From assembly GCA_000993565.1 (NCBI GenBank), contig LBWK01000001.1, positions 492,208 to 556,207 on the forward strand: a DNA stretch of 64,000 nucleotides, in the 5' to 3' direction. Origin of the DNA: a candidate division WS6 bacterium GW2011_GWF2_39_15. Its GTDB lineage: Bacteria > Patescibacteriota > Dojkabacteria > SC72. The notes under the pieces were generated by a model. That model saw nothing but the letters and a program-made list of their open reading frames with translations, was not told where the DNA came from and made no database searches. The position numbers and the translations under genes are program-made. Every line of letters starts with the position of its first letter. Within the stretch, counting starts at the first letter, position 1. Positions 1-64,000 of this stretch are shown piece after piece.

Positions 1-241
1 TACTTAAAATCAATGAAATATTCTTTAATCTGAGGTTATCAACCTCTTCCTGTGCCTGATGCAGGATCTCTATCTTCTTTATTGTTAGGGAAATAGACTT
101 CCATACATTGTAGATCAAAAAGGCAGATACAATGACAAGAAGGAGGTTAGTAAAAATAGAAAGTACTTTCTTCCTTCCCCCATCGTTATTTTCCAGGTTT
201 CCATGTGTCTTAAATTGTATTTTGGGGTGTTCATTATTCAT
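1..241 (-). CDS. Partial CDS (runs off the window start): FtsB/DivIC-like septum formation initiator. Short N-terminus, one TM, then a coiled coil
   Basis: Minus-strand translation from ATG (complement 239-241) gives MNNEHPKIQFKTHGNLENNDGGRKKVLSIFTNLLLVIVSAFLIYNVWKSISLTIKKIEILHQAQEEVDNLRLKN... with no stop before position 1. The TM plus heptad-like coiled coil is the FtsB/DivIC architecture. It is absent from the ORF track because it is open at the edge. Confidence 0.35.
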   Translation of the reverse strand, partial: MNNEHPKIQFKTHGNLENNDGGRKKVLSIFTNLLLVIVSAFLIYNVWKSISLTIKKIEILHQAQEEVDNLRLKNISLILS

Positions 242-367
242 ACACTATCAGCTTATCAGACTAAATATATTTATCAATACTATTTTTAATCATTGACCCC
301 CCTATATCACAATGCTATAATCCCTATAGTAAGCCCCAACAGGATATGTAATTTAAGTAAACCTTGA

Positions 368-1258
368 ATGAACGCAGTCAAAAACAGCGAGTTTGCACAG
401 CTTCACAGAACATTTACAGATGAGCTTAAGCAAAAGAGCAGGTCTGAATCTACCGTTATAGCGTATGCTAAAGACATCGAGCAGCTTCTCAATTTTTTCA
501 CAACTCGAGCAATAGAGACAATCAAAAAGACCGGTATTGAGGACTTAGAGGCATATAAGACATACTTGCAGGATAACAACTACACTCCCAAGAGTATTTC
601 GAGAAAAATCAACAGTACAAGAACATTCTATAGATTCCTTCTTGAAGCCAATATTATCCAGGAGAACCCTTCAGACAAACTTTCACATCCTAAATTCGAA
701 GTTAAGCCTCCAAGAGTCCTAACCGAAATGGAGTATAGAGCATTAAGAGATGTAAGCCGTGTTGATACAAGATTATATTCAATCATTGAGCTTCTTTTGC
801 AAACCGGAATTAGAATCGGAGAGCTTGCTGCATTAACTCTTGACGATGTGAGAACATCAACCGAAAGTAAGATACCATACCTTTATATCAAGCCGGCAGG
901 CAGCCACCCAGCAAGAAAGGTTCCTCTGAATAAGTCCGCATCAGCCGCAATTGAAGAGTATAAGAAGATAAGACCTGAGAGCGAAGACGAAACCTTATTT
1001 ATAACAAAGAACGGACGTCCCCTACTCGTCAGAAATATAAGAACAACAATAGATAAAGCCTTTGAAAAGGCCGGTATTAAAAATGCCAAAGTTAATGATC
1101 TCAGAAATACTTTCATAGCACATCATCTTTCAAACGGTGTATCATTGGTAACCGTATCAAAACTGGTAGGACACAAGAGATTATCAACTACAGAGAAGTA
1201 TCTGAATCTTCTAAATAACAAGCAGGAGGATCAGGAAAAAGATTTGAAAGAGCTATAA
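368..1258 (+). CDS. Tyrosine site-specific recombinase, XerC/XerD family
   Basis: 296 aa. The N-terminal SAM-like core-binding region (STVIAYAKDIEQLLNFF) and the C-terminal catalytic box (RNTFIAHHLSNGVSLVTVSKLVGHKRLSTTEKYLNL) match the Xer/phage-integrase R..H..R..Y signature. Confidence 0.85.
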   Translation: MNAVKNSEFAQLHRTFTDELKQKSRSESTVIAYAKDIEQLLNFFTTRAIETIKKTGIEDLEAYKTYLQDNNYTPKSISRKINSTRTFYRFLLEANIIQENPSDKLSHPKFEVKPPRVLTEMEYRALRDVSRVDTRLYSIIELLLQTGIRIGELAALTLDDVRTSTESKIPYLYIKPAGSHPARKVPLNKSASAAIEEYKKIRPESEDETLFITKNGRPLLVRNIRTTIDKAFEKAGIKNAKVNDLRNTFIAHHLSNGVSLVTVSKLVGHKRLSTTEKYLNLLNNKQEDQEKDLKEL

Positions 1259-1272
1259 TTATATCCTTCTCG

Positions 1273-2505
1273 TTATTTTTTCTTGTACTCACCGAAAAAT
1301 CCTTCATTCAACCATCTTGCAACAGTTCCCCCGATACCATTTCCCTTGCCTCTCGCGTGCTCCGATTTAATAAAGGGCCAAGGATCTGAACCATTAGGAG
1401 GCTTTAAACTACCTTTGCTTTTTGGAGGAGTAATTGCTTTCAACCATGCATCTGATGGATCATTTGGATCAGATTCTCGCACGCTTATTGTTGTTCTCGG
1501 TTGAGATTTAGGAGCTATTCCAGCTTCAATAACAGCTCGTTTAACAACCTCTCCTACAGGTGCCTGAGGCTGCTCTCTCAAATGATCTTTAACCTTTTTA
1601 TTCCCTCCCTCTCCGCTCCCCCCAGAAGTAGTTACACTTCTACCGTCAGGTGTCGGTTCCTCCTTGGAAGATGACCGGGCACTTGATAATGCTGCAGCTC
1701 CCCCCATCAGAGCAAGAGCTCCAACACCAATTGCTAAGGGTACTACACATACAACAACTGGTATAGATGTCCCATTTGTTTCCGGGACACCATTCGATCC
1801 AGAAGTCGCGACTGGGACGGGAGGATTAGAGTTGGGAGAGTCACCCTGAAATGGAACATCTGAGGGCAGAGTAGTATCTGCAGGTATTGTTGGTTGAACA
1901 GGAATAGGTTCCTGAGATGGCACAGCCGTATTAGATAGAGGTGCTTGTGTTTCTTCCAGCGGTCTGTATGACACGCCAAATATCGAGACCATATCTGCTA
2001 CCGTAACTCGATACCTATAAACAACTATAAATTCCACACCATTTTCGTTTACAACCTCAAATTCAAACGCTCCTCCATTAGGAAAAGATGCTACCCAATG
2101 CCCAGTTGCAGTGTCAAAGTAAGCATCGCCGTACAAAGATCTGCTTTCACTATGATCCATAATAGGATCTTCTCCATTGCCACTCATCCTTCTGACCTCT
2201 CTCATTATCACGTCTAAATCATATGCTCCAGGACAAAGGTTGAACCTTCTCTCATATCCGAAATCGATACTTTCTACACTTTCTACAATATTCCCGCCAC
2301 ATGTCTCAGAAGGATCCTGATATTCAATACCAGATATAAGCCCAGCTTTTCTCGCCTGTTCAAGACCTTTTCTGGTTGCATTGAAATTTGGCCTTCCCAT
2401 TGCAGCAAGATCATCCCTGTCTACATGAAGTATATGCTCATTGGCATTTCTATCCATGGTCATCGGATCATATTGTTGTGCTGTCATTCCTTCGTACATA
2501 TTCAA
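1273..2505 (-). CDS. Hypothetical bitopic membrane protein: about 190-aa N-terminal globular domain, Pro/Thr-rich linker, TM, Lys/Gly-rich C-terminal tail
   Basis: 410-aa ORF. Hydrophobic segment IPVVVCVVPLAIGVGALALMGGAAAL, preceded by a PVQPTIPADTTLPSDVP linker. I recognised no family match. Confidence 0.5.
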   Translation of the reverse strand: MNMYEGMTAQQYDPMTMDRNANEHILHVDRDDLAAMGRPNFNATRKGLEQARKAGLISGIEYQDPSETCGGNIVESVESIDFGYERRFNLCPGAYDLDVIMREVRRMSGNGEDPIMDHSESRSLYGDAYFDTATGHWVASFPNGGAFEFEVVNENGVEFIVVYRYRVTVADMVSIFGVSYRPLEETQAPLSNTAVPSQEPIPVQPTIPADTTLPSDVPFQGDSPNSNPPVPVATSGSNGVPETNGTSIPVVVCVVPLAIGVGALALMGGAAALSSARSSSKEEPTPDGRSVTTSGGSGEGGNKKVKDHLREQPQAPVGEVVKRAVIEAGIAPKSQPRTTISVRESDPNDPSDAWLKAITPPKSKGSLKPPNGSDPWPFIKSEHARGKGNGIGGTVARWLNEGFFGEYKKK

Positions 2506-2741
2506 ACAGGATTATAATGGACTATAGGATATATTTTATCATTTTAACCGATAAAAGGCCACTGTTTCGCAAGATCAAACGATGCCTAATGTTCTCCAGT
2601 TTAATGATACCAGATAAAAATATCGGAAATCCAATACTCTATGACAAATAATTCACAATTGAAGGCTTTGACGTTTCAACCGTAGCAACAAGAGAAAATA
2701 CAGGCTCTACCATCTCTTGCCTCTATTATCAGTGAGTGGGA

Positions 2742-2818
2742 TGGTGGGGGTGGGCGGAATCGAACCGCCGACATCGGCTTTATAAGAACCGCGCTCTAAC
2801 CGACTGAGCTACACCCCC
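2742..2818 (-). tRNA. tRNA-Ile with anticodon UAU (TAT in DNA), CCA encoded
   Basis: Reverse complement GGGGGTGTAGCTCAGTCGGTTAGAGCGCGGTTCTTATAAAGCCGATGTCGGCGGTTCGATTCCGCCCACCCCCACCA folds as a 77-nt cloverleaf. It has a 7-bp acceptor stem, D-arm GCTC/GAGC, anticodon stem CGGTT/AGCCG, loop CTTATAA and T-arm GGCGG-TTCGATT-CCGCC. The body resembles bacterial tRNA-Ile. Confidence 0.75.
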
Positions 2819-2875
2819 CGAAATATGCGTAATTCTACCAAAACTTAGGATATTTTTACATACTCCCCCACTCTT

Positions 2876-5419
2876 TTATCGCAGAGTCAAAGGAGGTGCC
2901 CCGTCTCCACCTGCTGAAGCTCCTTCAGGAGTAGCAAGATCTGCTCTCTGATTAATCTCCTGCTCCACAACTTTAACATCTCTACCATATTTAAGCCTCG
3001 ATAAATCCTTTATCTTCTTTGAAATCTCTTTATTCACAGGCAGTTCAAATCCTGACTGAGGATAGTTAGGCCCGTAAGAAGAATCAAGGGAGAATGGAGA
3101 TGGATACTTACCATCACAGATAAGTTTTACATACCAGTGAAGGTTAGCCTGGTTCATAAGGTCATTAGCCGTAAATATCGGCTCGTATTGAGACTCCAAG
3201 AACTTAGCATCTTCCGGACCTGTTCTTGCAATCATCAAGGTTCCTACGTTACCGAAAATAGCTGCTTTAACATGCTCTTCCATCTGAGCAATGTACTGGT
3301 TGGCAACCGTAAGGTTGAGGCGATACTTTCTAGCTTCAGATAGAATGGAAGCAAACTCTTCCGTAGCAAAGTTCTGAAACTCATCAACATAGAAGAAGAA
3401 ATCCCTTCTCTCCTCTTCCGGAATATCTTCACGGGAAAGGGCTGCTGCTATCATTTTAGGAATAAGCAAAGTCCCCAGGAACTGCATATTCTCCTCACCG
3501 ATAAGACCTTTGGAAAGGTTAACAATAAGGATTTTTCCGCTATCCATAACCTCTCTCATATTAAATGAAGATTGTGACTGCCCTATAATATTTCTAACTG
3601 CAAGGTTGGTTACAAAACGGTCAAACTTGGAGGTAATATAACCCAGTGTCTCGGATTTGTGGAAGTCGCTTGTCTTGGCAATCTGGTCCGTCCAGAACCT
3701 CTTGACCATATCATCCTTAATCAAAGGCATCCATTTCTCATCCACCCACTTCTGATCGGTAAGAATACGGAGAACTTCAACAAAGGTAGATCCATGAACC
3801 GACATAGCAGTAAGCATTGCGTTACGAACCGACCTCTCAAGAATAGGTCCTACGATTCCCTGGTTATGAGGGTCAAACAGCTTTTTAAGAAGTCCTATAA
3901 ATCCATTAACGATCCTATGTTTATCCTGCTCATCCGTAAACTCCATGAGATTAAAACCGAACGGCCTCTCAAAGTCAGAAACGTCGAAATAGATAACATC
4001 CTCTGCCCTCTCATGCGGAATACGGTCCAGCACCATCTGTGCGGTCTGTCCGTGCGGATCTATAAAACATACTCCGTCCCCATTATAAATATCCTGCATT
4101 ATCATTCTCACCTGAAGCCATGATTTACCTGAACCTGTCTGTCCAAGAATATATGCATGTCTTCTTCTATCATCTCTCTTAAAACAGATTCTCTTTCTCT
4201 TTCCCCTAAAAATATTGTCGCCTATCCATACCGTATCCTTGGAGTTAACCTCTGAGCTTATCCAGTTGGCAGCAGGAGCTTCTTTGGCCAACAGCCAGTT
4301 TATATTAGGAGTAGTTATATTCTTGTTCGGGAAGTGATACAGCGAAGCCAGCTCTTCAATATTTAGAATAGAGCCACTCTTCAACGGCATTCTTCTGAAT
4401 ATAACATCATTCATAAAATCCCTACCCTTAAGCTTGTTAAGTTTCTCTTTCTTAAACTCATTAATACCAGGGTTAGCAAACTGATCAAACGCCCCCACAA
4501 TATTATTCAAGTGCATATTAGCGATCTCAATATCAGATGCAGCTGTAACTATTCTTATTGCTGTCCTAAAACCAATCTTAGAAGTCTTTTTACTAATTGC
4601 CTGAAGCTGTTCCTGACTTACTCCAATCCTCTTTTTTTCAGGATCAGAGTTGGTTTCCTCAACTCTTTGAACAAACTTTCTGCCATTCTTCTGCCACTTG
4701 CTCCCCGCTGGTGTTATTACAAGCTGAATCATAGCTCCCTCTTTATCCTCCATCTTGCTTAAAGTACTTAATACATTGGCAATTGGGTCACCGGAAAAAT
4801 CTTCTGCAACTTTCATAGGGTAGTACGACTCATCAGTTTGTACCAAACTTGCATATGCAACTTTGGAGTTCTCATCAAAAATATTGTACTCATCAGAAAC
4901 TTCTATCTGAGCTTCCTGATACGACCCAAGGATCTGTTTTTCAACCAGATCGGCAAGCTTCTTCGATGCATGAACGTAAAAACGTATTTCACCAGGAAGC
5001 CCTACTATTTCAAAGCTGATGCTATTACCCACAGTTAAATATTTCTGAATACCTTTCCCTATCCCGCCGATTCCGTAAAGGTTGGCAAACATCTGTTCGG
5101 CAACTCCGACTTCAATCTCATTTCCTCTTGGCGCCCTAATCTCCATCAGTACTCCGCGGGAACTTTTCTCATCACGATCCTTTCTTTTAAGAAAATTGGA
5201 GTAGTAGTAGAGAAGAGCTAATACACTACCTACAACCATGGCAAGCACAAATATCCATGTAAAGACACTCAAAAAGGATACCCCAAAGGTGGAATCGTCG
5301 ATATTTGAATAAGAATCATCAGGATAATTAACACTTTCACCTGGGGTAACTTCACCAGGTTGAATAGGCCCAACAGTTTGCGAGTATATTAGGTTAGTAT
5401 AATCGAGAGCAGTTCGCAT
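2876..5419 (-). CDS. Type IV secretion system ATPase of the VirB4/VirD4 (TraC/TraG) superfamily, with an N-terminal membrane anchor
   Basis: 847 aa. The N-terminal hydrophobic stretch FGVSFLSVFTWIFVLAMVVGSVLALLYYY could be one or two TM helices. Walker A is YILGQTGSGKSW. The Walker B region FFFYVDEFQNF has a DEF motif of coupling-protein type; canonical VirB4 has DEAW. The size is closer to VirB4. Confidence 0.7.
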   Translation of the reverse strand: MRTALDYTNLIYSQTVGPIQPGEVTPGESVNYPDDSYSNIDDSTFGVSFLSVFTWIFVLAMVVGSVLALLYYYSNFLKRKDRDEKSSRGVLMEIRAPRGNEIEVGVAEQMFANLYGIGGIGKGIQKYLTVGNSISFEIVGLPGEIRFYVHASKKLADLVEKQILGSYQEAQIEVSDEYNIFDENSKVAYASLVQTDESYYPMKVAEDFSGDPIANVLSTLSKMEDKEGAMIQLVITPAGSKWQKNGRKFVQRVEETNSDPEKKRIGVSQEQLQAISKKTSKIGFRTAIRIVTAASDIEIANMHLNNIVGAFDQFANPGINEFKKEKLNKLKGRDFMNDVIFRRMPLKSGSILNIEELASLYHFPNKNITTPNINWLLAKEAPAANWISSEVNSKDTVWIGDNIFRGKRKRICFKRDDRRRHAYILGQTGSGKSWLQVRMIMQDIYNGDGVCFIDPHGQTAQMVLDRIPHERAEDVIYFDVSDFERPFGFNLMEFTDEQDKHRIVNGFIGLLKKLFDPHNQGIVGPILERSVRNAMLTAMSVHGSTFVEVLRILTDQKWVDEKWMPLIKDDMVKRFWTDQIAKTSDFHKSETLGYITSKFDRFVTNLAVRNIIGQSQSSFNMREVMDSGKILIVNLSKGLIGEENMQFLGTLLIPKMIAAALSREDIPEEERRDFFFYVDEFQNFATEEFASILSEARKYRLNLTVANQYIAQMEEHVKAAIFGNVGTLMIARTGPEDAKFLESQYEPIFTANDLMNQANLHWYVKLICDGKYPSPFSLDSSYGPNYPQSGFELPVNKEISKKIKDLSRLKYGRDVKVVEQEINQRADLATPEGASAGGDGAPPLTLR

Positions 5420-5473
5420 TTGCTAATCGAGATAGATTATTATAGAAAGAATAGCATAAAAAGCCCTTATTTT

Positions 5474-6046
5474 CTATTCGCTCAGAATAGCAAAAATCTT
5501 TTTAATAAGGGTTGCGGCCCATGTTTTGCCATCTTCTACTTCACCTGTTTCTGAAATTTCTTTTGAGTTTCTTGCCACATTATCATCTACCTGATAGCCG
5601 AAAAGCGTAAATGTCTGAGTATTGGCATGCGAAGCTGTCTCCTCCGCTATTCTTGCCTTCTCCTCTGCAGAGACCTGAGGCTGCTCAGGTTTAACTTCTT
5701 CCAAGCTCTCTTTTTCCTTAACCTCACTAACTGCCTTTGCAAACTCTCTTGATTCATCACTAACTTCGTTTATCTTTTCGACAGTCGGGGCTGATACCTC
5801 TTTAACAGCTTCATCTGCTTCTAACGGAGTTTGGGAGCTTTGAACAATCTGCTCTTGAGGCTTAGGACCTAAATATTTATCTAAGATATTATTCTGTCGA
5901 AGAATATCCTTCTTCTGATCAAGGGTAAGAGTAGTCCAGACACCCTCAGGAAGTATGCCTACAAGCTCTTTAGGAAGAAGGTGAAGCCATTTCCCCTCCT
6001 CTGATCTTTTAACCTCTAAATTGTTTGCTATAGGCGTATCATTCAT
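5474..6046 (-). CDS. Hypothetical acidic, Glu/Lys-rich protein
   Basis: 190-aa ORF directly downstream of smpB in the transcription direction. It has a low-complexity acidic centre and no recognisable domain. Confidence 0.45.
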   Translation of the reverse strand: MNDTPIANNLEVKRSEEGKWLHLLPKELVGILPEGVWTTLTLDQKKDILRQNNILDKYLGPKPQEQIVQSSQTPLEADEAVKEVSAPTVEKINEVSDESREFAKAVSEVKEKESLEEVKPEQPQVSAEEKARIAEETASHANTQTFTLFGYQVDDNVARNSKEISETGEVEDGKTWAATLIKKIFAILSE

Positions 6047-6051
6047 ACGGT

Positions 6052-6495
6052 CTATTTTACCATATACTTTAGCTTGTCTCTATGGAGTTCTCTATCCAGG
6101 TCCCTCTCTTTCTGAACGTTCTTTTTTTCATAGGTTTTCTTTCCTCTTCCTACTCCTACAAGTACTTTAGCTCTTCCATGCTTAAAGTACATTTTAAGTG
6201 GAACTAGAGTCCCTCCCCACTGCTTACTCTTACTGGCAAGCTGGATCAGCTCTTTTCTGTGTACAAGCAATTTGCGTGTTTTTTTGGAATCATATTTGGG
6301 GTCATTTGCATATTTAAATCTCGCGATATCTGCATTAATAAGGAAAAGCTCCTCCCCAATTACTTTAACAAAAGAATCTTTAAGATCAACCCTGCCGTCC
6401 CGTATCGACTTAACCTCAGCCCCTGTAAGAATTATACCGGCCTCAACGGTCTCTTTGATGTCGTAATTGAATTTTGCTTTACGGTTTTCTAACAT
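6052..6495 (-). CDS. smpB: SsrA-binding protein SmpB
   Basis: 147 aa. NRKAKFNYDIKETVEAGIILTGAEVKSIRDGRVDLKDSFV...DPKYDSKKTRKLLVHRKEL...GGTLVPLKMYFKHGRAKVLVGVGRGKK matches the SmpB consensus over its whole length. Confidence 0.9.
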   Translation of the reverse strand: MLENRKAKFNYDIKETVEAGIILTGAEVKSIRDGRVDLKDSFVKVIGEELFLINADIARFKYANDPKYDSKKTRKLLVHRKELIQLASKSKQWGGTLVPLKMYFKHGRAKVLVGVGRGKKTYEKKNVQKERDLDRELHRDKLKYMVK

Positions 6496-6513
6496 GCAGG
6501 AATTATACCACTA

Positions 6514-8841
6514 CTAGTTGATATTCACCTTCCAAACTACTGTGCCATCCAGAATATATGCCTGATTCTCCTGAGAATCTACAACCAGGTCTGCAACATT
6601 TTTAAAAGCCTCCTTCTGATCACCACGGTATTGGTACTCATTTATAAGAACCATTTCGTTAGGATGTCTCAGATCTCCTCCTCCTTCTTTCGGTTTTTCG
6701 AACACCAGCATTCTATTCTTCTCCCCTGACTCAAAGACATAAAGAAGGTTATCAAGCGTAGCCCCCGTATAACCAGCAATCGGACTCTCTACTTCCGGAA
6801 TTGGCCCCGATACCGTCACAGGAGACTTATCAACCTTCCCAGTGCCGTAGTTATATGAGAACCTTTCCAGTCCAGTTGTTAAGACATATATTGCCAAATC
6901 CCCGAAGAAATCCTGGGAACCGACAAAAGTATCGGAAGAGATATACACAAAAGGAAGTGAGTATCCCCCACCTGTGAAAGTAGCTTTGTATATTGCCTTT
7001 TCAGATTGGCTCAAGAGATAGATATTATCATTCTGAGTAAATACAGCAAACTCAGCCACCGTCCCTACACCCAAATCATCAGCCCCCAAACCAGTGAGAG
7101 ATTGGAAGTCTTTGTTATTTCTATTGTTATCAAACTGAGATCTTACTACCCCTGCTACGTCATCATAAACATAGACCCCTTTTGCTCCTATATCAACAAA
7201 TCTCGGTGACTGAAGAACTCCATCCTTATCCGGCAGTTTTGTAACCTTTTTGTCAAAAAGATTTATTTTATACACAGCCTTTAAACCATTATCAACTACG
7301 TAGAGAAACTCGTTTTGGAACTCATCCTTGTCAGTGGTAATATCACTCGGTTTAGATTCTGAACCTAAAGCAATGCGAGTGCTCATAAACGTCTCTATGC
7401 TACCATCTTTTTCACTTACCCAAATCCTTTTGGATACCTTATCATCAATTTCTGATAGCTGAGATTTAATCTCATTCAACTTTTTCCCATCGGTAACAGA
7501 CAACTCCTTCCCAGCCAGTTTCTTAAGTTCCTCATTTGACTGGAAAAGATAATTCTCTGCTGATTCCACATCAGCAGGTAGGCTTGATTCTGCCTGCTTA
7601 ACAAGGCTATCTACCGTACTAAATACTGCATTTGCCGTCTTACTCAATTCCCGAGCTTCTTTCGCTTGGATACTCAACTTCACACCTCCTAACACCACAA
7701 CAACGAGAAGGACAAGAAGAATGATAATCCCAAATCTCTTGCCTCTCACTCCCGATTCCCTGTACCCATCAATCTTCATCCCATACGCTGACTGGCCGCC
7801 AGTAAGTTTCATAGCTGACAATTTGGCTTTAATTCGTTTGTACCAAAGCTTTCTCCCATACTTATCATCAAACAGCCTCCAAAGCACCTGCCCCAACCTA
7901 TCAAACAATCTTTGAACAAACTTTCCAACCGGTGAAACAATTAGAAGAATAGCGTTCCACACCTTCAAAAGGATGTTTCTCACCTTTCCCCAGATATCAA
8001 CGACCTTAACCCTAAAAGCCTCCCATTTTTCTTTGTCAAATTTGGGCATTGAGATTCTTCCGATTCTCAACACAGGCTTCTTTTCAATTGGATCCGAACT
8101 AACGGCTATCTCTGAAGCCACTTCATCTGCTTTAACCTCTTCTACCTCTGCCTCCTGAGGTGTTGAAATTACTTGTTCAACGGGAGCGGCTACTTCTTCA
8201 ACCTCAGGTTCTTCTTCATAAAACTGAGCACGGGAGAGTATTAAAAGTCCTTCACCTGGGCTCAAATGATCTGACAATTTTTCTAACCTTCCCGTCCATT
8301 CTTCACCCGTAATTTTACCCACAAAAGAGCTGAATAGTCCCTGAGAACTTATAATGACCTTATCATTCTGCCCTAATGCAAAACTCCCTGCTACAACCCT
8401 ATTTTTATTTAATATCTCTGATATATTTACAAAGTTCTCCCCTTTGTTCACAAATACTTCCTGCTCTCCAAAAACTCCTAGATACGCAGTAGCGTTCTTC
8501 ACGGCAACAATGCCGAAGCTTAAATCTATACCCTCTTCCTGAACCTTTCTGTCGTTTTTTAAAAGCTCAAGAAGTTTTTTAGAACCGGCCGTTATTGATC
8601 TTTTAACATCTTCAGTAGTTGAAGCCGAATTGGAAGCGGAGTACGTTTCGAGAATCGCCTCCCATACGAATTTTAAGGCAGTAGAAGCATAACCTTCGGG
8701 GGTTTTGGAAACGGTTATAAGAGCATACAACTCTCCTTTTGCCATAGCAGCTTTCCGATCTGTTGGAGCATATTTATACACATTGCTAACGGCCTGAGTA
8801 TCTACATCATCACTGATGTATCTCTTTACATATAAGGGCAT
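6514..8841 (-). CDS. Hypothetical membrane protein: about 380-aa cytoplasmic N-terminal domain, one TM, coiled coil, C-terminal beta-propeller-like repeats
   Basis: 775 aa. TM is FGIIILLVLLVVVVLGGV. The C-terminal third shows repeated blades of the pattern Y-V-x-D...K-x-V-Y-K (YVVDNGLKAVYKINL, VYVYDDVAGVV, IYLLSQSEKAIYKATF, IYVLTTGLERFSY, LYVFESGEKNRMLVF, AYILDGTVVWKVN). Confidence 0.55.
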   Translation of the reverse strand: MPLYVKRYISDDVDTQAVSNVYKYAPTDRKAAMAKGELYALITVSKTPEGYASTALKFVWEAILETYSASNSASTTEDVKRSITAGSKKLLELLKNDRKVQEEGIDLSFGIVAVKNATAYLGVFGEQEVFVNKGENFVNISEILNKNRVVAGSFALGQNDKVIISSQGLFSSFVGKITGEEWTGRLEKLSDHLSPGEGLLILSRAQFYEEEPEVEEVAAPVEQVISTPQEAEVEEVKADEVASEIAVSSDPIEKKPVLRIGRISMPKFDKEKWEAFRVKVVDIWGKVRNILLKVWNAILLIVSPVGKFVQRLFDRLGQVLWRLFDDKYGRKLWYKRIKAKLSAMKLTGGQSAYGMKIDGYRESGVRGKRFGIIILLVLLVVVVLGGVKLSIQAKEARELSKTANAVFSTVDSLVKQAESSLPADVESAENYLFQSNEELKKLAGKELSVTDGKKLNEIKSQLSEIDDKVSKRIWVSEKDGSIETFMSTRIALGSESKPSDITTDKDEFQNEFLYVVDNGLKAVYKINLFDKKVTKLPDKDGVLQSPRFVDIGAKGVYVYDDVAGVVRSQFDNNRNNKDFQSLTGLGADDLGVGTVAEFAVFTQNDNIYLLSQSEKAIYKATFTGGGYSLPFVYISSDTFVGSQDFFGDLAIYVLTTGLERFSYNYGTGKVDKSPVTVSGPIPEVESPIAGYTGATLDNLLYVFESGEKNRMLVFEKPKEGGGDLRHPNEMVLINEYQYRGDQKEAFKNVADLVVDSQENQAYILDGTVVWKVNIN

Positions 8842-8845
8842 GTTT

Positions 8846-9097
8846 TTAACCTACAAGAATTAATATCACAGAGAAAAGACCCCCAACTACAGCAAGCAAA
8901 AGATGTATATATGAAAGAAGAAGCATCGTTTTATTCGAAGAGGTCTTAACTGTATCATTAAGTATCCTTACTCTTAACGTTAAAAGGAAGGAGTATATGA
9001 CATAACCAAATATAATAACAAGGAAGAGGAGTTTAAAAACTCCCTCAGTTCCTGCAATCGGCCAGTTAATTGTATTTATTCCGTCCAAAAAATCCAT
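8846..9097 (-). CDS. Small 2-TM membrane protein, VirB3-sized
   Basis: 83 aa with two hydrophobic helices. The start overlaps the stop of the upstream gene at 9097 (ATGA coupling). Confidence 0.45.
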   Translation of the reverse strand: MDFLDGINTINWPIAGTEGVFKLLFLVIIFGYVIYSFLLTLRVRILNDTVKTSSNKTMLLLSYIHLLLAVVGGLFSVILILVG

Positions 9098-9714
9098 TAT
9101 ATTTGCCCTTTCTGTTTTAATTCAAGCAGATCAAGAAGAGTATCCTGAATATCTCTTGGTCTTGGGACCCCAGTAAACTCAAATTCAGGCTTGGTTCCCG
9201 CAGTCTGAATATACACATCACCATAATCAAAAATACTGCTCAATAACCCGCTTGGAGCATGTGATACATCTTCAATCTTTTCCAACTGTGCTTCCGAAAA
9301 CCTGTGAAAGAGGACATTATTAAAGTCCACATCTATAATTCTCTGGTCAGTAACAATGTTGACTGAGTAGTACCATTTAAGGAAAGTATCTATAGCCGTA
9401 CTAATAGCAAGGAGAAGAAAAAGTGTTCCCACTCCTAAAGCAAATGCAAAATTAAGCCCCTCAATATCTCTGAAAACACTTAGTACAAGCACAGGGGCGA
9501 ACAACAAAACCAGAATCAAAAAATACTGGGGTATAAAAACAGCCGGATGTCTTCTGACTACAAGAACAACACTCTCCCCTTTATCCTGTCCATTAAAAGA
9601 GATATTCGTAGGGAAGACCCCGAAACTCCCTACCCTGTTCGTTCCGGCTTCACTCGAAAGATTTGCTATGAATGATTTTTTCCCTTTTAAGAATTTCTTT
9701 GGTATGTGTCCCAT
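9097..9714 (-). CDS. Membrane-flanked bacterial PH-domain protein (bPH_2/YdbT-like)
   Basis: 205 aa. Two TM helices (FIPQYFLILVLLFAPVLVLSV; LGVGTLFLLLAISTAI), then YYSVNIVTDQRIIDVDF...SGLLSSIFDYGDVYIQTAGTKPEFEFTGVPRP, typical of DUF304/bPH_2. Confidence 0.65.
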   Translation of the reverse strand: MGHIPKKFLKGKKSFIANLSSEAGTNRVGSFGVFPTNISFNGQDKGESVVLVVRRHPAVFIPQYFLILVLLFAPVLVLSVFRDIEGLNFAFALGVGTLFLLLAISTAIDTFLKWYYSVNIVTDQRIIDVDFNNVLFHRFSEAQLEKIEDVSHAPSGLLSSIFDYGDVYIQTAGTKPEFEFTGVPRPRDIQDTLLDLLELKQKGQI

Positions 9715-9823
9715 GCTAGTTCAAGATAGCATAAATACATTAGAAGGACAAGATTAAAGCGATGACATAGATAGACTTTTTTGATATATTACTGATAACA
9801 CAATAAGTTTATCTATAAGACCG

Positions 9824-10315
9824 ATGGCAAAACATAAGGTAGAAACTCTAGGCGAAGACCTCACACTATATTTAGCTGGATTTGACTCGGATAGTAATGA
9901 AAGACCTTTTAAACCGACTCCCGACTCTGCCGTTGATACATCATCTGTGTCACACATTGTTAGAAGCCAGGTTGAACAATATCAGGATGGATTTTACATA
10001 TTCTATCGTGCATCTCAATCTGGAACCGCATTAGATAAAACTCAAAGAATACTTGAGGCCGCTTTAAGGGAAGATTCTTTTGACTTCGTCCTCGGTGGTC
10101 TATATGCTCTAAGACTTCTAGAAGATGATAGCGGAATAGAAGCAATAATGGAAAAGATTTTAGAGCATGTAGACTCAATGAATAGAGGCTCTGGACGTAC
10201 TACACTCTTACAAGCAATTGCCTTGGAACAAGACTTAATCAGGCAGGGAATCATAGAAGCGGATTCATCGACTGCATCTGGTAACTGCAAAATACTAGAT
10301 CTCCTTACAGCCTAA
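9824..10315 (+). CDS. Hypothetical soluble protein
   Basis: 163-aa ORF on the strand opposite the surrounding array. Weakly similar to the next ORF (LGGLYALRLLEDD versus LCGALLALNISMRDED). Confidence 0.45.
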   Translation: MAKHKVETLGEDLTLYLAGFDSDSNERPFKPTPDSAVDTSSVSHIVRSQVEQYQDGFYIFYRASQSGTALDKTQRILEAALREDSFDFVLGGLYALRLLEDDSGIEAIMEKILEHVDSMNRGSGRTTLLQAIALEQDLIRQGIIEADSSTASGNCKILDLLTA

Positions 10316-10391
10316 TTTCCCTATGACTAAAATTCTATCTTTATAATAGATATCAGAGTATACTTCAGCGCTAAGCTATATCATTATAACT

Positions 10392-10871
10392 TTGACTATA
10401 ACCGGAGGCAGTACCTTACACAAAATATACTACGAAGTCCCTCCAAATGCTGTAAATGTTTGTGATATATTAAAGACCCAGATAGGAACGATAAAACAAG
10501 AACACTCAGTCTCTTCTGACCTCTACCTAGACTCAATCATTAGAATCCTTGAAGGAGGAGTTCTCCACACCGATGTAGACAATTTTCGAAACGGGCCGAA
10601 GGATTTGGAACGCACACTCAGACTCTGTGGAGCACTACTAGCATTGAACATATCTATGAGAGACGAAGATCCAGAGAGGAAAGCAAGGTCTACAGAGTAT
10701 TGCTCGAAGATGATAGAAGCTTCGGGAATACTATCTTTAAGACTAAGCAGTTCTCGCCTTGATACAGCACTTGAGATTGTCGCCGGATTTGAACATACTC
10801 TAATAGAACAAAAAGTAATTACAGAAGATGAGGCTGTTGCAGTAAAAATAGTAGAAGCCAGACGCTCTTGA
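10392..10871 (+). CDS. Hypothetical soluble protein, possible paralog of 9824..10315
   Basis: 159-aa ORF. No recognisable domain. Confidence 0.45.
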   Translation: MTITGGSTLHKIYYEVPPNAVNVCDILKTQIGTIKQEHSVSSDLYLDSIIRILEGGVLHTDVDNFRNGPKDLERTLRLCGALLALNISMRDEDPERKARSTEYCSKMIEASGILSLRLSSSRLDTALEIVAGFEHTLIEQKVITEDEAVAVKIVEARRS

Positions 10872-10877
10872 TAGCTC

Positions 10878-12752
10878 CTACTTTTTCTCGATATTTATAA
10901 ATGTTACTCCACTTCCCTGTGGCGGAATCTGGAGATAACCAGGAGCCCGAAGATTATACATAGCCTTGAAATCCGATGCGGATACGGTTAGAACTCCCCT
11001 ATTTGTCCCAAACAATATATTTGTGGTCTGCCCTTTGCTATTAAACGATGCGGCGATCGAAGAGACAACCGTAACAGGACTCTTAAGAAGTGAAGCCAAT
11101 GCCTCTTTTGAATAAGGATTTCCACTCATTCCTGATATGTGACAGTCATTGATGGTAACCGGAATTATTCTTGAATAATCTACACTACCTTTCAACGGAT
11201 CATTATTATTAATAAGCCAGACATTTAGTATATCCGCCATCTCTTTGTTAGAAAGATAATTCCTATTATTCCCCGTTACATCTTTCTTCGAAGAGTTACA
11301 TACCGACCCATTAAGGAGGGTTGACCATGTTTTGTAAAACCAGGGACTATTGCCATAATTAACCCCTTCATAAGCATTGGGAGTCCAGTTACCCGTCCCC
11401 TGCTTATTTGTAGTATCCCATCCGGAAGTATTTAAATACCCTCCCGTAGTAGAAGAAAACTGAAAGTTTCCAGGACCGCCAGCCAATACCCATTTACTAG
11501 TATAATCTACGGCATTCCTCCATGCGGTAGCATTTACCTCCTTTTTGACTACCTGACAGCTTTGACTTGGACATATTGTCGGGCCTCCGCACTCCTTATG
11601 TGTGCTCGAATATCTAATTGCATAACTCCTTGCCGCAACAGACTGTGCTCTAAGAACCTCTGTCGGCCAGCTTGCAGGGACCTCATACAGGTGTTTTACA
11701 TAATCATCAATTGAAAAAGCCTGACAATTAAAAGTCTGTCCATATTCATTAGTTCCGTTAACATATATCTTAGAGGGGACGCCGTAGTTTTTATTCAGTG
11801 TTTCAGCCGGATAGTATGCTTTCAAAATCTGCTCGGCATTCTGCCCGGCTTTTGCCCTTCCATACGCCCCGTACTGGCTCATGCCATTTCTATGCGTGTA
11901 CGCACCAAAAGCAAAAACAGCAAAATTTCCGGAGGCAGCATTTGCCATGAATCCACTTTTTGAGGAAAGGTTATCTGCAGCTCCAGGCACATCACCGACT
12001 CCAAGTATTCCCCCTGCCGCTTTTGCTAGTAGAATCGCCTCTTGAAGCTGAGATATTTCCCCTTTTAAGGCGGTGATATCCGTACCTAGTCTTGTAGATA
12101 ATCCCCGTTTTTTGGACGCCTCTGCGAGCAGTGCATTACGCTGAGCCACCAGATCATTCTTAGACTTTTCCAAACCATTCTTCTCGCTTTCCAAATCTAC
12201 CTTATCCTTTTCTAATTCCATCTTCTCCTGCTTCATTTGTGCATAATTCTGAGAGAGAAGTTTCAGTTTATCAACGTAATCAAAACCGGAAAGTTTTCTA
12301 AGAAAAACCCCTTTTATTATATCCTCCACACTTTTATTCGCTAGTATATATTCCCAAAAACTGAACCGTGAGCTTTTATACAATTGGGCAGCTACGAGAT
12401 CGAGCTTCTCCTGTTCCTTAGATAGCTCACCTTCTTTTTGGGAAATAACATCAGATTTCAGTTTAATTTCTAACTGTGCAGACTTAATATACAAATCAAT
12501 CTCATCTAAAGCATCTTTCATAAGGGAGATCTTTTCATCAACACTCACACTGCTTCTATTTATCTCCGCAATCTCCTTTTTTATCTTATCCAACGCACTC
12601 TCCTTCTCTTTAACCGTCTGACTTTTCTCCTGGACTTCTTGCTCAAGATCATCTATATCTTCCGAGTATATAGGAAAGGAATATACGGTTAATGAATAGA
12701 TCAAGATAATAACAAGCGAGAGGACAGTTTTAATCGTCTTACTTACACACAT
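10878..12752 (-). CDS. Secreted or anchored coiled-coil protein with a C-terminal SpoIID/LytB-type domain (peptidoglycan lytic transglycosylase-like)
   Basis: 624 aa. N-terminal signal/TM (VLSLVIILIYSLTVYS), then about 230 aa of heptad coiled coil. The C-terminal domain carries FAFGAYTHRNGMSQYGAYGRAKAGQNAEQILKAYYP and VAARSYAIRY, matching SpoIID/LytB motifs. Confidence 0.7.
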   Translation of the reverse strand: MCVSKTIKTVLSLVIILIYSLTVYSFPIYSEDIDDLEQEVQEKSQTVKEKESALDKIKKEIAEINRSSVSVDEKISLMKDALDEIDLYIKSAQLEIKLKSDVISQKEGELSKEQEKLDLVAAQLYKSSRFSFWEYILANKSVEDIIKGVFLRKLSGFDYVDKLKLLSQNYAQMKQEKMELEKDKVDLESEKNGLEKSKNDLVAQRNALLAEASKKRGLSTRLGTDITALKGEISQLQEAILLAKAAGGILGVGDVPGAADNLSSKSGFMANAASGNFAVFAFGAYTHRNGMSQYGAYGRAKAGQNAEQILKAYYPAETLNKNYGVPSKIYVNGTNEYGQTFNCQAFSIDDYVKHLYEVPASWPTEVLRAQSVAARSYAIRYSSTHKECGGPTICPSQSCQVVKKEVNATAWRNAVDYTSKWVLAGGPGNFQFSSTTGGYLNTSGWDTTNKQGTGNWTPNAYEGVNYGNSPWFYKTWSTLLNGSVCNSSKKDVTGNNRNYLSNKEMADILNVWLINNNDPLKGSVDYSRIIPVTINDCHISGMSGNPYSKEALASLLKSPVTVVSSIAASFNSKGQTTNILFGTNRGVLTVSASDFKAMYNLRAPGYLQIPPQGSGVTFINIEKK

Positions 12753-12777
12753 ACCCTATTATACAGAAAATCTCTAT

Positions 12778-13098
12778 CTAGTTTCCGAGGAAGTCCAATA
12801 TCAGCTTTAATACACCGCTGAACAGGACAAGAAAGATTAATCCTAATATAGCCCAAGTTAAAGTTCCCTGAGCCTGTTTAACTTTCCCGGGATCACCTGA
12901 AGACATCATCCACATATAACCACCGTAAACAACCATTATCAAAGAGATTAAGGATCCGATAGGGATTAGAAGCTTAAAAACGCTATCAAGAATCCCTCCG
13001 ATCTCGTCTAATCTGGGAGGTGCTGCATATACCGCGTCTGGGACTAGTACCATTGAAAAGAGTGTTAATGAGGTTATAAATCCTTTAATCTTTTTCAT
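12778..13098 (-). CDS. T4SS pilin-like small membrane protein, paralog 5
   Basis: 106 aa. Signal peptide (cleavage near VYA/AP) plus two TM helices. Shared motif YGGYMWMMSSGDPGKVKQAQGTLTWAILGL. Start overlaps the upstream stop at 13098. Confidence 0.6.
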   Translation of the reverse strand: MKKIKGFITSLTLFSMVLVPDAVYAAPPRLDEIGGILDSVFKLLIPIGSLISLIMVVYGGYMWMMSSGDPGKVKQAQGTLTWAILGLIFLVLFSGVLKLILDFLGN

Positions 13099-13376
13099 TA
13101 TAATTGACCCAGTACATTATTTAAAATAAAGCGGATAATAAGGGGAGATATAAATACTATAATCAATCCTATCATAGCGTATATCACAGACTTCTGAGCT
13201 TTCTCAATCTTCCCCTCGTCTCCTACTGATAGTATATACTGAATTCCGGCACTCACCAATACTGCCACGGTAATTAATGCTGAAATCATTATAGCTAGAT
13301 TGAGAGTTCCCTTGACCATATCAATCAATGAACTATACCCCGTATTGTTAAGGGCAGACAGGTCAAAGAGATTCAT
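13098..13376 (-). CDS. T4SS pilin-like small membrane protein, paralog 4
   Basis: 92 aa. Motif AGIQYILSVGDEGKIEKAQKSVIYAMIGL. Confidence 0.6.
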   Translation of the reverse strand: MNLFDLSALNNTGYSSLIDMVKGTLNLAIMISALITVAVLVSAGIQYILSVGDEGKIEKAQKSVIYAMIGLIIVFISPLIIRFILNNVLGQL

Positions 13377-13436
13377 AATAGAGAGAATAAAAATAAGAGG
13401 CAGGAGAGTTTCCCCTCCTGCCTTCCGATTACAACG

Positions 13437-13853
13437 TTAGACTTTCAAAAGCTGTGAAAGTACGAAGTTTACAACCAATACTGAGACAAAACATAGAACC
13501 AGTCCGACAATTGCATATGTAATACCCTTTGTTGCTTTCTCAATCTTTCCATCATCACCAGAAGCAACAATGTACTGAACACCGCTATAAACCAATACAC
13601 CAACAGCAATCAATGCTGCGAGGGCAATTGCAAGGTTTAATGCATTCTTGATAAATCCAATAAGATCGTTACCATTACCTGATGTTACAATTCCATCAAC
13701 AAATCCACTTGCGCTACTTGCTGCCATTACTGTTGCTGCGGCAAAGTATAAAGCTGATCCTAATGTGGATACTGTTGCTCCTACTTTTGTTACTACCTTC
13801 GCTAATTTATTCATTGTTACTACTAATAAAATTAATATGTTATAGGTTGACAC
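13437..13853 (-). CDS. T4SS pilin-like small membrane protein, paralog 3. The likely true start is the internal Met (MNKLAKVV), around 13814
   Basis: 138-aa ORF. Motif YSGVQYIVASGDDGKIEKATKGITYAIVGL. Confidence 0.6.
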   Translation of the reverse strand: MSTYNILILLVVTMNKLAKVVTKVGATVSTLGSALYFAAATVMAASSASGFVDGIVTSGNGNDLIGFIKNALNLAIALAALIAVGVLVYSGVQYIVASGDDGKIEKATKGITYAIVGLVLCFVSVLVVNFVLSQLLKV

Positions 13854-13885
13854 ATTATATTATATGCAGTACCAATCTGCAATAG

Positions 13886-14224
13886 CTAGACCTTTAATAC
13901 TTCGGTTAAAACAAAGATTATTATCATCTTAGCTACGAATATGATGATCATACCTACAATTGCGTTTGTAATAATTTTTTGAGACTGGTCTATTTTATCC
14001 GGATCTCCTGCTGCTGTAATCATAAGAATCCCTCCATATACAAGCAGTCCTACCAACACCAGAGCAGAGAGATTCACAGCGGTATTCACAACTGTCTGAA
14101 CCTTTCCAACCGTTCCCTCTACTGTCGTAAAAGAATCGCTTCCAAAAGGATTACTGATACCAAACCAACTGGCAAAGAGGCCCCCCTTTTTCTCTACATA
14201 CTTTTTTATCTCATTAATTTTCAT
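13886..14224 (-). CDS. T4SS pilin-like small membrane protein, paralog 2. Its N-terminal region is atypically non-hydrophobic
   Basis: 112 aa. Motif YGGILMITAAGDPDKIDQSQKIITNAIVGM. Confidence 0.55.
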   Translation of the reverse strand: MKINEIKKYVEKKGGLFASWFGISNPFGSDSFTTVEGTVGKVQTVVNTAVNLSALVLVGLLVYGGILMITAAGDPDKIDQSQKIITNAIVGMIIIFVAKMIIIFVLTEVLKV

Positions 14225-14242
14225 TTATATCCTATTAAAATA

Positions 14243-14596
14243 TTAAGGATTTAAACCCGGAATATTTAATGTATTCCTTATTAACAATAGTATAGCAACT
14301 GAAAGAGCAATTAAAGCGAATCCAATAACCGCATTAGTAACGACCTCTCTTGCTTCATTCAGCTTCTCTGGATCACCCTGGCTGGTAATCATGTTATATC
14401 CTGCAAACGCAAAGAGAATAATTGCAGAAAGAACCCCCAGCGGAATTGCAAGCTTGACTAAAGCATTTACAAGTGACGGCAGATCCTGAGCATTGGTGAC
14501 CTCTGTAACGTTTCCGGATATCGCATTACTCAACGCATCCGCATAAACAGGCGAAGAAATTGCGTGAAAGATTTTTTCGAGTATGCTCTGTATCAT
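14243..14596 (-). CDS. T4SS pilin-like small membrane protein, paralog 1
   Basis: 117 aa. Motif FAGYNMITSQGDPEKLNEAREVVTNAVIGF. Confidence 0.55.
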   Translation of the reverse strand: MIQSILEKIFHAISSPVYADALSNAISGNVTEVTNAQDLPSLVNALVKLAIPLGVLSAIILFAFAGYNMITSQGDPEKLNEAREVVTNAVIGFALIALSVAILLLIRNTLNIPGLNP

Positions 14597-14618
14597 ATTA
14601 TTAACAACGAATTATACA

Positions 14619-17606
14619 CTACAGAATAGCCTCTTCACAAACATCCTGATAATCGCAGTACATACAATGATGGGATTTAGGGATAGTGAAATCCCCGCTC
14701 CTGATCTTAGCAACGATTCCCTTGATCTTTTTAACCACATTATCTCTTCTCCTTGGCGTAATGCTTATATCCACTTTCTTCCCGTGCTCTACAAATACAT
14801 AGGATGCTTTATCTACTTTCAACCCCCATAACTCTTCGGCTACAATAGCGTAGAAAACCAGCTGCCAATTTGTATTGGCTTCCTTTTGTGATTTAGCCTT
14901 TCCCGTTTTATAATCCATAATCTCTACATGCCTAACCCCATCCTTAACCTCCAGCAAATCTATTCGGTCCACCTTTCCTAAGATTCTAAAATCAGCCATT
15001 CCAAACTTAAAACTTTTCTCTAAAAAGATCGGCCTTTCCTTTCCGGTATGGAACTCATCAAAAAATCTCTCTAGACCCATTCTCCCATACTCCAGCCTCT
15101 TCTTCTCATGTTCTCTTGATTCATACCCTTCAGACTGCCAGTATGTCTCGTACAAGTTAAGAAGCTCTTCTTTTGTAGGTTTCTCGATAAAACCTTCAAG
15201 GCCCTCAAGTGATGCCATCTGTTTTTCATAGAAGGTTCGGAGCGTGTTATGCACTGTATTTCCAAAAGACAGTGCTGAGTTCGGAGGAAGAGGAATTTTA
15301 AGAATGTAGCTGTATTTATACTGACGGGGACACATTTCATAGGAAGCAATCTGTGAATAGCTGAACTGGTTACTCACCTCAATTCCGGCTTTCTTGTAAT
15401 CTATAATGTCCGAGTTATCCTGCCTCTGAAAGATTTGAAACTCAGCGCTTCCTTCCTCTCCTTTGATAAGTTTAAGATCTTCATTTACATCCCTCCCGAG
15501 TGTCTCACTTAGAAATCCGCTCACCTTTCTAACTCTGCCTGCCCCGCTATATGACTGGGCAGCACTCAAGTATAGTTTATCCTTTGCCCTCGTCATACCG
15601 ACATAAAAGAGTCTTCTCTCTTCCTGTATATGTTCATCTACCTGATTGTCCTCCGGGATCACTTCCTTAATCAGATCATCAGGGATTGATAACCTTTCAA
15701 ACTTAGCACGGGTAGGGAATCTCTCATCAACAAGATTAACAAGAAATACAACAGGAAACTCCAGTCCCTTAGCTCCGTGTACTGTCATAATATTTACTCC
15801 GTCAAAATCCAGAAAGGCCTCTCCGTTCACGCTGGGGTTTTCCCCAATTTCAAGGCTGTAATCAAGGTAGTCAAGATAGTCGTAGATTGTTGCTCCGGGA
15901 TTATTTCTTTCAAACTCCTTAAGCATTTCAAAGTATTTACGAATATTCTCAACCCTAAACAGGTTTTTAGCAGACTCTTCCTTTACCAGATAGTCCTTCC
16001 AGCCGCTTTTATCAAAAAACTCAAAAAGTATCTGCCCTACCCCACGCCCTTCCTTTACCAGTTCAAAACTCTTATTTACCAATTTCACAATTTTATTGAT
16101 AGACGTTAAGGCCTCATTACCCAACTTTCTCCTTATTATCTCCCCTCCTTCATTTTTATCCACAACATCTTCAAAAAGTGTAAACACAGGAATATGCTTA
16201 AACCGGGCATACCTCATAATTTCAACCACTTCACGGGCACTAAGTGACCATACCGGCATACTTAAAATGTTAAACATGGAAACACTATGACTATAGTCAA
16301 CAACGAGACGAAGATACGACATTAGTACTTTGACTTCGTCCGTATTGTAAAGGCCTTTATACCCCCCAAACTTATACGGGATTCCGTTAAACCTCAATGC
16401 CTGCACAAAGTCATCACTCTGAGCATTGGCACGTACCAAAATCGCGATATCCGAGAAAGAGTACTTACTTTGTTTCTTTATCAGATCTAAAATCTCCTTT
16501 GCCACTAAATCCGCCTCACCTGAGCCGGACTGTGCAAGCAGAAGCTTCACACAGTCTTTTTCGCCTTTCTCATTATCTGCCTTTGCAATTAACCTTTTAC
16601 TTACCTGTTCAGTTACTTCCAGCCTATACGGATTATTGTTCTGAATTAGCCTATATGAGTTATCCAGAATTTCCTGTTTTGAACGGTAGTTCTCAGTTAG
16701 AACCACACGTTTAGCCGTTGGATACAGTTTCTTAAACTGAAGGATATTGGAAATAGCCGCTCCCCTGAACTTATATATTGACTGGTCGTCATCCCCTACA
16801 ACTGTAACATTGGCTTTGTTTGTATTAATCTTCTTTCCCTTCTCCGTATCCTCTCCAAGAGCCAGCATATTCACAAGCACATTCTGTGTATAGTTGGTGT
16901 CTTGAAACTCATCTACGAGAATATATTTAAACTTTTCGTGATATTTCTTGAGAATATTAGGCCTTTCTCTAAACAGCCTAAGAACAGTATTAATCAGGTC
17001 GCCAAAATCCAGTTTAGATTCCTTAAGTTTAAGCTCGGTAAAGAACTTATAGGTATTGGAAAGTTCCACCGCCTGTCTCTTATTCAGAGATTCCTCAACA
17101 CTCTCTGCCTTTAAGCTATTCGCATACTTAATATAATCATCAGGGGTAACATCTTCGTCCTGCAAACGGGAAAAATGGTTGAGAATCTGAGATATAAAGC
17201 CGCTGGGGTTGCCAAGAGGACGGAATATATCGAGCGGCATTTCGAATATATGCTTTCGAAATAGCATATACCCTTCGGCTTCAGTCATAAGCTTGAAGTT
17301 GGGATTAAGACCAATAAATATACCTTCCTGTTTAAGAACCTTGTCACAAAAGGAATGGAATGTTGATATCCAAACCTCCTCATAACCGTATGGCATTTCA
17401 ACATCTACCCTCTCCAGCATCTCTTTGCACGCTTTTTCAGTAAAGGTGAGAGCGAGAATCTCAGAGGCTTTTGCCCAGTCCTTCCTCATTATATTGACCA
17501 TTCTCTGCGTGATTACTGCTGTTTTTCCGGTACCAGCACCGGCAATAATAAGAAGAGGACCGGATTTGTGCTCTATAGCCTCCTGCTGAGATTTGTTTAA
17601 TTCCAT
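14619..17606 (-). CDS. UvrD/PcrA-family SF1 helicase fused to a C-terminal RecB/Cas4-type PD-(D/E)xK nuclease with a 4Fe-4S cluster (AddAB-like single-chain helicase-nuclease)
   Basis: 995 aa. Walker A is AGAGTGKT. UvrD motifs are present (TFTEKA, VDEFQDT, VGDDDQSIY, TVHGAKGLEF). The C-terminus has a lone Cys (CPRQY), a D...IMDYKTGK nuclease core, and HCMYCDYQDVC (C-x2-C-x5-C). Confidence 0.85.
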   Translation of the reverse strand: MELNKSQQEAIEHKSGPLLIIAGAGTGKTAVITQRMVNIMRKDWAKASEILALTFTEKACKEMLERVDVEMPYGYEEVWISTFHSFCDKVLKQEGIFIGLNPNFKLMTEAEGYMLFRKHIFEMPLDIFRPLGNPSGFISQILNHFSRLQDEDVTPDDYIKYANSLKAESVEESLNKRQAVELSNTYKFFTELKLKESKLDFGDLINTVLRLFRERPNILKKYHEKFKYILVDEFQDTNYTQNVLVNMLALGEDTEKGKKINTNKANVTVVGDDDQSIYKFRGAAISNILQFKKLYPTAKRVVLTENYRSKQEILDNSYRLIQNNNPYRLEVTEQVSKRLIAKADNEKGEKDCVKLLLAQSGSGEADLVAKEILDLIKKQSKYSFSDIAILVRANAQSDDFVQALRFNGIPYKFGGYKGLYNTDEVKVLMSYLRLVVDYSHSVSMFNILSMPVWSLSAREVVEIMRYARFKHIPVFTLFEDVVDKNEGGEIIRRKLGNEALTSINKIVKLVNKSFELVKEGRGVGQILFEFFDKSGWKDYLVKEESAKNLFRVENIRKYFEMLKEFERNNPGATIYDYLDYLDYSLEIGENPSVNGEAFLDFDGVNIMTVHGAKGLEFPVVFLVNLVDERFPTRAKFERLSIPDDLIKEVIPEDNQVDEHIQEERRLFYVGMTRAKDKLYLSAAQSYSGAGRVRKVSGFLSETLGRDVNEDLKLIKGEEGSAEFQIFQRQDNSDIIDYKKAGIEVSNQFSYSQIASYEMCPRQYKYSYILKIPLPPNSALSFGNTVHNTLRTFYEKQMASLEGLEGFIEKPTKEELLNLYETYWQSEGYESREHEKKRLEYGRMGLERFFDEFHTGKERPIFLEKSFKFGMADFRILGKVDRIDLLEVKDGVRHVEIMDYKTGKAKSQKEANTNWQLVFYAIVAEELWGLKVDKASYVFVEHGKKVDISITPRRRDNVVKKIKGIVAKIRSGDFTIPKSHHCMYCDYQDVCEEAIL

Positions 17607-17623
17607 ATACTAAGTATACAATA

Positions 17624-18487
17624 TCATTCGCCAATAATCGCCCTCAGATTCTCTATCTCAACTCCTCTAGTGCTATCAGCCTTTAGCCCCGGAGTTTCAA
17701 GAATAAAAGGTATATCGTTAAGTTTAGGGTGGTTCACTATTGCCTTAATGGCTTCCTTCCCTATCTTTCCTTTTCCGAGATTGTCATGCCTATCCTTATG
17801 TGAATTTAATTCAACCATCGAGTCATTTAAATGAAAGCATTTGACATTTTCTAACCCTAAGTACTCATCAATCCTTTTTACAATATTTTCCAGATCTTTC
17901 ACCCAATCGTAACCTGATGCAAACATGTGCTGTGTGTCCAACACATACCCTACCCTCTTTTTATCTTCAACCCCGTCTCTCATTGAGGCTAATTCCTCAA
18001 GAGTATCCCCCATAATATTGCCTGACCCTGCAGATGATTCAAGTAGCAGCATCCCTTTCCCAGGCACCTGTTCAAGAATCCAGTTTAGCCCGTACTGAAT
18101 CCTTTTAATTCCGTCCTCAGGCGTAAGGTCTTTTGCGGAACCGGGATGAAAAGTGACTCCCAAAACTTCAAGTGTCTCTGCTCTTTTGGCTACTTCCTGA
18201 GCATATTTAAGATATGTAACTATAGACATCTTTCCAAGATGAAACATCTGTTTATCTGCTCTGGCCAGATTGATAAGGTAGATACCGTGTAAGAGAAGCT
18301 TCTTTACACCGGATTTCTTTTGCTCGGTTACAAATGCTTCTATCTGTTCCTCGGATATATCTTTCAATGCCCATCTCATAGGAGGTGTTGGCATTGTCTG
18401 TATACTATTTATTCCATATTTCTCTGCTTCTTTAATAGCGTTTTCATGCCCTCCGGCAGAAGTAACGTGTGCACCAAAATATCGCAT
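17624..18487 (-). CDS. nfo: Endonuclease IV (AP endonuclease family 2)
   Basis: 287 aa. MRYFGAHVTSAGG, HGIYLINLA, FHPG, LLLESSAGSGN, LDTQHMFASGYD and HLNDS are the conserved Nfo metal-ligand blocks. Confidence 0.9.
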   Translation of the reverse strand: MRYFGAHVTSAGGHENAIKEAEKYGINSIQTMPTPPMRWALKDISEEQIEAFVTEQKKSGVKKLLLHGIYLINLARADKQMFHLGKMSIVTYLKYAQEVAKRAETLEVLGVTFHPGSAKDLTPEDGIKRIQYGLNWILEQVPGKGMLLLESSAGSGNIMGDTLEELASMRDGVEDKKRVGYVLDTQHMFASGYDWVKDLENIVKRIDEYLGLENVKCFHLNDSMVELNSHKDRHDNLGKGKIGKEAIKAIVNHPKLNDIPFILETPGLKADSTRGVEIENLRAIIGE

Positions 18488-18588
18488 TGTGTTTATATAT
18501 CCACAAACTTAAATATATTAAGTTTATCATTTATATACCCTCCCCTCTACATCATCTTAATTTCATTTCTATCCCGTACAATTAATAA

Positions 18589-19018
18589 ATGCCATACTTC
18601 AAAGATTTTAATAGCTGGAATAAATTGAAGATTAAACTAAATAGATCTAGACAAAACGTTCCCTTTTTTTAAAGAAAGAGAGGTATGGTGGGCATCAATA
18701 GGTGTCAATATTGGATTTGAAGAGGATGGAAAAGGAGCTCAATTTACACGCCCAGTATTAATATTGAAAAAATATAGCAAAGCCTTATTATTCGGAGTAC
18801 CTCTAACTCGTCAAAACAAAGAGAATCCCTACTACATTTCCATTGATGCGAAAGGAGAAAGGGTATCAGCTATGATTTCACAATTGAAAACATTAAGTTC
18901 CAAAAGACTTCTGAATAAAATATTTGAAGTAAGCGAAAGGGATTGGTATAAAATTACATCTGAATTGCTCAAAACTTTTTCTTTTACCTCCCCCCAGAGC
19001 GGGAGGAGTCGTGGCTAA
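18589..19018 (+). pseudogene. PemK/MazF-family endoribonuclease toxin gene interrupted by one +1 frameshift in a T7 homopolymer (about 18664-18670). The ORF track shows only the C-terminal 84 aa, from a TTG
   Basis: The frame from ATG 18589 reads MPYFKDFNSWNKLKIKLNRSRQNVPFF then stops. The next frame continues KEREVWWASIGVNIGFEEDGKGAQFTRPVLILKKYSKALLFGVPLTRQ...DWYKITSELLKTF with no in-frame ATG/GTG/TTG before 18764. Removing one T gives a contiguous 143-aa PemK-like protein with the RPvLvl...vPlT core. Confidence 0.55.
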
Positions 19019-19075
19019 TGCCAATTTGAGTAGATTATACAAAATGAAAATAATCAAATCAAATACATTCTTACC

Positions 19076-19729
19076 CTACAATGAATTCTTGTATTCATTT
19101 ATAACGTTTTGAGTATATTTCGAGTTTGGAAGAAACTTCCACCAGAATATCCTATTCATTGAATACAGTTTAAACAGAAATGTGAATATCCGGTTCCTGC
19201 TCATGTTTAAACTCCTGAAAAACCTGTCTGTACTTAGCTCTTCTATAGTATCTGCTTCAAAAAGGATTTGGGATACTTGAGGGTACTTCCCCGTCAAAAG
19301 GAAGTACCAGATAGGGAGGTTATGATCCCGAATTGCTCTTGCAGCTTTTTCAAGCCTTTTTGGGCTGACATATTCCTTCAATTCTCTTCTTACAATTTTC
19401 TCTGATTCATAGGCTTCCATTATCAAACCATAGAGTGTCCAGCCTTTGATTCTTGCTTTGTATGAATCGTGCCACCAGACGGAGATAGAAATAAGTTCTT
19501 TGTCAATTTCTTTTTCTAATCTCCCTTCCCTCTCTAATGACCTCATTATTTCTATAGCGTGCTTTTCAACTTCAGAAGCATGTTCATAATCATGTCCCCT
19601 GTTTATACCGTTTTTCATCCATATCTTTCCCAGTTCTATTGCTTTACCCTCATCATACTTCTCCATATCATTCATTATATCAAAGAGTATTATAAGTTGA
19701 TTAGATATGATAATAACTATATAATTCAA
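19076..19729 (-). CDS. HD-domain phosphohydrolase-like protein. The probable start is the internal Met (MNDMEKYDEG)
   Basis: 217-aa ORF. Candidate metal ligands are H...HD (GHDYEH) and a second HD (WWHDSYK). Confidence 0.4.
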   Translation of the reverse strand: MNYIVIIISNQLIILFDIMNDMEKYDEGKAIELGKIWMKNGINRGHDYEHASEVEKHAIEIMRSLEREGRLEKEIDKELISISVWWHDSYKARIKGWTLYGLIMEAYESEKIVRRELKEYVSPKRLEKAARAIRDHNLPIWYFLLTGKYPQVSQILFEADTIEELSTDRFFRSLNMSRNRIFTFLFKLYSMNRIFWWKFLPNSKYTQNVINEYKNSL

Positions 19730-19739
19730 GTGTTTCTAT

Positions 19740-19831
<92 letters not shown>

Positions 19832-20080
19832 TATATTCACTGTATCGACAAGACCCACCTCCCTTCCTTAGGAAGGCTGATTGGGATTGAGTTATTTCCA
19901 CCTTAAAAACAGTGTTTTCAAAATAATAGCCAGGTGGATAAAAAGGCTAACAAGTGGTAGTTTTAAAAAGCTTTTGGTTTCATTAACTCTCCAACAGACA
20001 TCTCCAGACTTGTATAGCAATAAATTTGATAGAAAGAACCAGATATTGAATTTCTTTTCAAATTAAAAAAGCCTATACTT

Positions 20081-21484
20081 ATGACATATAAAGTAAGAAG
20101 GAAACAAATGAATCAAGAGAAGGACAAAAAAGAATTAGTATTGGAAGAACAAGTAGAACACACAAAAGAAGTGAACCAACTTGCTTTAGGCGAAGATATA
20201 ACCCCAAAAATCAAAACTACAGAGCAACAAGGGAAGTCAGAGGCTAAACAGAAAAAGCTAACCATGAATAAATTGGTAGTTTTTCTTGCTGTGTTATTAA
20301 TAGTAGTCGGCGGGGTCATCTATTACTTTGTGAGTGAGAAGATCAAGATAAACCCTCAAAACACTAATAAAGCCCCCCAACAAGTATACAAGGCGGATAG
20401 CCAGGCCATAATAGATGGCAAAGCACTAAGCAACGGATGGTGTGAAGGCGAAGAAAAGCCTAAACTTAATACCCTTCCAATGAAGTACGATGATTTCAGT
20501 TTTATAATTCCTTATGGCCTCAGTGTCGGAGGGCATGTGACGCCGATAGATCATCAGTATTTTTCCCCAACGGTCTTCAATTCCCCTCGTGATACCTACG
20601 ATGTGGTCGCTATGGCCGACTCAACCATCGTTGACATCGGACCACGAACCACTGACAAGGGTACTGAGTACCGCTTTGTCTTTTCACTGAGTTGTAAACT
20701 TTTTTACTATTACGACCTTGTCACCAGCCTCGCACCAGATGTCCAAAAAGTCTATGATGAAAGCAAAAACGGGGGCAGGCCACTAGTATTAAAAGTCAAA
20801 GCTGGACAACTTATCGGCAAGATCGGAGGGCAAACCTTGGACTTTGCCGTGTGGGATATGGACGAAAGACTAAAAGGTTTCGTCGTGCCAGAGCATTATG
20901 ATGGCGAAGGTTGGAAAATACACACCGTTGACCCTCTAAATTATTATACAGAAGAGCTAAAATCGCAGGTATTAACCAAGTACATCCGAACAGCAGAGCC
21001 GATTAGCGGAAAGATAGATTATGATATAGATGGCAAATTAGTAGGAACTTGGTTTAAAGAAGGAACTGTGGGATATATTCCACCTGGAAACGTGGGTGGC
21101 GAAAGCTACTGGAAAGGACATCTTTCATTTGTTTACGACCATTTTGATCCAACAAGCATCGTTATCTCAATTGGAGATTATGCAGGAAAGGAAATGCAGT
21201 TTGGTGTAAAAGGCAACAAACCGAACCCAGCCACCGTAGATACAACCACAGGGCTTGTAAAATACGAGCTAGTAGAGCAAGACTGGGAGAGTTTAAGCGG
21301 AGACTTTTGGGATAGAAATACATTAATAAAAGGCTTAAAAGCAAAAAATCATGAAGAATATGTTGTGGGGACTGTCCTCGTCCAAATGCTTGAAAATAGA
21401 AAAATAAAATTCGAAGCATTTCCAGGTAAAAAAGCATCTCATATCTATGTTTTTACCACTAACGCAAAAATTTTTGAAAGATAG
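20081..21484 (+). CDS. Membrane-anchored protein with a degenerate LytM/M23-like domain lacking the HxH zinc site. The likely start is MNKLVVFLAV
   Basis: 467 aa. Signal-anchor helix. The segment HVTPIDHQYF...DVVAMADSTIVDIGP...LVLKVKAGQLIGKIGGQTLDFAVWD follows the M23 fold pattern (HxxxD, V-x-x-G-Q-x-IG), but the catalytic HLH is replaced by LDFAVWD. Confidence 0.45.
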   Translation: MTYKVRRKQMNQEKDKKELVLEEQVEHTKEVNQLALGEDITPKIKTTEQQGKSEAKQKKLTMNKLVVFLAVLLIVVGGVIYYFVSEKIKINPQNTNKAPQQVYKADSQAIIDGKALSNGWCEGEEKPKLNTLPMKYDDFSFIIPYGLSVGGHVTPIDHQYFSPTVFNSPRDTYDVVAMADSTIVDIGPRTTDKGTEYRFVFSLSCKLFYYYDLVTSLAPDVQKVYDESKNGGRPLVLKVKAGQLIGKIGGQTLDFAVWDMDERLKGFVVPEHYDGEGWKIHTVDPLNYYTEELKSQVLTKYIRTAEPISGKIDYDIDGKLVGTWFKEGTVGYIPPGNVGGESYWKGHLSFVYDHFDPTSIVISIGDYAGKEMQFGVKGNKPNPATVDTTTGLVKYELVEQDWESLSGDFWDRNTLIKGLKAKNHEEYVVGTVLVQMLENRKIKFEAFPGKKASHIYVFTTNAKIFER

Positions 21485-21628
21485 AATACACCGAATTGCT
21501 TCACTGACACGCTTGCAAATTTTGGCGAGAAATCCGGAAGCGAAATAGAAAAAGTTCTAGACTCATATATTCACGGTAGTGACAAGCCCTACTCACCCAC
21601 CATTCTCATTTTGATATAATTAAAACCA

Positions 21629-21979
21629 ATGAATAACACTCGCATATTTAAAACCTCTTTCGCCAGTGTCTACCCTCTTTACATACAGAAAGCAGAGAAA
21701 AAAGGCCGTACAAAGAAAGAGGTAGATACAATTATTTGCTGGCTTACAGGATACAACCTACAAACACTACAGGAACAAATTGATAAAGAAAATAGTTTTG
21801 AAACGTTCTTTCAGGAAGCTCCTCAAATAAATCCAAAGGCATCACAAATTAAGGGAGTGATCTGTGGATATCGTATAGAAGAGATTGAAGACAAACTCAT
21901 GCAAAAGATTCGGTACCTTGATAAGCTGATCGATGAACTCGCCAAAGGACGAGCAATGGATAAGATTTTAAGGGAATAG
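21629..21979 (+). CDS. DUF2200-family protein
   Basis: 116 aa. [37 protein letters not shown] matches my recollection of the DUF2200 conserved N-terminus. Confidence 0.5.
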
Positions 21980-21992
21980 AAAGATTAAACCT

Positions 21993-22838
21993 CTATATTT
22001 TCACCGCCCTATCTAACACTGCACCAGCACCCTTTAAAAGTGCGTACGTAACTTTATCCATCCTTGTACCATCAAAAATTGCCTGTTTAACCTCACTATA
22101 GTGGAAGAATACATTTCTCAGAGTTGCATTTTTAAATGATGTATTCTTAAAAGAAGAACTACTGAAAACCACTCCCTCAAATTCTTGATTATCAAAGGAG
22201 ACATTATCTAAATCCAGATGACGAAACTCTGTACTATTAAAAATGGTGCCATCAAAGGTTGCACCATGCAGAGCTGAGGCATTAAACTTTGTCCCGGTGA
22301 GATTAGCTCCGCTAAAATTACCGTTCGTCAAATCACTTGCGGCAAAGATAGCATTCGTCAGGTTTGCGTTTATAAACGATGCTCCTCCTACAGCAGCGGC
22401 CCGAAATGTAGAATTGGTAAGGTTTGAGCCGTCAAAAACTGCTCCTATCAATGCACTGTAGCTGAAATCTTCATCAGATAAATCAGAGTCGCTCAGATCA
22501 GCACCCTCTAAAACCGTAGACGCAAATTTAGAAAATCCCATCAACGATTTAGCCTGTTTAACGGTGTTCTTTATTACCCCACGCAACCCGGACACCTGCT
22601 CCTCCCTATTTTCCGGCTTTTCCTTGGTATGAGGAATCTGTTCCATGATCTCTTGAACATCCCCAAACGAATCAACCGCCAACTGATATGCTTCGTCATC
22701 ACTCTTGCCCTGTTTTTTTAAGTCTTTATATTTTTCAACGAGATTGGCAAGTAACTCTTTGGTGACATCTGCCCGTGCAGGAAAACTGCCGTAAGGTGCA
22801 AATGCTTCATCTAAAAATTGCTGTAATTTCTTTTCCAT
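21993..22838 (-). CDS. Pentapeptide-repeat protein with an N-terminal DUF1700-like helical domain
   Basis: 281 aa. About 30 consecutive A(D/N)LxxA(N/S)F-type pentapeptides (ADLSDSDLSDEDFSYSALIGAVFDGSNLTNSTF...). Immediately downstream of the PadR regulator. Confidence 0.8.
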   Translation of the reverse strand: MEKKLQQFLDEAFAPYGSFPARADVTKELLANLVEKYKDLKKQGKSDDEAYQLAVDSFGDVQEIMEQIPHTKEKPENREEQVSGLRGVIKNTVKQAKSLMGFSKFASTVLEGADLSDSDLSDEDFSYSALIGAVFDGSNLTNSTFRAAAVGGASFINANLTNAIFAASDLTNGNFSGANLTGTKFNASALHGATFDGTIFNSTEFRHLDLDNVSFDNQEFEGVVFSSSSFKNTSFKNATLRNVFFHYSEVKQAIFDGTRMDKVTYALLKGAGAVLDRAVKI

Positions 22839-22846
22839 AGTTTTAT

Positions 22847-23191
22847 TTATAATAATTTATCTAATATTAATTTTGCGAAATCCCAGTTTCTCTTATTACT
22901 TTCATACAATTCACGACCGCTTTGAGTGATGTGGTAATACTTTCGCCTGCTTCCCTGAGTCTCATCCCCCCAATACGAAACAATATGCTTATCATTTTCC
23001 AGGCGCTTCAGACTTGAGTACATAGTAGCTTCTTTTAGTTCGTACTCCTGATCTGAGTTCTCATATACAAGCTTCGTAATTTCGTAGCCATATTTATCGC
23101 CCCCTACTAAAAGGGAGAGAATAATAGTATCGGTATGTCCGCGAAGTAAATCTGCTGATATCTTTTTGCTATCCATGACTACATCATACAA
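22847..23191 (-). CDS. PadR-family transcriptional regulator
   Basis: 114 aa. Winged-helix core HTDTIILSLLVGGDKYGYEITKLV...YSSLKRLENDKHIVSYW. Confidence 0.8.
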   Translation of the reverse strand: MYDVVMDSKKISADLLRGHTDTIILSLLVGGDKYGYEITKLVYENSDQEYELKEATMYSSLKRLENDKHIVSYWGDETQGSRRKYYHITQSGRELYESNKRNWDFAKLILDKLL

Positions 23192-23371
23192 TAGAATACT
23201 ACGACTGTCAAGGTAGTGTACAGAATACAGACTTACAGATTTGTATATTTCGGCATGTCTTTACCATAACGGTAAGATATTAGGCTGTGCTGTAAAGAAT
23301 GGCAATATTCAAAAATATCTTATTACATTTGTGCCATAGTCTTTCGAAGCAGAAATTACAATACCGATTAC

Positions 23372-23986
23372 CTACTCAAATTCTGAAATTAGGAAACTAC
23401 CCTTTTTATCCAAGAAGAATTTAAAAGAATCACAGTAATCTACTTTGTGTTTATATCCATTTAATGAAGTCATCAAATATTTAAGATCAATATTTTTTCT
23501 ATGAACCAATCTTAGTAGAAAAAGTCGCATGAACTTAGCATGCGTAAAGATGACTATCTCATCTTGAGGAGACTTTTTTATTTTCGCTATTGTGTTGTCA
23601 ACTCTTTTCACAAATTCTATAAAATTTTCAACGTCTGTATCTGTTCTATGTTCTGGATCGTTCCTTAGCCAATATTCCTTTCTCAGAATTTTCTTTGCTT
23701 CCCCTTCCAATTTATCGGATAAATAATAGTATTCACTTACTTCTTCCCACGTTTCTGCGGCAGAATTAGGATATTTTACTCTTAATGGGTTCGCGGTTTG
23801 CTGAGCTCTTTTATACATAGAACTTACAATCAAGAGAGAAGTTGAGCTTGAATTGAAACTATCCGCAAATGTTTGTGACTGTAAATTCCCTTCGTTAGTT
23901 AAAGAATCTTTTTCCTTCCCTTCGCCTTCATTGCCCTGCATATTCGAAAATGCCTCTCCATGTCTAACTAAACGAATTGTCTTCAT
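23372..23986 (-). CDS. Histidine phosphatase superfamily protein (phosphoglycerate-mutase-like)
   Basis: 204 aa. N-terminal IRLVRHGEAFSN (RHG catalytic motif) and a downstream H in VIFTHAKF. Confidence 0.7.
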   Translation of the reverse strand: MKTIRLVRHGEAFSNMQGNEGEGKEKDSLTNEGNLQSQTFADSFNSSSTSLLIVSSMYKRAQQTANPLRVKYPNSAAETWEEVSEYYYLSDKLEGEAKKILRKEYWLRNDPEHRTDTDVENFIEFVKRVDNTIAKIKKSPQDEIVIFTHAKFMRLFLLRLVHRKNIDLKYLMTSLNGYKHKVDYCDSFKFFLDKKGSFLISEFE

Positions 23987-24507
23987 TATTGATGAAGTAG
24001 TTGAATAATTGAGTCGGTAATCTCATCTGCGGTATTTGTTTCAGAGCTAAATACTTGGCAATTTGGATCCCTCTTTTCCAGATACTTATTATACCTAATC
24101 ATAAATTGTTCTTCATTATTTACGGATACAGACTTACCTTCGGCTACTCTAATCGCTAACCTCCGGAGCAATTCTTCCCTACTCGCTTCGATATTCACTT
24201 CTACATATTTATATCCTTTAGTCTTTGCAAGAGAGGTATAAAACTCTCGCATTTCATTCATAATACTTGCGCTTCCTTCAACAATGATTGAAATATCTTT
24301 ATTTACAAGTTCCTTACAAAGTACAAATAATAAATCCATAATCAAAGCCCTATCCTTTTCGGCTTCAAAATCAGAAAGTTGCACTTTTAATTTATCAAAA
24401 GAGGGTCTAAAAAGTCTTTTCTCCTTTTTAAGGATTAAATCGGAGACAGTGGTTTTACCTGCACAAATTGGCCCACCAATCATCAATATATACTTATCCA
24501 TATACAA
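23986..24507 (-). CDS. P-loop kinase-like protein. Its stop overlaps the start of the phosphatase gene (ATGA)
   Basis: 173 aa. Walker A is MIGGPICAGKTTV. Small nucleotide/nucleoside-kinase-like size, lid-like RRLAIRVAEGK. Confidence 0.6.
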   Translation of the reverse strand: MYMDKYILMIGGPICAGKTTVSDLILKKEKRLFRPSFDKLKVQLSDFEAEKDRALIMDLLFVLCKELVNKDISIIVEGSASIMNEMREFYTSLAKTKGYKYVEVNIEASREELLRRLAIRVAEGKSVSVNNEEQFMIRYNKYLEKRDPNCQVFSSETNTADEITDSIIQLLHQ

Positions 24508-24615
24508 ATTATATCACAACAAAAAGAATGTACCCTCAGTCTTAGCCTCCTCTAAATTTACAAAATCTGGACTCTTGCTATAATGAATCAGGATCAAACT
24601 AGATAAGAATAGAAA

Positions 24616-25095
24616 ATGAACAAGACGCTCAAACTCGTAATTCTAGTACTTGCTACATTGGTAGTCTTCGGAGGGGCCTTTTTATACTTGTCCCGAGATT
24701 CTAAAGAGCCTCCGAAAGAAGAAGGGAAAAAGACAGAAGATATCACAGAGCCGATTCAAGAAAAACCTGTAAACAAGTTGTGTGACTGGGTTGATGATTC
24801 TGACATCATTATCAAAATAAACTTCGCGGAAGGTGTTGAGAAAGAAAACTCCTACGAAGCGGGTTTCTATTTCAGTCCGATTATATCCACTATGCGAGTA
24901 GCGAGAAAAGAATGTGATTATAGAACAGGTTTTTCATTCACAGAGCTAAAAGGGAAAACTGCCGCAGACGTTGGAGTTAGGAACTACTCAGATAATACAA
25001 GAAGAAAACTGATTGGGGAACCTATTGATGTCAATTTCGATTCAAATGGGGTACCAAATATAGGGACTAGCATTGAGGTAACTATTGCAAACTAG
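24616..25095 (+). CDS. Hypothetical secreted or anchored protein
   Basis: 159 aa with an N-terminal TM/signal (LVILVLATLVVFGGAFLYL). Confidence 0.45.
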   Translation: MNKTLKLVILVLATLVVFGGAFLYLSRDSKEPPKEEGKKTEDITEPIQEKPVNKLCDWVDDSDIIIKINFAEGVEKENSYEAGFYFSPIISTMRVARKECDYRTGFSFTELKGKTAADVGVRNYSDNTRRKLIGEPIDVNFDSNGVPNIGTSIEVTIAN

Positions 25096-25150
25096 GTAGA
25101 AAGCAGGATTATACTCCCTTACTAATATCTCCGTTTTACTTTTATTAAGT

Positions 25151-25759
25151 TTGAGGTATATTGTCAGTATACATATATATAATAAAAGGATTATGAAGAA
25201 ACTATTAGTAACTCTTTCCTTCTTTTTTATTATCTTTCTTACCCCTACTCCGCTACATGCAGTAGACAAAATGGTATTTGATTCTACTGATAACTACCTT
25301 GGGGGCTGCCAGTTAACAGATGAATCCGAATGGGAATTAACAAAAGATTTATCTGTTACTACTTTTCAAATGTGGTATAGATGGACAGAAGGAGAGACTT
25401 CCTTACCAATAACTGTTTATAAAGACGGAAAGGAATTTGCAAAATTTGATGCAAAAAGAAGCTCTTGTGACCCATATCAACAACAGTGGTGCAATGCTGA
25501 TTATGTAATGAATAAAACGTTTCCTAAAGGAAAATATTCTACGAAAATTGACAAGGAACAGCAGTGTTTAAAACCTGGTAGCACAGGAACAATCCGTCTA
25601 TATGGAGCGGAAGCAACTACGACATCAACATCTTCTACAAAATCTACTTCATCTTGCAAACAATCGATCGTATTACCAATCGTATTAACAGCGGTGGTAT
25701 CATCAGCACTGACAATAGCGATTCCTCGAATGATATCGAAAAAGAGATCGGCACAATAG
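25151..25759 (+). CDS. Hypothetical secreted protein with a Ser/Thr-rich stalk and a C-terminal TM anchor
   Basis: 202 aa. Signal peptide ending ...TPLHA; ATTTSTSSTKSTSS; C-terminal helix IVLPIVLTAVVSSALTIAI. Confidence 0.45.
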   Translation: MRYIVSIHIYNKRIMKKLLVTLSFFFIIFLTPTPLHAVDKMVFDSTDNYLGGCQLTDESEWELTKDLSVTTFQMWYRWTEGETSLPITVYKDGKEFAKFDAKRSSCDPYQQQWCNADYVMNKTFPKGKYSTKIDKEQQCLKPGSTGTIRLYGAEATTTSTSSTKSTSSCKQSIVLPIVLTAVVSSALTIAIPRMISKKRSAQ

Positions 25760-25809
25760 AGAAGATATCAGTTAAGAGGAATCTTTCTTCTGATGCTCTA
25801 TAATATCCT

Positions 25810-26724
25810 ATGGAATTACCCTCTCATCTTAAATCTCTATACTCTCACCTCCTCAAACATACTATTAAACCTACAAAAGATTTAAGTTTCAATTTCGACA
25901 ATGATCTGTATAAATCCATCATCACTTTCTCTAATGAGCGAATGAGGATATATGAGAATAAATCCCAAGGTTTAAAACCTCCCTATACCTATAATCCCAT
26001 ACTAAAGGAGTTTAGATTCTGTAATATTTACAGAGAATTGGATAAACAAACAATAGACTTTCACACTCTACTAAAACCTTATGTAAATGATCTTCCTCAC
26101 TGGTTGTTAAATATGCTTTTATGCAGATTTATATGTAAACCTGAAACCATTGAAGAGATCGGGTTACTGAGTTTCGATGAGAAAAACAACGCAAAGGTAT
26201 ATGAAAAACTTCTTTCACTCCCCTCTCCCAAGTATGGCAGTGCATATATCTTTCCTATTTCTCTAATTCAAAAATCCAATCATAATACCAGGGAGAAGTT
26301 CTTCTGTTTCTATCTTCCAGAAATTGTTCACAAAGTATCTGACGTTATAAGAATGTTTAAAGATGTATCCGTAATTAATGCCCTTGAAAAAATCCTTCCT
26401 ATATTCAAATATAACTTCAAATTTCACTGGACAGAGGTATTAATAGATATTGCATATCAATATCCTGATTACATAGATCTTTTTAAAAGATTTCCCATAG
26501 GTCCGGGCTCTCTACCTACAATGAAAAGGTTGAATAGTTCAAAACATCCTGAAGATGTATGCCTGGATCTTGTATCAACGGTTCCCAGTAATTTTGAGTA
26601 CCTTACATACAATGGAATACCTCTATATTTAAGTGCAGAAAACTGGGAGGGAATTGGCTGCGAATATAGGAAGTATACAAATCTTAAAGAAGGTAAAGGG
26701 AGAAAGAGAAAATATATAGTATAA
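25810..26724 (+). CDS. Hypothetical protein with no recognised family. First gene of a five-gene plus-strand cluster
   Basis: 304 aa, soluble. Conserved-looking blocks FRFCNIYRELDKQT, YGSAYIFPISL and RFPIGPGSLPTMKRL. Confidence 0.5.
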   Translation: MELPSHLKSLYSHLLKHTIKPTKDLSFNFDNDLYKSIITFSNERMRIYENKSQGLKPPYTYNPILKEFRFCNIYRELDKQTIDFHTLLKPYVNDLPHWLLNMLLCRFICKPETIEEIGLLSFDEKNNAKVYEKLLSLPSPKYGSAYIFPISLIQKSNHNTREKFFCFYLPEIVHKVSDVIRMFKDVSVINALEKILPIFKYNFKFHWTEVLIDIAYQYPDYIDLFKRFPIGPGSLPTMKRLNSSKHPEDVCLDLVSTVPSNFEYLTYNGIPLYLSAENWEGIGCEYRKYTNLKEGKGRKRKYIV

Positions 26725-26726
26725 TA

Positions 26727-27236
26727 ATGTATATGTCAGACTTGTTTAAATACGATTCACTCCAAGAATTTTTCAGTATATACCAAAAAGCTGTTCTTAA
26801 CTTCCTAAACCAATATGATCTAGATATATCCGAATTAGTTCCAGATCACTTAGGAGCACTTACACACAATAGTGAAGAGTTTGAGAGCGTTACAACAATA
26901 CTTCTTAGCCACTCTCAAATGATAAAGGAGATTCAACTAAATAACAGAAGGGTTCGTGTTTTCAAATTAAACCATCCTCTTTTAGGAGATTTCACAATTC
27001 CTAAAATTGAGATTTTCGAGCCTAAGCCCGAGTCTGATTTAGCCAAATTAAGGTATGGAATAGAGCATATTTCCTTTACAGTTAAGAATTTTGATAACTT
27101 CGCAAGTGCTGTTGTAAATATCCTTCCAATTGCTAAACAGGGACAGGTAGGAACTTCAAAATTCATGAAAACAGAGATTATTAATACTGTTGAGATAGAA
27201 TTCAGAAGTGATTCATTAGGAGAAGAATATGCATAA
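26727..27236 (+). CDS. Possible VOC (glyoxalase/bleomycin-resistance fold) family protein
   Basis: 169 aa. Two bab-like half-motifs: PDHLGALTHNSEEFE and GIEHISFTVKNFD. Weak call. Confidence 0.35.
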   Translation: MYMSDLFKYDSLQEFFSIYQKAVLNFLNQYDLDISELVPDHLGALTHNSEEFESVTTILLSHSQMIKEIQLNNRRVRVFKLNHPLLGDFTIPKIEIFEPKPESDLAKLRYGIEHISFTVKNFDNFASAVVNILPIAKQGQVGTSKFMKTEIINTVEIEFRSDSLGEEYA

Positions 27237-27954
27237 TTACCTCACCCTATTTAAAACCTTAAAACCCCTTACCGTTGTTTGTATAGGTGACAGTATTACT
27301 TCTCAGGAATGGTGTCATCCTAATTGGTATGACTGGCTTAACTTCACATTCAGACAGAATACAGAATGGGAAAGCGGTGTTAAAAGGAAAATAATCAACT
27401 CTGGACATGACGGGGCAGATGTAGATGATTTTCTAAATAACTTTGATTTGACTATCGCCATTTATAAACCTGACGCTGTAATCGTATCTCTTGGAGACAA
27501 TGAGATAGAAAAACCAGAAGGATTTGAAGGCCGAACACGAAAATTGCTCTCCCGAATACAAAGTATAAACGCTGATATTATCCTTTGGTCAACTTACGAA
27601 GCACCAAATCCTAAATATTCACAGGCTCTTTCAAAGGTAAATGATACATACAAAAGACTGGCTCAAGAGTTCAATGCCGTATATATAGATATGTACTCTG
27701 AATTTAAGAAGTATGATCTTTCTAAACTCTTTACATTTGTATACCCATGGGAAAACAGGCAATGGGGAATGAAGCCGGGAGATATAGATTTTCTGCACTG
27801 TAACGAAATTGGCAACCAAATCATTGCAGAGAAAATACTAAAAGAAGCATTTGATACAGACCTAAACTTTATAAATGAATGGAAAGATTTTGGAACAATG
27901 CACAGGCAAGACACAACGACTTTCAAAAGACCAATTTCCAATAGTTTAAATTAA
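27229..27954 (+). CDS. SGNH/GDSL hydrolase family protein
   Basis: 241 aa. Block I VVCIGDSITSQ (catalytic Ser), block V DFLHCNEIG (D-x-x-H). Overlaps the previous gene by 8 nt. Confidence 0.75.
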   Translation: MHNYLTLFKTLKPLTVVCIGDSITSQEWCHPNWYDWLNFTFRQNTEWESGVKRKIINSGHDGADVDDFLNNFDLTIAIYKPDAVIVSLGDNEIEKPEGFEGRTRKLLSRIQSINADIILWSTYEAPNPKYSQALSKVNDTYKRLAQEFNAVYIDMYSEFKKYDLSKLFTFVYPWENRQWGMKPGDIDFLHCNEIGNQIIAEKILKEAFDTDLNFINEWKDFGTMHRQDTTTFKRPISNSLN

Positions 27955-27967
27955 ACTTCAGAAAAAT

Positions 27968-28429
27968 ATGAAAAAGGCAGAACAAACATCAATAAACAAT
28001 ATACTCGATAATACCCATCTTCTATCTATGGCAACCATAAAAGAAGGCACGAGTTATATTAATACAGCCTTCTTTGCGTACGATGATATCTACAACCTAT
28101 ACTACCTCTCCCCTTCTGATTCACAACATAGTCTAAATATTAAAGAAAATAATAGTGTAGCTGTTACTGTTTTTGACTCACACCTCACCTTCTCAAATAA
28201 ACTATCCGGTCTGCAAATGTTTGGAACAGCTCAACAGGCAAAGGGGAAAGACCTCTTAAAAGGATTTCTTCTTTACGAAAAAAGATTCTCAATCTTTGGT
28301 GAAGAAATAAAAAGACCAATAGATTTAAAAATATGGCATACAAGAATGTATGTTATTAAGCCTAAAACAATAAAGATATTAGACGAGGCTGCGTTCGGAG
28401 TAGAAACATGGATAACGGTAACAGTCTAA
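27968..28429 (+). CDS. Pyridoxamine 5'-phosphate oxidase-like FMN-binding split-barrel protein
   Basis: 153 aa. LLSMATIKEGTSYINTAFFAYDD...NNSVAVTVFD is the PNPOx-like barrel pattern. Confidence 0.55.
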   Translation: MKKAEQTSINNILDNTHLLSMATIKEGTSYINTAFFAYDDIYNLYYLSPSDSQHSLNIKENNSVAVTVFDSHLTFSNKLSGLQMFGTAQQAKGKDLLKGFLLYEKRFSIFGEEIKRPIDLKIWHTRMYVIKPKTIKILDEAAFGVETWITVTV

Positions 28430-28537
28430 TAAGTCTCCTTCTATTTCATTGATATAAAAGGATTTTCAGAGTATAATGCCCATATCCACGGCTATAAAAC
28501 TTGTAGATAAATTATATAACTTTTACTCCTAACGTTT

Positions 28538-28834
28538 ATGACTGGTGAACAACCCGAAATAAGTAGAGAAGCGGTCACAGGATCAATAATGTTGGCCGCA
28601 AAAGAATTTGACTTTGTTAATCTCAACGATATTAGTCTATCCTTTCAGAATGGAAATATATATCCAACCGTTGCAAACGTCACAATTACTTTTAAACGAA
28701 ATGCTGAAATAAACCAAGGTGCAATTAGAAGGTCAATGGATTCGGTTGCCAGACAATTTAATGGTGCTATAGGAAAAGATGATATCGACAGTGACTACTA
28801 TATGTTCGATATAACATTTGGAGAAAGGTTCTAG
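28538..28834 (+). CDS. Hypothetical small protein
   Basis: 98-aa ORF with a clean boundary to the convergent giant gene. No domain recognised. Confidence 0.4.
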   Translation: MTGEQPEISREAVTGSIMLAAKEFDFVNLNDISLSFQNGNIYPTVANVTITFKRNAEINQGAIRRSMDSVARQFNGAIGKDDIDSDYYMFDITFGERF

Positions 28835-28837
28835 AAC

Positions 28838-31800
28838 CTATTTCCTTCTCACAGTAATATCCTTAGCTATCACCTTGCTCCCCTTCTCTGATATATTTAT
28901 AACTCCCGATCCATCTTCATATTTAACAACTTTATACTCACTGGAGACTAGTTCAAGCTCGTAAGCCCCTTTATACATAATGAACCGGTATCTCCCTAAC
29001 CTATCCGTTATTCTTTTCCCTACGTACCTATCAAATTTTAATTCCTTAATTGCTATAACAAGGTTGGGAACCGTTTTCCCCTTAACATCTCTGATCTCAC
29101 CAAACTTTACACGGTTACCAAAAAGAGTGGAAAAAAGCATAATCACCGCCGGTATATATAAACAGATGATAATAAAGTTCATTGTAGTTTGGTACCTGGT
29201 AACCGCATAAATTGCAAAAATAAGGCCGGACATGAAAACAACAAAATGTAGAAGTTTCAACAGAAAACTAATCCGCGACCTTGCAGATATACTAAGTGCC
29301 CTAGATCTATCCACTTTCAAAGGATCAAGGGGAATAATTACGTTAAGATCTTCCTTTCTACTCAACCTTATCAAATCTCCTTTGTAGATGGGTTCCAGCG
29401 GGTAATCTATCATCCCCTTTATTAGCTCTGTAGGATATTTATAGCCTCCCTTCTTGACTAAAAGCTTATATCTTCCTTTTGGCAGTTCCACATTAAAGGC
29501 TCCGTATACATCCGTAACGTCAGTCCATGCCAACTTGTCGTTAATATCATATATCCTCACAATAGCTCTTGATAGAGGCTCTTTTGTAACGGAATCATAC
29601 ACATATCCATATGGCTTCCCCCTCTTCCTAAATCCGAGGAACGAAAGTATGCTCAAAGAAATTTGCACGACATAATATGGTAGCGATGAGAATCCTCCTC
29701 CTAAAGCGGCCAAGCCTATTGTGACAGTTGCTGCCGTTGTAGTAGCTGTAACGACAGTGAGCTGGGGTTCCGGCAAAGTCCCAACCGTATTATCCAAAGC
29801 AATCTTAACACCATCTATCGCCTGTGCCGCCTGTTCAGGAGCGGCTTGAGTAACACTATTAACAACATTCTGTACAACTCTTACGATCACAGGATTCTGA
29901 TTTCCTGTGACAGGAGTTGGCTCAGGCTCTTCTTCCACCGGAGGCTCATTATCTTCAGGTTCTTCAACAACCTCACCGTTGCTCTCAACCTTCTCACCTA
30001 ATCCACCTGTTCCCGTTAATCCCTTTACGACCCAATAACTCACTCCGTTAATAACCGACACAGAAACTTCTACTTCTTTTCCGTTAATCTCAATAGTCTG
30101 GGGATACGGCCCGCTGAAAATAACGCTTCCTGCGCAATCGCTATTAACATCCTCAATACTCTCTGCTTTTGTACATAGTTTAAACCTGTTCGTTTCATCT
30201 TTGGGAACATACATTGTATATGTCCCTACAAATCCCGTATCATCCGGGAGATTAATGACAACCTTCCCTTCATAATTAGTAATTACTGCCTCGCTCCAGT
30301 CTCTGTTTGCATTAAACTCAACCGGTACATCGGCAATAATAAACTCCCCTTTCATTACACGAATATCCTTAACACCTCTCTGACTCCCTACATCCTCGGT
30401 CGGGTCGATATTTCCATTCTCTTTGAGCCTTAATTCCAATCCAAGAGGAACATTTTCAATTATTGCATTTGTCCCTAGAATTCTCCTTGTTCCTAAACCT
30501 GTTTGGACTCCTGCAGCATTTCTTGCATTAATTCTAAACGAATAGTCAGTAACTGGACTAAGGCCATAGATAGTAATCCCGTTTGATCCTCCGAACTCTG
30601 AGTATGTTCCCCAAACTACATTATCTATAAGCAGACCAGTAGATTTATCTAAATATCTCCTCGATGATTCTTCATATATCGAATACTCTACAGATGGATC
30701 ATTAAGCTCGGTATCGATACTTATTCTTACAGCACGAACCGTCACCGTATTTGCAGTTAAGACGCCAGGAACTGCCGCCAGTGTGTAGTTAACAAGACTC
30801 TGTGATGGAGCTGTTTCAACACCGTCTCCATTTCTTGCTTTTACAACAAACTCATACTTACCCCCAGGACTCAGATTTTTAAGTTGAACCCCTCTACTTG
30901 CCCCAAACTCTGAAGCCCTTCCCCATTTTGAAGTAGAGACAAGCTCACCGGTTCGGGGATCTATGAATCTGTTGGAAGAAACCTCAACCACACTAAACTC
31001 CGTTGTAGAAGGATTACCATTAGAGCTTAACGCCAGAAGGGAGGAATTAATAGTATTCTGAGACATAACAGCCTTTCCAGGAATAGCAGCCAATGTGTAG
31101 GCACTTGTTGCCTGCGAAACAGCAGACTCTATATTATCTCCATTCCTTGTATAAACAGCATATTCGTACTGCGTATTTATGCCAAGACCAGGGATTTCAA
31201 AACCCGTATCCCTACCCCAGTTAGTATAACTCCCCCATGCCTTGCTCAACTGCCAGGCTCCGCTCGCAAAATTAAAGTATAGCCCCGAAGAAACGTCTTT
31301 CAATGCGAAGGTTGTAACTTCAGGATTACCACCGTTATCTACAATTACCTTTATCTTGCTTTCAGACAGTGCTGTTACATTAGGTGATGCAGGGACAACA
31401 GCCAACGTATACACTTCTACGATACTTGAATTTCCCGTTACTAAAAGCTCCTCATTTCTTGCTTTAACAGCAAAACTATACTGTGCATTTGCGAACAGAT
31501 CCCTGATTGTTACACCATTGCTTCCTCCAAAGTTTGAGTATGTGCCCCATGACTCTGTAGTAGAGAGATCTCCGGTAGAGTAATCGACATATAGACCCGA
31601 TACTGTCTCGGTCAGAAGATATTTGGTATTTAAAGGATTAAGACCATTCCCGATCTTTACATTCAGTTGTGATGTAGAAGAAGCCGAAGCAGAAGCAACT
31701 ACGGGTTGTGCCGCGGGAGTATAAATACTAACCGTCTGACTGAAATCACTTCGTCCATTGGTATTGTACGCAGCAATTTTTCTTGTGTATTGAGTATTAG

Positions 31801-34800
31801 GAACTAAGCCGTATTCAGTACAGCTTGATCCCGCAGCTCCCACGCATTCAACCTTTTGAACTCCATTTTCATCAAAGACCCGATATCCATGATCATTTGC
31901 TTCATTATCTGTAAAATTCCACTGAATAGAAGAGGAGGATAGCAGTGTGGGAGTTCCAATTGTGGGAGCATTGAGTGACACAACAAAATCTTCACCCAAG
32001 CTAAATGATGTCTCAACACCGTCTCCATTTCGTGCTTTGGATACAAACTGGTAAGCCGTTCCTGAGCTTAATCCGGAAACATTCAAACCGTTACTACCTC
32101 CCCAGCTGTTATAGACAGCCCAGACGGGAGTTACAGATGTACTCCCATCAACATCCATATACACAGACGTAGTGCTGTTATATAGAGCAAACTCGGTATT
32201 TGACGGATTACCATTTGGCTGAACCTTCACATTTACTGTATCGCTACTTACCTGTGTCACTGTTGGAGCAGCCGGCACTAATGCATGAGTGTACTTACTA
32301 AGAATTACAGAGAAGTCAGTAACAACATTCTCACCATTACGTGCCCGAGCTTTAATACTATATAAAGTATTAGGAGATAACCCGGTTAATCCTAAACCGG
32401 ACCCCTCTCCTACCTCTACATATGTCCCCCATGATGTCGACGTGGAGGATGTTAATGTTCCGTTACTTACATCAATATTAAGACCTGACGCCTCTTCTCT
32501 TAGCTGGAACTCCGTTGATGCAGGGTTAGATGCCGAATCAACAACAGCTACCAGTACGGACGAGGAGCTAGGTATCAAGGATGTAAGAGCTGGCGTGTTA
32601 GCACGGGTATATCTAGATACTACAGGAGAATACCCTGTTTCAACCCCGTCGTTATTCTGTGCTTTAACCTCAAATGTATATCTGACATTTGCAGACAAAC
32701 CACTCAATATTAATCCCGAACCACTTCCCCACTGGGTATAATCTCCCCATGCAGGAGTATCGGCAAGAAGACCTGTTGAAGTATCTACAAATTTGTTTGT
32801 TGTAGTCTCATGAACCGCATATTGAGTACCGACGGGATTAGACTGAGTATTAATTGTAATCCTCAAGGAGGTATTTGAGACAGAGGTGATACTCGTAAGT
32901 GTAGGCCCGGTGGCATGCGTATATATATCTACCGGTACACTATACAAGGTTTCAACACCGACACTATTTCGTGCTTTTGTTTCCAAACTATACTGGGTAT
33001 TTGGCAAAAGCCCTGTAATACTTATGTCAGAATCACTCGCACTTCTCGCAAACCACGTAGGATTAACAACTAACGTACCGGTTACAGGGTCAACATACTT
33101 ACCGGAGTTGATTTCATAAACCGCAATCTCTGTTCCATCAGGATTACTATTCAGGTTAGTTCCAAAAGCAATAGTTCCAAGTCCTGCTGTAACATTTGTC
33201 AAAGACGGAACCGCTGCTTTAGTAACTTCGGTATCAGTAGTACTGAAAGCACTCTCTGTATTGGCATTGTAGACCTTAACCTTTCGTGTATATGAACTGT
33301 TGGGGTTAAGTCCAGTCTCATCACAATACGGGCTCTCAAACGACGGGCAGTCAACCATTATATTCCCATTCCCATCATATACTCTCACACCAAGTCCAGC
33401 TCCATTTGGATTTATAAAAGCCCATCTGATTGTATTAGGACCCGTTGACGATCCTGTCAGGTCTGTCGGGGTATCCCAGAGCGTATATGTGGAAACATTT
33501 GAAGCAGCATTAACTTCTACGCTATCACCGTTTCTCGCTATAATGAAGAAGGTTGCCAGCTCTCCCGGATTAAAACCTGATACTTCAACTCCGTTCTCGC
33601 TATTCCAGTTCAGATATATATTCCACTCGGGAGTGACAGAGAGGGTTCCCAAAGCTGTCACATAACGGCTTTTAATTGTCTCAAAGATTGAATATTCCAC
33701 ATTGCTCGGATTGCTATTAGGGCTAACTGTAACTTTAACGGTATCCATGTCGACTGGCGAAGCCGTCATTGAAGGTACGTATACGCTTGTATAAACAGGT
33801 AAATCAGGTGAAAAGAGTGTTTCAAGGGCATCTCCATTCCTAACTTTTGCCTTAAAGGTATACAAAGTGTTTGGTTGCAATCCGGTGAAGCTATATGGCA
33901 GCACACTTACCCATTCATTACCCCCAGCCGGGCAGTTCTGGCTTACACACTCAAAGTATATTCCGCTTGAATCGCTAGAAAGATTGGCACCATTACTAAT
34001 ATCCAAACTGATCTGATTAGTCGCTAAGGAACTCACATACACATCCGGTACCTCTGCAACGGTGTAAACGACCACAGGATCTGATTCAGCAGTTTCCACA
34101 CCATCCCCGTTCCTTGCAACTACTGAGAATGTGTACTGAGTATTCATTGAAAGGCCTGTAAAATTGACCTGATCATCTATAATCCACTGGCTTAAAGCCG
34201 GATCACAGTCTTCAGGTATACAATTGTAAAAGAGTGCTGTTCCATCAACTCCAAGATTTGTTACCCCGGTAGTAACTACATTTATCCCCCCGGCTGTAAC
34301 ACTGGAAACAGAGAGTGTTGGAGTATTTGCCAATGTATAACGGATAGTATCGTACGCTGCGTCACTATCACCGTTCGCGTTATATGCAATGACATATCTT
34401 GTGTACTGAGTATTAACCGAGAGTCCTGTTTCATCACAGTACGAAATATTAGGAGTTGGGCAATCTGCTTTGACTGCTCCAAAACTATCTACAATTTTAA
34501 AACCTGTTTCATTATATGAGCTGTCTATAAAGTTCCATCGAATTGAACTTGTAGACAAAGCTTCTGCAGCAACGGTTACCGGAGCGGCAGGGACATTGGA
34601 TGCCTCCGCCCCTATTGTAGCGGAAACGCCATAGGCTGTATTGTCGTTTTTCTGAGCGAAAAGGACATCAAAGTAGGGAGGAAGGGACGATTGAGAATCT
34701 GTTGTTGCTGAACAGGAATGCGTATGCGTGGCACCCGCAAGACTTACTGAGTTTGCCCCACTGCTTGTAGTTGCTGAAGGGACACCGGTTGTTATATCCA

Positions 34801-36751
34801 AAGAGTGTGAATGTGTACTACTCCCGCCTGTTCCTCCAGATACAGCAGCCCCCCTTGGGAATTTATCGTCAAGAGCAGATATACGGTTCCACCCTAATGG
34901 AGGGACACTGTCTACAATCATAATTGTTCCTGTGGGTATCGATCCGTCAGCATCCTTTGAAGCAAACAATATATCCTGATACGGTGGAAGATTATTTGCA
35001 GAGCTGGTTGTACCATTATTGGTTGTGTGAGTATGAATGGAAGCAAATATATTCGATAAAGCAGTCGGATATCTTACTACTATAATTCCTGATCCACCTG
35101 CTTTACCATAAGAGCTTGTATTACCACCTCCACCACCGCCCGCCCCAGTATTAGCCGTGCCCGCTGTAGAAGGAGTTCCACTACCTCGGCCACGACCTCC
35201 TCCATGTTGACCCCATCCACCCGTCCACCCTGATTGTTCAGCTTCAGTATTAACGCCGCCGCCACCACCACCACCGTAATACGCCCCCATGATATTGCTA
35301 TACACTCCAGTACCGCCAAGCCCACCTCGACCGTTAGCACCACCACCACCTGCACCCCCTGCACCACCACCACCACCGGTAGATACACAATTAGGAGCAT
35401 AACAGTCATAATCTGTATACTGTGCACCACCTGCATAACCGGAACCACTTGCAAACCCCCCGGCAGCTCCCTGTCCTGGCGCAGAGGAAATTAACGATGA
35501 AAAAGAGGATGCAGTACCTGCATAGTGTGCGGCACCACCGGCACCGACCGTAGCTACATAGCCTGTCCCGGCACTGACCGCAACTGTTTGTTCCTTCACC
35601 TGACCGCCACCTCCACCACGACCGGCACCAGTGACAGCATAACCTCCACCCCCACCCCCAACAACAAGGACATCCACATTTCCAGAACCATAGGCCGTAA
35701 AAGTTCCAGTTGACGTAAACGTATGAAGAGTATACGAACCGGAAGTCGTAACCGTGCCACCGGAGGCAAAAGCGGTAGATGTACTGTTTATAGTTCCTGC
35801 ACTGCTTGTAAGTGTACCTCCCGTAAATGAATGAGTGTGCGTCTCTGATCCGCCGCTTCCCCCTGCTGTCGCTTCTGATTTAACAAATTTGTCATCTAAG
35901 TCAGTAAAACGGGTCCATCCAGACGGAATGGTACCTGAGAACATGGAGATAAGCCCTGACTTTAGAGAAAAGTCGGAGGAACCGCATAATAGCAAATCGC
36001 GAAACGGAGGAATTACATTCGAAGCCGTTTCGACAGTTACAGTTGCTCCCGTGTGTGTATGAGAAGCATTTGCCGAGGAAACCGAACCAGCATTCCCTCC
36101 GCTTCCTGTAGCACCTACTGGTGCTCCCGTTGCACAGCTCGCATTTGAATGAGAATGTGATGTAGATCCTCCCGTTATCCCATACACCGCCCCTCCACGT
36201 AGTAGTTTCCCGTCAGCAGCGATATTCCTAACCCATCCAGCTGGACATGCTACGGAAGAAAGAGTGTAGATGTTTTGATTCCATACCTCCTCGGCATTAG
36301 CCGCCGATCCGTTTCCATAGTACATATATATAGACGTGCCCCCGTCTGGTACATCAGGAACCCTAACCCAAATCTGAGTGTCTGTCGTATTACATCCCGT
36401 TTCTATCCAATATTGAAGCTGAGTAGTATCATCACTGTCAACAAATCTAATATCATCACAGTCTGCTTGTATCTTATTTTCACCAATCAATGTTTGCGTA
36501 TCAACACTTACTAATACATCATAATTGGATAACGGAGCCCCTGTGTATGAGATATCAACAGGTTTTCGATACTCCCATGCGTTATCAAACCACGATTGAG
36601 CAGGTTTAATGAAGTTATCAAGGAAAAGAATTGTAATAGGAGTAACAACAAGAATGATGAAGAGGAGAAAAAATGATAACCACTTAGGAGCAGTCTTCAA
36701 TCTCACAAAAAGAGATTCTTTAGTTGAAGAACCCTGGGGAATCATCATCAA
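28838..36751 (-). CDS. Giant cell-surface protein: N-terminal TM anchor, DUF2341-like domain, three phage tail-collar-like repeats with HxH motifs, Gly-rich region, long FN3/Ig-like repeat array, C-terminal TM segments and CarboxypepD_reg-like beta-sandwich domains
   Basis: 2637 aa in one ORF. Residues about 55-160: WEYRKPVDISY...IWVRVPDVPDGGTSIYMYYGNG (DUF2341 pattern). Residues about 168-700: three units of P-x-GW-x-R...LDDKF...GG(T/S)GGS-x-THxHS...LPPY-x-D-(I/V)-LF. Residues about 360-560 are Gly-rich. Residues about 720-2150 hold around 14 beta-sandwich repeats of about 95 aa ending ...Y(T/S)(F/R)xVxARNxxG(V/D)ET. The C-terminus has two hydrophobic segments and GKPYGYVYDS...KGRYKLLVKKGGYKY / RLGRYRFIMYKGAYELELV (CarboxypepD_reg-like). 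Confidence 0.85.
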   Translation of the reverse strand: MMMIPQGSSTKESLFVRLKTAPKWLSFFLLFIILVVTPITILFLDNFIKPAQSWFDNAWEYRKPVDISYTGAPLSNYDVLVSVDTQTLIGENKIQADCDDIRFVDSDDTTQLQYWIETGCNTTDTQIWVRVPDVPDGGTSIYMYYGNGSAANAEEVWNQNIYTLSSVACPAGWVRNIAADGKLLRGGAVYGITGGSTSHSHSNASCATGAPVGATGSGGNAGSVSSANASHTHTGATVTVETASNVIPPFRDLLLCGSSDFSLKSGLISMFSGTIPSGWTRFTDLDDKFVKSEATAGGSGGSETHTHSFTGGTLTSSAGTINSTSTAFASGGTVTTSGSYTLHTFTSTGTFTAYGSGNVDVLVVGGGGGGYAVTGAGRGGGGGQVKEQTVAVSAGTGYVATVGAGGAAHYAGTASSFSSLISSAPGQGAAGGFASGSGYAGGAQYTDYDCYAPNCVSTGGGGGAGGAGGGGANGRGGLGGTGVYSNIMGAYYGGGGGGGVNTEAEQSGWTGGWGQHGGGRGRGSGTPSTAGTANTGAGGGGGGNTSSYGKAGGSGIIVVRYPTALSNIFASIHTHTTNNGTTSSANNLPPYQDILFASKDADGSIPTGTIMIVDSVPPLGWNRISALDDKFPRGAAVSGGTGGSSTHSHSLDITTGVPSATTSSGANSVSLAGATHTHSCSATTDSQSSLPPYFDVLFAQKNDNTAYGVSATIGAEASNVPAAPVTVAAEALSTSSIRWNFIDSSYNETGFKIVDSFGAVKADCPTPNISYCDETGLSVNTQYTRYVIAYNANGDSDAAYDTIRYTLANTPTLSVSSVTAGGINVVTTGVTNLGVDGTALFYNCIPEDCDPALSQWIIDDQVNFTGLSMNTQYTFSVVARNGDGVETAESDPVVVYTVAEVPDVYVSSLATNQISLDISNGANLSSDSSGIYFECVSQNCPAGGNEWVSVLPYSFTGLQPNTLYTFKAKVRNGDALETLFSPDLPVYTSVYVPSMTASPVDMDTVKVTVSPNSNPSNVEYSIFETIKSRYVTALGTLSVTPEWNIYLNWNSENGVEVSGFNPGELATFFIIARNGDSVEVNAASNVSTYTLWDTPTDLTGSSTGPNTIRWAFINPNGAGLGVRVYDGNGNIMVDCPSFESPYCDETGLNPNSSYTRKVKVYNANTESAFSTTDTEVTKAAVPSLTNVTAGLGTIAFGTNLNSNPDGTEIAVYEINSGKYVDPVTGTLVVNPTWFARSASDSDISITGLLPNTQYSLETKARNSVGVETLYSVPVDIYTHATGPTLTSITSVSNTSLRITINTQSNPVGTQYAVHETTTNKFVDTSTGLLADTPAWGDYTQWGSGSGLILSGLSANVRYTFEVKAQNNDGVETGYSPVVSRYTRANTPALTSLIPSSSSVLVAVVDSASNPASTEFQLREEASGLNIDVSNGTLTSSTSTSWGTYVEVGEGSGLGLTGLSPNTLYSIKARARNGENVVTDFSVILSKYTHALVPAAPTVTQVSSDTVNVKVQPNGNPSNTEFALYNSTTSVYMDVDGSTSVTPVWAVYNSWGGSNGLNVSGLSSGTAYQFVSKARNGDGVETSFSLGEDFVVSLNAPTIGTPTLLSSSSIQWNFTDNEANDHGYRVFDENGVQKVECVGAAGSSCTEYGLVPNTQYTRKIAAYNTNGRSDFSQTVSIYTPAAQPVVASASASSTSQLNVKIGNGLNPLNTKYLLTETVSGLYVDYSTGDLSTTESWGTYSNFGGSNGVTIRDLFANAQYSFAVKARNEELLVTGNSSIVEVYTLAVVPASPNVTALSESKIKVIVDNGGNPEVTTFALKDVSSGLYFNFASGAWQLSKAWGSYTNWGRDTGFEIPGLGINTQYEYAVYTRNGDNIESAVSQATSAYTLAAIPGKAVMSQNTINSSLLALSSNGNPSTTEFSVVEVSSNRFIDPRTGELVSTSKWGRASEFGASRGVQLKNLSPGGKYEFVVKARNGDGVETAPSQSLVNYTLAAVPGVLTANTVTVRAVRISIDTELNDPSVEYSIYEESSRRYLDKSTGLLIDNVVWGTYSEFGGSNGITIYGLSPVTDYSFRINARNAAGVQTGLGTRRILGTNAIIENVPLGLELRLKENGNIDPTEDVGSQRGVKDIRVMKGEFIIADVPVEFNANRDWSEAVITNYEGKVVINLPDDTGFVGTYTMYVPKDETNRFKLCTKAESIEDVNSDCAGSVIFSGPYPQTIEINGKEVEVSVSVINGVSYWVVKGLTGTGGLGEKVESNGEVVEEPEDNEPPVEEEPEPTPVTGNQNPVIVRVVQNVVNSVTQAAPEQAAQAIDGVKIALDNTVGTLPEPQLTVVTATTTAATVTIGLAALGGGFSSLPYYVVQISLSILSFLGFRKRGKPYGYVYDSVTKEPLSRAIVRIYDINDKLAWTDVTDVYGAFNVELPKGRYKLLVKKGGYKYPTELIKGMIDYPLEPIYKGDLIRLSRKEDLNVIIPLDPLKVDRSRALSISARSRISFLLKLLHFVVFMSGLIFAIYAVTRYQTTMNFIIICLYIPAVIMLFSTLFGNRVKFGEIRDVKGKTVPNLVIAIKELKFDRYVGKRITDRLGRYRFIMYKGAYELELVSSEYKVVKYEDGSGVINISEKGSKVIAKDITVRRK

Positions 36752-36840
36752 GCAGTATTGTTATATAACCTGCTAATACTTTAAAAGTTTTGTTGTTGGA
36801 AGTCAATAAACTTGTAGTAGGGAGAACATAAAATGCAGCC

Positions 36841-37233
36841 CTATTTCTCAACACCTTCTAATTTAATAACATCCCTTCTCATAGGGCTTTCTCCTCCTGT
36901 TATAAAAATTTCTAGATTTTTTCCTGTTGCCCGAAAGGTAACCCAGAAATCAGGAGCAACGACGACACCATTTTTTATAGTTCCTCCGCTTGCACTTAAC
37001 AGTTCAATTCTTACCCACTGCCGAACTGGTATTTCTGATTTTCTAAATTCTTCCAGTGACATATCAAACTCAGGCGGAATATTATCCTGCAGATCAAAAC
37101 GTACTTGTTTTGCCTCTTTCACCGGCCTCCCATTTATACTTGCAGCACCAACTGGCGTATAATCATAAAGATTAAGGTGCTCATGTAAACTTTCAAAACT
37201 TTGTTCTCCTTCTCCCATAATTTTATTAGACAA
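36841..37233 (-). CDS. Hypothetical protein, co-directional and probably co-transcribed with the giant gene
   Basis: 130-aa soluble ORF. Confidence 0.45.
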   Translation of the reverse strand: MSNKIMGEGEQSFESLHEHLNLYDYTPVGAASINGRPVKEAKQVRFDLQDNIPPEFDMSLEEFRKSEIPVRQWVRIELLSASGGTIKNGVVVAPDFWVTFRATGKNLEIFITGGESPMRRDVIKLEGVEK

Positions 37234-37248
37234 ATTTAATATTCTTAA

Positions 37249-37755
37249 TTATACAACACCTAAGTAATCTCCTCCCTCTAAGCCTGTATCTATCATCGTG
37301 TATCCTTCAAGCTCAAATGTAAAAAGAACAAGATGAGAAAGAAGTACTCCCTTTGGAGTTACAAACTGTTCAACAACCCCACCGCTAGGCATATCTGAAG
37401 CGCTTACAAAAAGGTGAACCTGTTTGGGAGTTTCGCCCTTTCGTTTGGAAATATTACCTTCATTTACAATAAATATACCGTTATGGTCCCTGCTTATTAA
37501 GTACCCCTTCTTTATTCCTCCACCAATTATTCCTTGAAATGCAGAGAGAATTTCGTCTGGGTTTCCTTTTCTTTGATTACGCAAAGCATCAACATAAGGA
37601 ACTCTGTCTTGTATTGTACGATAGAACAACGGGATAAAAATTCCGTTTCTAATTATTCCGCCTCGAGCCTTCGCCCCATCAGGGCCTTCATAGGTTTCAA
37701 CAAGGGATATACATTGTCGATATAATCCCTCTCTTTCGTTATTCTCAAAGTTCAT
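37249..37755 (-). CDS. Hypothetical protein, first gene of the putative three-gene unit ending in the giant gene
   Basis: 168-aa soluble ORF. Confidence 0.45.
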   Translation of the reverse strand: MNFENNEREGLYRQCISLVETYEGPDGAKARGGIIRNGIFIPLFYRTIQDRVPYVDALRNQRKGNPDEILSAFQGIIGGGIKKGYLISRDHNGIFIVNEGNISKRKGETPKQVHLFVSASDMPSGGVVEQFVTPKGVLLSHLVLFTFELEGYTMIDTGLEGGDYLGVV

Positions 37756-37947
37756 CCTTAAAGATCAAAAAGAAATTAAAAAGCCAAACCTTACTCGACT
37801 TAACACAATCATTATGAATATATTATACACTATGAGCTAGTCCTAACTTCGAAAGAATACCAAATAGGCGATTCTCTAACGGGTGGATGGACAACTCTCT
37901 CTTCAAAATGTACGATTAGTTGTTAAATTCATAAAACTACCCGTACA

Positions 37948-38730
37948 ATGGAAGAGAGCAAAAAGAGATTTCCTTCTTGGATCTTCTATATCCTCACCTT
38001 TATTTTAGGATTAACATTGGGAGCACTTTCCCTCTACCTTCTTGAATACACAGGCACCACTACCCTGATCAAACAGAAGACAGCATCAGAATCCAAAGAC
38101 ACCGACACCCAAAACACACAAAAAGATTCTTCAACTCCAACTCCGGCAACAACATCTGCATACACAGGAACATATATATCAGGACAGCTTCCTACAGGAT
38201 GGAGAATCGTTGAATATACAGATAACACAGGAAGCGATATGTTAGTAGGCGGGACTACATATTCAGGATTGGTAGGGCTAAAGATATTTAATAACAATGA
38301 CGTTGAGATGTTTCGACTTAAGGCCGTCGATGGTATTGGAGGTACAGAGGGATGCGAGACAGTATATCGATTTTCTGATTCAGACCAAGCATATTTAGAT
38401 CATGGAAATGACTGGACCCTTGCCACGGGAGTAGTTCCTTCAAATGTTATTAATCTAACTACCTCCACTTACACCGAGTACAATCTTCTAGGATGGGAAG
38501 TGAGACGGGTTGCAAGTGATCTATATAGAAATATGAATTCTAATCTTCCAGGGTTTAATCCTGCATGCGGTATTGATGTTCACTTGAAGATTACAAACCT
38601 TGCATACAATAGACAGACTCCGGCCGGAATAACTTCTGGAAATACATACTACATGTCTATTTCAAGTACGGTTGATACAACTCAGCTGGAAGAGTTGGAC
38701 GGTGTATTACAGAGTTTGAGTGTAAATTAA
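37948..38730 (+). CDS. Hypothetical secreted Thr-rich protein
   Basis: 260 aa. N-terminal TM/signal (IFYILTFILGLTLGALSLYLL), TPTPATTSAYTGTY linker. Confidence 0.5.
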   Translation: MEESKKRFPSWIFYILTFILGLTLGALSLYLLEYTGTTTLIKQKTASESKDTDTQNTQKDSSTPTPATTSAYTGTYISGQLPTGWRIVEYTDNTGSDMLVGGTTYSGLVGLKIFNNNDVEMFRLKAVDGIGGTEGCETVYRFSDSDQAYLDHGNDWTLATGVVPSNVINLTTSTYTEYNLLGWEVRRVASDLYRNMNSNLPGFNPACGIDVHLKITNLAYNRQTPAGITSGNTYYMSISSTVDTTQLEELDGVLQSLSVN

Positions 38731-38819
38731 ACTATCTCTTCCTTTAAAACAATACTACACTCCTAAGCTAGCTTCGAGAAAGTTAAGTAACCTTTCTGGA
38801 TGATAACGTATAATTAAAT

Positions 38820-39683
38820 ATGCATAGGACTTTTGAAAATCCCTCTTTTTCTGATCTGAGTGCTATATACAACTCAATAACATCGGAAAAAGGAAACGAA
38901 CAAAATGAGCTTCTTGAGAGGATTCAAACTGCCGGCATAATGCCTGTTATTGATCCGGAAGAAGCTTTTAAAGATATTGGGGAAACAATAGAAAAAGTGC
39001 GTGCTCTTGAAGGTTTAGCTGGTGTCGTACTAGTCGGAGGGTCAACAAGCACTGAAGGAGAAACTGAGACAGTAGTTGCAGCATTAAGAGGAAGTATAGA
39101 GAGTAGAGGTGCTTCCATTAAGTTAATTGGCTTTCCGGGAAGAAAAGATCAGGTTGTACAAGGTCTCCATGGTCTTCTCTTTCTCTACCCTCCTCAGCTC
39201 CAAACCGTCTTTTTAGGAGATCCCCAACGAGCAGGCTTTCTAGTTGAAGAGGCCATTGGTATTAGAGAAAGGCAAAAGAAGCTCGGAATTTCGGTTATAC
39301 CGACAACGTATATTCTCTTTGGAGGCGGCAGACAGTCTTCAGTGGTAGAACAGACAAAAATATCTCCAATCAGGGTCTCTCCAGGGTATGAAATCGATGA
39401 AGTATGGAAAGAAGCAAGTTCCTATATTGAAAAAGGGCTTGTATTTTTAGAAGGAGGTTCGGGATCTGCATTTGCAAACTTAGGTCCAATTGCACAACTT
39501 ACATATAAGAAAACGGGAATACTACCAATTGTTAGCGGAGGAATATCCCTCCCGAACCATGTTTCTGAGATTACCTCTTACGGAAAGTTTCCTCTGGGGC
39601 TGGGTTCTTTAATTGAAAGAACCGATGTTGATAATGTTCAGCATGTTTACCAAGAGATGATAAATAGTTATACTCCTGATTGA
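38820..39683 (+). CDS. PcrB/GGGPS-family prenyltransferase (geranylgeranyl-/heptaprenyl-glyceryl phosphate synthase fold)
   Basis: 287 aa. VVLVGGSTSTEG...IKLIGFPGRKDQVVQGLHGLLFL...VFLEGGSGSAFANLG...ILPIVSGGIS matches the PcrB TIM-barrel motif order (GGS...FPG...LEaGSGa...GGGI). Confidence 0.55.
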   Translation: MHRTFENPSFSDLSAIYNSITSEKGNEQNELLERIQTAGIMPVIDPEEAFKDIGETIEKVRALEGLAGVVLVGGSTSTEGETETVVAALRGSIESRGASIKLIGFPGRKDQVVQGLHGLLFLYPPQLQTVFLGDPQRAGFLVEEAIGIRERQKKLGISVIPTTYILFGGGRQSSVVEQTKISPIRVSPGYEIDEVWKEASSYIEKGLVFLEGGSGSAFANLGPIAQLTYKKTGILPIVSGGISLPNHVSEITSYGKFPLGLGSLIERTDVDNVQHVYQEMINSYTPD

Positions 39684-39697
39684 ATCCTACATCCAAA

Positions 39698-39745
39698 GTC
39701 AGCTAATTAATAACCTCTGCTGACCGTAAAGTTATTAATAATTTT
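39698..39745. terminator. Putative bidirectional intrinsic terminator between convergent genes
   Basis: GTCAGC...GCTGAC stem (39698-39724) nested in an AT-rich inverted repeat AATTAATAAC/GTTATTAAT, followed by a TTTTT run. Confidence 0.35.
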
Positions 39746-40758
39746 TACGGATGAACACCGGAATCGTCCTCGATAAGGATTTCGTACGGGCAGCCAGGCC
39801 AGATATCTTTGGATTCAGCATATATTGATGACTTACCTTTAAAAGCCTCCCAATCCGCCATCATATTTCTAACTTGTTGTTTATAGGTTTCAATGAGTGA
39901 AGGGTCAAAGAATTTAAACGGGCAGTAGTGACTGTCAATTTCATCGGAATACTCATTTACCATAAGCTCTACCCTTCCAATACCCGCGGCCCATGTTCCC
40001 GCAGTTCCCAGTGTCTGGCCTGCCTTAACACTATCACCCTTTTTTAGTGTTACATTTTTCACATGATCGTAAATAACTGCATAACGTGATCTTGCTGAAG
40101 GGCTTGTCATTATTTCATAGTCTTTTGTATCTGTTTGAAACCTAAGGTCTGTAATTATTCCATCCGCAGCGACAAAAACTTTTGCATTTGGATCAGTGCG
40201 ATACTCAAAAGTAGGGAGAAGCTTCCAGTCACCAGTGGAACTTTTTACTCTGGCACCGAATTCCAAAAAGACTTTGTCCTCAGACGATTTAAAAACAAAA
40301 GCTCCGGCTTTTCCGGTTCTGGAATTGTAGCGAGCAAACTCTACTACCAAATTTTTTATAACTGGCGGTTTTATATCTTCAACCAGGTTTTCTATGATCG
40401 GCAGGTTATCCTCTTTAACTTCCTCGGACTTGGGAGTCCAGACGTTTTCAGAGCAATTGCTTTTAATCCAATCTACTTCTTTTGTGTTAAGTTCCCAGGA
40501 ATTATCGTCGCCTTTGCTTCCATACGTCTTTCCATCTTCTTCATACATTTTATACGGGCAAAAATACTCAAACTTTTTTGTCTCTTGTTCTGTGTTTTTA
40601 TTTGAGCTGGAGTTTTTTGAATTAGAATTAACAATCAACATGTAAACACAGACTCCGACAGTAACTACTAACAAAGCGGAAAGACCAACGGCTATTACCT
40701 TATTTGCTTTCACCAAGTCCGCTATTTTCCTAAGGGTGTTTTTTACTTTTTCCATCAA
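39745..40758 (-). CDS. Membrane-anchored protein with a degenerate LytM/M23-like domain, paralogous in architecture to 20081..21484
   Basis: 337 aa. Signal-anchor VIAVGLSALLVVTVGVCVYMLIV. The C-terminus VFVAADGIITDL...YAVIYDHVKNVTLKKGDSVKAGQTLGTAGTWAAGIGRVELMVNE shows the same M23-like pattern without HxH. Confidence 0.45.
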   Translation of the reverse strand: MMEKVKNTLRKIADLVKANKVIAVGLSALLVVTVGVCVYMLIVNSNSKNSSSNKNTEQETKKFEYFCPYKMYEEDGKTYGSKGDDNSWELNTKEVDWIKSNCSENVWTPKSEEVKEDNLPIIENLVEDIKPPVIKNLVVEFARYNSRTGKAGAFVFKSSEDKVFLEFGARVKSSTGDWKLLPTFEYRTDPNAKVFVAADGIITDLRFQTDTKDYEIMTSPSARSRYAVIYDHVKNVTLKKGDSVKAGQTLGTAGTWAAGIGRVELMVNEYSDEIDSHYCPFKFFDPSLIETYKQQVRNMMADWEAFKGKSSIYAESKDIWPGCPYEILIEDDSGVHP

Positions 40759-40854
40759 TAGTCATTGTAGCATAGTGCCAGAATTAACAACCAAGGTTGG
40801 ATTTTAAAAATATCACATCAGAAATTATAGCCAAAGAGGCTGTTACACCAACAT

Positions 40855-41264
40855 TGGTGGAGACGGTGGGAATTGAACCCACGTCCAAAAGTATTGTATT
40901 GTACCATTATACAAGCTTATCCTGTCTTAATTTACCAAGAATATCTAAAGACAAGAAGAACAATATTCCTGACCGATAAAATGTTCATCAAATTCAGCTT
41001 ATCGGAAACCGAAAATGATATACCCTGATAACGTCCGACTACTAACCCTGATCAGGGGCAAGATTAATAATCGTTAGTCTAAATAAGACTAAACTAACCT
41101 AAATAAGAGAAACTAAGTGAAGAGGTTAATCTTGCACCTAACTCCTGTACCTTACTTAAGAAAGTGTTAACTGTATTTTTTGCAGTTATCTTGTTGTTTT
41201 TGAAGAGCTACAACTCTGCTTGTGATACATATACTCTAACCTCTGTCGAATGCCTTACGTCCCC
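40855..41264 (-). ncRNA. ssrA: tmRNA (ssrA), about 410 nt, standard one-piece form. Its tRNA-like domain is formed by the 5' and 3' ends
   Basis: The minus-strand RNA starts GGGGACGUAAGGCAUUCGACAGAGG (compare E. coli GGGGCUGAUUCUGGAUUCGACGGG). It ends GGACGUGGGUUCAAUUCCCACCGUCUCCACCA (compare E. coli GGACGCGGGUUCAACUCCCGCCAGCUCCACCA). The 5' GGGGACG pairs with the 3' CGUCUCC, followed by ACCA. No ORF occupies this 440-nt gap. The tag reading frame was not resolved: the candidate from GCA at about nt 82 does not end in the canonical Ala-Ala. Confidence 0.85.
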
Positions 41265-41294
41265 ATTTACACTTATATTATACCATAAATAGGG

Positions 41295-42089
41295 CTAAAT
41301 TTCTTTGTAGTATGATTTTTTTGCAACATAGTCAAAAAAATCAACGCCTTCTATGATAGCTTCCTGTGTAGTTCCTTTGGGAAAGAATAGATCAAACCGC
41401 CCGGCTGGTGTCACAAAAGGATTACCTCCCATATGGCATGGGTAGCCAATTACTTTGTCCTCCATCACATCATATTCTTCACATCCGGTTTTAGACCCGA
41501 GATATACATAATTAAGCCAATATCCTGCAGGATACTGTGTAGAAGCAGCCTCACTCTTTGTGTATTTCTGGCGACCAAGCGTTTGTGTAGTAGTTATACT
41601 GCCATCCTTCTTCTGTCCGGTTTTCAGAGTAACGACCTCAGTCCCTACTTTATCAAGAAGGGTTGAGTATGCCTCTCCATAGCTGTATGTCAAATACAGT
41701 TTTGCCGTCTTGTACTTCATAACAATATCCTCGCACTTTTTGTTCTCATTCTCAAAACTCACATCTTTAGAATCTTCGTAAACAATATACATTGTAGGAG
41801 TTTTCCCTGCGGTATCGGCATAAACCCATTCAGGGCACGCGAATTCTTTTGTTATAATCTCTGGTTCCTCAGGAGGGGTTACTTCCTCCCCGTCTCCATC
41901 CTGTTCAGTTTCAGACGGAGTATCTTGAGCCTGCTCTGTATCACTGTCATCTATTTTATTCTGGTTCTGCAACTGTTCATATTTCGCCTTCTCACGGAAA
42001 TACAGGTATCCAAACGTTGCGGTTGAAACAATAGCAAGAAGGAAAAGGCCGGTAAGGAGAATTATTAAAACTTTTACTTTAGGTTCCAT
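41295..42089 (-). CDS. Hypothetical secreted protein with an N-terminal anchor and an acidic linker
   Basis: 264 aa. TM is VLIILLTGLFLLAIVSTATFGYLYF, followed by a DSDTEQAQDTPSETEQDGDGEE linker. Confidence 0.5.
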   Translation of the reverse strand: MEPKVKVLIILLTGLFLLAIVSTATFGYLYFREKAKYEQLQNQNKIDDSDTEQAQDTPSETEQDGDGEEVTPPEEPEIITKEFACPEWVYADTAGKTPTMYIVYEDSKDVSFENENKKCEDIVMKYKTAKLYLTYSYGEAYSTLLDKVGTEVVTLKTGQKKDGSITTTQTLGRQKYTKSEAASTQYPAGYWLNYVYLGSKTGCEEYDVMEDKVIGYPCHMGGNPFVTPAGRFDLFFPKGTTQEAIIEGVDFFDYVAKKSYYKEI

Positions 42090-42152
42090 GAGAGTAGATA
42101 TTATTTTATCTATAGAAATAGTATATAGAGGTTTCGGGAGAATAACAAATTG

Positions 42153-43445
42153 CTACTCTTCCCAATCTATCTTTGCTCCGAGTTTCTGCAGGTTTTCTAT
42201 AAAGTTCGGGTGTGCTCTTTTAATACTGTCTGCAAAGTTAACCTTACTCTCGCCTTCAATTGAGAGAGCTACCATAGTTAATGCAATAGCTGCTCTAATT
42301 ATATTGGGTGCGTTTGTCACCGCCGGCGAAAGAGGCCTTCCCCCAAATACGATAACTCTGTGCGGATCAGCAAGTATAATCTCTGATCCAAACTTCATAA
42401 GTTCCTGTATCCAGAAAAAGCCTCCTTCATACACTTTATTCCAAAACATGATTTCCCCTTTCGATTTAACCGAAAGAGCTATCATCAGAGGAAGCAGATC
42501 AACAGGAAAATACGGCCAGGGAGCTGCTTCAATTTTAGGGAGCATATTTTCAGTAAAGGGTCTTTGAATCTTAAGTTTCTGATTCTTTCTTACTATGGCA
42601 GTCTCTCCCTCGTACTCAATCTCCACTCCTAGTTTGGCAAACGAGTTCTTTATTAGTGGAAAGTGCTGCGGAATAGCATCATGGACACGAATTTCTCCAC
42701 CGGTCATCGCTCCAAGGGCAAGCATTGTCGTTATCTCATGATGATCTGAGGTTATCGTGAATTCTCCTCCTCCCAGACTCTCAACTCCATCAATTTCCAA
42801 AACACTGGTTCCTATCCCTGTTATTTTTGCCCCTAAGCCGTTTAAGAAATTACATAGGTCCTGAACATGTGGCTCACTTGCTGCGTTCACTAATTTTGAT
42901 CTTCCAGAAGCTAGTACGGCAGCATTTATAAAGTTCTCAGTAGCTGTGACACTCATGTAATCCGGCCAAAGCCCGTTGCCTACGAATCTTTCCTGGATAC
43001 TAAACTTCATAACACTTCCATAACTCACCTTCGTTCCTAATGCTTTTAATGCATCTATATGCGGATCAATCTCACGGATGCCTAATGAGCATCCTCCGAT
43101 CTCATTCTTCATCTGAAGTTTTTTCATTCTATACAAAAGAGGAGAAAAGAGAAGAAGCGAACCTCTCATCCCTATAGGGAAATCCCCGTCGAACAGATCT
43201 TTCCTAATGTCTTTATTATTTATTTCCAACCGGCATTTCATTTTATCCCACTCTATTTTTGATCCAATAGACTTGAGCTGTTCAACCAGCTTATTTACAT
43301 CGGTTAAATCCGGCACATTGTTCAGAACAACAGTCTCATTTGTAAGAATGGTTGAGCAGAGAATCGGCAGTACAGAGTTCTTATTCCCGGATGGAGTAAT
43401 GTCACCGTTCAAAGGGTTTCCCCCATGTATAATAATGTTGGACAT
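42153..43445 (-). CDS. murA: UDP-N-acetylglucosamine 1-carboxyvinyltransferase
   Basis: 430 aa. IIIHGGNPLNGDITPSGNKNSVLPILCSTILTNETVVLNNVPDLTDV is the MurA N-terminal block. Full-length EPSP-synthase-fold protein. Confidence 0.9.
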   Translation of the reverse strand: MSNIIIHGGNPLNGDITPSGNKNSVLPILCSTILTNETVVLNNVPDLTDVNKLVEQLKSIGSKIEWDKMKCRLEINNKDIRKDLFDGDFPIGMRGSLLLFSPLLYRMKKLQMKNEIGGCSLGIREIDPHIDALKALGTKVSYGSVMKFSIQERFVGNGLWPDYMSVTATENFINAAVLASGRSKLVNAASEPHVQDLCNFLNGLGAKITGIGTSVLEIDGVESLGGGEFTITSDHHEITTMLALGAMTGGEIRVHDAIPQHFPLIKNSFAKLGVEIEYEGETAIVRKNQKLKIQRPFTENMLPKIEAAPWPYFPVDLLPLMIALSVKSKGEIMFWNKVYEGGFFWIQELMKFGSEIILADPHRVIVFGGRPLSPAVTNAPNIIRAAIALTMVALSIEGESKVNFADSIKRAHPNFIENLQKLGAKIDWEE

Positions 43446-43461
43446 ATAATTTAGTATAAAC

Positions 43462-44289
43462 TTATTTAAATCCCCTTATATACTCAAATAGCATCTGTCC
43501 TGCCCACCCCCCTACTCCATTAAAATACCTTGAAACCCAGTCCTGCATCTCATTGTACCGCATACTCTCATCAAGGTTATAATATCTGGAAAGGATTCTT
43601 TTTCCCCACACATCCAGGGGCATTATATGATCATGTTTAAGAGAATATAGAAGGATACAATCGGCAACCTTATCCCCTATTCCTTTATTCGCAATTAAGA
43701 GTTCTTTCGCCTGCTCATAATCCATATTTTCTATATTTTCAAAATCTCTTTTTACAAACCTATTGGCAGCTTCCAAAATATATCCGGCTCTAAACCCTAC
43801 CCCGCTGCTTAATAGTTTTTCTTTTGAAGTTACGGATATACTTTCAAGTTTAGGGAAAAGCTTAACGGTTTTTCCATTTACAGAAATTTCTTCACCATAC
43901 ATCTCCCGAAGGTTTCTAATGCTTTTCCTAATTGCCTTTACACTTTTATTTGATGAGCATAGAAACCCGAGAAGTGTATCCTGAAAATCCTGCGAGAGAA
44001 GCCTTAAACCCGGAAACCTGTCCTTGGCTTTGCCTATATATTCATCCTCCGGAAACTTCTTTAAAATACCCCTATAATTAACATCAAGACGAAGATATTT
44101 AGTGAGATATGCTATATCGTCCTTAACCGGGTATGTCTGCCATAGGATATGGTCTTGCTCCCTTTTGATTTCTATATATCTTTGAGAGGTAAAACCTTTA
44201 AACAAACCCTCTTCATAATCCCAGGAGAAAGATTGACCCCCAAGAAAGGTTGTATAGAAATCGAAATCAAGGACGAACAGTTTGTTCAT
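43462..44289 (-). CDS. HhH-GPD-family DNA glycosylase/AP lyase, 8-oxoguanine glycosylase-like
   Basis: 275 aa. Helix-hairpin-helix plus catalytic Lys/Asp region LIANKGIGDKVADCILLYSLKHDHIMPLDVWGKRIL. Confidence 0.7.
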   Translation of the reverse strand: MNKLFVLDFDFYTTFLGGQSFSWDYEEGLFKGFTSQRYIEIKREQDHILWQTYPVKDDIAYLTKYLRLDVNYRGILKKFPEDEYIGKAKDRFPGLRLLSQDFQDTLLGFLCSSNKSVKAIRKSIRNLREMYGEEISVNGKTVKLFPKLESISVTSKEKLLSSGVGFRAGYILEAANRFVKRDFENIENMDYEQAKELLIANKGIGDKVADCILLYSLKHDHIMPLDVWGKRILSRYYNLDESMRYNEMQDWVSRYFNGVGGWAGQMLFEYIRGFK

Positions 44290-44380
44290 ATTTAATTATA
44301 CTATTAAGATAGTAGTGTCATCTATTTCTTCCTCACATTAGGAATTTCTTATTAAATCTGTCTACGATATAATATAGGTT

Positions 44381-45313
44381 ATGCCGATTAGATATGGACA
44401 AGGGAATAAAAGTGGTTGCTCCAAGTTTATTAGCTCAGCTTTCACTGCTGCAATACTTGTAGGCCTACAAATCGCTTCACAAAAGGCCTCCGAACACCGA
44501 TATGAAGTACCTCTCACTTCTACCCTAGTTCCAGACTATTCGTTTCTGTACACGCCAACTCCTGAAATTGCTACCTATCCGCAAGTTGAAATTGTAGAAG
44601 CAAATGGAGACTGGCTTTCTCATACTGACACTGTAAAAACATCCGGCCTAACTTTGCAACAACAGGCTGTTGCTCCAGATGTGATACATAATATTATTGA
44701 ACCTGCACTTTCAGAGTTCTCACCCACCTTTTACCGGAATCTAAACGTCTTAAACCCTCAAATACTTCTCTCCTCAACCATTATGGTATACGACGAGAAG
44801 GCACAGGAATGGGTACAGGCCGGAGGGGTTAGTACCAATATTGATGGGAAGCCTGCGATAATTTTGGATATCAATTATCTCAATAAAAGCGTTATTGTAC
44901 ATGAATTATCACACATGGCCTTTAATAATTTAACTTATGTGCCAGAAGGGACCGCCGAGTCATTGCTACATCCAACATTTGATCAAATCACTTCTGAAGC
45001 AGGATTAATCTATCACAACGAGTGGTCAATTACAGATAGTTTTGGGTGTACAACAGTAGATCCTGTCGGTTTTGAAAGCTGTTACGGCTCAAGTGACTGG
45101 TATGAAGACGAGGCAACTATTGCAACCTCCCTCTTTGCTGGAGATAAGTACTTTTATGAAAGAATGGCAGATGATGACGTATTAAGAGAGAAAGCAAACA
45201 CTATCATCGAATTCTATACGTATGTAAGCGGCGGAGAGATGAATAGAGATTTCTTTGAAAGAATTCGAAGAAGCAAAACCTCCCCTTTACGTCCCATTCT
45301 TCTCCCCTACTAA
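44381..45313 (+). CDS. Secreted protein with an HExxH zinc-metallopeptidase motif
   Basis: 310 aa. N-terminal hydrophobic anchor; VIVHELSHMAFNN. Confidence 0.45.
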   Translation: MPIRYGQGNKSGCSKFISSAFTAAILVGLQIASQKASEHRYEVPLTSTLVPDYSFLYTPTPEIATYPQVEIVEANGDWLSHTDTVKTSGLTLQQQAVAPDVIHNIIEPALSEFSPTFYRNLNVLNPQILLSSTIMVYDEKAQEWVQAGGVSTNIDGKPAIILDINYLNKSVIVHELSHMAFNNLTYVPEGTAESLLHPTFDQITSEAGLIYHNEWSITDSFGCTTVDPVGFESCYGSSDWYEDEATIATSLFAGDKYFYERMADDDVLREKANTIIEFYTYVSGGEMNRDFFERIRRSKTSPLRPILLPY

Positions 45314-45315
45314 AG

Positions 45316-45876
45316 TTAATCCTGTCTCCCTTCTACAAGAGCAAGTATTATTGATGAGACAAGAACTAATCTCTTATCCACGCTATCGCTTAGAATATCT
45401 ACATCAAGTTTATATACAAATGGATTAAATCTCTGCTTAAGATCGGCAACCTTGTTACTCCCCAACATATAATCATAGTTCTGAGGAATCAGGTTCAGAA
45501 GGAATCTTCTAATAACCGCTAGTCCCATTGAATCTTCAAGCATAACACCAACCTCTTTATCACTCTCGTCCAATACGATCCATTCATCTCTGAGTATGGA
45601 TTTCAGCCCTTTTCTTTTTACAGCCCCTAACAATTTCCCTGTCTGTGAGTCCCTAATATCATATGTTGCCGACAGATCAAGAATATTCCTAGCCTTAAGG
45701 CTGAGAACTTCATTCTTCATCTCTTTATCACTGAAGAATTTTAATTCCTCTCTTAACTTAAAAGCCTTCTGTTTAGCATAAAGAACAAGAGCTCCTTTTT
45801 CATCATATACTTCAAAGGTTGCTCCGAGAAATGAAACTATCTTCCTTCGTACAAGATATTTATTTGATTCAAACAT
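45316..45876 (-). CDS. Hypothetical protein, possibly a LURP-one/tubby-C-terminal-like fold
   Basis: 186 aa. Weak pattern match only. Confidence 0.35.
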   Translation of the reverse strand: MFESNKYLVRRKIVSFLGATFEVYDEKGALVLYAKQKAFKLREELKFFSDKEMKNEVLSLKARNILDLSATYDIRDSQTGKLLGAVKRKGLKSILRDEWIVLDESDKEVGVMLEDSMGLAVIRRFLLNLIPQNYDYMLGSNKVADLKQRFNPFVYKLDVDILSDSVDKRLVLVSSIILALVEGRQD

Positions 45877-45934
45877 TAGAACAAGTGGTTAAGTTATATA
45901 AACATAGTATCACTTAGAACCTAGTGTTACCAGA

Positions 45935-48406
45935 TTAAAACGGTCTTTCATCCGGAAATTTCCCAAACCAGGTATTAGTATCTTCAGGAGCCGCTTCTAC
46001 ATCCGAAGAAGGGACCACTTCAGAAATCACACTATCCTGATTTTCAAGAAGCGATTCTGCTTCTTCGGGAGGCTGGTCAGCATTCCTGAGAGAACGACCT
46101 TCAGCAAGAATCTTCTCATCTCTTTCCTTTGTGAACTTACGAAGTTGAGCTAAATGATAGCGTTTATTGCCTTTCTCGCTTAATAATCTGGCAATTAACT
46201 GAACCGCTTTGTAATACTCATAGCTATTATTATCGAAATAGCTCTCAATTATATATTTGATTTGATGATGGTTAATATCAATAAACTCAGGATGGTTGTA
46301 TCCTAACCTGTGGTACATAATAAACTGGGCGGTAAAAGGCATCTTTTTAATCTCCTTAAAGAGCTCTCTAAGTGAAAACGTTTTCAACACATGCTGCAAT
46401 TTCTGAGTTATTAAATCAAGTTTTTCACTCTCAGCTAATGGAGCAGGTTCCATCATTATCCTATCTCTTATTTCAGAAGCTTTCTCCACAGTTATATCAA
46501 TCCCACTCCTTTCAGCCGCCCTGTAAATTCTCGATAACACTACTTCAGAAGCTTCGTCTGAGGAGTCTGAGATCAAATGCGACATACCGTTCACCTCTTC
46601 TAAATCTTCTCCTGCAAGGGTAATTCGCATTTGCAAATCTGTGATCTCCCTGTCCAAAGGATTAATAGTTACTTCATCTGATAAGAGGCCATGTCTTTCA
46701 ATTGATGTGCTCCTCATTCTCCACGGACTTGGCTGAGCCCACTTAAGAGCTCTCCAGAGTTTAAGGGTTAGAATTGACGGCCTTTTCAAAAGCTTTTCTA
46801 AAATTCTCTTTCGCTCCTTTATGCGATGTATATCTTCCAGGCTTAAGTATGAGACAAGAGGCTCGCTTCTTTCTTTAAAGCCGAATCCTGGAAAGGCTAG
46901 TTGTACAATTCTTCCCCTTACTGGGAGATGCTCTTCGTAATTTTTTCTACCGGCAGCATTTCCCATGCCTTTCCCAAGCTCTTTCCTATACTCCTTTAAA
47001 GCCGACTCCTCCTTATGTCTACTATTGATTACATATCCGAAAGGATCCCTAAACCATATTATTTCCTGAAGAGTTTCAAAAGGTTCCGATGAGACGCTAT
47101 TCCAAGGGTATTCTTTAACTGCAGCAAGGTATCCTCTTTCAATATTAAAAATCGCAAGAAGCGATGAGACGATCTTAATATTCTTTTTTCTTCTCGTTAT
47201 ATACCCTTCTCCTAAATGCAGATCGGTATTAAGTTCTTCCAGAAACTTTAATACTCTCCCATCCTCCTTTTCTCCCAGAGACATTACGAGATATGATAAA
47301 AGATCACTCTCTTCAGGAATATGTTTTAACCAATGAGGCATTACATGTTCCTGATCAAAAACAGGAAGCCAAGGGGAAAGAAGGCTTCGAAGGTGGGCCA
47401 ACTCTTCCAGAGTTTCTCCCCTTCCATTCTTTATAGAGTACCGCTTAACTGATCTAGAAACTTCTCTAAGATCACTGATGTCAGAATGTCTTATAACCTC
47501 TTTCATAAAATCATCAGCTTTACGCATCCAGCCTCCAAAGACGAGTGCTTCTTTCGAGTAGTTAGACCTCTTTTTCCTCATCTCTTCCTGTGCAAGCGGG
47601 AGCTCTGTTTCATCCTCAATAAATTCATACCCATCATAAGCCTCTGTTTTCTTACCCTCCCCCCTCCTTACATTGTTTACAACTTTACGGCCTGGTGTTT
47701 CAACGATAGAAAGATATGTTTCAGATCCGTATTCAGAAGTTTCCGGCTTAATATTGTATGCATACTTACGATATATCTTTCCATTTTCCTCAACGTGATC
47801 AAAAATAGAAAAATAAATAGAGGCAATAACATCGTGTCCATCCTGAGTTTTATAATGTATCCAAAGATTTGCAGGGCATGCATCACACAGGATAACAGTA
47901 AAGGAATCTGCGTTGGGAATAAATAATTTATCATAAAGAACGGGGCCCAATACCGGACATATATCAGTAGGAGAATTTATAGACTGAGGAAGCTTAAAAG
48001 CAGGAAGATCAGAGAGAGTATCAATATCTATACTGCGATATCGTTCTCTAACCTCTCTTTCCTGAGCAACTTTCCATAGATTTTCTAAAAACTTTTGATA
48101 TTGATGATTCTCCATCCTATCCTTTAACCTGACTAAAGCTCCCTCACCTTCATCTACATTGGAATATCTATAAGTTTCTTTTCTCCCTCCATAAGGAGAA
48201 TATTCCTCATCAGCATCACGAACTTTATCTCCTATATCAACGGATTTATCAGAAAGATTTACAGCAGGAAATCCAAAAGCTTCCCTTGGGAAAGTTACCG
48301 CATATACATTACTCTCCTTTGAGATAGTTTCTATTGCTTCTTCAAGAGATACTAAATCAAAGTCCACCTCGAAAGGATTTTCCCTTTGCCCAAAGCTAGT
48401 ACTCAT
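45935..48406 (-). CDS. Large hypothetical cytoplasmic protein
   Basis: 823-aa uninterrupted ORF. Highly charged, no TM, no motif I recognise. Confidence 0.55.
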   Translation of the reverse strand: MSTSFGQRENPFEVDFDLVSLEEAIETISKESNVYAVTFPREAFGFPAVNLSDKSVDIGDKVRDADEEYSPYGGRKETYRYSNVDEGEGALVRLKDRMENHQYQKFLENLWKVAQEREVRERYRSIDIDTLSDLPAFKLPQSINSPTDICPVLGPVLYDKLFIPNADSFTVILCDACPANLWIHYKTQDGHDVIASIYFSIFDHVEENGKIYRKYAYNIKPETSEYGSETYLSIVETPGRKVVNNVRRGEGKKTEAYDGYEFIEDETELPLAQEEMRKKRSNYSKEALVFGGWMRKADDFMKEVIRHSDISDLREVSRSVKRYSIKNGRGETLEELAHLRSLLSPWLPVFDQEHVMPHWLKHIPEESDLLSYLVMSLGEKEDGRVLKFLEELNTDLHLGEGYITRRKKNIKIVSSLLAIFNIERGYLAAVKEYPWNSVSSEPFETLQEIIWFRDPFGYVINSRHKEESALKEYRKELGKGMGNAAGRKNYEEHLPVRGRIVQLAFPGFGFKERSEPLVSYLSLEDIHRIKERKRILEKLLKRPSILTLKLWRALKWAQPSPWRMRSTSIERHGLLSDEVTINPLDREITDLQMRITLAGEDLEEVNGMSHLISDSSDEASEVVLSRIYRAAERSGIDITVEKASEIRDRIMMEPAPLAESEKLDLITQKLQHVLKTFSLRELFKEIKKMPFTAQFIMYHRLGYNHPEFIDINHHQIKYIIESYFDNNSYEYYKAVQLIARLLSEKGNKRYHLAQLRKFTKERDEKILAEGRSLRNADQPPEEAESLLENQDSVISEVVPSSDVEAAPEDTNTWFGKFPDERPF

Positions 48407-48463
48407 ATAGCTAATTATACAGGATGCGGGAGAGCAAGCGAATTGGGAGTATAAGGCCTTTTG

Positions 48464-49321
48464 CTACTTTACATACGCTCTTACAATCCAATCCCATATA
48501 AAATCAGGTATAACCCTTTTACCTAATGAAAGTGCATAGGCATCCCATCCTACAAGATTTCTTAAAGGAGGATTTTTCGTATTTGCTACCCTATACACTT
48601 TGTTTACAACCCACTTAGGATCTCTTAACCATCCCATTATCCCCTTTTTGGTATCTATCTTTAGAGCTTTCCTTTTTGCTGTGAGTTTCTTAAACCATTT
48701 TCCATATACAGTCTCTTTAATCTTCTCTTCATCTAAACCTTCCACATTCTTCCCGAAGTGAGTATTGAAACCCCCAGGCTCGACCATCGCGACTTTAATA
48801 CCAAACTGCCTCACTTCCGATCTAAGTGCCTGGCTATACCTATCAACAGCAGCTTTAGACGCTGCATACACACCATAAAAGGGAATTGATCCATTAACAG
48901 AGGCTGATGAGATATTAATAATCATTCCCCCTCCCTGCTCTCTCATCAGAGGGAGAAACGATTTAACCATTCGAACCACTCCGAGAAAGTTTGTATTCAT
49001 TTGTCTCTCTATATCCTCAACTGAAAAGGTTTCAATTGGTCCAAGTATCCCGTAACCCGCATTATTAACCAGAACATCTATTCTTTCTCTTCTTTTTTTG
49101 AATATATGAGTAACATTATCTATTGTTTCCTGGTTCGTAACATCGATTTCCAACTGTTCTATATCCAGTTTCTCTTTAAGGGCAATCTCCTTCATCTGAA
49201 TCATGGATTTTGATGTCACATCCCTAGCTGTTGCGAAAACCTTATATCCGGCTTTAGCAAATTTAAAAGCCGTTAAATACCCGAACCCGGAACTTGTACC
49301 AGTAATTAATACCGTCTTCAT
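48464..49321 (-). CDS. Short-chain dehydrogenase/reductase (SDR) family oxidoreductase
   Basis: 285 aa. Cofactor motif VLITGTSSGFG; catalytic Y-x3-K in YAASKAA; NNAG block. Confidence 0.85.
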   Translation of the reverse strand: MKTVLITGTSSGFGYLTAFKFAKAGYKVFATARDVTSKSMIQMKEIALKEKLDIEQLEIDVTNQETIDNVTHIFKKRRERIDVLVNNAGYGILGPIETFSVEDIERQMNTNFLGVVRMVKSFLPLMREQGGGMIINISSASVNGSIPFYGVYAASKAAVDRYSQALRSEVRQFGIKVAMVEPGGFNTHFGKNVEGLDEEKIKETVYGKWFKKLTAKRKALKIDTKKGIMGWLRDPKWVVNKVYRVANTKNPPLRNLVGWDAYALSLGKRVIPDFIWDWIVRAYVK

Positions 49322-49330
49322 CCCGCTAAC

Positions 49331-50059
49331 TTATAATTTATTTAGACTGGATTTATATAAAGCTATCCCTACTGCCACAGAAAGATTTAGAGAATCAATA
49401 TCTTTCTCATGTTTTATGTACACGCTTTCTCCCAACTTGGCATACTCATCCGATAATCCTGCACTTTCAGTGCCAAAGACAAGAGCGTATGGGGATTTGA
49501 AAGGAACTTCTTCTATATTTTTAGCCCCGTTAAGCATGAACAGATATTTATTGTGCAATGGAAACTCGTTACTATACCCCTCTATTGAATCGTAATATTT
49601 AAAGTTAATACTGAAAAGAGCTCCCATTGCCGATCTCACAATTGTCGGATCAAAGATATCTGCAGCAGGTTTAATGAGAATGAGGTCTTTAAATCCAAAT
49701 CCCACCATTGTTCTGATAATAGTACCTATATTGCCCATATTTCTTGGCTGATCCAATACAATATGATTACTATTTTTATCAATTTCACATTCATACTTCT
49801 CAAAGACACCTATCGAATATGTATTTTCCTTCACAGAAAGTTTGTCTATAACCCTGTCGTTTACTTCATACTTAATACCTTTCTCTTCACATAACGCAAC
49901 AATTTCATTAACACCTTCACTGCCAAAACCTTCCTGCTTAAGAAGAACCTTTAAAACCTTTTCAGGCTTAGACTTGAGCAGGTCAATTGTGGGATATGTA
50001 CCAAAGGCATATGAGTATTCAAAATCTTTATCATACCTTTTTAATTTGGGATCTTTCAT
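49331..50059 (-). CDS. SpoU/TrmH-family RNA 2'-O-methyltransferase
   Basis: 242 aa. SPOUT motifs LDQPRNMGNIGTIIRTMVGFGF and LVFGTESAGLSDE. Confidence 0.8.
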   Translation of the reverse strand: MKDPKLKRYDKDFEYSYAFGTYPTIDLLKSKPEKVLKVLLKQEGFGSEGVNEIVALCEEKGIKYEVNDRVIDKLSVKENTYSIGVFEKYECEIDKNSNHIVLDQPRNMGNIGTIIRTMVGFGFKDLILIKPAADIFDPTIVRSAMGALFSINFKYYDSIEGYSNEFPLHNKYLFMLNGAKNIEEVPFKSPYALVFGTESAGLSDEYAKLGESVYIKHEKDIDSLNLSVAVGIALYKSSLNKL

Positions 50060-50583
50060 ACTTTATTATATAACTTTAACAGTTTCATTGCCCTAGACTG
50101 AAGAGACGGTATTGAGCTTTTAGCCATATCTCCGAGAACCCCTCTTATTTCCTTTCTATATTTCTCATTTGTAATAAAGAGGTTATACATTGTTTGCATT
50201 GCAAAAACTCTCACAATATTACTATCTAAATAATCATTAATGGCCTCCTTAAGATAATTATATACTTGATCTTTTATACCGTTTGGAATTTCCATATATC
50301 CAAGTATCTGTACATAATGCCACATAAATTCTTTATGTTTAGGGGTCCCTAGTATACTGAGTAACTGGCTTTGTTCTTCCTCCGTCACATTGCTATTTTT
50401 GGAAATCTTTTCGTAGGCGTCTATTGCCCTCATTGCGATAATCCTATTCTCTGAAAAAATTAGATCGAAAATATCTTTTCTTACCTTTTTATCCTTTGAA
50501 TATTCTTTCAAGACATTATCAACTCCCCCCTTTCCTCTCAGATCTCCTTTTGAAAACTCTTTTTCTATCTCACTTTTTGTCAT
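50056..50583 (-). CDS. Hypothetical helical protein
   Basis: 175-aa ORF. The stop overlaps the start of the next gene. Confidence 0.4.
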   Translation of the reverse strand: MTKSEIEKEFSKGDLRGKGGVDNVLKEYSKDKKVRKDIFDLIFSENRIIAMRAIDAYEKISKNSNVTEEEQSQLLSILGTPKHKEFMWHYVQILGYMEIPNGIKDQVYNYLKEAINDYLDSNIVRVFAMQTMYNLFITNEKYRKEIRGVLGDMAKSSIPSLQSRAMKLLKLYNKV

Positions 50584-51886
50584 TAAAAAATGGAGCTAAT
50601 ATCTTAAACTTATTCTCCCACGTATATTCCCTCATTACCTTGTTATACCCGTTTTGACCTAACCTCTTCGCCTCCTCTTTATTACTTAAAAGAAACTCTA
50701 TCTTTTCTACTAATGCCTGAGAATCGTCAAACGGAAGCAGATATCCATCCTCTCCCTCCTCTATAATCTCACTCACCGCTTCTATATTGCATCCGATCAC
50801 AGGCTTTTTATACAGCCAGGCTTCCAAATATACAATTCCAAAGGATTCGCTTTTTGATGTCATCACAAAGATATCTCCTGCATCAAACATATCCCATTTA
50901 TCTTCATCAGAAGGTCTTTCTAGAACAAGAGAATTGCTCTTCACCTCTTCCGACCTTCTATCCCAGAACTTTTCAAAAGCAATAGAGCTGTTTCCTCCCA
51001 TAACCAGTTTAAAAACAATTCCTTTCTTCCAGAGAATTTCACATGTATTCACTAGATTATATACCCCCTTAACGCCTTCACGAGCTCCTACATAGAAGAC
51101 TATCGGGATATCTGGATCTATACCGTATTTTGCCCGGAATCTGGTGCGGTCCCCTACCAGGACTTCACCAGGCACAACTCCCAACCCAACTTTTTGAAAG
51201 ACATCCAAGCTTAAAGAGACTCCCTTCTGTTCAAGAAAGTTAGACAGGGTTCTTTGCTCAACATCGGTCTGTACAAATACTTTATCTGCCTTCTTAAAAA
51301 AGTCCTTTATCAAAGGGTCAAAGTACTTTTTATACAAAGGATCTTTCTGGGAAATCCCGGTATGCGCAAACGGAGTTAGATATAGTTTAGCTCCGGTTTT
51401 TTTAGCAAGGAGGAGACCTACGTAAAAGAGAATATGGTACGGCATTGCAGATACATGAATAATGTCGTACGGAAATGAATCATTCTTACGAACTTCTCGC
51501 AGCATCTCCCAACAAAGAGGAGGACTTCCTATTATACGCAGGATCCTAAACGGCATACGAACAAGGATAAAACGAATAGCCTTGTTTATAAATATATTAT
51601 TCAGAAAGAACGGGGAGGTTTTAAACCTCCGGACATGAACACCCTCAATTTTTTCTTCCATTACATCAATCTTTTTTCTTCTGGGATACCATAGAGCATC
51701 TGCTTCCAAAGCATCGGAGGTCCAAACATCAACTTCATGACCGTTTTTAACGTTCCACTGTGCAAGAGCGTTAACATAAATCTCAGCCCCTCCAGCTGCT
51801 GGGGCATATCTTTGTGTAATATAGAGGATTTTTGACATACTATTTAATATATACGATCTTCTTTCCCAGTTCTGCAGACGGAGCAC
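50570..51886 (-). CDS. Glycosyltransferase family 4 (GT-B fold). The probable start is the internal MSKILYITQ
   Basis: 438 aa. C-terminal E-x7-E-type motif SESFGIVYLEAWLYKKPVIGCNIEAVSEIIEEGEDGYLLP. Confidence 0.85.
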   Translation of the reverse strand: MLRLQNWERRSYILNSMSKILYITQRYAPAAGGAEIYVNALAQWNVKNGHEVDVWTSDALEADALWYPRRKKIDVMEEKIEGVHVRRFKTSPFFLNNIFINKAIRFILVRMPFRILRIIGSPPLCWEMLREVRKNDSFPYDIIHVSAMPYHILFYVGLLLAKKTGAKLYLTPFAHTGISQKDPLYKKYFDPLIKDFFKKADKVFVQTDVEQRTLSNFLEQKGVSLSLDVFQKVGLGVVPGEVLVGDRTRFRAKYGIDPDIPIVFYVGAREGVKGVYNLVNTCEILWKKGIVFKLVMGGNSSIAFEKFWDRRSEEVKSNSLVLERPSDEDKWDMFDAGDIFVMTSKSESFGIVYLEAWLYKKPVIGCNIEAVSEIIEEGEDGYLLPFDDSQALVEKIEFLLSNKEEAKRLGQNGYNKVMREYTWENKFKILAPFFNDKK

Positions 51887-52280
51887 AGAGAGTTATTCTT
51901 CCTTTATCACTCTGAACTATGTTATACCCAGTTCCCTTCTCATCCTTAGATTGAGGGTCTGTTGGCATAAACTCCATGTATTTATCATTAACAAGGACAG
52001 ACAAAGCCACTTTATCGCAACCCTCTGCTCCTGCTCTGCATATCTCATTCTTAGTATCTTCACAGTTGTCGGAAACAGGTATACCTTTAGGTAATACTCC
52101 ATTGTTCTTACTTGCATATTTAGTAACGCCTTCAACAATCTGAGTAAGGTTTTCGAGTCTAATATTATTCCTTTCGTCTGCAAGTCTGCGACCGGGATTA
52201 AGAAGAATGACGGCAATAACGAGAAAGACTAACACACTCCCCAATATAATTAGAGTTGTTTTTTGAGATAGTTGTTTCAT
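51840..52280 (-). CDS. Type IV pilin-like protein with a non-canonical prepilin leader
   Basis: 146 aa. N-terminal QKTTLIILGSVLVFLVIAVILL resembles the pilin alpha1 helix but lacks Gly-1/Glu+5. It is followed by the typical NNIRLENLTQIVEGVTKYASKNNGVLP and C-terminal Cys pairs (CEDTKNEIC; CDK...LCAP). Confidence 0.45.
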   Translation of the reverse strand: MKQLSQKTTLIILGSVLVFLVIAVILLNPGRRLADERNNIRLENLTQIVEGVTKYASKNNGVLPKGIPVSDNCEDTKNEICRAGAEGCDKVALSVLVNDKYMEFMPTDPQSKDEKGTGYNIVQSDKGRITLCAPSAELGKKIVYIK

Positions 52281-52347
52281 TAAAATATACTAACGAAGTT
52301 ATTTGTTTTAATTCTACATAGTAGAAAGGAAGACAACAAGACTTTCA

Positions 52348-52806
52348 TTATCTCTTCGTCTGCGTAGGGAGTATTCCTACAGCCGTTTCTTTTGCTCCTT
52401 TTCGAATCATAACAGTAGATTTATTATAATCTACCACTGAAGAAGTTATCTGGGTAACTAACCCCGCTTTTGATAATCCCCACATAGCAATAACAAACTT
52501 ATCCCCATAATTATTAAGTTTAACGGTAAAGACATCAGCAAGATCTGTATCCTGTGAGCCCTGCTTTTCTATAATAACACTCCCTTGCTTCGCCATCTTC
52601 AGAAAATTACGGTCTTCAATTTGCAACTCCCAACCATGGGTCGTTAAGATATCTTCCCCAGATTCAATTTTGTACTCATATTTTTTAATCCCACTATCCT
52701 GAACTGAAGAATCCTTATTAAAAAAGGTCGGTAACGGCATATAATCACTCATAAAAAAGATATTAATAAACTTAATTTCTTCTAGGATTCCTGAACATTT
52801 TACCAT
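52348..52806 (-). CDS. Hypothetical protein
   Basis: 152-aa ORF. The start is probably internal (MSDYMPLP). Confidence 0.4.
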   Translation of the reverse strand: MVKCSGILEEIKFINIFFMSDYMPLPTFFNKDSSVQDSGIKKYEYKIESGEDILTTHGWELQIEDRNFLKMAKQGSVIIEKQGSQDTDLADVFTVKLNNYGDKFVIAMWGLSKAGLVTQITSSVVDYNKSTVMIRKGAKETAVGILPTQTKR

Positions 52807-53368
52807 GTCCAGGCACTATCCAGTCAGCCCTATCCAAAACTATTTTCCTTGAGTTCTGTAAATCCTTCCATGAAGCCATAAAAGGGTCCGGATTATTAAG
52901 GAGATCATTTACATTATCACTCTTCTGTTTCCCATCTTCCCACCAAAATACATCCTGACACACAAAAACAATTCCATACTCAACGGTCTCTATAACTAAC
53001 GACGTTTGTTCCATTGTATGACCCGGAGTCGGTACAAGTTCAATATCAGTTCCCGGTAGTCTCCCCTCGTAGAAATGTTCCTGATCACCATGCCAGCGGG
53101 TAGTGCCATCGTATAAATCAACATTAGGAAACAATCTGATGTTCAGGAAATGATCCGGATGATAGTGCGTAAGAAAGACTATATCAATATCCTTAAACTC
53201 CATCTCCTCCCTTTCAAATGAACTTCTCAGGGCATCAGCATTAGTACCTGGATCAACAAGGACTTTCACTTTTTCATCGTAAATAAGGGAGGAAGTGGGG
53301 CTTGCAAAGTAAACCCCGTTTGCACCAGTCCTAGCATACCCTTCTATAAGGATCTTAAACTTGTACAT
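52772..53368 (-). CDS. Metallo-beta-lactamase-fold hydrolase
   Basis: 198 aa. Zn-binding FLTHYHPDH, plus downstream His/Asp ligands. Confidence 0.8.
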   Translation of the reverse strand: MYKFKILIEGYARTGANGVYFASPTSSLIYDEKVKVLVDPGTNADALRSSFEREEMEFKDIDIVFLTHYHPDHFLNIRLFPNVDLYDGTTRWHGDQEHFYEGRLPGTDIELVPTPGHTMEQTSLVIETVEYGIVFVCQDVFWWEDGKQKSDNVNDLLNNPDPFMASWKDLQNSRKIVLDRADWIVPGHGKMFRNPRRN

Positions 53369-53495
53369 GAGAAATTATAGCAGATTGTATTACAGGAACA
53401 CTACGAAGAATAAAAGCCTTTAAGAGACGGATTATTCTGACAAAAACAAGTGAATTTGAAATCAGGAAATCGTAATACAATTTTCTTAGGAAGTG

Positions 53496-53831
53496 TTAAG
53501 AGGAGATTTCCATGACTTCAAATTTAATAATCTTAACTTCCGTATTTGGTTGAACTTTGTCTCCATAATACACTTTGTAGTCACCAACAGGATCTTTTGA
53601 AGGTTCATGCCCAGCATAATCTTCTGGCCTAAGAGTATCTAGTGTTCTCATCGTGATATTCTTAATTTTCGCTTTTCCAAAATTTGTAACATTTTCTCCA
53701 TCCCTCGTAGCTAGAATAATGATATCACCTACTGAAAGATTCTTATCATCAAAGAGTCTCCAGGTGGTTGTTTTTTTACCCTGTTTTATAAGCTCTGTTA
53801 GCTGTGGTGTAAACTTTACAATCTTTTCCAT
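53496..53831 (-). CDS. ASCH (PUA-like) domain protein
   Basis: 111 aa. KKTTTWRLFDDKNLSVGDIIILATRDGE is the ASCH core. Confidence 0.6.
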   Translation of the reverse strand: MEKIVKFTPQLTELIKQGKKTTTWRLFDDKNLSVGDIIILATRDGENVTNFGKAKIKNITMRTLDTLRPEDYAGHEPSKDPVGDYKVYYGDKVQPNTEVKIIKFEVMEISS

Positions 53832-53850
53832 AATATTGACCTTTTAAGTA

Positions 53851-53937
53851 CGGAGAGAGAGGGATTCGAACCCTCGATCCGGTTTCCCGGATAATGCTTT
53901 TCGAGAGCATCTCTTTCGACCACTCAGACATCTCTCC
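53851..53937 (-). tRNA. tRNA-Ser (anticodon CGA), class II, CCA not encoded
   Basis: Reverse complement GGAGAGATGTCTGAGTGGTCGAAAGAGATGCTCTCGAAAAGCATTATCCGGGAAACCGGATCGAGGGTTCGAATCCCTCTCTCTCCG. Anticodon stem ATGCT/AGCAT, loop CTCGAAA, long variable arm, T-arm GAGGG-TTCGAAT-CCCTC. Confidence 0.85.
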
Positions 53938-54022
53938 AAGAGAGATTATACTGTGAAATATGAAATATAGGTACTAGAAAGACTCTTTATCCCTTTACAA
54001 CCTGTAAACATCCGTTTAAACT

Positions 54023-55837
54023 CTACTTCGTAAACAGATACCCGTTAATAAAGTTAAAGCCTGTAATCTTCCCATTTTTATACATCCCCCCTACGTGATT
54101 AATGATAAAGATTGTGTTACTGCTCTCAAATGAAAGTTTTGTTATATCTGTTGTAAAGTACGAGCCAGTAGGACCAAAAGACTTCTCATTCTCACTTAGA
54201 TTCTTAGATGTGGTCGAGAAAGCAGGGTCTTCAAAATCCAGATCAACTGTATATACAACCTCGTCTAATGTGAATGTATTCTTTTTCATATCCTCATAAG
54301 GGACTTCTTTGTACACAACCTTAGTGTACCCTTCAAGAATATCTAGGCTTGTTACATCTAAAGAAGCTACAAATTCTTCTGTAGCGGCAGGTATCTGATT
54401 TGTAGGATTAGCATAGAAGACGCTCCCGGAAAGAGAATATCTTTGAGCCACCTCTTTAACATACCCATATTTATTCAGTGTGAGTCCCTCCATAACAGTA
54501 TCTCCAAGAACATTCTCAACCTTCTTAATCCCGTTATTAAGATTGAGATAAACAATGATCTCTCCCATTACATAATCATTTCCGGCAACAGCAGGTTTAT
54601 CCCCCTTCTCTATCTTTCCATTTACATAAAGCTTCTCATCCTTGGCTATATTGATTAGCCTGTTTATCTGAGAATGCTCTCCCCAATAGAAGGATGTGAA
54701 TGGGAAATAGAAGATAACAAAGAGAAGAATCCACAAACCTGCGAGAGGATACTTAATATTCGTGTTTCTAGAAAATAGATAATATAAAGTGACAGCAAGG
54801 AACCAGAGGATAACCGCCATAAGAACAAACCTGTTAACAGTCATTCCATAGGCATTAATTCTTAGCCACAAGGAATAGATCCAGAAAAGGATCGTAGGCA
54901 GAGCAATAGCTGTGCTTATTTTAGTAAAAAGAGTTTTAAACTTCTCATCACTTGTACCCTGGGGCAAACCATATAGAAGAGCTATTCCTGCATAGATCAT
55001 AACCATAAGGGCAAGGATTATTCCCGTAGCTTCGTTTGCAGGCCACTCCTCTCTAAACGGGAAGCTGAAAATGTAAGGGTAGAGAATAATTGTGTAGATA
55101 CCAATGAGCGGGGTTAAAATATATTTAACCATTATCAAAAGATACTTAGGGAGCTGTATAAGAGTTGATTTTTTAGGAAACTCATAAATACCGTGAAGAA
55201 AGTGGAGAGGAGCAACAAGCACAAAACTGAAGATTGCAACCAAAGCATACTGATTATCAAAGAATGTGAATTTCCAGAAGGCATCAACAGCAAGAAAAGC
55301 TAAACTCAAACCAATATACAAGGCTACAGAATACAGAACAGATATAGATCCTCGATAAAAGGTTGTAATCATAAGATTCCACCACTCATTGCTATTCTCA
55401 TCCTTTAAGAACGGGGATATAGCTACGGAAAGGACTGATAATCCAGCCATAATCAGCATCTTGTACGTATTACCGGTAAATGTACCGTTAAGGATATTGA
55501 AAGAGTTAATATCCTTATACAGGAAAAGGTATGAAAACCCTCCAATTAGAACAAATGCAGCAATATTCAGAGCTATTCTTTTTAATACTGGTAATCCATA
55601 TCTTTCAGATGCGAGCTGTATATTTACTGTTAAAGCAGATAAGGCAAAATTAGCGAGTAATACCATTTCAAGGAGATAGGCTTCTTTCCCATGATCACGG
55701 AAATAATCAAGCTCTGTAAGAAGCGACATTCCTATAAACTCAATGATAATAAGAGTAGCAGTAACGGGAAATCTTCTAAAGATCCCAATTATTGATACAT
55801 ACGATCTGTGAAAAAGCTCTAATAAAGATAATTTCAT
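54023..55837 (-). CDS. Polytopic membrane protein (at least 10 TM) with an about 200-aa C-terminal extracytoplasmic domain
   Basis: 604 aa. The N-terminal 400 aa are hydrophobic helices. Confidence 0.6.
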   Translation of the reverse strand: MKLSLLELFHRSYVSIIGIFRRFPVTATLIIIEFIGMSLLTELDYFRDHGKEAYLLEMVLLANFALSALTVNIQLASERYGLPVLKRIALNIAAFVLIGGFSYLFLYKDINSFNILNGTFTGNTYKMLIMAGLSVLSVAISPFLKDENSNEWWNLMITTFYRGSISVLYSVALYIGLSLAFLAVDAFWKFTFFDNQYALVAIFSFVLVAPLHFLHGIYEFPKKSTLIQLPKYLLIMVKYILTPLIGIYTIILYPYIFSFPFREEWPANEATGIILALMVMIYAGIALLYGLPQGTSDEKFKTLFTKISTAIALPTILFWIYSLWLRINAYGMTVNRFVLMAVILWFLAVTLYYLFSRNTNIKYPLAGLWILLFVIFYFPFTSFYWGEHSQINRLINIAKDEKLYVNGKIEKGDKPAVAGNDYVMGEIIVYLNLNNGIKKVENVLGDTVMEGLTLNKYGYVKEVAQRYSLSGSVFYANPTNQIPAATEEFVASLDVTSLDILEGYTKVVYKEVPYEDMKKNTFTLDEVVYTVDLDFEDPAFSTTSKNLSENEKSFGPTGSYFTTDITKLSFESSNTIFIINHVGGMYKNGKITGFNFINGYLFTK

Positions 55838-55893
55838 ACTATAAGAATATAAAATATATACTTCATACTAACATTTAGAGGATACTTTTGAAA

Positions 55894-56583
55894 CTATATT
55901 TTCTCAATCGGTATATATTCCCCGAAATTCATCTGATCCAACTTGCTCCATCTTCTAATATCTTTATAAAGGAGTTTATCCTGCAATAAAAGGAAGATGG
56001 GCTTAACTTCTTTCTCCCCTACTATCATCATCAGCTTGTTCGGAAGCCTCAGTTTTGTACCGACTACTAGTAAGTACTGATCCTCTCTCTTGGTAAACCA
56101 GAAAGTATCAAGCAAAAACCACTCATACAGCTTCCCAAGTGAATCTATCCCTTTTGTATTAATCTCATGCTTAACTGTAATAGGAGGGGTTGTACCGGCA
56201 ACATAGAAAAAGAAAAGAAGTGCAATAATAGAGGCCATAAGGCCGTAATGACCTAGTACAGCCAGATACATTATAAAGAGGAGCATAACTCCGGTTAAAA
56301 CCAGAAACATCTTAGGGTTAAATGGCTGGTTAAAACGAATCGGGGCCTCCCACTCATACAGCTTGATCTTTTGAACAACCTTTTTCAGCTTATCCTCTGT
56401 TTCAACCCTAGCTTCCCCTTCTATAATTTTCTTCCTTCTTAAGTCCTTCTGCTTTTTAACGGCCTTCTGAGTCAATTTCTCAACTTCTTCCTCCCTCTTT
56501 CTTAACTGAAGCTCGCCGGAAAGAACTTTTGCAATATCACTAAGCTCTGTACTGAAACCTGATTTTTTCTTCTCTGTTTTCAT
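55894..56583 (-). CDS. Hypothetical membrane protein (coiled-coil N-terminus, 2 TM)
   Basis: 229-aa ORF. Confidence 0.45.
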   Translation of the reverse strand: MKTEKKKSGFSTELSDIAKVLSGELQLRKREEEVEKLTQKAVKKQKDLRRKKIIEGEARVETEDKLKKVVQKIKLYEWEAPIRFNQPFNPKMFLVLTGVMLLFIMYLAVLGHYGLMASIIALLFFFYVAGTTPPITVKHEINTKGIDSLGKLYEWFLLDTFWFTKREDQYLLVVGTKLRLPNKLMMIVGEKEVKPIFLLLQDKLLYKDIRRWSKLDQMNFGEYIPIEKI

Positions 56584-56590
56584 AGCTTAA

Positions 56591-56959
56591 TCATATAACA
56601 GTTATAAGGATAATAACAAGTAATAGGGCTAGTGATCCCCATGGGAAAACCAAAATACCTAAGATATTAAGAAAAACCCCTCCTACCAGAGATATTCCCA
56701 ATATATTTCCCCACCTTAAAGAGACCTTGTAATCAGGAAACTCCCTCCACCCGTAGGCTAAAAACTTCTGAAAAAGAAAAACTATCAAGGAGACGAACGA
56801 CTGAGTCGTTGCAAAAAGAAGGAAGAGTATAAGAGAAGTGTTATACCAATTAATAGATTGTGGGCTTGTATAGGGAACAAAGTAATCAAGGGATAACATA
56901 TATATCAGAAATGTTACAGAAGAGAAAAGTATGAAGAATTGTGTAAGAAGGAATTTCAT
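56591..56959 (-). CDS. Hypothetical 4-TM membrane protein
   Basis: 122 aa, almost entirely hydrophobic. Confidence 0.45.
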   Translation of the reverse strand: MKFLLTQFFILFSSVTFLIYMLSLDYFVPYTSPQSINWYNTSLILFLLFATTQSFVSLIVFLFQKFLAYGWREFPDYKVSLRWGNILGISLVGGVFLNILGILVFPWGSLALLLVIILITVI

Positions 56960-57035
56960 ATCTCTAAAAATATAGGTCTTTAGGATTTAATCACCTAATA
57001 TTACCCTTTAATCAATAAATTATCATGGTTTTCCT

Positions 57036-57701
57036 ATGAATATTTTAATTATAGAAGATTATCCATCAGTTGCACAAATTACTAAAAATATTCTGGAGAG
57101 TAACGGATGGTTTACAGAGATAAATAGCTCCAAAAAGGCAAAAGAGATTAAGTATGAAGAGTGTGTTTTCGACCTTATAATAATGGATGTAAATCTAAAA
57201 GAGACAAGTTCATCCTTACTAGTAAAAGAAATCAGAAACAAGGCAGGCCGAATACTAATACTAGGTATTGCTAGCAAAGCCACATGGAAAGAAAAAGTCC
57301 TCTTTTTAAATGAAGGAGCTGACGATGTACTAGACTACCCCTATGCTATTCAGGAGCTATTAGCAAGAATAAACTCCCTGCTTAGAAGACCGAAGACTAG
57401 AGAAGAGAAGTATCTAAGGTTTAAAGATATAAATATAGATACTGATCTTAAATATGTAACGAAGGATAACGAGGAGATACCTTTGAGAAGACGGGAATAC
57501 ACCCTTCTTGAGTACTTGGTTAAGAATAAAAATAGGACGTTAACAAGAAATGAGCTATTAGAAAAAGTCTGGGACTATAGAAAGCTAACAACTTCTAATA
57601 CAGTAGATGTCCATGTGAAGAAATTGAGAGATAAATTACAGGAAAAAGACCTGATTAAAACAGTCCACGGGTTTGGATACGTAGTAAAGGATACCGATTA
57701 A
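57036..57701 (+). CDS. OmpR/PhoB-family response regulator (receiver plus winged-helix)
   Basis: 221 aa. Receiver MNILIIEDYP...DLIIMDVNL; C-terminal trans_reg_C LTRNELLEKVWDY...VDVHVKKLRDKL...VHGFGY. Confidence 0.85.
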   Translation: MNILIIEDYPSVAQITKNILESNGWFTEINSSKKAKEIKYEECVFDLIIMDVNLKETSSSLLVKEIRNKAGRILILGIASKATWKEKVLFLNEGADDVLDYPYAIQELLARINSLLRRPKTREEKYLRFKDINIDTDLKYVTKDNEEIPLRRREYTLLEYLVKNKNRTLTRNELLEKVWDYRKLTTSNTVDVHVKKLRDKLQEKDLIKTVHGFGYVVKDTD

Positions 57702-58825
57702 AGCATCATCGGCATTATAAGATGGATGAAGTTATCATCCCCCTTTATCTTGAAGACTCCTGGCTTAACAGATTCAGTACATTCAAAAATGAGATCTGTT
57801 CCATCTAAATTATTAAACATATCTCCCAAAAACCTTGCACTAAAAGCAATTTTAAGAGATTCTCCTTCCATAGCTCCCTCAAAAACACTTCGGTTACTCC
57901 CAACCTCAGACTGTGAAGCGGAGATAGCGACCTGATTATCTTTAGGGTTAAGCTCCAGGATAATTTTATTGCCAAGAACGCTCCTTGCAATAATATTAGT
58001 AACCTTAAGAGCATTAGCAAACTCATCTTTCTTGGCAGAAACCTGTGTCTTATAACCGGTTGGGATAATCTGACGATACTCTGGATACTGACCGTCAATA
58101 AGGCGGGATACAATATCTACATCTCCAAACCTGAATACAACCTGATTCCTATCTTCAACAACATACAAAGATACACTCTCTTTATCATCCATACCCATCT
58201 CTGAAACCACAAAAGCAAGCTCCTGCAAAGCTTTGACAGGAACGAGAATATTAAGATCCTTAGTTGACTCTGTCTGCACTTTGATTGTTTGCTTAGAAAG
58301 CCTCAATCCATCAGCAGCAACAAAGGAAACATTCTTCCCTTCTATCTCAATCCTCACCCCGGTTAAAACAGGTTTGACATCATCCGAAGCTGCGGCAAAA
58401 GCAACTCTTTTAACAGCCTTTAAAAGATCTTCCTGAGATATATTAAGAACGGCTTTCTCTTTATCAATAGATACAACATGCGGATAATCATCGGCAGGAA
58501 TAGTATGAAACTCTGCATTATTATTTACAGTTGAAACTGTAAGCATCTGCTTTTCAAGAGTAACATCAACCTTCTCGGAAGGGATACTATTTACAAATTC
58601 AGAGAGTTGTTTGGCAGGAACAGTAATTGTACCCTCGGATTGAACATCCGCTCCTATCCAGGTATTAATTCCAATTTCAAGGTCTGTAGCCGTAAGGTGA
58701 ACTTTACCTCCCTTAGCATCAAAGAGAATATTGTTAAGAATTGGGAGGCCGGGTTTAGAGTTAACAATCCTGCTTACAATATTTAAATACTTAGAGAAAG
58801 TATCTTGATTACAAGAGAATTGCAT
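57698..58825 (-). CDS. dnaN: DNA polymerase III beta sliding clamp
   Basis: 375 aa. MQFSCNQDTFSKYLNIVSRIV...LPILNNILFDAKGGKVHLTATDLEIGI is the DnaN N-terminus, with the three-domain length. Confidence 0.9.
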   Translation of the reverse strand: MQFSCNQDTFSKYLNIVSRIVNSKPGLPILNNILFDAKGGKVHLTATDLEIGINTWIGADVQSEGTITVPAKQLSEFVNSIPSEKVDVTLEKQMLTVSTVNNNAEFHTIPADDYPHVVSIDKEKAVLNISQEDLLKAVKRVAFAAASDDVKPVLTGVRIEIEGKNVSFVAADGLRLSKQTIKVQTESTKDLNILVPVKALQELAFVVSEMGMDDKESVSLYVVEDRNQVVFRFGDVDIVSRLIDGQYPEYRQIIPTGYKTQVSAKKDEFANALKVTNIIARSVLGNKIILELNPKDNQVAISASQSEVGSNRSVFEGAMEGESLKIAFSARFLGDMFNNLDGTDLIFECTESVKPGVFKIKGDDNFIHLIMPMML

Positions 58826-58902
58826 ATAACTAAAAACCTAAAAATTAAAATCATCGGGGCTTTTATCTAGTATACAATGTGTACGGGGAGGGGTAAAGGG
58901 AC

Positions 58903-59235
58903 TTAAAGAGGGATCGCAAAACAAAAGCCTGTAAGAGATTGAGGGGGGTTAGGATTCCAGATTCCATCAGAAAGAAATTCAGCATCCAGAGAGCCAATCT
59001 GAAGAGTATCCTTTAACGGTTCTAAAAGAAAGGCTTGATAGGAAATATTTTCAAGAGAGTTTTCAGAAAAGAGAGTGATCCGGATAGAGAACCGATAAAG
59101 AGATGTCTCGGTAATAGAAGAACCTTCAAGATGAGTATACTCTTTATCAATCTGCGGACGAGTATCAATAAAGGCAAAGAACCTTTTCTCAATTTCAATT
59201 ACCTTAAGAGGCTTTTTCTCTTTGATAGGATCCAT
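58903..59235 (-). CDS. Questionable small ORF between dnaA and dnaN
   Basis: 110-aa ORF with no recognisable features. It lies in the position where oriC elements often sit. Confidence 0.25.
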   Translation of the reverse strand: MDPIKEKKPLKVIEIEKRFFAFIDTRPQIDKEYTHLEGSSITETSLYRFSIRITLFSENSLENISYQAFLLEPLKDTLQIGSLDAEFLSDGIWNPNPPQSLTGFCFAIPL

Positions 59236-59665
59236 CCTTTTAATATTAGATCTTCTTTCTTCCTTTTACCAGTTTCCTCTTTTCTTCTTTCCCTTTCTTC
59301 TCTCCTATATATTATATATATTAGTAGTTGTAGTAATAGTGAGTATGTATAAGTTGATATCTGCACGAAAAAGTAAGGAAAGGATCTTATTCACTTCCTT
59401 ATTTGCATTCTGATAGATGTTGATAACTTAAACCTTGTTGTTATATACCCCCTGCCCTATTTCCTTTGTTAACCCAATATTTTCTACTTTCTATCTTAGT
59501 GGATAACTTTTGTGGAATATTTATGGGGAAGTCTGTTAATATGTGTGTATGTGTGGTTCCTAAATTCCCTCTGTAACAAGACGAAGACATAATGAAAAGA
59601 AAATTATCTGTGTAGAACTTCTCACGTTATCCGAACTTATTCTTAGTTATCCACAGGGTTGTCCT
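59236..59665. promoter_or_regulatory. oriC-type region downstream of dnaA: DnaA boxes plus an AT-rich unwinding element
   Basis: Perfect DnaA box TTATCCACA at 59647-59655. Near-consensus boxes AGTGGATAA (59498-59506) and TGTGGAATA (59511-59519). AT-rich run tatatattatatatatt at about 59300-59320. Confidence 0.6.
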
Positions 59666-61114
59666 CTAGCCGAGTCTGGATTTGCACGTCTCTATTTTGT
59701 CCTTAAATCTGCTATCTTTTTCCATCATATCCTCTATCTTTTCACATGCATGGAGCACCGTTGTATGATCTTGCCTGTTTACTTCTCTGGCAACCCTTTC
59801 TAAAGGTAAACCCAGTTCATTCCTAAGGATATACATTATAACCTGTCTTGTTGTCGCAAGATATGCCGTCCTTCTTTTACCTTTTATGTCTCTTGGTGTC
59901 ACGTCAAATATCTCGCATACTACATCCATTATTCTTTCAGGTTTTATCCTCTTCCTTTTACTCTCCAGATCCAGTTGGAGAGTTTTAGCGACCTGTTCCA
60001 GATTTACTTCCTGGCCGAGTCTTCTCATGGAGATTATCTTTATTGCTGCCCCTTCCAGTTCTCTTACGTTGTTTTCTACGTTTTTAGCGATTAGTTCAAC
60101 CGTCTCTCTATCCAGGGTTGTATTTTGTTCTGCGGCTATCTGTTGCAGTATTGCCATTCTCGTTTCATAATCCGGAGCTTGAAGGTCAGCCACCATTCCT
60201 CCGGAGAATCTGGACCTTAATCTGTCTGTTATATTCTTAATCTCTTTTGGGGGTCTGTCTGCGGCCATAATCATCTGCTTATTTGATTGATACAGTGTAT
60301 TGAAAGTGTGGAATAGCTCCTCCTGTGTCTTAGGGTATGTCTCTACAAATTGGATGTCATCTATTATGAGCAGGTCTATCTCCCTGTACTTTTTCCTGAA
60401 CTTCTCGTTGGTTCTTGTTCTTATGGATTCTATTAATTCATTGAGGAATTGTTCAATAGGGACATATACAACCTTTTTATCAGGATAGTTATTTATAACT
60501 TCATTTCCAATGGCCTGCATTAAGTGGGTCTTCCCTACCCCGGTTGGTCCGTAGAAGAAGACAGGATTATATAGTGTCCCGAGTTCTTTAACGACAGATT
60601 CCGCTACGGCGTGTGAGAGTGCATTGTGAGTACCTACAATGAAGTTGGAGAAGAGATATTTGGGATTGAGCTGTGCCTGTCTCGCAAGCTTATCTTTTCC
60701 CTCAACTATTTTGTCCTGTACTTCACTGAATATATTAAAGGATCCGTCCTGCCCTACTTTCACCTCCTGTATTGTTTTTGGAGTACTGTTGTTGACGGAG
60801 GATCTTATTTTTATGGTCAACTCTATTCTCTGTCCTGTTGCCTGACTTAGGCTTCTGGTGATTAAGCCTCTATGGTACTGTTCAAGGTATTCTCTCTGGA
60901 AGGACCGATCACATGATAGTTCTGCTATACCGTTCTCGACCTTTTCCAGGAATACTCCTTTAAACCATGTTTTGTAGTCTCTTGGTGATATGTATAGCCG
61001 TACATTTTCGCAGACTATTTTCCAGATCTCATCAATATCAAATTTGGCTGTATTAGGAGCGACATCCCTCTTTTCGGATATTTCAGGTTTTAAGATTTCA
61101 GGTTCATTAGCCAT
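59666..61114 (-). CDS. dnaA: Chromosomal replication initiator DnaA
   Basis: 482 aa. AAA+ Walker A GPTGVGKTHL, Walker B LLIIDDIQF, and the C-terminal DNA-binding domain (RQVIMYILRNELGLPLERVA...DHTTVLHA). Confidence 0.95.
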   Translation of the reverse strand: MANEPEILKPEISEKRDVAPNTAKFDIDEIWKIVCENVRLYISPRDYKTWFKGVFLEKVENGIAELSCDRSFQREYLEQYHRGLITRSLSQATGQRIELTIKIRSSVNNSTPKTIQEVKVGQDGSFNIFSEVQDKIVEGKDKLARQAQLNPKYLFSNFIVGTHNALSHAVAESVVKELGTLYNPVFFYGPTGVGKTHLMQAIGNEVINNYPDKKVVYVPIEQFLNELIESIRTRTNEKFRKKYREIDLLIIDDIQFVETYPKTQEELFHTFNTLYQSNKQMIMAADRPPKEIKNITDRLRSRFSGGMVADLQAPDYETRMAILQQIAAEQNTTLDRETVELIAKNVENNVRELEGAAIKIISMRRLGQEVNLEQVAKTLQLDLESKRKRIKPERIMDVVCEIFDVTPRDIKGKRRTAYLATTRQVIMYILRNELGLPLERVAREVNRQDHTTVLHACEKIEDMMEKDSRFKDKIETCKSRLG

Positions 61115-61254
61115 ATAGATATGGTTAGAATATATTTCAAAGCTTGGGGCAGTATGTAATTGGAGCTGATATACTAATAGCAGATATGTGGATAAGTTGT
61201 AAAGTGTAAAGAAGAAAAGGCCTAGTTAGAAGAAAAGTTTGAGTCAATCAATCT
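61115..61254. promoter_or_regulatory. dnaA upstream region with a DnaA box (autoregulation or oriC half-site)
   Basis: Perfect TGTGGATAA (reverse-orientation DnaA box) at 61187-61195. Confidence 0.45.
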
Positions 61255-63450
61255 CTACTTCTTTAAACCTAGTCTTTCAAATATATTTAAACTTTGCGGG
61301 CTTGTATTAGCTTTGTTCTTTTGATGTATTGGTATTGTAAGGACAAATGTGGACCCTTTACCTAATACACTTCTGACTTTGAATTGACCTCCATGTTTCT
61401 TTATTATTCCAATACTAACGTAAACTCCTAAACCTGTTCCACCAGGTTTTACAACGAGATTATCACGCTCATGGTCGGCCCTGTAAAACTTTTCTCCAAG
61501 ATGCTTGAGTGAATCTTTTGATATTCCTAAACCTGTATCCGAAACTGTTACTATATAGTATCGATCATCCTTTTCTAGCTCTACTTTTATATCTCCTTTT
61601 GGAGTGTATTTAACAGCGTTATTTATTATATTATCGAAAACTTCAAGTATTCTAGTCCTATCTACTTCTACTTCCCACCTCTCAGAGCCTTTAGGGCTTT
61701 TAAAAGTGAAATTTAACCCTTTCTTATTGATCTCGTGAATATGAGGCTCGTAACTTTCTCTAAGAATGCTAACTATGTTTGCCTGTTCAAAATTCAGTTC
61801 CAATTTATTCTGATCAAGTTTGGTTGCTCCGAGTAAAGAATTTATAAGTCTAACTTCTCGGAGGATAGCAGAGTTTATATTTTCAACATATTCAGCGATG
61901 CTGAAATATATTTTCGAATTTATAAGGTGTTTTGTCAGGAGCTCGAACTGTAATTTTACTATACTAATTGGAGTTCTAAGCTCGTGTCCCATTATATCAA
62001 TCATGTCCCGCTCTCTTCTCTGGGCTTCCAAGAGCTGTTCATATTTATTGTTTATATCTTTTGTTTGTTCTTTAACTTTTTGCTCAAGCCGGGTATTAAA
62101 TCTTGTTACCTCCGAATATAAATAAGCTCGGGACATACTTACTGAGAGGTTTTGAGTTAAGAGTTTGATAAGGGAGTATTCCTTCAAATCTAATGAAATA
62201 TTTGCTCCAGAAAGCTTAACAAGTCCTATTACTGTTTTATCGTTATTAATCGGAATTATTAACACAACTTGTTTTTTGATAAGGAGTTTGAGAAACTTTT
62301 CGATCCACTGTATGTCAGATTCCGTCTTATAACTCTCATCTATTACTATCTCAGGTGTAACAGGTTTTGTATGACCATTCACCTCCCACCATTTATGGCA
62401 GAGTTCAGAAAGGGGATCCTTCCCTTTTTGGGAAACTTCGAGGGTTACTTCTTGGCTTGGGAATATTGATGATAGAGTGTTTTTTAACTCTTTTAAGACT
62501 AATTCTCTTTTAAAAATAGTTGCGGTTTTAGAGTTAAAATCTAAAATCTCTCTTCGTAGGCGTTCATGCCCTACTTGTGTCACTTTTATTGTTTCGTTGG
62601 AAATAAACGTTATTATTTCAAAAAGGACTATACTTAAAAGGAAGACACTTAACGGGTTTAGGTAGCTATTATAAAGAATAAAGTTGTACGCAGCGATGCT
62701 CACTATTAAGCCGATCACCGTTACTGTAAGTATTCTAATAATGGTTTCTCTAATATCCGAAAAGAAAGCTTTTACAAAGAAAGTTTGGTTTGTTACATAA
62801 AGTAAAAATCCAAGTGATATAAACGCAATAGGTCCATACTCCAGTAATCCTACGACCGGGAAATATGTAAGTCCTACTCCTAAAAATATATATACAATGG
62901 CTAATGCAATTATTAGAGCTAAAATTTGTAACTTCTGTGTTCGGGTGTAACTACGGAGATTCTTTATCCAATGTGCTAATGTAGTAACCAGAATTACAAT
63001 TGCGTAAATAAGAGAAATCGTATAAAAACTCCCTGGAGAATATTCCGCCGGCCCATTTTCTACTATTTTAAAGCTACTAATATTCTGTTCACTATTTAGT
63101 CTCAGTGCAAAAAGAACAGTTAATATGACTGTTCCGATGTTGAGTATATTCGCTGCGATAGCCTTTTTCTTGTGTATTGTTTGTGGGAATATCGAAGCAA
63201 TTGTGAGAAAGGCCGACATGAAGTTTAACGGGAATAGTATTGCCAGCCTTGCCGCCACTATTGCTATCCCAGGTTCTTTGGATAAATCGGCTACGGAATT
63301 TGCAATAACCCAGCCGAACGCTGATATGAGTAAGTATAGATAGATAAATTGCTCTGACACTTTCATACCTCTTCGCCTCTTAAGGAAGGAGAATAGATTT
63401 ACTCCTAAAATCAGTAGTATGAAGGTATAAATAATGTATAGACTGACCAC
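61255..63450 (-). CDS. Sensor histidine kinase with a large polytopic N-terminal membrane domain
   Basis: 731 aa. About 10 TM helices. HisKA MIDIMGHELRTPISIV. HATPase_c N-box NAVKYTP and G-boxes DTGLGI / GGTGLGVYVSIGII. Confidence 0.85.
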   Translation of the reverse strand: MVSLYIIYTFILLILGVNLFSFLKRRRGMKVSEQFIYLYLLISAFGWVIANSVADLSKEPGIAIVAARLAILFPLNFMSAFLTIASIFPQTIHKKKAIAANILNIGTVILTVLFALRLNSEQNISSFKIVENGPAEYSPGSFYTISLIYAIVILVTTLAHWIKNLRSYTRTQKLQILALIIALAIVYIFLGVGLTYFPVVGLLEYGPIAFISLGFLLYVTNQTFFVKAFFSDIRETIIRILTVTVIGLIVSIAAYNFILYNSYLNPLSVFLLSIVLFEIITFISNETIKVTQVGHERLRREILDFNSKTATIFKRELVLKELKNTLSSIFPSQEVTLEVSQKGKDPLSELCHKWWEVNGHTKPVTPEIVIDESYKTESDIQWIEKFLKLLIKKQVVLIIPINNDKTVIGLVKLSGANISLDLKEYSLIKLLTQNLSVSMSRAYLYSEVTRFNTRLEQKVKEQTKDINNKYEQLLEAQRRERDMIDIMGHELRTPISIVKLQFELLTKHLINSKIYFSIAEYVENINSAILREVRLINSLLGATKLDQNKLELNFEQANIVSILRESYEPHIHEINKKGLNFTFKSPKGSERWEVEVDRTRILEVFDNIINNAVKYTPKGDIKVELEKDDRYYIVTVSDTGLGISKDSLKHLGEKFYRADHERDNLVVKPGGTGLGVYVSIGIIKKHGGQFKVRSVLGKGSTFVLTIPIHQKNKANTSPQSLNIFERLGLKK

Positions 63451-63454
63451 GTTA

Positions 63455-64000
63455 CTATTTTACGTTATAAATTTTTGGGAAAGGTTTCATCTGAAAACGC
63501 TCAAAAACAGAGGTATAAGCACCTGCTTGTTCAAGTTTTAGAATATCTCCGATTTTAATATTGCGAGGCAGTAAAACCCTTTGCCTAATAATATCATATC
63601 CGTCGCATGAGTACCCGCCAACTTTATAAAAAGTTTTAAGAAGAGAATCGCCGTTTCCATTGCCTAATAGTGGGTATTCAAAATGTTCGAGAGCTTCAAT
63701 TACTCCTGCAAAAACGCTAGTGTCTAGGATGAGCAAAGGAGGTCTTTTATATGGTTTGATATCGATGATGCTTGCATAAAGAGTCATCGTATTTGCTACC
63801 ATTGCTCGTCCAGGTTCAAGAAAGAGATTAAGATTTGGGAGTAATTTTCTGATTGCTTTTACCTCTGAAGTTAAACGTTTTATATAAAAAGAAAGAGGTT
63901 TTACATCAGCAGTATATTTTGCGGGTATGCCCCCACCTAAGTTCAATTTTGTAACCTCAATTCCCTGATCTTTTGCGTAGTAAATAAGATTGATGGCATT
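63455..64000 (-). CDS. Partial CDS (N-terminus beyond the window end): Orn/DAP/Arg decarboxylase family PLP enzyme (LysA/SpeA-like)
   Basis: C-terminal barrel motifs NLGGGIPAKY, EPGRAMVANTMTLYASIIDIK, GGYSCDGYDI, EQAGAYTSV. The reading frame stays open upstream of the first Met (…NAINLIYYAKDQGIEVTKLNLGGG) to position 64000. Confidence 0.8.
   Translation of the reverse strand, partial: NAINLIYYAKDQGIEVTKLNLGGGIPAKYTADVKPLSFYIKRLTSEVKAIRKLLPNLNLFLEPGRAMVANTMTLYASIIDIKPYKRPPLLILDTSVFAGVIEALEHFEYPLLGNGNGDSLLKTFYKVGGYSCDGYDIIRQRVLLPRNIKIGDILKLEQAGAYTSVFERFQMKPFPKIYNVK

What the first reader, a model, noticed from the sequence alone, without database searches (positions are those of the whole stretch)
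2876..14596. Chromosomally embedded, minimal T4SS-like module interleaved with housekeeping genes
One same-strand array holds most T4SS ingredients, all transcribed in the same direction. These are a VirB4/VirD4-superfamily ATPase (2876..5419), a VirB3-sized 2-TM protein (8846..9097), a bitopic TM/beta-propeller protein that could act as a VirB8/VirB10-like scaffold (6514..8841), a coiled-coil/SpoIID hydrolase (10878..12752) and five VirB2-like pilin paralogs (12778..14596). smpB sits in the middle of the array. nfo and a helicase-nuclease lie immediately upstream, and dnaA/oriC is on the same contig. I saw no relaxase, no VirB6-like polytopic protein nearby, and no plasmid or ICE backbone. 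This points to a core, non-conjugative use such as a DNA-uptake, adhesion or host-interaction pilus, as proposed for ultra-small epibiotic bacteria. It does not look like a mobile conjugation system.
Basis: partly seen in the sequence, partly recalled or inferred. Interest (0 to 1): 0.7.

Follow-up and report, generated by a model that had tools for sequence, protein, structure and literature searches.

The report
Patescibacterial pilin array beside VirD4-like ATPase
This is a conserved chromosomal locus of an ultra-small WS6/Dojkabacteria bacterium that carries five VirB2-type pilin genes, a cell-wall hydrolase, a surface-receptor-like protein and a VirB4/VirD4-superfamily ATPase; it is a lineage-specific version of the non-conjugative type IV secretion genes already described for Patescibacteria, and it is only part of such a machine.

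Summary
The five small ORFs are T4SS_pilin (PF18895) paralogs, 23-28% identical to each other. The 847-aa protein is an active-looking P-loop ATPase of the VirB4/VirD4 clade, not FtsK-like. Sequence profiles favour a coupling-protein (VirD4/TrwB/DotL) motor; its ~330-aa DUF8128 N-domain is family-specific.

Two readings fail. The 83-aa protein is DUF5657, with no VirB3/PrgI signal. The 775-aa protein is a PP2C-fold (probably inactive) domain, a TM helix, a coiled coil and an NHL beta-propeller, so it looks like a receptor, not VirB8/VirB10.

No canonical VirB4, VirB6, PrgI or relaxase was found in the 64 kb.

The window comes from candidate division WS6 bacterium GW2011_GWF2_39_15. The whole gene order, smpB and the flanking Xer recombinase included, recurs in relatives whose ATPase is only 40-63% identical, so the locus is vertically inherited, not mobile. 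In most Microgenomatia the ATPase sits among housekeeping genes without pilins, so its link to the pilus is uncertain.

Chromosomal, relaxase-free T4SS genes with VirB2 arrays in Patescibacteria are already published (Wang 2023; Quinonero-Coronel 2025). Verdict: a new member of a known kind, of moderate interest.

The parts
14243..14596 (-). VirB2-type pilin paralog (first in the direction of transcription), 117 aa
   Evidence: PF18895 T4SS_pilin 1.9e-08, 34.7 bits against a 26.6 cut-off. Two hydrophobic helices.
13886..14224 (-). VirB2-type pilin paralog, 112 aa
   Evidence: PF18895 3.7e-10.
13437..13853 (-). VirB2-type pilin paralog. The ORF is 138 aa. The gene called in the public record is 125 aa, so the start is probably at 13814 (MNKLAKV...). 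A signal-peptide-like leader ends in VMA/AS.
   Evidence: PF18895 9.2e-13, the best of the five. NCBIfam Mbov_0395 pilin-like 1.8e-08. Gene call of 125 aa in L001. A hairpin plus T-tract lies just downstream at 13423-13398.
13098..13376 (-). VirB2-type pilin paralog, 92 aa
   Evidence: PF18895 3.3e-09.
12778..13098 (-). VirB2-type pilin paralog, 106 aa, with a Sec-type signal peptide (…AVYA/AP)
   Evidence: PF18895 1.6e-11 and PF04956 TrbC/VirB2 2e-06. Mbov_0395 pilin-like 1.4e-09.
10878..12752 (-). Membrane-anchored coiled-coil protein with a SpoIID/LytB-type peptidoglycan hydrolase domain, 624 aa. It starts 25 bp after the last pilin gene.
   Evidence: PF08486 SpoIID 9.8e-12. TIGR02669 1.1e-22. 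PDB SpoIID 4rwr. Orthologue in L002 at 32% identity in the same position.
9824..10871 (+). Two opposite-strand ORFs (163 and 159 aa) that interrupt the array. They are a lineage-specific insert and not part of the system.
   Evidence: No Pfam, NCBIfam or PADLOC hits. Absent from the syntenic loci L002, L005, L006 and L007. Not paralogs of each other.
9097..9714 (-). Membrane protein of 205 aa with two TM helices and a bacterial PH (bPH_2, YdbS/YdbT-like) domain
   Evidence: PF03703 at 8e-04, below the cut-off. TM prediction. Orthologue at 37% identity in L002. Kept in 15 loci.
8846..9097 (-). DUF5657 small protein, 83 aa, two TM helices. Its start overlaps the stop of the bPH gene by 1 bp.
   Evidence: PF18901 1.1e-14. 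No VirB3 or PrgI hit. hhalign against PrgI gives probability 0.3%. A similar 2-TM ORF occupies the same slot in the Levybacteria loci.
6514..8841 (-). Bitopic 775-aa protein. From N to C: cytoplasmic PP2C-fold domain (1-205, catalytic motifs not conserved), acidic linker, TM helix (~368-394), coiled coil (395-471), extracellular NHL-type beta-propeller (~480-775).
6052..6495 (-). smpB (tmRNA-binding protein). A housekeeping gene embedded in the operon, and it travels with the 775-aa gene.
   Evidence: PF01668 3.2e-48. The p775-SmpB adjacency is kept in both arrangements.
5474..6046 (-). Small acidic, probably disordered protein (190 aa) with a C-terminal amphipathic helix (…DGKTWAATLIKKIF…). 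Candidate partner of the ATPase.
   Evidence: An ORF in the same position, with a C-terminal [SD]xK[TH]W-helix motif, was seen in the five sequences inspected (window, L055, L013, L015, L078). 31 of 70 upstream ORFs cluster together by phmmer.
2876..5419 (-). 847-aa membrane-anchored ATPase. From N to C: TM helix (~43-77), DUF8128 alpha/beta domain (~88-370), and a VirB4/VirD4-type P-loop motor (~400-760) with a helical insertion (~497-626).
2742..2818 (-). tRNA-Ile (anticodon TAT). Together with ORF 1273-2505 it is lineage-specific DNA between the ATPase and Xer genes.
   Evidence: Absent at this position in L002 and L005.
368..1258 (+). XerC/XerD-like tyrosine recombinase, convergent with the ATPase gene. 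Conserved chromosomal neighbour, not an element integrase.
   Evidence: TIGR02224/TIGR02225 at 1e-46 and 1e-45, below the equivalog cut-offs. Convergent Xer within 3 kb of the ATPase in 33 of 59 loci. Followed by DivIC, EF-P, FtsH and PolA.
14619..18487 (-). Upstream same-strand housekeeping genes: UvrD-family helicase with a PD-(D/E)XK nuclease domain (14619-17606) and nfo (17624-18487). The gaps to the pilin array are 17-22 bp.
   Evidence: The UvrD-to-pilin adjacency is kept in L002, L006 and L007.

Best explanation
The region is a vertically inherited chromosomal locus of a Dojkabacteria (WS6, Patescibacteria/CPR) genome. It encodes part of the Patescibacteria-type, non-conjugative T4SS-derived pilus apparatus.

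Shown:
- Five divergent VirB2-type pilins are followed by a SpoIID-type cell-wall hydrolase.
- A second tightly packed gene string follows: bPH membrane protein, DUF5657, a PP2C-fold/TM/NHL-propeller protein, smpB, a small acidic protein, and a DUF8128 ATPase of the VirB4/VirD4 clade.
- The whole order is conserved down to 40% ATPase identity.
- There is no relaxase and no sign of a mobile element.

Inferred mechanism:
- The pilins enter the membrane through Sec, and some have their leaders cleaved.
- They are polymerised into a VirB2-like filament or conduit.
- The anchored SpoIID hydrolase opens the peptidoglycan for it.
- The NHL propeller of the 775-aa protein binds a ligand on the host or cell surface, and its catalytically degenerate PP2C-fold domain passes that signal to cytoplasmic partners.
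- The membrane-anchored hexameric-type ATPase, with its small upstream partner, supplies energy or substrate. It does this together with a canonical VirB4/VirB6/PrgI set that must be encoded elsewhere in the 869-kb genome, if the genome has one.

The locus is therefore an accessory half of a T4SS-like system. It is not a self-contained minimal T4SS.
For: - Pilins: five PF18895 hits above the cut-off, one also TrbC/VirB2. Paralog identity of 23-28% matches the published average of 25% for patescibacterial VirB2 arrays (PMC12102498).
- Source genome: WS6 GW2011_GWF2_39_15, an 868,911-bp contig.
- Synteny: UvrD, pilins, SpoIID, bPH, DUF5657, p775, SmpB, small ORF, ATPase, then convergent Xer is kept in L002, L006, L007, L009, L032, L051 and L078, where ATPase identity is 40-63%.
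- Orthologues of the envelope proteins are only 32-37% identical where the ATPase is 62% identical. That fits surface exposure.
- The SpoIID-bPH-2TM-p775(-SmpB) block is also next to the ATPase in a different order in four Levybacteria loci. That argues for selection on linkage.
- Composition is uniform across the locus (GC 0.38-0.42).
- In S. epibionticum a six-gene PF18895 array is essential and sits with VirB4, PrgI, VirB6 and lysozyme genes near dnaA (PMC10633639).
Against: - No canonical VirB4, VirB6, PrgI/VirB3 or VirB8 was found in 64 kb or in the 10 kb beyond dnaA. Without them, pilus assembly by this locus alone has no precedent.
- In 41 of 48 loci with at least 9 kb upstream, the ATPase has no pilin gene within about 10 kb. 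In many it lies between NrdR-RNR genes upstream and Xer/DivIC/TrpRS downstream, as annotated in L055.
- The ATPase is unusually conserved for a host-interaction protein.
- According to PMC12102498, the t4cp homologue of S. epibionticum was not essential.
- Operon structure is inferred from spacing only. The promoter and terminator scans are not above chance.
- The 775-aa model is poor outside the N-domain (overall pLDDT 56).
Confidence: 0.55

Rival explanations
1. There are two unrelated modules that are only neighbours. The pilin array (with SpoIID) belongs to a T4SS encoded elsewhere. The DUF8128 ATPase, its small partner, and perhaps the SpoIID and PP2C-fold membrane proteins form a core cell-envelope, division or chromosome-handling function that works next to Xer and DivIC. 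That function would resemble SpoIIIE/FtsK plus SpoIIE plus SpoIID.
For: - A convergent Xer gene lies within 3 kb of the ATPase in 33 of 59 loci, and DivIC follows it.
- Most Microgenomatia loci have the ATPase among housekeeping genes (NrdR, RNR, TrpRS) without pilins.
- The ATPase is very strongly conserved: 62% identity where its neighbours are 32-37% identical.
- A coiled coil joined to a hydrolase is the layout of division hydrolases such as EnvC and PcsB (established knowledge, inference).
- T4CPs and FtsK are related DNA pumps.
Against: - S. epibionticum, a patescibacterium, has a canonical essential FtsK.
- The pilin-to-SpoIID gap is 25 bp, and the whole order is kept down to 40% ATPase identity.
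- Xer is on the opposite strand, so it is not co-transcribed.
Confidence: 0.25
2. The DUF8128 ATPase is itself a divergent VirB4-type assembly ATPase, with a membrane anchor, a VirB4-like N-domain and a motor. With DUF5657 and bPH as membrane partners, the locus would then be a self-sufficient minimal pilus machine that does not need the canonical patescibacterial VirB4.
For: - Foldseek ranks full-length TrwK/VirB4 first (E 1.3e-15, about 880-925 aligned columns), ahead of TrwB at 1.3e-12.
- The length and the domain boundary (motor starting near residue 400 of 847) resemble those of TrwK.
- It is the only ATPase in the conserved array.
Against: - Sequence profiles prefer coupling proteins. 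There are no CagE_TrbE_VirB, AAA_10 or P-loop_TraG hits, whereas true patescibacterial VirB4 proteins give them clearly.
- The TM-score to TrwK is only about 0.3.
- hhalign aligns only the motor to a VirB4 alignment, at 26% probability.
- Five Dojkabacteria rows occur in the stored part of the supplement table, and the two that were read end in 'Yes' in a final column. I take that column to mean VirB4 presence, but no header was seen.
- Most family members are not next to pilins.
Confidence: 0.12
3. The locus is a degraded or integrated conjugative element (ICE), or an anti-phage defence island that uses a HerA/MADS-type ATPase.
For: - A tyrosine recombinase and a tRNA gene lie next to the ATPase.
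- PADLOC mad8 hit at 3.4e-14, plus HerA hits.
Against: - The recombinase scores best against the XerC/XerD models and is syntenic across Dojkabacteria and Microgenomatia.
- No relaxase, no other defence components, and no compositional break.
- At least 593 loci among 185,579 species-representative genomes carry the ATPase, the 80 examined being from candidate-phyla or unclassified MAG contigs, which is the pattern of a core gene.
- Identities fall in step with phylogeny.
Confidence: 0.03

Closest known systems
Patescibacteria chromosomal T4SS with a VirB2-like pilin array (Southlakia epibionticum SEML1_0006-0019, Wang et al. 2023, PMC10633639; survey by Quinonero-Coronel et al. 2025, PMC12102498)
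   Same: - A tandem array of divergent PF18895 pilins (five here, six in S. epibionticum; 2-11 in the survey, averaging 25% identity).
- A peptidoglycan hydrolase next to it.
- Chromosomal, with no relaxase, and on the same replicon region as dnaA.
- The host is an ultra-small candidate-phyla bacterium.
   Different: - Here the array is not next to VirB4, PrgI, TrsD or VirB6.
- It is joined instead to SpoIID (not a lysozyme/peptidase), bPH, DUF5657, a PP2C-fold/NHL receptor, smpB and a DUF8128 coupling-protein-like ATPase.
- None of these partners occurs as a term in the survey's main text.
- dnaA is about 45 kb away.
Type IV coupling proteins (VirD4, TrwB, TraG/TraD, DotL, PcfC)
   Same: - N-terminal membrane anchor.
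- P-loop motor with a helical insertion.
- Pfam T4SS-DNA_transf, TrwB_AAD_bind and TraG-D_C hits above their cut-offs.
- Best PDB sequence matches are DotL and TrwB. TM-score to TrwB is 0.65-0.7, normalised on TrwB.
   Different: - A ~330-aa DUF8128 domain lies between the anchor and the motor.
- There is no relaxase or recognisable substrate.
- Scores are far below the NCBIfam cut-offs (46.8 against 250).
- It behaves as a core gene of Dojkabacteria and Microgenomatia, next to Xer and DivIC.
VirB4 (TrwK of R388; Thermoanaerobacter VirB4 C-terminal domain, 4ag5)
   Same: - Two-domain layout of similar length.
   Different: - No VirB4 sequence-profile hits.
- The patescibacterial VirB4 proper is a different family of ~585 aa (L019, L054).
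Transmembrane Ser/Thr signalling receptors: M. tuberculosis PknD (kinase-TM-NHL propeller) and PstP (PP2C-TM-ectodomain); the PppA phosphatase of the P. aeruginosa T6SS threonine-phosphorylation switch
   Same: The 775-aa protein combines a PP2C fold inside the cell with a PknD-like NHL propeller outside. PppA shows that a PP2C can gate the assembly of a secretion machine.
   Different: - The catalytic PPM motifs are not conserved, so it is probably a pseudophosphatase.
- No kinase or FHA partner was seen in the window.
- A regulatory role is inference only.
VirB2-like pilins of monoderm conjugation systems (Mycoplasma ICE Mbov_0395 family; PrgF of pCF10, bioRxiv 10.64898/2025.12.18.695078)
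   Same: - Small two-helix proteins with a short charged loop.
- The window pilins hit the Mbov_0395 model at 1e-08 to 1e-09.
   Different: - The scores are just below that model's cut-off (37.5 against 40).
- hhalign against PrgF is not significant.
- Those pilins are single genes on mobile elements, next to VirB6 and VirB4.

Membership tests
Type IV secretion system (minimal monoderm set) | VirB4 signature ATPase (CagE_TrbE_VirB / AAA_10 / P-loop_TraG) | tested here: not met
   No such Pfam hit among about 50 of the larger ORFs scanned. A jackhmmer search seeded with PrgJ found patescibacterial VirB4 in L019 and L054 but nothing in the window. The rest of the genome could not be read.
Type IV secretion system (minimal monoderm set) | VirB2-type pilin | tested here: met
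   Five PF18895 hits above the cut-off, one also PF04956.
Type IV secretion system (minimal monoderm set) | VirB6/TrbL polytopic channel protein | tested here: not met
   No hit in the window. The only large polytopic protein, at 54023-55837, is DUF4153. VirB6 is reported as scarce or undetectable by profile in Microgenomatia and Gracilibacteria (PMC12102498), so divergence cannot be excluded.
Type IV secretion system (minimal monoderm set) | VirB3/PrgI small membrane partner of VirB4 | tested here: not met
   The 83-aa protein is DUF5657. It has no VirB3 or PrgI hit in Pfam or NCBIfam. hhalign against PrgI gives probability 0.3%.
Type IV secretion system (minimal monoderm set) | VirB8-like or VirB10-like scaffold | tested here: not met
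Type IV secretion system (minimal monoderm set) | Cell-wall hydrolase (VirB1 role) | tested here: inconclusive
   A hydrolase follows the pilin genes, but it is SpoIID-type and not an SLT, CHAP or lysozyme enzyme. It fits the role, not the family.
Conjugative T4SS / ICE | Relaxase, oriT, and an element integrase with att sites | tested here: not met
   No relaxase profile hit. The recombinase is Xer-like and syntenic across classes. The locus order is inherited vertically. att repeats were not searched for.
Patescibacteria-type chromosomal T4SS (Wang 2023; Quinonero-Coronel 2025) | Array of 2-11 divergent VirB2 (PF18895) genes in a relaxase-free chromosome | tested here: met
   Five genes, 23-28% identical, in a WS6/Dojkabacteria chromosome.
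Patescibacteria-type chromosomal T4SS (Wang 2023; Quinonero-Coronel 2025) | VirB4 of the Patescibacteria clade in the same genome, usually within 20 genes of the other components | not testable with these tools
   It is not in the 64-kb window nor in the 10 kb beyond dnaA. Five Dojkabacteria rows occur in the stored part of the supplement table, and the two that were read end in 'Yes' in a final column. I take that column to mean VirB4 presence, but no header was seen. This genome was not found in the stored part of the table.
Type IV coupling protein (VirD4/TraG/TrwB) | Sequence-profile membership | tested here: inconclusive
   Passes the Pfam cut-offs for PF02534, PF10412 and PF12696. Far below the NCBIfam cut-offs: CD1115 46.8 against 250. 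PDB profile order is DotL, TrwB, HerA, VirB4.
Type IV coupling protein (VirD4/TraG/TrwB) | N-terminal TM anchor, nucleotide-binding domain and all-alpha insertion | tested here: inconclusive
FtsK/SpoIIIE DNA translocase | FtsK_SpoIIIE motor, gamma domain and 4TM N-domain | tested here: not met
PPM/PP2C protein phosphatase (N-domain of the 775-aa protein) | PP2C fold | tested here: met
PPM/PP2C protein phosphatase (N-domain of the 775-aa protein) | Conserved metal-binding Asp motifs (DGxGG, SDG, DN) | tested here: not met
   Only D160 is conserved among 18 family members, and the motifs are not present consistently. No PP2C or SpoIIE Pfam hit.

The most novel reading that the evidence does not exclude
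The DUF8128 ATPase, its small C-terminal-helix partner, and the SpoIID-bPH-DUF5657-PP2C-fold/NHL-receptor cassette form a previously undescribed envelope machine of Dojkabacteria and Microgenomatia, built on a third branch of the VirB4/VirD4 superfamily. It would either assemble the VirB2-type filament under control of a contact-sensing pseudophosphatase receptor, without the canonical VirB4, or move DNA at the division site together with Xer and DivIC.
Probability: 0.15. Interest if true: 0.7.

Novelty: new member of a known kind. Interest (0 to 1): 0.38.

Why it matters
Patescibacteria make up a large share of bacterial diversity and depend on host cells. In the one genetically tractable species, the T4SS-like genes and the pilin array are essential, but what they do is unknown.

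This Dojkabacteria locus adds no new principle. It does show that the pilin array can be separated from VirB4/VirB6 and stably joined to another set of partners: a SpoIID hydrolase, a PP2C-fold/NHL surface receptor, DUF5657, a bPH protein and a widely conserved DUF8128 VirB4/VirD4-type ATPase with a small partner.

These give concrete candidates for missing parts or regulators of the patescibacterial pilus. The ATPase family was found at at least 593 loci among species-representative genomes, and its role (secretion or chromosome handling) is open and testable.

Tried and rejected
- hhalign of the ATPase alignment against single pCF10 PcfC (T4CP) and PrgJ (VirB4) sequences gave equal, meaningless scores. 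Against a three-sequence VirB4 alignment, only the motor aligned, at 26% probability.
- A second homologue search for the 775-aa protein, using an 18-sequence alignment, returned the same six proteins.
The model therefore rests on six sequences, and its propeller is poorly resolved.
- The look-up of the histidine kinase gene, meant to walk past the window end, failed. dnaA was used instead.
- VirB4 elsewhere in the genome could not be checked.
- The strong hairpin after the third pilin gene (13423-13398) was considered as a conserved attenuator that sets pilin stoichiometry. No counterpart exists in L002, and the terminator counts are at chance level.
- An ICE reading was rejected, because the recombinase is a syntenic Xer.
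- The ~800-aa genes upstream of the ATPase in Microgenomatia were suspected to be VirB4 or p775 analogues. The one checked (L055) is a class II ribonucleotide reductase.
- The apparent second ATPase hit in L056 is a 74-aa fragment. L076 carries a true tandem T4CP-like paralog.

Full report
**Observation**

- The five small ORFs at 12778-14596 each exceed Pfam's own threshold for PF18895 (T4SS_pilin). One also matches TrbC/VirB2.
- Each pilin has two hydrophobic helices joined by a short conserved G-D-x-x-K loop. They are only 23-28% identical to each other.
- Two of them also approach the NCBIfam model for the pilin-like protein of Mycoplasma ICEs.
- ORF 10878-12752 carries a SpoIID/LytB domain behind a signal anchor and a ~200-residue coiled coil.
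- ORF 6052-6495 is SmpB.
- 14619-17606 is a UvrD helicase with a PD-(D/E)XK nuclease domain, and 17624-18487 is an Nfo-type endonuclease.
- dnaA (59666-61114) and dnaN are in the window.
- Gene spacing is tight, from -1 to 60 bp, except where two opposite-strand ORFs (9824-10871) interrupt the string.

**Source and inheritance**

The ATPase is 100% identical to a protein of candidate division WS6 (Dojkabacteria) bacterium GW2011_GWF2_39_15, on an 868,911-bp contig.

A Dojkabacteria genome whose ATPase is only 62% identical (L002) has this gene order: UvrD, seven pilins, a diacylglycerol kinase, SpoIID, bPH, DUF5657, a 768-aa protein, SmpB, a small ORF, the ATPase, then a convergent Xer, DivIC, EF-P, FtsH and PolA. 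The envelope proteins are orthologous at 32-37% identity.

A scan of species-representative genomes with the ATPase alignment found at least 593 loci. I called ORFs in 80 of them and labelled them by jackhmmer against the window proteins.

- The full arrangement recurs in every locus that has both the 775-aa homologue upstream and at least 9 kb of upstream DNA (7 of 7). ATPase identity in these loci goes down to 40% (L078).
- The two plus-strand ORFs, the 410-aa ORF at 1273-2505 and tRNA-Ile(TAT) are missing from these relatives, so they are lineage-specific additions.
- Composition is even across the locus.
- The recombinase at 368-1258 scores best against the XerC/XerD models, below their cut-offs. 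A convergent copy lies within 3 kb of the ATPase in 33 of 59 informative loci.
- No relaxase profile hit exists among the ~50 larger ORFs scanned.

The locus is therefore core and vertically inherited, not a mobile element.

**The ATPase**

Its domain order is a hydrophobic anchor (43-77), DUF8128 (PF26449, precomputed annotation), then a P-loop motor with invariant Walker A and B motifs.

- Pfam T4SS-DNA_transf, TrwB_AAD_bind, TraG-D_C and DUF87 all pass their thresholds, though weakly.
- The best NCBIfam match is the VirD4-like CD1115 family (1.9e-12), ahead of VirB4-like CD1110 (7.5e-07). Both are far below their cut-offs.
- Profile search of PDB sequences ranks DotL, then TrwB, then HerA, then VirB4.
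- Foldseek ranks full-length TrwK/VirB4 first, with about 900 aligned columns but a TM-score near 0.3. TrwB comes next, with TM 0.65-0.7 normalised on TrwB.

Genuine patescibacterial VirB4 proteins were recovered by chance in two Microgenomatia loci: L019:1085-2851 and L054:11480-13234, about 585 aa each, with P-loop_TraG, AAA_10 and CagE_TrbE_VirB hits. They are a clearly different family, and nothing like them is in the window.

**The other proteins**

- The 83-aa protein is DUF5657 (1.1e-14). It shows no similarity to VirB3 or PrgI.
- The 205-aa protein has two TM helices and a weak bacterial PH domain.
  - That domain lacks the conserved metal-binding motifs. Only D160 is conserved.
  - Its ectodomain matches the NHL beta-propeller of the PknD sensor (8e-10). 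Distant relatives give weak NHL hits.
  - The family has 456 representative clusters, mostly full-length.
- The 190-aa ORF upstream of the ATPase is acidic and has low sequence complexity. It ends in a [SD]xK[TH]W amphipathic helix, and that motif recurs in the ORF upstream of the ATPase in the four other loci whose sequences I inspected (L055, L013, L015, L078). 31 of 70 such ORFs cluster by phmmer.

**Linkage**

- The block SpoIID, bPH, a 2-TM ORF and the 775-aa homologue (followed directly by SmpB in two of the four) also lies next to the ATPase in four Levybacteria loci. There it is downstream rather than upstream. Linkage that survives rearrangement supports a functional tie between this cassette and the ATPase.
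- Pilins, by contrast, lie within 10 kb of the ATPase in only 7 of 48 informative loci.
- In many Microgenomatia loci the ATPase appears to lie between NrdR, a class II RNR and a cobalamin adenosyltransferase upstream, and Xer, DivIC and TrpRS downstream. This layout was annotated by Pfam only in L055 and inferred from similar ORF lengths in about ten others.
- The tie between the ATPase and the pilus is therefore plausible but not established. A division or chromosome-handling role next to Xer and DivIC remains a serious rival.

**Comparison with what is known**

- Wang et al. 2023 (PMC10633639) showed that in Southlakia epibionticum a chromosomal cluster next to the origin is essential for epibiotic growth. 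It contains VirB4, a PrgI family protein, two VirB6-like proteins, lysozyme/peptidase genes and six PF18895 pilins, and it has no recognisable relaxase or coupling protein.
- Quinonero-Coronel et al. 2025 (PMC12102498) surveyed 3,035 genomes. They found:
  - VirB4 in 2,417 genomes.
  - 441 VirB2 arrays of 2-11 genes, averaging 25% identity and abundant in Microgenomatia and Saccharimonadia.
  - 5,713 VirD4-type homologues, mostly far from virB4.
  - Almost no relaxases.
  - Frequent proximity to dnaA.
- A 2025 review treats these systems as established newcomers to the T4SS superfamily (PMC12857230).

The partners seen here appear not to be described: SpoIID, DUF5657, smpB and Dojkabacteria do not occur as terms in the survey's main text, and no held paper mentions DUF8128.

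S. epibionticum also has an essential pair, a 139-aa ORF followed by an ATPase with a TraM-recognition domain (SEML1_0141/0142). The layout is the same as here. Orthology was not tested.

**Verdict**

The locus holds a T4SS-related pilin array and a VirB4/VirD4-superfamily ATPase in a core, non-mobile setting.
- It is not a nearly complete minimal T4SS, and the VirB3 and VirB8/VirB10 assignments fail.
- The most likely reading (about 0.55) is an accessory half of the patescibacterial T4SS-type pilus apparatus, with a candidate contact-sensing receptor and a dedicated hydrolase.
- Novelty: a new member of a known kind.
- Interest: moderate.

Noticed in passing
window 2742-2818 (-): tRNA-Ile with anticodon TAT, which would read AUA directly (UAU). 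From my own knowledge, not checked here, most bacteria instead use a lysidine-modified CAU tRNA. Together with the Pro-rich, single-TM 410-aa ORF at 1273-2505 it is inserted between the ATPase and Xer genes, compared with related genomes.
   Followed up: partly
window 40855-41264 (-) and 6052-6495 (-): The tmRNA gene has an unusual predicted 29-residue tag (AKNTVNTFLSKVQELGARLTSSLSFSYLG). Its partner gene smpB lies 35 kb away inside the pilin/ATPase locus. smpB stays directly after the 775-aa receptor gene in two of the four rearranged Levybacteria loci (L023, L035).
   Followed up: partly
window about 23900-28500: GC dips to 0.34-0.355. The stretch holds a zeta-toxin-like AAA protein (23986-24507), a protein with the 5-hmdU DNA kinase helical domain (25810-26724, 8.6e-20), and YecM, GDSL lipase and PNPOx-like genes. 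It may be an acquired island, or a remnant of a phage-type DNA-modification module.
   Followed up: no
window 28838-36751 (-): A giant 2637-aa protein with fibronectin type III, DUF2341 and glycine-rich domains. It is probably a surface adhesin, a type reported as essential in Saccharibacteria.
   Followed up: no
window 13398-13423 (-): An 11-bp, GC-rich hairpin followed by a T-tract lies in the 60-bp gap after the third pilin gene. It could act as a partial terminator that raises the dose of the first three pilins. It is not conserved in L002.
   Followed up: partly
window 5474-6046 (-); L055:9504-9899, L013:9428-9799, L015:9499-9963, L078:9394-9951: The small ORF directly upstream of the DUF8128 ATPase ends in a [SD]xK[TH]W amphipathic helix in the five sequences inspected, which span Dojkabacteria and Microgenomatia. 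The essential pair SEML1_0141/0142 in S. epibionticum has the same layout.
   Followed up: partly
window 10878-12752 (-), residues 260-443: The SpoIID domain appears circularly permuted. The motif that is C-terminal in B. subtilis SpoIID (GMSQYGA…ILKAYYP, residues 260-318) comes before the N-terminal motif (…WPTEVLRAQSVAARSYA, residues 344-443).
   Followed up: no
L019:1085-2851 and L054:11480-13234: Canonical patescibacterial VirB4 genes lie 7-9 kb from the DUF8128 ATPase in two Microgenomatia genomes. Each is preceded by a ~218-aa ORF and a ~120-aa ORF with prealbumin/SdrD_B-like hits.
   Followed up: partly
L076:1128-6163: Two tandem T4CP-like paralogs (819 and 858 aa). This fits the roughly two VirD4-type homologues per patescibacterial genome reported in the literature.
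   Followed up: no
window 45935-48406 (-): An 823-aa ORF with no Pfam or NCBIfam hit and no Walker motif noticed. Function unknown.
   Followed up: no

What the first reader, a model, noticed from the sequence alone, without database searches (positions are those of the whole stretch)
12778..14596. Five tandem, translationally coupled, divergent T4SS-pilin-like paralogs
Five small genes (92-138 aa) lie back-to-back with stop/start overlap. Each encodes a signal peptide, two TM helices and the same central motif [Y/F]-x-G-x-x-[Y/M]-[I/M]-x-[S/A/T]-x-G-D-x-x-K-[I/L/V]-x-x-[A/S]-x-x-x-[I/V]-x-x-A-[I/M/V]-[I/V]-G-[L/F/M]. Outside the motif they differ strongly. Unlike paralogs 5, 4 and 1, paralog 2 lacks a hydrophobic leader. 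An array of this kind suggests either a heteropolymeric filament with major and minor subunits, or subunit switching/antigenic variation.
Basis: seen in the sequence. Interest (0 to 1): 0.65.

Follow-up and report, generated by a model that had tools for sequence, protein, structure and literature searches.

The report
Conserved five-gene T4SS pilin array
Five small neighbouring genes in a Dojkabacteria (WS6, Patescibacteria/CPR) chromosome encode divergent VirB2-like type IV secretion pilins, a kind of gene array already described for this phylum; the new detail here is that it is a fixed, ancient five-member set in which the middle gene looks like the major subunit.

Summary
The five minus-strand ORFs exist at the stated coordinates. 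Some details are wrong:
- Only one of four junctions overlaps.
- The strict motif fits 3 of 5 genes.
- Only two paralogs have a canonical signal peptide.

The window is candidate division WS6 (Dojkabacteria) GW2011_GWF2_39_15. Tandem arrays of 2-11 divergent VirB2-like pilins are already published for Patescibacteria, and one is essential in Southlakia epibionticum. I therefore rate this a new member of a known kind.

What this work adds:
- The genes form five orthogroups kept one-to-one and in the same order in most related lineages examined, with copy number varying from four to six. Orthologs are 46-86% identical and paralogs 19-43%. The three lineages tested show purifying selection.
- No DNA repeats link the paralogs, which argues against recombination-driven variation.
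- The middle gene (13437..13814) has its own TTGNNN-N17-TATAAT promoter-like site in 9 of 9 lineages. A GC hairpin plus T-run terminator follows it in 8 of 9. This suggests a major subunit flanked by four minor or specialised ones.
- One paralog is conserved without a leader and starts where its relatives' mature N-terminus begins.

No pilus has been observed, and no VirB4 was found among the ORFs scanned in the window.

The parts
14243..14596 (-). P5: first pilin paralog, 117 aa. Short weak leader MIQSILEKIFHAISSPVYA|DALS, two TM helices, conserved C-terminal NIPG(L/I)NP.
   Evidence: ORF. PF18895 34.7 bits, cutoff 26.6. Orthologs 46-86% identical in 6 loci. The more distant orthologs in L009, L011 and L012 carry a clear hydrophobic signal peptide ending A|D.
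13886..14224 (-). P4: second pilin paralog, 112 aa. Lysine-rich N-terminus, then the conserved FASWFGISNPFGSDSF segment, then two TM helices.
   Evidence: PF18895 40.2 bits. Own orthogroup. N-terminal segment conserved.
13437..13814 (-). P3: third pilin paralog, 125 aa from the ATG at 13814 (the maximal ORF runs to the GTG at 13853). Canonical signal peptide, variable G/S/N-rich mature N-terminus, highly conserved helical hairpin. Proposed major subunit.
   Evidence: PF18895 48.5 bits, the best of the five. The database entry P0001 is 125 aa and 100% identical. AF2 hairpin block-mean pLDDT 86-96. It has its own promoter-like site and terminator. Its exposed N-segment is the least conserved, 0.42 against 0.77 for the core.
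13098..13376 (-). P2: fourth pilin paralog, 92 aa, leaderless. Sister to P3. It starts at the alignment column where the mature N-terminus of P3-type proteins begins.
   Evidence: PF18895 37.1 bits. No hydrophobic N-terminus. Alignment A3. Leaderless in the L001, L003, L007, L010 and L011 orthologs. The gene is absent from L005/L006. The related L009 copy has a signal peptide.
12778..13098 (-). P1: fifth pilin paralog, 106 aa. Canonical Sec signal peptide (..AVYA|APPRLDE) and a highly conserved mature N-terminus. Its start overlaps the P2 stop (TAATG).
   Evidence: PF18895 44.5 bits and PF04956 TrbC 28.4 bits, cutoff 27.9. Orthologs also carry precomputed PF04956 hits. Conservation of the N-segment is 0.89.
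14611..14640 (-). Promoter-like site TTGTGA-N18-TATAAT. It overlaps the 3' end of the helicase gene and lies 15 nt upstream of the P5 start.
   Evidence: 10 of 12 matches. The same element lies upstream of P5 in L001, L003, L007 and L009.
13854..13882 (-). Promoter-like site TTGCAG-N17-TATAAT, 40 nt upstream of the P3 ATG.
   Evidence: The pattern TTGNNN-N16-18-TATAAT occurs only 1-6 times per locus on this strand. In 9 of 9 lineages one copy ends 38-47 nt upstream of the P3 start. Sequence read, alignment.
13388..13423 (-). Intrinsic-terminator-like hairpin (11-bp stem, 7 GC pairs) plus T-run. It starts 14 nt after the P3 stop and ends about 11 nt before the P2 start.
   Evidence: Fold energy -22.1 kcal/mol, z = -3.74, 0 of 200 shuffles as stable. 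A hairpin with T-run sits at the same place in 8 of 9 lineages, with different stem sequences. It is absent in L012.
10878..12752 (-). SpoIID/LytB-domain protein with a long coiled coil, 624 aa, 25 nt downstream of P1. Candidate cell-wall-remodelling partner (VirB1 analogue).
   Evidence: PF08486 at 45.8 bits. TIGR02669 at 81.2 bits, just under its 83.3 cutoff. It lies downstream of the array in every locus whose sequence reaches that far, sometimes after one extra ~200-aa gene. The functional link is inferred.
2876..5419 (-). VirD4/T4CP-like ATPase, 847 aa, 7.4 kb downstream. It is the only other T4SS-type gene found in the window.
   Evidence: PF02534, PF10412 and PF12696 above their cutoffs. 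Best NCBIfam match is the VirD4-like CD1115 family, sub-threshold. It is syntenic in L001.

Best explanation
The region is a chromosomal array of five VirB2-like (Pfam PF18895) type IV secretion pilin paralogs. The host is a Dojkabacteria (candidate division WS6, Patescibacteria/CPR) bacterium. It is one instance of the tandem pilin arrays already described for this phylum.

Shown here:
- All five genes are real genes of this family. Each encodes a helix-loop-helix membrane hairpin with a conserved GDxxK loop.
- They form five distinct orthogroups that are kept one-to-one and in the same order in most related Dojkabacteria lineages examined. One lineage lacks P2 and one has six genes in a partly different order.
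- The three lineages tested show purifying selection on all five genes.

Inferred mechanism: the five are non-redundant parts of one T4SS-associated filament or conduit that crosses the single-membrane envelope.
- P3 has its own promoter-like site and is followed directly by a terminator hairpin, so it is probably the abundant major subunit.
- P5 and P4 would be transcribed from the promoter-like site at the end of the helicase gene.
- P2 and P1 have no TATAAT upstream, so they are probably made only by terminator read-through. The P2/P1 pair is translationally coupled.
- P5, P4, P2 and P1 would therefore be low-abundance specialised subunits, for example initiator, tip or adaptor.
- The conserved loop would face the lumen or the assembly machinery. 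The paralog-specific N-termini would be the exposed parts.
- The leaderless P2 would enter the membrane without signal-peptidase processing.
- The SpoIID-type enzyme downstream may open the cell wall.
For: Family:
- PF18895 scores are above the cutoff for all five, and PF04956 for P1.
- There are sub-threshold hits to the Mycoplasma ICE pilin-like family NF045849 on all five.
- Hydropathy and the AF2 model both give a two-helix hairpin.

Organism: exact matches to WS6 GW2011_GWF2_39_15 genes UT34_C0001G0491-0494. The syntenic relative is a Ca. Dojkabacteria MAG.

Stable five-member set:
- 120 homologs split cleanly into five groups.
- Arrays were read in L001, L003, L005, L007, L009, L010, L011, L012 and one JGI contig.
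- Orthologs are 46-86% identical and paralogs 19-43%.
- In the three lineages compared (window, L001, L007), synonymous sites are saturated (pS 0.57-0.87) while pN is 0.09-0.27.

Transcription layout:
- The promoter-like pattern lies 38-47 nt upstream of P3 in 9 of 9 lineages, although it is rare elsewhere.
- A terminator hairpin follows P3 in 8 of 9 lineages with non-identical stems.
- No TATAAT lies within 60 nt upstream of P2 or P1 in any locus examined.

Surface-exposure pattern: the mature N-segment of P3 is the least conserved, while those of P1 and P4 are highly conserved.

Literature: essential pilin series in the S. epibionticum T4SS cluster (PMC10633639). 441 arrays of 2-11 pilins with mean identity 25% (PMC12102498).
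Against: - No VirB4, VirB6 or VirB3 gene was found among the ORFs scanned in the 64-kb window. Linkage to a T4SS core is seen only in the relative L009.
- The profile of the family does not match any solved structure by sequence.
- Profile comparison with A. tumefaciens VirB2 is not significant (probability 1.4%).
- Foldseek against the PDB gives no significant hit, because a helical hairpin is too simple a fold to discriminate.
- 'Pilin' is therefore a family label, not a demonstrated function, and no T4SS pilus has been seen in this phylum.
- The major/minor assignment rests on consensus promoter and terminator signals only, with no expression data.
- L012 lacks the hairpin.
- Three of the five leaders are non-canonical, so membrane topology is uncertain.
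Confidence: 0.62

Rival explanations
1. The paralogs are alternative, interchangeable filament subunits. They would be used one at a time or in different mixes to vary the exposed surface, for host-range adaptation or evasion. This is the role proposed for Bartonella trwL and Anaplasma virB2 paralogs.
For: - Strong divergence outside the core.
- This is the interpretation offered for Patescibacteria arrays in PMC12102498.
- In the relative L009, two P3-type copies have an identical C-terminal ~78 aa but different N-termini. That is the pattern expected of surface variation.
- Copy number varies from 4 to 6 between lineages.
Against: - The five are stable one-to-one orthogroups in a fixed order in most lineages, not lineage-specific expansions.
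- All five are under purifying selection in the lineages tested.
- The N-termini of P1, P4 and P5 are conserved rather than variable.
- There are no DNA repeats longer than 21 nt between paralogs and no inverted repeats around the promoters, so there is no substrate for recombination or inversion.
- There are no further pilin-motif copies or silent cassettes in the window.
Confidence: 0.15
2. The proteins are not filament subunits. They would be membrane-embedded parts of a monoderm-type T4SS channel, or of another envelope machine. In that case they stay in the cytoplasmic membrane as hairpins and 'pilin' is a misnomer.
For: - Gram-positive-type T4SSs generally lack pili (PMC10633639, PMC12857230).
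- Sub-threshold similarity to a Mycoplasma ICE 'pilin-like' conjugal transfer protein from a wall-less monoderm.
- No significant similarity to solved pilins.
- Three of the five lack a canonical cleavable leader.
- No VirB4 was found nearby in this genome window.
Against: - P1 and its orthologs pass the TrbC/VirB2 model.
- A dedicated promoter plus terminator around one gene is what is expected of a structural protein needed in bulk.
- A wall-remodelling SpoIID-type gene is always adjacent.
Confidence: 0.2
3. The genes belong to an unrelated small-membrane-protein family such as holins, or the ORFs are chance open frames.
For: They are small two-TM proteins next to a cell-wall hydrolase-like gene, which superficially resembles a holin-lysin pair.
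Against: - No holin family hit appears in Pfam or NCBIfam at E <= 1.
- All five pass PF18895.
- The context is chromosomal and housekeeping, about 45 kb from dnaA, with no phage genes.
- There are 211 homologs with E <= 0.001, and the orthologs tested show purifying selection.
Confidence: 0.02

Closest known systems
Patescibacteria VirB2-like pilin arrays (Southlakia epibionticum ML1 T4SS cluster SEML1_0006-0019; Nanosynbacter lyticus TM7x 'Sec-secreted array'; 441 arrays surveyed by Quinonero-Coronel et al. 2025)
   Same: - Tandem, sequence-divergent PF18895/PF04956 pilin-like genes in a CPR chromosome.
- Within-array identity of 19-43%, against the published mean of 25% and maximum of 54%.
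- No relaxase in view, and a location in the origin-proximal part of the chromosome.
   Different: - The lineage is Dojkabacteria; the survey says arrays are most abundant in Microgenomatia and Saccharimonadia.
- No VirB4 was found among the ORFs scanned in the 64-kb window.
- The layout described here is not mentioned in the passages of those papers that I read: five fixed orthogroups, a promoter and terminator around the middle gene, a conserved leaderless member, and an adjacent SpoIID-type gene.
- Essentiality is untested here.
Tandem VirB2 paralogs of intracellular diderm pathogens (Bartonella Trw trwL copies; Anaplasma phagocytophilum virB2 paralogs)
   Same: Several VirB2-type genes in a row, thought to give variant pilus surfaces (as summarised in PMC12102498).
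   Different: - Those are diderm alphaproteobacteria with classical MPF-T systems.
- Their variation is interpreted as antigenic or host-receptor diversity.
- Here the copies are ancient, individually conserved orthogroups with no recombination substrate.
Classical conjugative pilins: Agrobacterium VirB2, RP4 TrbC, F TraA (Pfam PF04956 and relatives)
   Same: Small size, an N-terminal leader in some members, two hydrophobic helices joined by a short lysine-bearing loop. P1 passes PF04956.
   Different: - Those are single genes next to virB3/virB4.
- Comparison with pTiC58 VirB2 shows no significant similarity.
- Four of the five genes here do not reach the PF04956 cutoff.
- Cyclisation and phospholipid co-assembly could not be tested.
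Mbov_0395 family pilin-like conjugal transfer protein of Mycoplasma ICEs (NCBIfam NF045849)
   Same: An ~80-residue two-helix core from a monoderm MPF-FATA-type system. All five proteins align over nearly the full model.
   Different: Scores of 22-37.5 bits are below the 40-bit cutoff, so the proteins are not members. In ICEs the gene is single-copy (my own knowledge, not tested here).

Membership tests
Pfam PF18895 T4SS_pilin | HMM score at or above the gathering cutoff (26.6 bits) | tested here: met
   Scores of 34.7, 40.2, 48.5, 37.1 and 44.5 bits for P5 to P1. Precomputed PF18895 hits on 120 homologs.
Pfam PF18895 T4SS_pilin | Two hydrophobic helices joined by a short polar loop, about 70-residue core | tested here: met
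   Hydropathy segments in all five. AF2 model of P3 with helices 50-83 and 88-122, block-mean pLDDT 86-96.
Classical VirB2/TrbC pilins (PF04956) | HMM score at or above the cutoff (27.9 bits) | tested here: inconclusive
   Only P1 passes, and marginally (28.4 bits). The other four are not reported at E <= 1. P1 orthologs also carry PF04956 hits.
Classical VirB2/TrbC pilins (PF04956) | Detectable homology to an experimentally characterised pilin | tested here: not met
   hhalign of the 89-sequence profile against pTiC58 VirB2 gives probability 1.4%, E 0.038. There is no PDB sequence hit below E 0.8. tblastn of P1 against 72,556 plasmids finds nothing.
Classical VirB2/TrbC pilins (PF04956) | Fold match to solved pilin subunits | tested here: inconclusive
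Classical VirB2/TrbC pilins (PF04956) | Cleavable N-terminal leader | tested here: inconclusive
   Canonical in P1 and P3, degenerate in P5, atypical in P4, absent in P2. These are heuristics only; SignalP was not available.
Classical VirB2/TrbC pilins (PF04956) | Encoded next to the T4SS core (VirB3/VirB4/VirB6) | tested here: not met
   No VirB4, VirB3 or VirB6 was found among the ORFs scanned in the window. A VirD4-like ATPase lies 7.4 kb away. In the relative L009 the array sits about 4 kb from PrgI-like, TraC-like and VirB4-like genes.
Classical VirB2/TrbC pilins (PF04956) | Polymerises into an extracellular pilus with bound phospholipid | not testable with these tools
   This needs microscopy or biochemistry.
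Patescibacteria VirB2-like pilin arrays (PMC12102498 definition) | Two or more PF18895/PF04956 genes in tandem, or separated by one gene, in a Patescibacteria genome | tested here: met
   Five in tandem. The genome is candidate division WS6/Dojkabacteria.
Patescibacteria VirB2-like pilin arrays (PMC12102498 definition) | High divergence within the array (published mean 25%, maximum 54% identity) | tested here: met
   21-43% within the window array.
Patescibacteria VirB2-like pilin arrays (PMC12102498 definition) | Required for epibiotic growth (shown for S. epibionticum) | not testable with these tools
   Tn-seq evidence exists only for Saccharibacteria (PMC10633639).
Recombination- or inversion-driven pilin variation systems | Repeated DNA (silent cassettes, near-identical copies, or inverted repeats around a promoter) | tested here: not met
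   Only 14-21-nt chance repeats at 76-93% identity, and no meaningful inverted repeats. There are no extra motif copies in the window.
Holins / other small membrane protein families | Significant HMM hit to such a family | tested here: not met
   All non-pilin Pfam and NCBIfam hits are far below their cutoffs, with E >= 0.005.

The most novel reading that the evidence does not exclude
The Dojkabacteria array encodes a fixed five-component T4SS filament in a single-membrane bacterium. One bulk subunit (P3) would be made from its own promoter-terminator unit. Four conserved low-copy subunits would accompany it, one of which is a 'pre-processed' pilin translated without a leader and inserted without signal peptidase. 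If so, this would give the first explicit subunit programme for the hypothesised Patescibacteria T4SS pilus and a concrete set of targets for testing how epibionts connect to hosts.
Probability: 0.3. Interest if true: 0.6.

Novelty: new member of a known kind. Interest (0 to 1): 0.3.

Why it matters
Patescibacteria are ultra-small, host-dependent bacteria. In the one genetically tractable species their T4SS, including a series of pilin genes, is essential for growth on the host. Yet nobody knows what the pilins build, or why there are several.

This locus does not change the picture as a class. It does show that in Dojkabacteria the multiplicity is a stable, selected five-part set with a likely major subunit, rather than a fast-evolving variation cassette. 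That narrows the hypotheses. It also names specific genes and sites to test: the promoter, the terminator, the predicted cleavage sites and the leaderless member.

Tried and rejected
- **Profile search of the family against PDB sequences** gave nothing below E 0.8.
- **hhalign against Agrobacterium VirB2** put the right helices in register but was not significant.
- **tblastn of P1 against PLSDB plasmids** found no match.
- **Accession BR000038 (R388)** is not in the plasmid collection.
- **Search for the T4SS core in the window:** three Pfam scans plus one NCBIfam scan of the neighbouring genes found only a VirD4-like ATPase.
- **Repeat search for recombination substrates or invertible elements** was negative.
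- **dN/dS:** synonymous sites are saturated for most pairs, so only pN against pS is reported.
- **Multiple alignment of the P3 upstream regions** is poor beyond the close relatives. The promoter argument therefore rests on pattern position, not on alignment.
- **A TTTAAA-N17-TATAAT match at 13125..13097** was rejected as a P1 promoter, because its -10 overlaps the P1 start codon.
- **The GTG at 13853 as the P3 start** was rejected.
- **Whether this exact genome is in the published survey** could not be settled, because the supplementary table is truncated. Dojkabacteria genomes are in that dataset.
Full report
**1. The observation**

Five ORFs lie on the minus strand at the coordinates given.

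| Name | Coordinates | Length |
|---|---|---|
| P5 | 14243..14596 | 117 aa |
| P4 | 13886..14224 | 112 aa |
| P3 | 13437..13853 | 138 aa at most |
| P2 | 13098..13376 | 92 aa |
| P1 | 12778..13098 | 106 aa |

What holds:
- Each protein has two long hydrophobic segments separated by a short GDxxK loop.
- The core motif G-x7-GD-xx-K-x10-A-xx-G is present in all five.
- GDxxK-x10-AxxG occurs exactly five times in the six-frame translation of the whole 64-kb window, only in these genes. The repetition is therefore real and there are no further copies.

What needs correction:
- Only the P2/P1 junction overlaps (TAATG). The other gaps are 18, 71 and 60 nt.
- The strict motif as written fits 3 of 5 genes.
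- P3 almost certainly starts at the ATG at 13814 (125 aa). The database entry and the orthologs have that length, and the GTG at 13853 directly abuts a conserved -10 hexamer.
- A canonical signal peptide is present only in P1 (..AVYA|AP) and P3 (..TVMA|AS).
- P5 has a short, weakly hydrophobic 19-aa leader with a conserved ..VYA|DAL site.
- P4 has a lysine-rich N-terminus followed by a conserved FASWFGISNPFG segment.
- P2 has no leader at all.

**2. What the genes are**

All five pass the Pfam PF18895 (T4SS_pilin) gathering cutoff, at 34.7-48.5 bits against 26.6. P1 also passes PF04956 (TrbC/VirB2), at 28.4 against 27.9. All five give sub-threshold, near-full-length matches to NF045849, the Mycoplasma ICE 'pilin-like conjugal transfer protein'. 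No holin or other small-membrane family comes close.

An AlphaFold2 model of P3, built with an 89-sequence alignment, has a low-confidence leader helix and a confident helix-loop-helix hairpin at residues 50-83 and 88-122, block-mean pLDDT 86-96.

The link to experimentally characterised pilins is weak:
- No PDB sequence hit.
- No significant Foldseek hit, because a hairpin is not a discriminating fold.
- A non-significant profile comparison with pTiC58 VirB2.
- No tblastn hit in plasmids.

'Pilin' is therefore a family label, not a shown function.

**3. Organism and context**

Four of the proteins (P5, P4, P3 and P2) are full-length identical to UT34_C0001G0491-0494 of candidate division WS6 bacterium GW2011_GWF2_39_15, an 868,911-bp contig. 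P1 matches only a truncated 91-aa ENA entry (P0033) at 100% identity. The closest other genome found is a Ca. Dojkabacteria MAG.

The window also holds:
- dnaA (59666..61114) and dnaN (57698..58825), about 45 kb from the array.
- A UvrD-type helicase with a PD-(D/E)XK nuclease domain, immediately upstream of the array (14619..17606).
- A SpoIID/LytB-domain coiled-coil protein immediately downstream (10878..12752).
- Further downstream: a 205-aa membrane protein, an 83-aa ORF whose orthologs in the related loci carry DUF5657, a 775-aa unknown, SmpB, and a VirD4-like ATPase at 2876..5419.

No VirB4, VirB3 or VirB6 was found in any ORF scanned in the window.

**4. Related loci**

A profile search found 211 homologs with E <= 0.001. 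The best 120 fall cleanly into five groups, each much closer to one window paralog than to the others.

I read nine independent arrays including the window (eight with DNA), plus one JGI contig seen as gene calls only:
- Every locus has the order helicase, then pilins.
- A SpoIID-domain gene follows in every locus whose sequence reaches that far, in some after one extra ~200-aa gene.
- Most have five pilins in the same order.
- L005/L006 have four and lack P2.
- L009 has six: two P3-type copies, plus a P2-like copy with a signal peptide. It also carries PrgI-like, TraC-like and VirB4-like genes about 4 kb away. This is the only direct link to a T4SS core.

Sequence comparison:
- Orthologs are 46-86% identical and paralogs 19-43%.
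- A neighbour-joining tree recovers the groups, with P2 sister to P3.
- Between the window, L001 and L007, synonymous differences are saturated (pS 0.57-0.87) while non-synonymous differences are 0.09-0.27. All five are therefore under purifying selection in these lineages.
- There are no DNA repeats between paralogs beyond 14-21-nt chance matches, and no inverted repeats around the promoters.

**5. Transcription signals** (the main new detail)

- The pattern TTGNNN-N16-18-TATAAT is rare: 6 times on this strand in 64 kb, and 1-5 times in each related locus.
- In 9 of 9 lineages one copy ends 38-47 nt upstream of the P3 start. In the window it lies at 13882..13854.
- A GC-rich hairpin followed by a T-run lies directly after the P3 stop in 8 of 9 lineages. 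The stem sequences differ, so the structure is conserved and the sequence is not.
- In the window the hairpin is at 13423..13398, with energy -22.1 kcal/mol, z = -3.74 and 0 of 200 shuffles as stable. L012 lacks it.
- A second promoter-like site (TTGTGA-N18-TATAAT, 14640..14611) precedes P5 in the window and in four relatives.
- No TATAAT lies within 60 nt upstream of P2 or P1 in any locus examined. In the window only about 11 nt separate the terminator's T-run from the P2 start.

The inferred units are [P5-P4], then [P3] plus its terminator, then P2-P1 by read-through (translationally coupled), then the SpoIID gene with its own TATAAT 5-9 nt before the start codon. All of this is inferred from sequence. 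There are no expression data.

**6. Conservation pattern**

The hairpin core is well conserved in every group (0.71-0.85). The mature N-terminal segment of P3 is the least conserved (0.42). Those of P1 (APPRLDEIGG, 0.89) and P4 are highly conserved. This fits an abundant, surface-exposed P3 and specialised partners.

P2 aligns so that its first residues fall at the column where the mature N-terminus of P3-type proteins begins. It looks like a P3-type pilin that is translated already 'processed'. How it reaches the membrane is unknown. Insertion of a short N-tail without a signal peptide is plausible from general knowledge of small membrane proteins, but it was not tested here.

**7. Mechanism**

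The best-supported reading is a T4SS-associated filament or conduit built from five non-redundant subunits, with P3 as the major one. The conserved loop would face the lumen or the assembly platform, and the paralog-specific N-termini would be exposed. The SpoIID-type enzyme is a candidate substitute for VirB1. The published survey notes that most Patescibacteria with VirB2 homologues lack VirB1.

Rivals:
- **Interchangeable variant subunits.** This is disfavoured by the orthogroup stability, the purifying selection and the lack of a recombination substrate. The L009 duplicate pair with different N-termini shows that some surface variation does occur.
- **Membrane-resident channel parts with no filament.** This is not excluded, since no pilus has been seen and monoderm T4SSs normally lack one.
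- **An unrelated family.** This is rejected.

**8. Comparison with what is known**

- Wang et al. 2023 reported a series of essential predicted pilins inside the S. epibionticum T4SS cluster (PMC10633639).
- Quinonero-Coronel et al. 2025 used PF18895 and PF04956 on 3,035 genomes. They found 441 arrays of 2-11 pilin genes with mean identity 25%, and discussed the Bartonella and Anaplasma parallels (PMC12102498). Dojkabacteria genomes are in their dataset.
- A 2025 review calls these arrays the exception to the rule that Gram-positive-type T4SSs lack VirB2 (PMC12857230).

The finding is therefore a new member of a known kind. The following are not mentioned in the passages of those papers that I read:
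- the fixed five-orthogroup organisation;
- the promoter-terminator unit around one gene;
- the conserved leaderless member;
- the conserved SpoIID neighbour.

**9. Verdict**

Novelty is low as a class, with modest new detail. Interest is 0.3.

Noticed in passing
window 10878..12752 (-): A 624-aa SpoIID/LytB-domain protein with a ~200-residue coiled coil lies downstream of the pilin array, here and in every related locus whose sequence reaches that far. A TATAAT lies 5-9 nt before its start codon in the window clade, which suggests a leaderless mRNA. It is a possible VirB1 substitute; the published survey found most VirB2-bearing Patescibacteria lack VirB1.
   Followed up: partly
window 14619..17606 (-): A 995-aa UvrD-type helicase fused to a PD-(D/E)XK/Cas4-like nuclease lies immediately upstream of the array in every Dojkabacteria locus read. 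The P5 promoter-like site overlaps its 3' end. Whether this reflects function or only synteny is unknown.
   Followed up: no
L009 7566..7922 and 8001..8351: Two adjacent P3-type pilin genes encode an identical C-terminal ~78 residues but different leaders and mature N-termini. This points to recent duplication or gene conversion with surface variation, in a lineage where the array also sits next to PrgI-like, TraC-like and VirB4-like genes.
   Followed up: partly
L005 6001..7518 and L006 4084..5601: This lineage has four pilin genes. The leaderless P2 is absent and only a 69-nt gap, carrying the terminator hairpin, separates P3 from P1.
   Followed up: partly
window 2742..2818 (-): A tRNA-Ile with anticodon UAU. 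This is uncommon in bacteria, which usually decode AUA with a lysidine-modified CAU tRNA (my own knowledge).
   Followed up: no
window 40855..41264 (-): A tmRNA (Rfam 122.5 bits) whose ARAGORN-predicted tag is AKNTVNTFLSKVQELGARLTSSLSFSYLG. The tag is unusually long and lacks the usual hydrophobic ..LAA-type end. The tag call may be wrong.
   Followed up: no
window 28838..36751 (-): A giant 2637-aa ORF with fibronectin type III, DUF2341 and glycine-rich domains. It lies in a stretch where GC rises to 0.48 against about 0.39 elsewhere. It is possibly a surface adhesin.
   Followed up: no
window 24616..28429 (+): A low-GC (0.34-0.36) block of plus-strand genes in an otherwise minus-strand region. 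It includes a 5-hmdU DNA kinase helical-domain protein (PF18723, 25810..26724) and a GDSL lipase. It is possibly an acquired island related to DNA modification.
   Followed up: no
window 2876..5419 (-): An 847-aa ATPase with VirD4/T4CP-type domains and an N-terminal ~400-residue region with no family match. It is separated from the pilin array by SmpB and several unknown conserved genes: a 775-aa protein, an 83-aa ORF whose orthologs carry DUF5657, and a 205-aa protein.
   Followed up: partly
window 57698..61114 (-): dnaN and dnaA lie here, with the cumulative GC-skew minimum near 62 kb. The window therefore contains the replication origin, and the array lies about 45 kb from it on the leading strand. 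This matches the published note that Patescibacteria T4SS genes are often origin-proximal.
   Followed up: partly

What the first reader, a model, noticed from the sequence alone, without database searches (positions are those of the whole stretch)
34652..36250. Three phage tail-collar-like repeats with HxH motifs in the head region of the 2637-aa surface giant
Residues about 168-700 of the giant protein contain three copies of a unit resembling the phage tail collar / MdpB-like domain: P-x-GW-x-R-[I/F]...LDDKF-x-RG...GG(T/S)GGS-x-THxHS...LPPY-x-D-[I/V]-LF. There are additional isolated (S/A)HTHT motifs and a 200-residue poly-Gly segment. HxH motifs in tail fibres coordinate metal ions in trimeric beta-structures. 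The combination of a receptor-binding-like fibre head, a long FN3 stalk and TM/CarboxypepD_reg anchors suggests an adhesin for host or partner attachment, perhaps derived from phage tail-fibre modules.
Basis: partly seen in the sequence, partly recalled or inferred. Interest (0 to 1): 0.55.

Follow-up and report, generated by a model that had tools for sequence, protein, structure and literature searches.

The report
Triplicated phage-collar-like HxH knob
Near the start of a 2637-residue surface protein of a tiny symbiotic (CPR) bacterium, three tandem histidine-motif units seem to fold into one compact knob that copies, within a single chain, the three-chain tip of phage tail fibres and carries a phage-type glycine-rich binding domain.

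Summary
Residues 158-703 of the giant ORF (window 28838-36751, minus strand) hold three homologous ~100-residue units. Each unit has two HxH motifs. The "poly-Gly segment" is a Pfam Gly_rich_2 domain inserted in the loop between the two HxH motifs of unit 2.

The units define a large family with no Pfam or NCBIfam model: 2058 cluster representatives. Among the 150 best-scoring proteins, units come only in threes or sixes. The four His columns are 87-99% conserved.

AlphaFold2 folds the insert-deleted triplet as one body (pLDDT 87.7, pTM 0.84).

Pfam Collar does not hit the giant, and no PDB fold matches the triplet. Four results still link it to phage fibres:
- Foldseek against viral models finds phage phiAsp2 tail proteins Pas28 and Pas29, each with three units.
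- Viral contigs carry single-unit versions at the C-termini of tail-fibre proteins.
- Some of those also touch the Collar HMM.
- hhalign against Collar+HxH proteins gives 77-86% probability.

Best reading: a minimal Collar-type knob, triplicated into a single-chain pseudo-trimer. It probably has two six-histidine metal sites and displays a receptor-binding glycine-rich tip on a Dojkabacteria adhesin. Metal binding, geometry and adhesion are inferred.

The parts
28838..36751 (-). Giant ORF, 2637 aa counted from the TTG. The database copy P0135 starts at the next codon (ATG, 36748) and is 2636 aa.
   Evidence: P0135 is identical from residue 2. The same protein is carried on 6 metagenome contigs.
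36620..36682 (-). N-terminal hydrophobic segment, residues 24-44. It is a signal peptide or a signal anchor.
   Evidence: Kyte-Doolittle window score 2.78. Cleavage after 'AQS' is my inference.
36290..36589 (-). DUF2341 domain region. The Pfam match covers residues 97-154.
   Evidence: PF10102, 62.6-65.8 bits against a cut-off of 23.4. DUF2341 is present in 31 of the 52 proteins scanned. It lies directly upstream of the triplet in this protein and in P0001 and P0002.
35972..36280 (-). HxH unit 1, residues 158-260. HSH at 36149-36157 and HTH at 36053-36061.
   Evidence: Unit HMM positions 2-99. Motif coordinates verified. AF2 core pLDDT 94-98.
35768..35962 (-). HxH unit 2, N-terminal half, residues 264-328. 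HTH at 35831-35839.
   Evidence: Unit HMM positions 4-80, then interrupted. Coordinates verified.
35066..35767 (-). Gly_rich_2 domain, residues 329-562, 34% Gly. It is inserted in the loop between the two HxH motifs of unit 2.
   Evidence: PF21722 E 5e-10 to 5e-11. phrog_2295 E 4e-22. The same insertion site recurs in at least 10 other family members. With the insert present, the top Foldseek hits are Pam3 fiber 7ypx, the Bxb1 tail tip and the ALK/LTK glycine-rich domain.
34949..35065 (-). HxH unit 2, C-terminal half, residues 563-601. HTH at 35027-35035.
   Evidence: Unit HMM positions 29-99 resume here. Coordinates verified.
34643..34936 (-). HxH unit 3, residues 606-703. HSH at 34805-34813 and HTH at 34718-34726.
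   Evidence: Unit HMM positions 2-100. Coordinates verified.
30455..34588 (-). Stalk of 14 FN3-type domains, residues about 722-2099.
   Evidence: Pfam fn3 E 1.4e-40. A self-built HMM finds 14 repeats.
28841..30181 (-). C-terminal region with two strong TM-like helices (residues 2496-2514 and 2526-2544) and CarboxypepD_reg domains. The best stretch is 29438-29608.
   Evidence: PF13620 E 7.9e-12, two stretches. Hydropathy profile.

Best explanation
Residues 158-703 form one domain built from three homologous all-beta units. The units are minimal, distant relatives of the phage tail-fibre Collar + HxH-head module.

In phage fibres one such unit per chain is brought together three times by trimerisation. 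Here the three units sit in one chain and pack into a single-chain pseudo-trimer. Each unit contributes two HxH motifs. I propose these make two sites of six histidines each, binding a structural metal (Zn or Fe) in the way HxH motifs do in T4 gp37.

The variable loops between the two HxH motifs form the exposed face. In unit 2 that loop carries a complete glycine-rich domain of the kind that forms the receptor-binding tip of phage fibres (Pam3 gp24, S16 gp38).

The knob follows DUF2341 and is carried on 14 FN3 domains. The protein is held in the membrane by C-terminal helices. It therefore most likely acts as the binding head of an adhesin of a Candidatus Dojkabacteria (CPR) cell.

Shown: the repeats, the family, the rule of three, His conservation, the confident compact fold, and relatives in phage tail modules.
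Inferred: the threefold geometry, metal binding, which end is distal, and adhesion.
For: - Repeats are real: blastp E 5e-11 to 1e-20, z 13-21.
- Family size: a profile of 8 units finds 2058 representatives at E<=1e-3 and 972 at E<=1e-10.
- Rule of three in the top 150. 115 proteins have 3 units and 18 have 6. The 4-, 7- and 8-stretch cases resolve into 3 or 6 units split by insertions, though P0155 is less clear. The only 2-unit cases are fragments.
- A unit's nearest neighbour in another protein occupies the same position (1st, 2nd or 3rd) in 358 of 393 cases. The triplet is therefore inherited as a block.
- The four His columns are 87-99% conserved. Of 131 triplets, only one lacks an intact HxH in two units at the first HxH position, and none does at the second.
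- AF2 with the insert: unit cores pLDDT 94-98. AF2 without the insert: mean pLDDT 87.7, pTM 0.84. The three units are placed confidently relative to each other without any partner chain.
- Foldseek against BFVD: phiAsp2 Pas29 E 2.9e-16 (TMq 0.64) and Pas28 E 6.8e-15. Then a tail fiber protein (prob 0.97) and a tail-collar-domain protein (prob 0.85, TMq 0.34, about one unit).
- Pas28 and Pas29 lie in the phiAsp2 tail module and each has three units.
- IMG/VR viral contigs carry 57 distinct unit-bearing ORFs. 28 have one unit, nearly always at the extreme C-terminus; 20 have three.
- One single-unit ORF (L108) has a PHROG tail spike/fiber N-terminal part and lies near a major head protein gene.
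- Contig L097/L099 has three adjacent genes, each with its own start and stop and one unit. L100 and L106 show a similar layout.
- Link to Collar: hhalign Prob 85.7 (global) and 77 (local, score 34.3 against shuffles 10.7+-1.9). The N-terminal part alone scores 22.2 against 9.6+-2.1.
- The L108 unit hits family units at E 5e-21 and Collar+HxH proteins at E 2.7e-4, sharing 'THTHxIDPPST' and 'HTVDIAAFSSG'.
- L110, L100 and L138 units hit Pfam Collar at 20.9-24.7 bits (cut-off 24) and the unit HMM at E 2e-11 to 3e-9.
- Insert: Gly_rich_2. Non-glycine identity is 29%, against 42-51% in the scaffold, and indels are concentrated there.
- Pam3 gp24's glycine-rich domain is described as the host-recognising tip and as similar to S16 gp38 and the ALK domain (PMC9608196).
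- HxH motifs in the T4 gp37 tip bind seven iron ions, in what PMC11705849 describes as an octahedral coordination sphere.
- The organism is Dojkabacteria: MurA is 79-80% identical to MAGs labelled Dojkabacteria or Saccharibacteria.
- DUF2341-bearing giant proteins of Patescibacteria are discussed as possible adhesins (PMC11809585).
Against: - Pfam Collar does not hit the giant. The unit lacks the ~30-residue helix-loop that makes up half of the Collar model.
- The two hhalign runs align 'LDxKFPRG' differently, to 'PDLRGxFxRG' or to 'LFaaIGTTfG'. Residue correspondence is therefore not settled by profiles alone.
- hhalign probabilities are below 90%. The match of the C-terminal strand is marginal (9.7 against a shuffle maximum of 9.5).
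- I could not see model coordinates. Convergence of the histidines on an axis is not verified.
- His losses are single and uncorrelated, which neither proves nor disproves shared sites.
- The top-150 list is ranked by score, so single-unit cellular proteins could not appear in it.
- BLAST-level search finds the triplet in only one of 50,697 phage records.
- There is no experimental or strain-variation evidence for adhesion.
Confidence: 0.6

Rival explanations
1. The giant carries ordinary Collar-type domains that act as in phages. The giant protein homotrimerises, and each HxH motif meets its copies from two other chains.
For: Phage HxH sites are intermolecular (PMC11705849). Single-unit viral relatives exist that presumably trimerise.
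Against: - Unit number is 3 or 6 in the top 150 family proteins.
- Unit positions are orthologous across proteins.
- AF2 packs the three units of one chain into one body at pTM 0.84.
- The rest of the protein is FN3 domains. From general knowledge, FN3 arrays are usually monomeric.
- Phage Pas28 and Pas29 also carry three units per chain.
Confidence: 0.1
2. The triplet is a separate all-beta HxH domain family. It resembles Collar-type phage knobs only by convergence on Gly/Ser/Thr-rich HxH strands, with no common ancestry.
For: - No Collar HMM hit to the giant.
- No PDB fold match.
- Ambiguous hhalign registers.
- Part of the profile score comes from the HxH motifs themselves.
- 3 of 52 members hit YmaF instead.
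Against: - The N-terminal part without any HxH still scores 6 SD above shuffles.
- Intermediate viral sequences are matched over the same residues by both HMMs: L110 residues 105-128 by Collar and 103-208 by the unit HMM.
- Long shared strings link the L108 unit and Collar proteins.
- Foldseek gives prob 0.85-0.97 to tail fiber and collar models.
Confidence: 0.2
3. The histidine motifs serve metal capture or catalysis, as a metal-scavenging surface protein or a metallo-hydrolase, rather than structural stabilisation of a binding head.
For: There are twelve nearly invariant histidines per triplet. From general knowledge, HxH motifs occur in metallo-enzymes. Phage HxH fibres have been proposed as iron ligands (PMC11705849).
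Against: - No conserved acidic or nucleophilic residues accompany the His columns.
- No enzyme family is hit in Pfam or NCBIfam.
- Relatives sit at the C-terminal tips of phage tail fibres.
- The variable parts are loops and inserted binding domains.
Confidence: 0.08
4. The motifs are chance features of low-complexity G/S/T-rich sequence.
For: The region is rich in G, S and T. The tblastn search of a family triplet (P0001) against phages found nothing; BLAST's low-complexity filter may have contributed.
Against: - Repeat z-scores are 13-21.
- The family has 2058 members, with E-values down to 1e-134.
- His conservation is 87-99%.
- AF2 pLDDT is 94-98 in the unit cores.
Confidence: 0.02

Closest known systems
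Phage Tail Collar domain (Pfam PF07484) with an HxH-containing head, as in T4 gp12 and 'microcystin-dependent protein'/phiM7 gp88-like tail fibre C-termini
   Same: The order of elements is the same: an N-terminal beta-strand, P-x-G-W, a (P)DL-R/K-x-F-x-RG element, a Gly-rich turn, HxH motif(s), a variable head, then a C-terminal hydrophobic strand. Profile-profile probability is 77-86%. Bridging viral sequences exist.
   Different: - The ~30-residue helix-loop ('NGAAVSRTTYAALFAAIGTTFGAGDGSTTFN') is absent.
- The Collar HMM does not score the giant.
- There are exactly two HxH motifs per unit rather than a variable run.
- Three units lie in one chain instead of one unit per chain of a homotrimer.
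- The host is a cellular FN3-stalk surface protein, not a virion fibre.
Actinoplanes phage phiAsp2 Pas28 and Pas29 (tail module; Pas29 is annotated 'possible receptor recognizing protein; contains HXHY motifs')
   Same: They have the same triplet fold (Foldseek E 2.9e-16 and 6.8e-15, TMq 0.60-0.64). They have three units per chain by the unit HMM (E 2e-18 and 4e-13).
   Different: - Units are longer (~140 aa) and have four HxH motifs each.
- Sequence identity is 22-23% in the Foldseek alignment.
- The annotated glycine-rich insert and DUF2341 of the giant were not seen in them, though they were not scanned against Pfam.
- They are virion proteins, uncharacterised experimentally as far as I found.
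HxH metal sites of phage fibres (T4 gp37 tip with seven Fe; T4 gp12 with Zn)
   Same: HxH motifs lie in Gly/Ser/Thr-rich beta structure. Three motifs are available per putative site. Conservation is strong (PMC11705849).
   Different: The three motifs would come from one chain. No metal and no geometry have been shown here. The T4 gp12 zinc detail rests on my own knowledge, not on a tool result.
Glycine-rich (polyglycine-II lattice) receptor-binding domains: Pfam Gly_rich_2, Pam3 gp24, S16 gp38, ALK/LTK glycine-rich domain
   Same: The insert matches PF21722 above threshold. It is the part of the model that draws the Pam3 fiber, Bxb1 tail tip and ALK/LTK hits. It has a conserved Gly framework with variable non-Gly segments, as described for gp24 (PMC9608196).
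   Different: It is inserted into a loop of another domain instead of ending a trimeric fibre. Foldseek scores are weak (E 0.07, prob 0.84). AF2 confidence for the insert is only 40-77.
YmaF family (PF12788)
   Same: 3 of 52 family members hit it over the stretch between the two HxH motifs. P0139 gives E 4.8e-7, above the cut-off.
   Different: The giant itself does not hit it. YmaF covers only the HxH...HxH half of a unit. No function was evident from the titles and abstracts of the nine papers that mention it.

Membership tests
Pfam Collar (PF07484) | Hit to the curated HMM at or above the gathering score (24 bits) | tested here: not met
   No hit at E<=1 for the giant or the 573-aa segment. 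None for 10 family members with the limit at E<=10. Only viral single-unit relatives reach 20.9-24.7 bits.
Pfam Collar (PF07484) | N-terminal beta-strand followed by P-x-G-W/Y/F | tested here: met
   'P.GW' is conserved in all three unit positions. hhalign aligns it to the Collar 'APtGwL'.
Pfam Collar (PF07484) | Helix-loop segment between the GW motif and the PDLRG motif (about 30 residues; half of the HMM) | tested here: not met
   hhalign opens a gap of about 30 columns here. The unit has 'GWTRFSxLDxKF' directly.
Pfam Collar (PF07484) | A third, conserved beta-strand that returns after an intervening 'head' of about 100 residues | tested here: inconclusive
   'PPYxxhhF' aligns to 'RPRNiALLaCI'. 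The score is 9.7 against shuffles 5.2+-1.3, with a shuffle maximum of 9.5. AF2 predicts a 9-residue strand there.
Pfam Collar (PF07484) | Profile-profile similarity to bona fide Collar proteins | tested here: inconclusive
   hhalign Prob 85.7 (global) and 77.1 (local). 0 of 100 column shuffles reach the local score. This is below the 95% usually required.
Pfam Collar (PF07484) | Assembly of three copies around a threefold axis | not testable with these tools
   No coordinates or multimer prediction were available. Indirect support comes from units in threes or sixes and pTM 0.84 for one chain.
Phage-fibre HxH metal site (T4 gp37/gp12 type) | Conserved HxH motifs | tested here: met
   Six motifs are present. 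Family His columns are 87-99% conserved.
Phage-fibre HxH metal site (T4 gp37/gp12 type) | Six histidines from three symmetry-related motifs coordinating one ion octahedrally | not testable with these tools
   Model coordinates are not returned. Metal content needs experiment.
Pfam Gly_rich_2 (PF21722) for the insert | HMM hit above the gathering score over the full model | tested here: met
   40.3-43.6 bits against 24.3, model positions 1-225 of 226.
Pfam Gly_rich_2 (PF21722) for the insert | Fold like the solved TNF-like + polyglycine lattice domains (Pam3 gp24, ALK) | tested here: inconclusive
   Foldseek gives 7ypx E 0.07 (prob 0.84) and ALK/LTK E 0.65-10. The hits vanish when the insert is deleted. 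Insert pLDDT is 40-77.
Unnamed 'HxH triplet' family defined here | Three consecutive units matching the unit profile, each with two HxH motifs | tested here: met
   In the giant, the four HMM stretches resolve into three units. The same holds in the other top-150 proteins.
DUF2341 (PF10102) | HMM hit above the gathering score | tested here: met
   62.6-65.8 bits against 23.4.
YmaF (PF12788) | HMM hit above the gathering score (27 bits) | tested here: not met
   Not among the giant's hits. Only 3 of 52 relatives hit it.

The most novel reading that the evidence does not exclude
The HxH triplet is a natural single-chain version of a trimeric phage receptor-binding knob. It is used by ultra-small episymbionts (CPR bacteria and DPANN archaea) as a metal-clamped scaffold. 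Its unit-2 loop accepts interchangeable receptor-binding domains. The same host-recognition hardware circulates between phages (one-unit, three-gene and three-unit forms) and cellular adhesins.
Probability: 0.35. Interest if true: 0.7.

Novelty: new variant of a known kind. Interest (0 to 1): 0.55.

Why it matters
A domain family with at least about 2000 sequence clusters has no Pfam or NCBIfam model, and every sampled member is labelled hypothetical or only 'DUF2341 domain-containing'. It sits directly after DUF2341, at the N-terminal end of giant surface proteins. One sampled member is from a DPANN archaeon (Woesearchaeota) and this window is from a CPR bacterium.

If the knob is a single-chain copy of a phage fibre tip, three things follow:
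- It gives a concrete, testable candidate for the part of these giant proteins that touches the host cell.
- It offers a natural example of a trimer converted into a pseudo-trimer by gene triplication. Homotrimeric, three-gene and fused forms all still exist in viral contigs.
- It provides a monomeric scaffold that already tolerates large domain insertions, which may be useful for engineering binding proteins.

A profile for this unit would also improve annotation of many CPR and DPANN proteins.

Tried and rejected
- Pfam, NCBIfam, PHROGs and PDB sequence searches on the units gave no Collar, fibre or other hit. The only result was a sub-threshold HTH-motif match to FtbO 9j1l at E 0.19.
- tblastn of a family triplet (P0001) against 50,697 phage records found nothing. 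The Pas29 triplet finds only phiAsp2 itself.
- Foldseek of the model with the insert gave phage-fibre and ALK hits. I first took these as support for the collar idea. Deleting the insert removed them, so they belong to the Gly_rich_2 domain.
- The search for related loci with the unit alignment failed for lack of a conserved 7-10 column stretch. With a single triplet it used idiosyncratic peptides and found nothing in IMG/VR. A degenerate DNA pattern for GGTGGxxTHTH worked instead.
- Testing for all-or-none loss of histidines across the three units was uninformative, because losses are rare and single.
- The search for close orthologues, meant to test strain hypervariability, returned only 5 distant DUF2341 proteins. 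That test could not be done.
- The upstream neighbours (37249-37755 and 36841-37233) were checked for pilin-like N-termini because DUF2341 has been linked to type IV pili-like systems. They are not pilin-like.
- P0008 carries Collar and Gly_rich_2 in one protein, but it matched our query only through the glycine-rich part. It is not a bridge for the units.
Full report
**Observation**

The finding lies in a 2637-codon ORF on the minus strand (28838-36751). Coordinates 34652-36250 correspond to residues 168-700.

The protein has exactly six HxH motifs, all between residues 199 and 678. They belong to three homologous units:
- U1: residues 158-260.
- U2: residues 264-328 plus 563-601.
- U3: residues 606-703.

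Each unit reads: hydrophobic strand, P-x-G-W-x-R, L-D-x-K-F-P-R-G, G-G-T-G-G-S-x-T-H-x-H-S, a variable loop of 25-35 residues, H-T-H, about 12 residues, then P-P-Y/F-x-D-hydrophobic strand.

Pairwise blastp E-values are 5e-11 to 1e-20. Smith-Waterman scores lie 13-21 SD above shuffles.

It is inserted between the two HxH motifs of unit 2.

**The rest of the protein and the organism**

- An N-terminal hydrophobic segment (residues 24-44) is followed by DUF2341.
- After the triplet come 14 FN3-type domains, residues about 722-2099.
- The C-terminal region has two strong TM-like helices and CarboxypepD_reg domains.
- The window is bacterial chromosome. It carries a tmRNA, tRNAs, a MurA-type gene (Pfam EPSP_synthase family) and an M23 peptidase.
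- MurA is 79-80% identical to the two best MAGs, one labelled Candidatus Dojkabacteria and one uncultured Saccharibacteria. Most of the closest hits are Dojkabacteria, a CPR/Patescibacteria lineage.
- The identical protein (P0135, starting at the second codon) is on six metagenome contigs.

**A large unannotated family with a rule of three**

Two homologues (P0001, P0002) have DUF2341 followed by three insert-free units. A profile of eight units, searched against 1.84 billion representatives, found 2058 proteins at E<=1e-3 and 972 at E<=1e-10.

I re-annotated the 150 best with the unit HMM:
- 115 have three units and 18 have six.
- The 13 with four stretches are three units with unit 2 split by an insertion.
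- The 7- and 8-stretch cases resolve into six units with such splits, although P0155 is less clear.
- The only two-unit cases are truncated fragments.
- The insertions are mostly Gly_rich_2-like domains at the same site as in this protein. Some are longer glycine-rich domains of another type.

A unit's nearest neighbour in a different protein occupies the same ordinal position in 358 of 393 cases. The triplet is therefore an old, co-inherited block rather than a freely expanding repeat.

The four His columns are the most conserved positions, at 87-99% in each unit position. Losses are single substitutions. Only one of 131 triplets lacks an intact motif in two units.

Caveat: the list is ranked by total score, so single-unit cellular proteins could not have appeared in it.

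The ten members I looked up were either unnamed, 'hypothetical protein' or 'DUF2341 domain-containing protein'. One is from a Woesearchaeota archaeon and one cluster includes Candidatus Caldipriscus. Pfam covers none of the unit except occasional YmaF hits in 3 of 52 proteins. NCBIfam gives nothing for the giant.

**Structure prediction**

- AF2 on residues 155-705 with 52 sequences gave unit cores at pLDDT 94-98, a weaker insert (40-77) and pTM 0.60.
- An insert-deleted construct gave mean pLDDT 87.7 and pTM 0.84. The same all-beta strand pattern repeats three times.
- A pTM of 0.84 for one 320-residue chain means the three units are placed confidently against each other with no partner chain.
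- The tools do not return coordinates. I could not verify a threefold axis or clustering of the histidines.

**Is it Collar-like? Negative results**

- Pfam Collar and Phage_fiber_2 do not hit at E<=1.
- Collar does not hit ten relatives even with the limit at E<=10.
- PHROGs and PDB sequence searches are empty for the units.
- Foldseek of the insert-free model against the PDB finds nothing (best E 0.76, prob 0.01).
- With the insert present, the top hits were the Pam3 fiber, the Bxb1 tail tip and the ALK/LTK glycine-rich domains. They disappear on deleting the insert, so that similarity belongs to the Gly_rich_2 domain.

**Is it Collar-like? Positive results**

1. Foldseek against viral models finds Actinoplanes phage phiAsp2 Pas29 (E 2.9e-16, TMq 0.64) and Pas28 (E 6.8e-15).
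   - Weaker hits follow: an Aeromonas phage tail fiber (prob 0.97) and a 'phage tail collar domain containing protein' (prob 0.85, TMq 0.34, roughly one unit of three).
   - Pas28 and Pas29 lie between tail genes. Pas29 is annotated as a possible receptor-recognising protein with HXHY motifs.
   - Each has three units by the unit HMM (E 4e-13 and 2e-18).
2. A DNA pattern for GGTGGxxTHTH found 57 IMG/VR contigs.
   - These carry 57 distinct unit-bearing ORFs. 28 have a single unit, nearly always at the extreme C-terminus, and 20 have three.
   - One single-unit protein (L108, 485 aa) has a PHROG tail-spike/fibre N-terminal part and lies near a major head protein gene.
   - Contig L097/L099 has three adjacent genes, each with its own start, a short helical N-terminus, one unit and a stop. 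L100 and L106 show three adjacent single-unit ORFs of similar layout.
3. I collected 111 bona fide Collar proteins with HxH-rich heads (phiM7 gp88-like, all PF07484).
   - hhalign of the 393-unit alignment against them gives Prob 85.7 (global, P 6e-7) and 77 (local).
   - The local score is 34.3, against 10.7+-1.9 (maximum 17.3) for 100 column shuffles.
   - The part before the first HxH still scores 22.2, against 9.6+-2.1.
   - The C-terminal strand is marginal.
4. Bridging sequences exist.
   - Viral single-unit proteins L110, L100 and L138 are matched by the unit HMM (E 2e-11 to 3e-9) and by Pfam Collar at 20.9-24.7 bits, against a cut-off of 24.
   - In L110 both HMMs match the same residues.
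   - L110 reads 'IPAGWKLCDGTAGTPDLRDKFVRGA...GGTGGSDTHTH'. This shows how 'GW..CDG...PDLRxxFxRG' of Collar shortens to 'GWNRISALDDKFPRGA...GGTGGSSTHSH' in this protein.

Together these make distant homology to the Collar + HxH-head module likely. I estimate about 0.75. Formal PF07484 membership fails, because the HMM does not hit and the ~30-residue helix-loop is missing.

**How it most likely works**

Phage fibres are trimers. In the T4 gp37 tip, HxH motifs of the fibre bind seven iron ions (PMC11705849). From my own knowledge, T4 gp12 binds Zn with His445 and His447 of three chains.

The unit appears in four arrangements:
- One unit at the C-terminus of phage fibre proteins.
- Three adjacent one-unit genes.
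- Three fused units in phage tail proteins.
- Three or six fused units in cellular proteins.

The simplest explanation is that the functional body always contains three units. In this protein the chain supplies all three, forming a single-chain pseudo-trimer. Two HxH motifs per unit would then give two six-histidine sites.

The least conserved parts are the loops between the two HxH motifs, which also have low pLDDT. In unit 2 that loop carries the Gly_rich_2 domain. In the Pam3 gp24 structure the glycine-rich domain is the distal, host-recognising part of the fibre. It has a conserved glycine framework and a hypervariable tip, and it resembles S16 gp38 and the ALK ligand-binding domain (PMC9608196).

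In the ten closest insert-bearing relatives, non-glycine identity in the insert is 29%, against 42-51% in the scaffold. Indels are concentrated there.

The head follows DUF2341 and precedes 14 FN3 domains and C-terminal membrane helices. If the N-terminal segment is a cleaved signal peptide, the head would sit at the far end of a stalk. I estimate that stalk at roughly 50 nm, assuming about 3.5 nm per FN3 domain. DUF2341-bearing giant proteins of Patescibacteria have been discussed as possible adhesion or host-interaction factors (PMC11809585).

Status of each step:
- Shown: repeats, family, rule of three, His conservation, compact predicted fold, phage relatives, identity of the insert.
- Inferred: threefold geometry, metal binding, orientation, adhesion.

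**Rivals**

- An intermolecular homotrimer is disfavoured by the rule of three, positional orthology and the single-chain AF2 result.
- Convergence rather than homology to Collar remains possible (about 0.2), because profile probabilities are below 90% and the alignment register is ambiguous.
- A catalytic or metal-scavenging role has no support beyond the histidines.
- Low-complexity chance is excluded.

**Novelty and verdict**

The region is collar-like and phage-related, but it is not a Collar family member. It is probably not an intermolecular trimer. The direction of transfer is unknown, since BLAST finds the triplet in only one of 50,697 phage genomes.

I found no description of this triplet in the literature searched. 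I rate it a new variant of a known kind and of moderate interest. The main weakness is that geometry and metal binding could not be checked with the tools available.

Noticed in passing
L097 110-1860 (same genes in L099); L100 4050-5310; L106 2918-4280: Viral contigs with three adjacent small ORFs (137-202 aa), each carrying one HxH/collar-like unit at its C-terminus. This looks like a three-gene (heterotrimer?) form of the same knob. In L097/L099 each ORF clearly has its own start and stop.
   Followed up: partly
P0192, P0193, P0203, P0183 (unit-2 loop): Some family members carry a different, longer insert (360-1090 aa) at the same unit-2 site. It is a glycine-rich, beta-solenoid-like domain ('...GGILMFRATGTVTVNGTIHA...GRIAIEY'). 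In P0183 there is an extra DUF2341/LamG-like stretch.
   Followed up: no
P0139: A family member whose three units are up to 99% identical to each other, pointing to recent triplication or gene conversion. It is also the member that hits Pfam YmaF above threshold.
   Followed up: partly
window 30455-34588 (-): The 14 FN3 domains form a higher-order pattern: one short 'IRWNF...YNANG' type domain followed by 3, 4 and 4 long-type domains. This suggests block duplication of the stalk.
   Followed up: no
window 42153-43445 (-): The MurA-like protein is 79-80% identical to Dojkabacteria-type MAGs. It is also about 60-62% identical to MurA of many Opitutaceae/Verrucomicrobiota genomes, which is unusually high across phyla. 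Several close hits sit in MAGs labelled Gammaproteobacteria or Saccharibacteria. Possible explanations are horizontal transfer or mis-binned MAGs.
   Followed up: no
window 25810-26724 (+): An ORF matches the 5-hmdU DNA kinase helical domain (PF18723, E 8.6e-20). This domain belongs to phage-type thymidine hypermodification systems, yet here it is in a CPR chromosome.
   Followed up: no
window 2742-2818 (-): A tRNA-Ile with anticodon TAT, which is uncommon in bacteria. From general knowledge, AUA is usually read by a lysidine-modified CAT tRNA.
   Followed up: no
window 40855-41264 (-): A tmRNA gene (Rfam 122.5 bits) with the predicted tag peptide AKNTVNTFLSKVQELGARLTSSLSFSYLG.
   Followed up: no
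P0008: A 501-aa 'microcystin-dependent protein' combines two canonical Collar domains with a C-terminal Gly_rich_2 domain. Collar-type and glycine-rich modules therefore also co-occur in tandem, not only as an insertion.
   Followed up: partly
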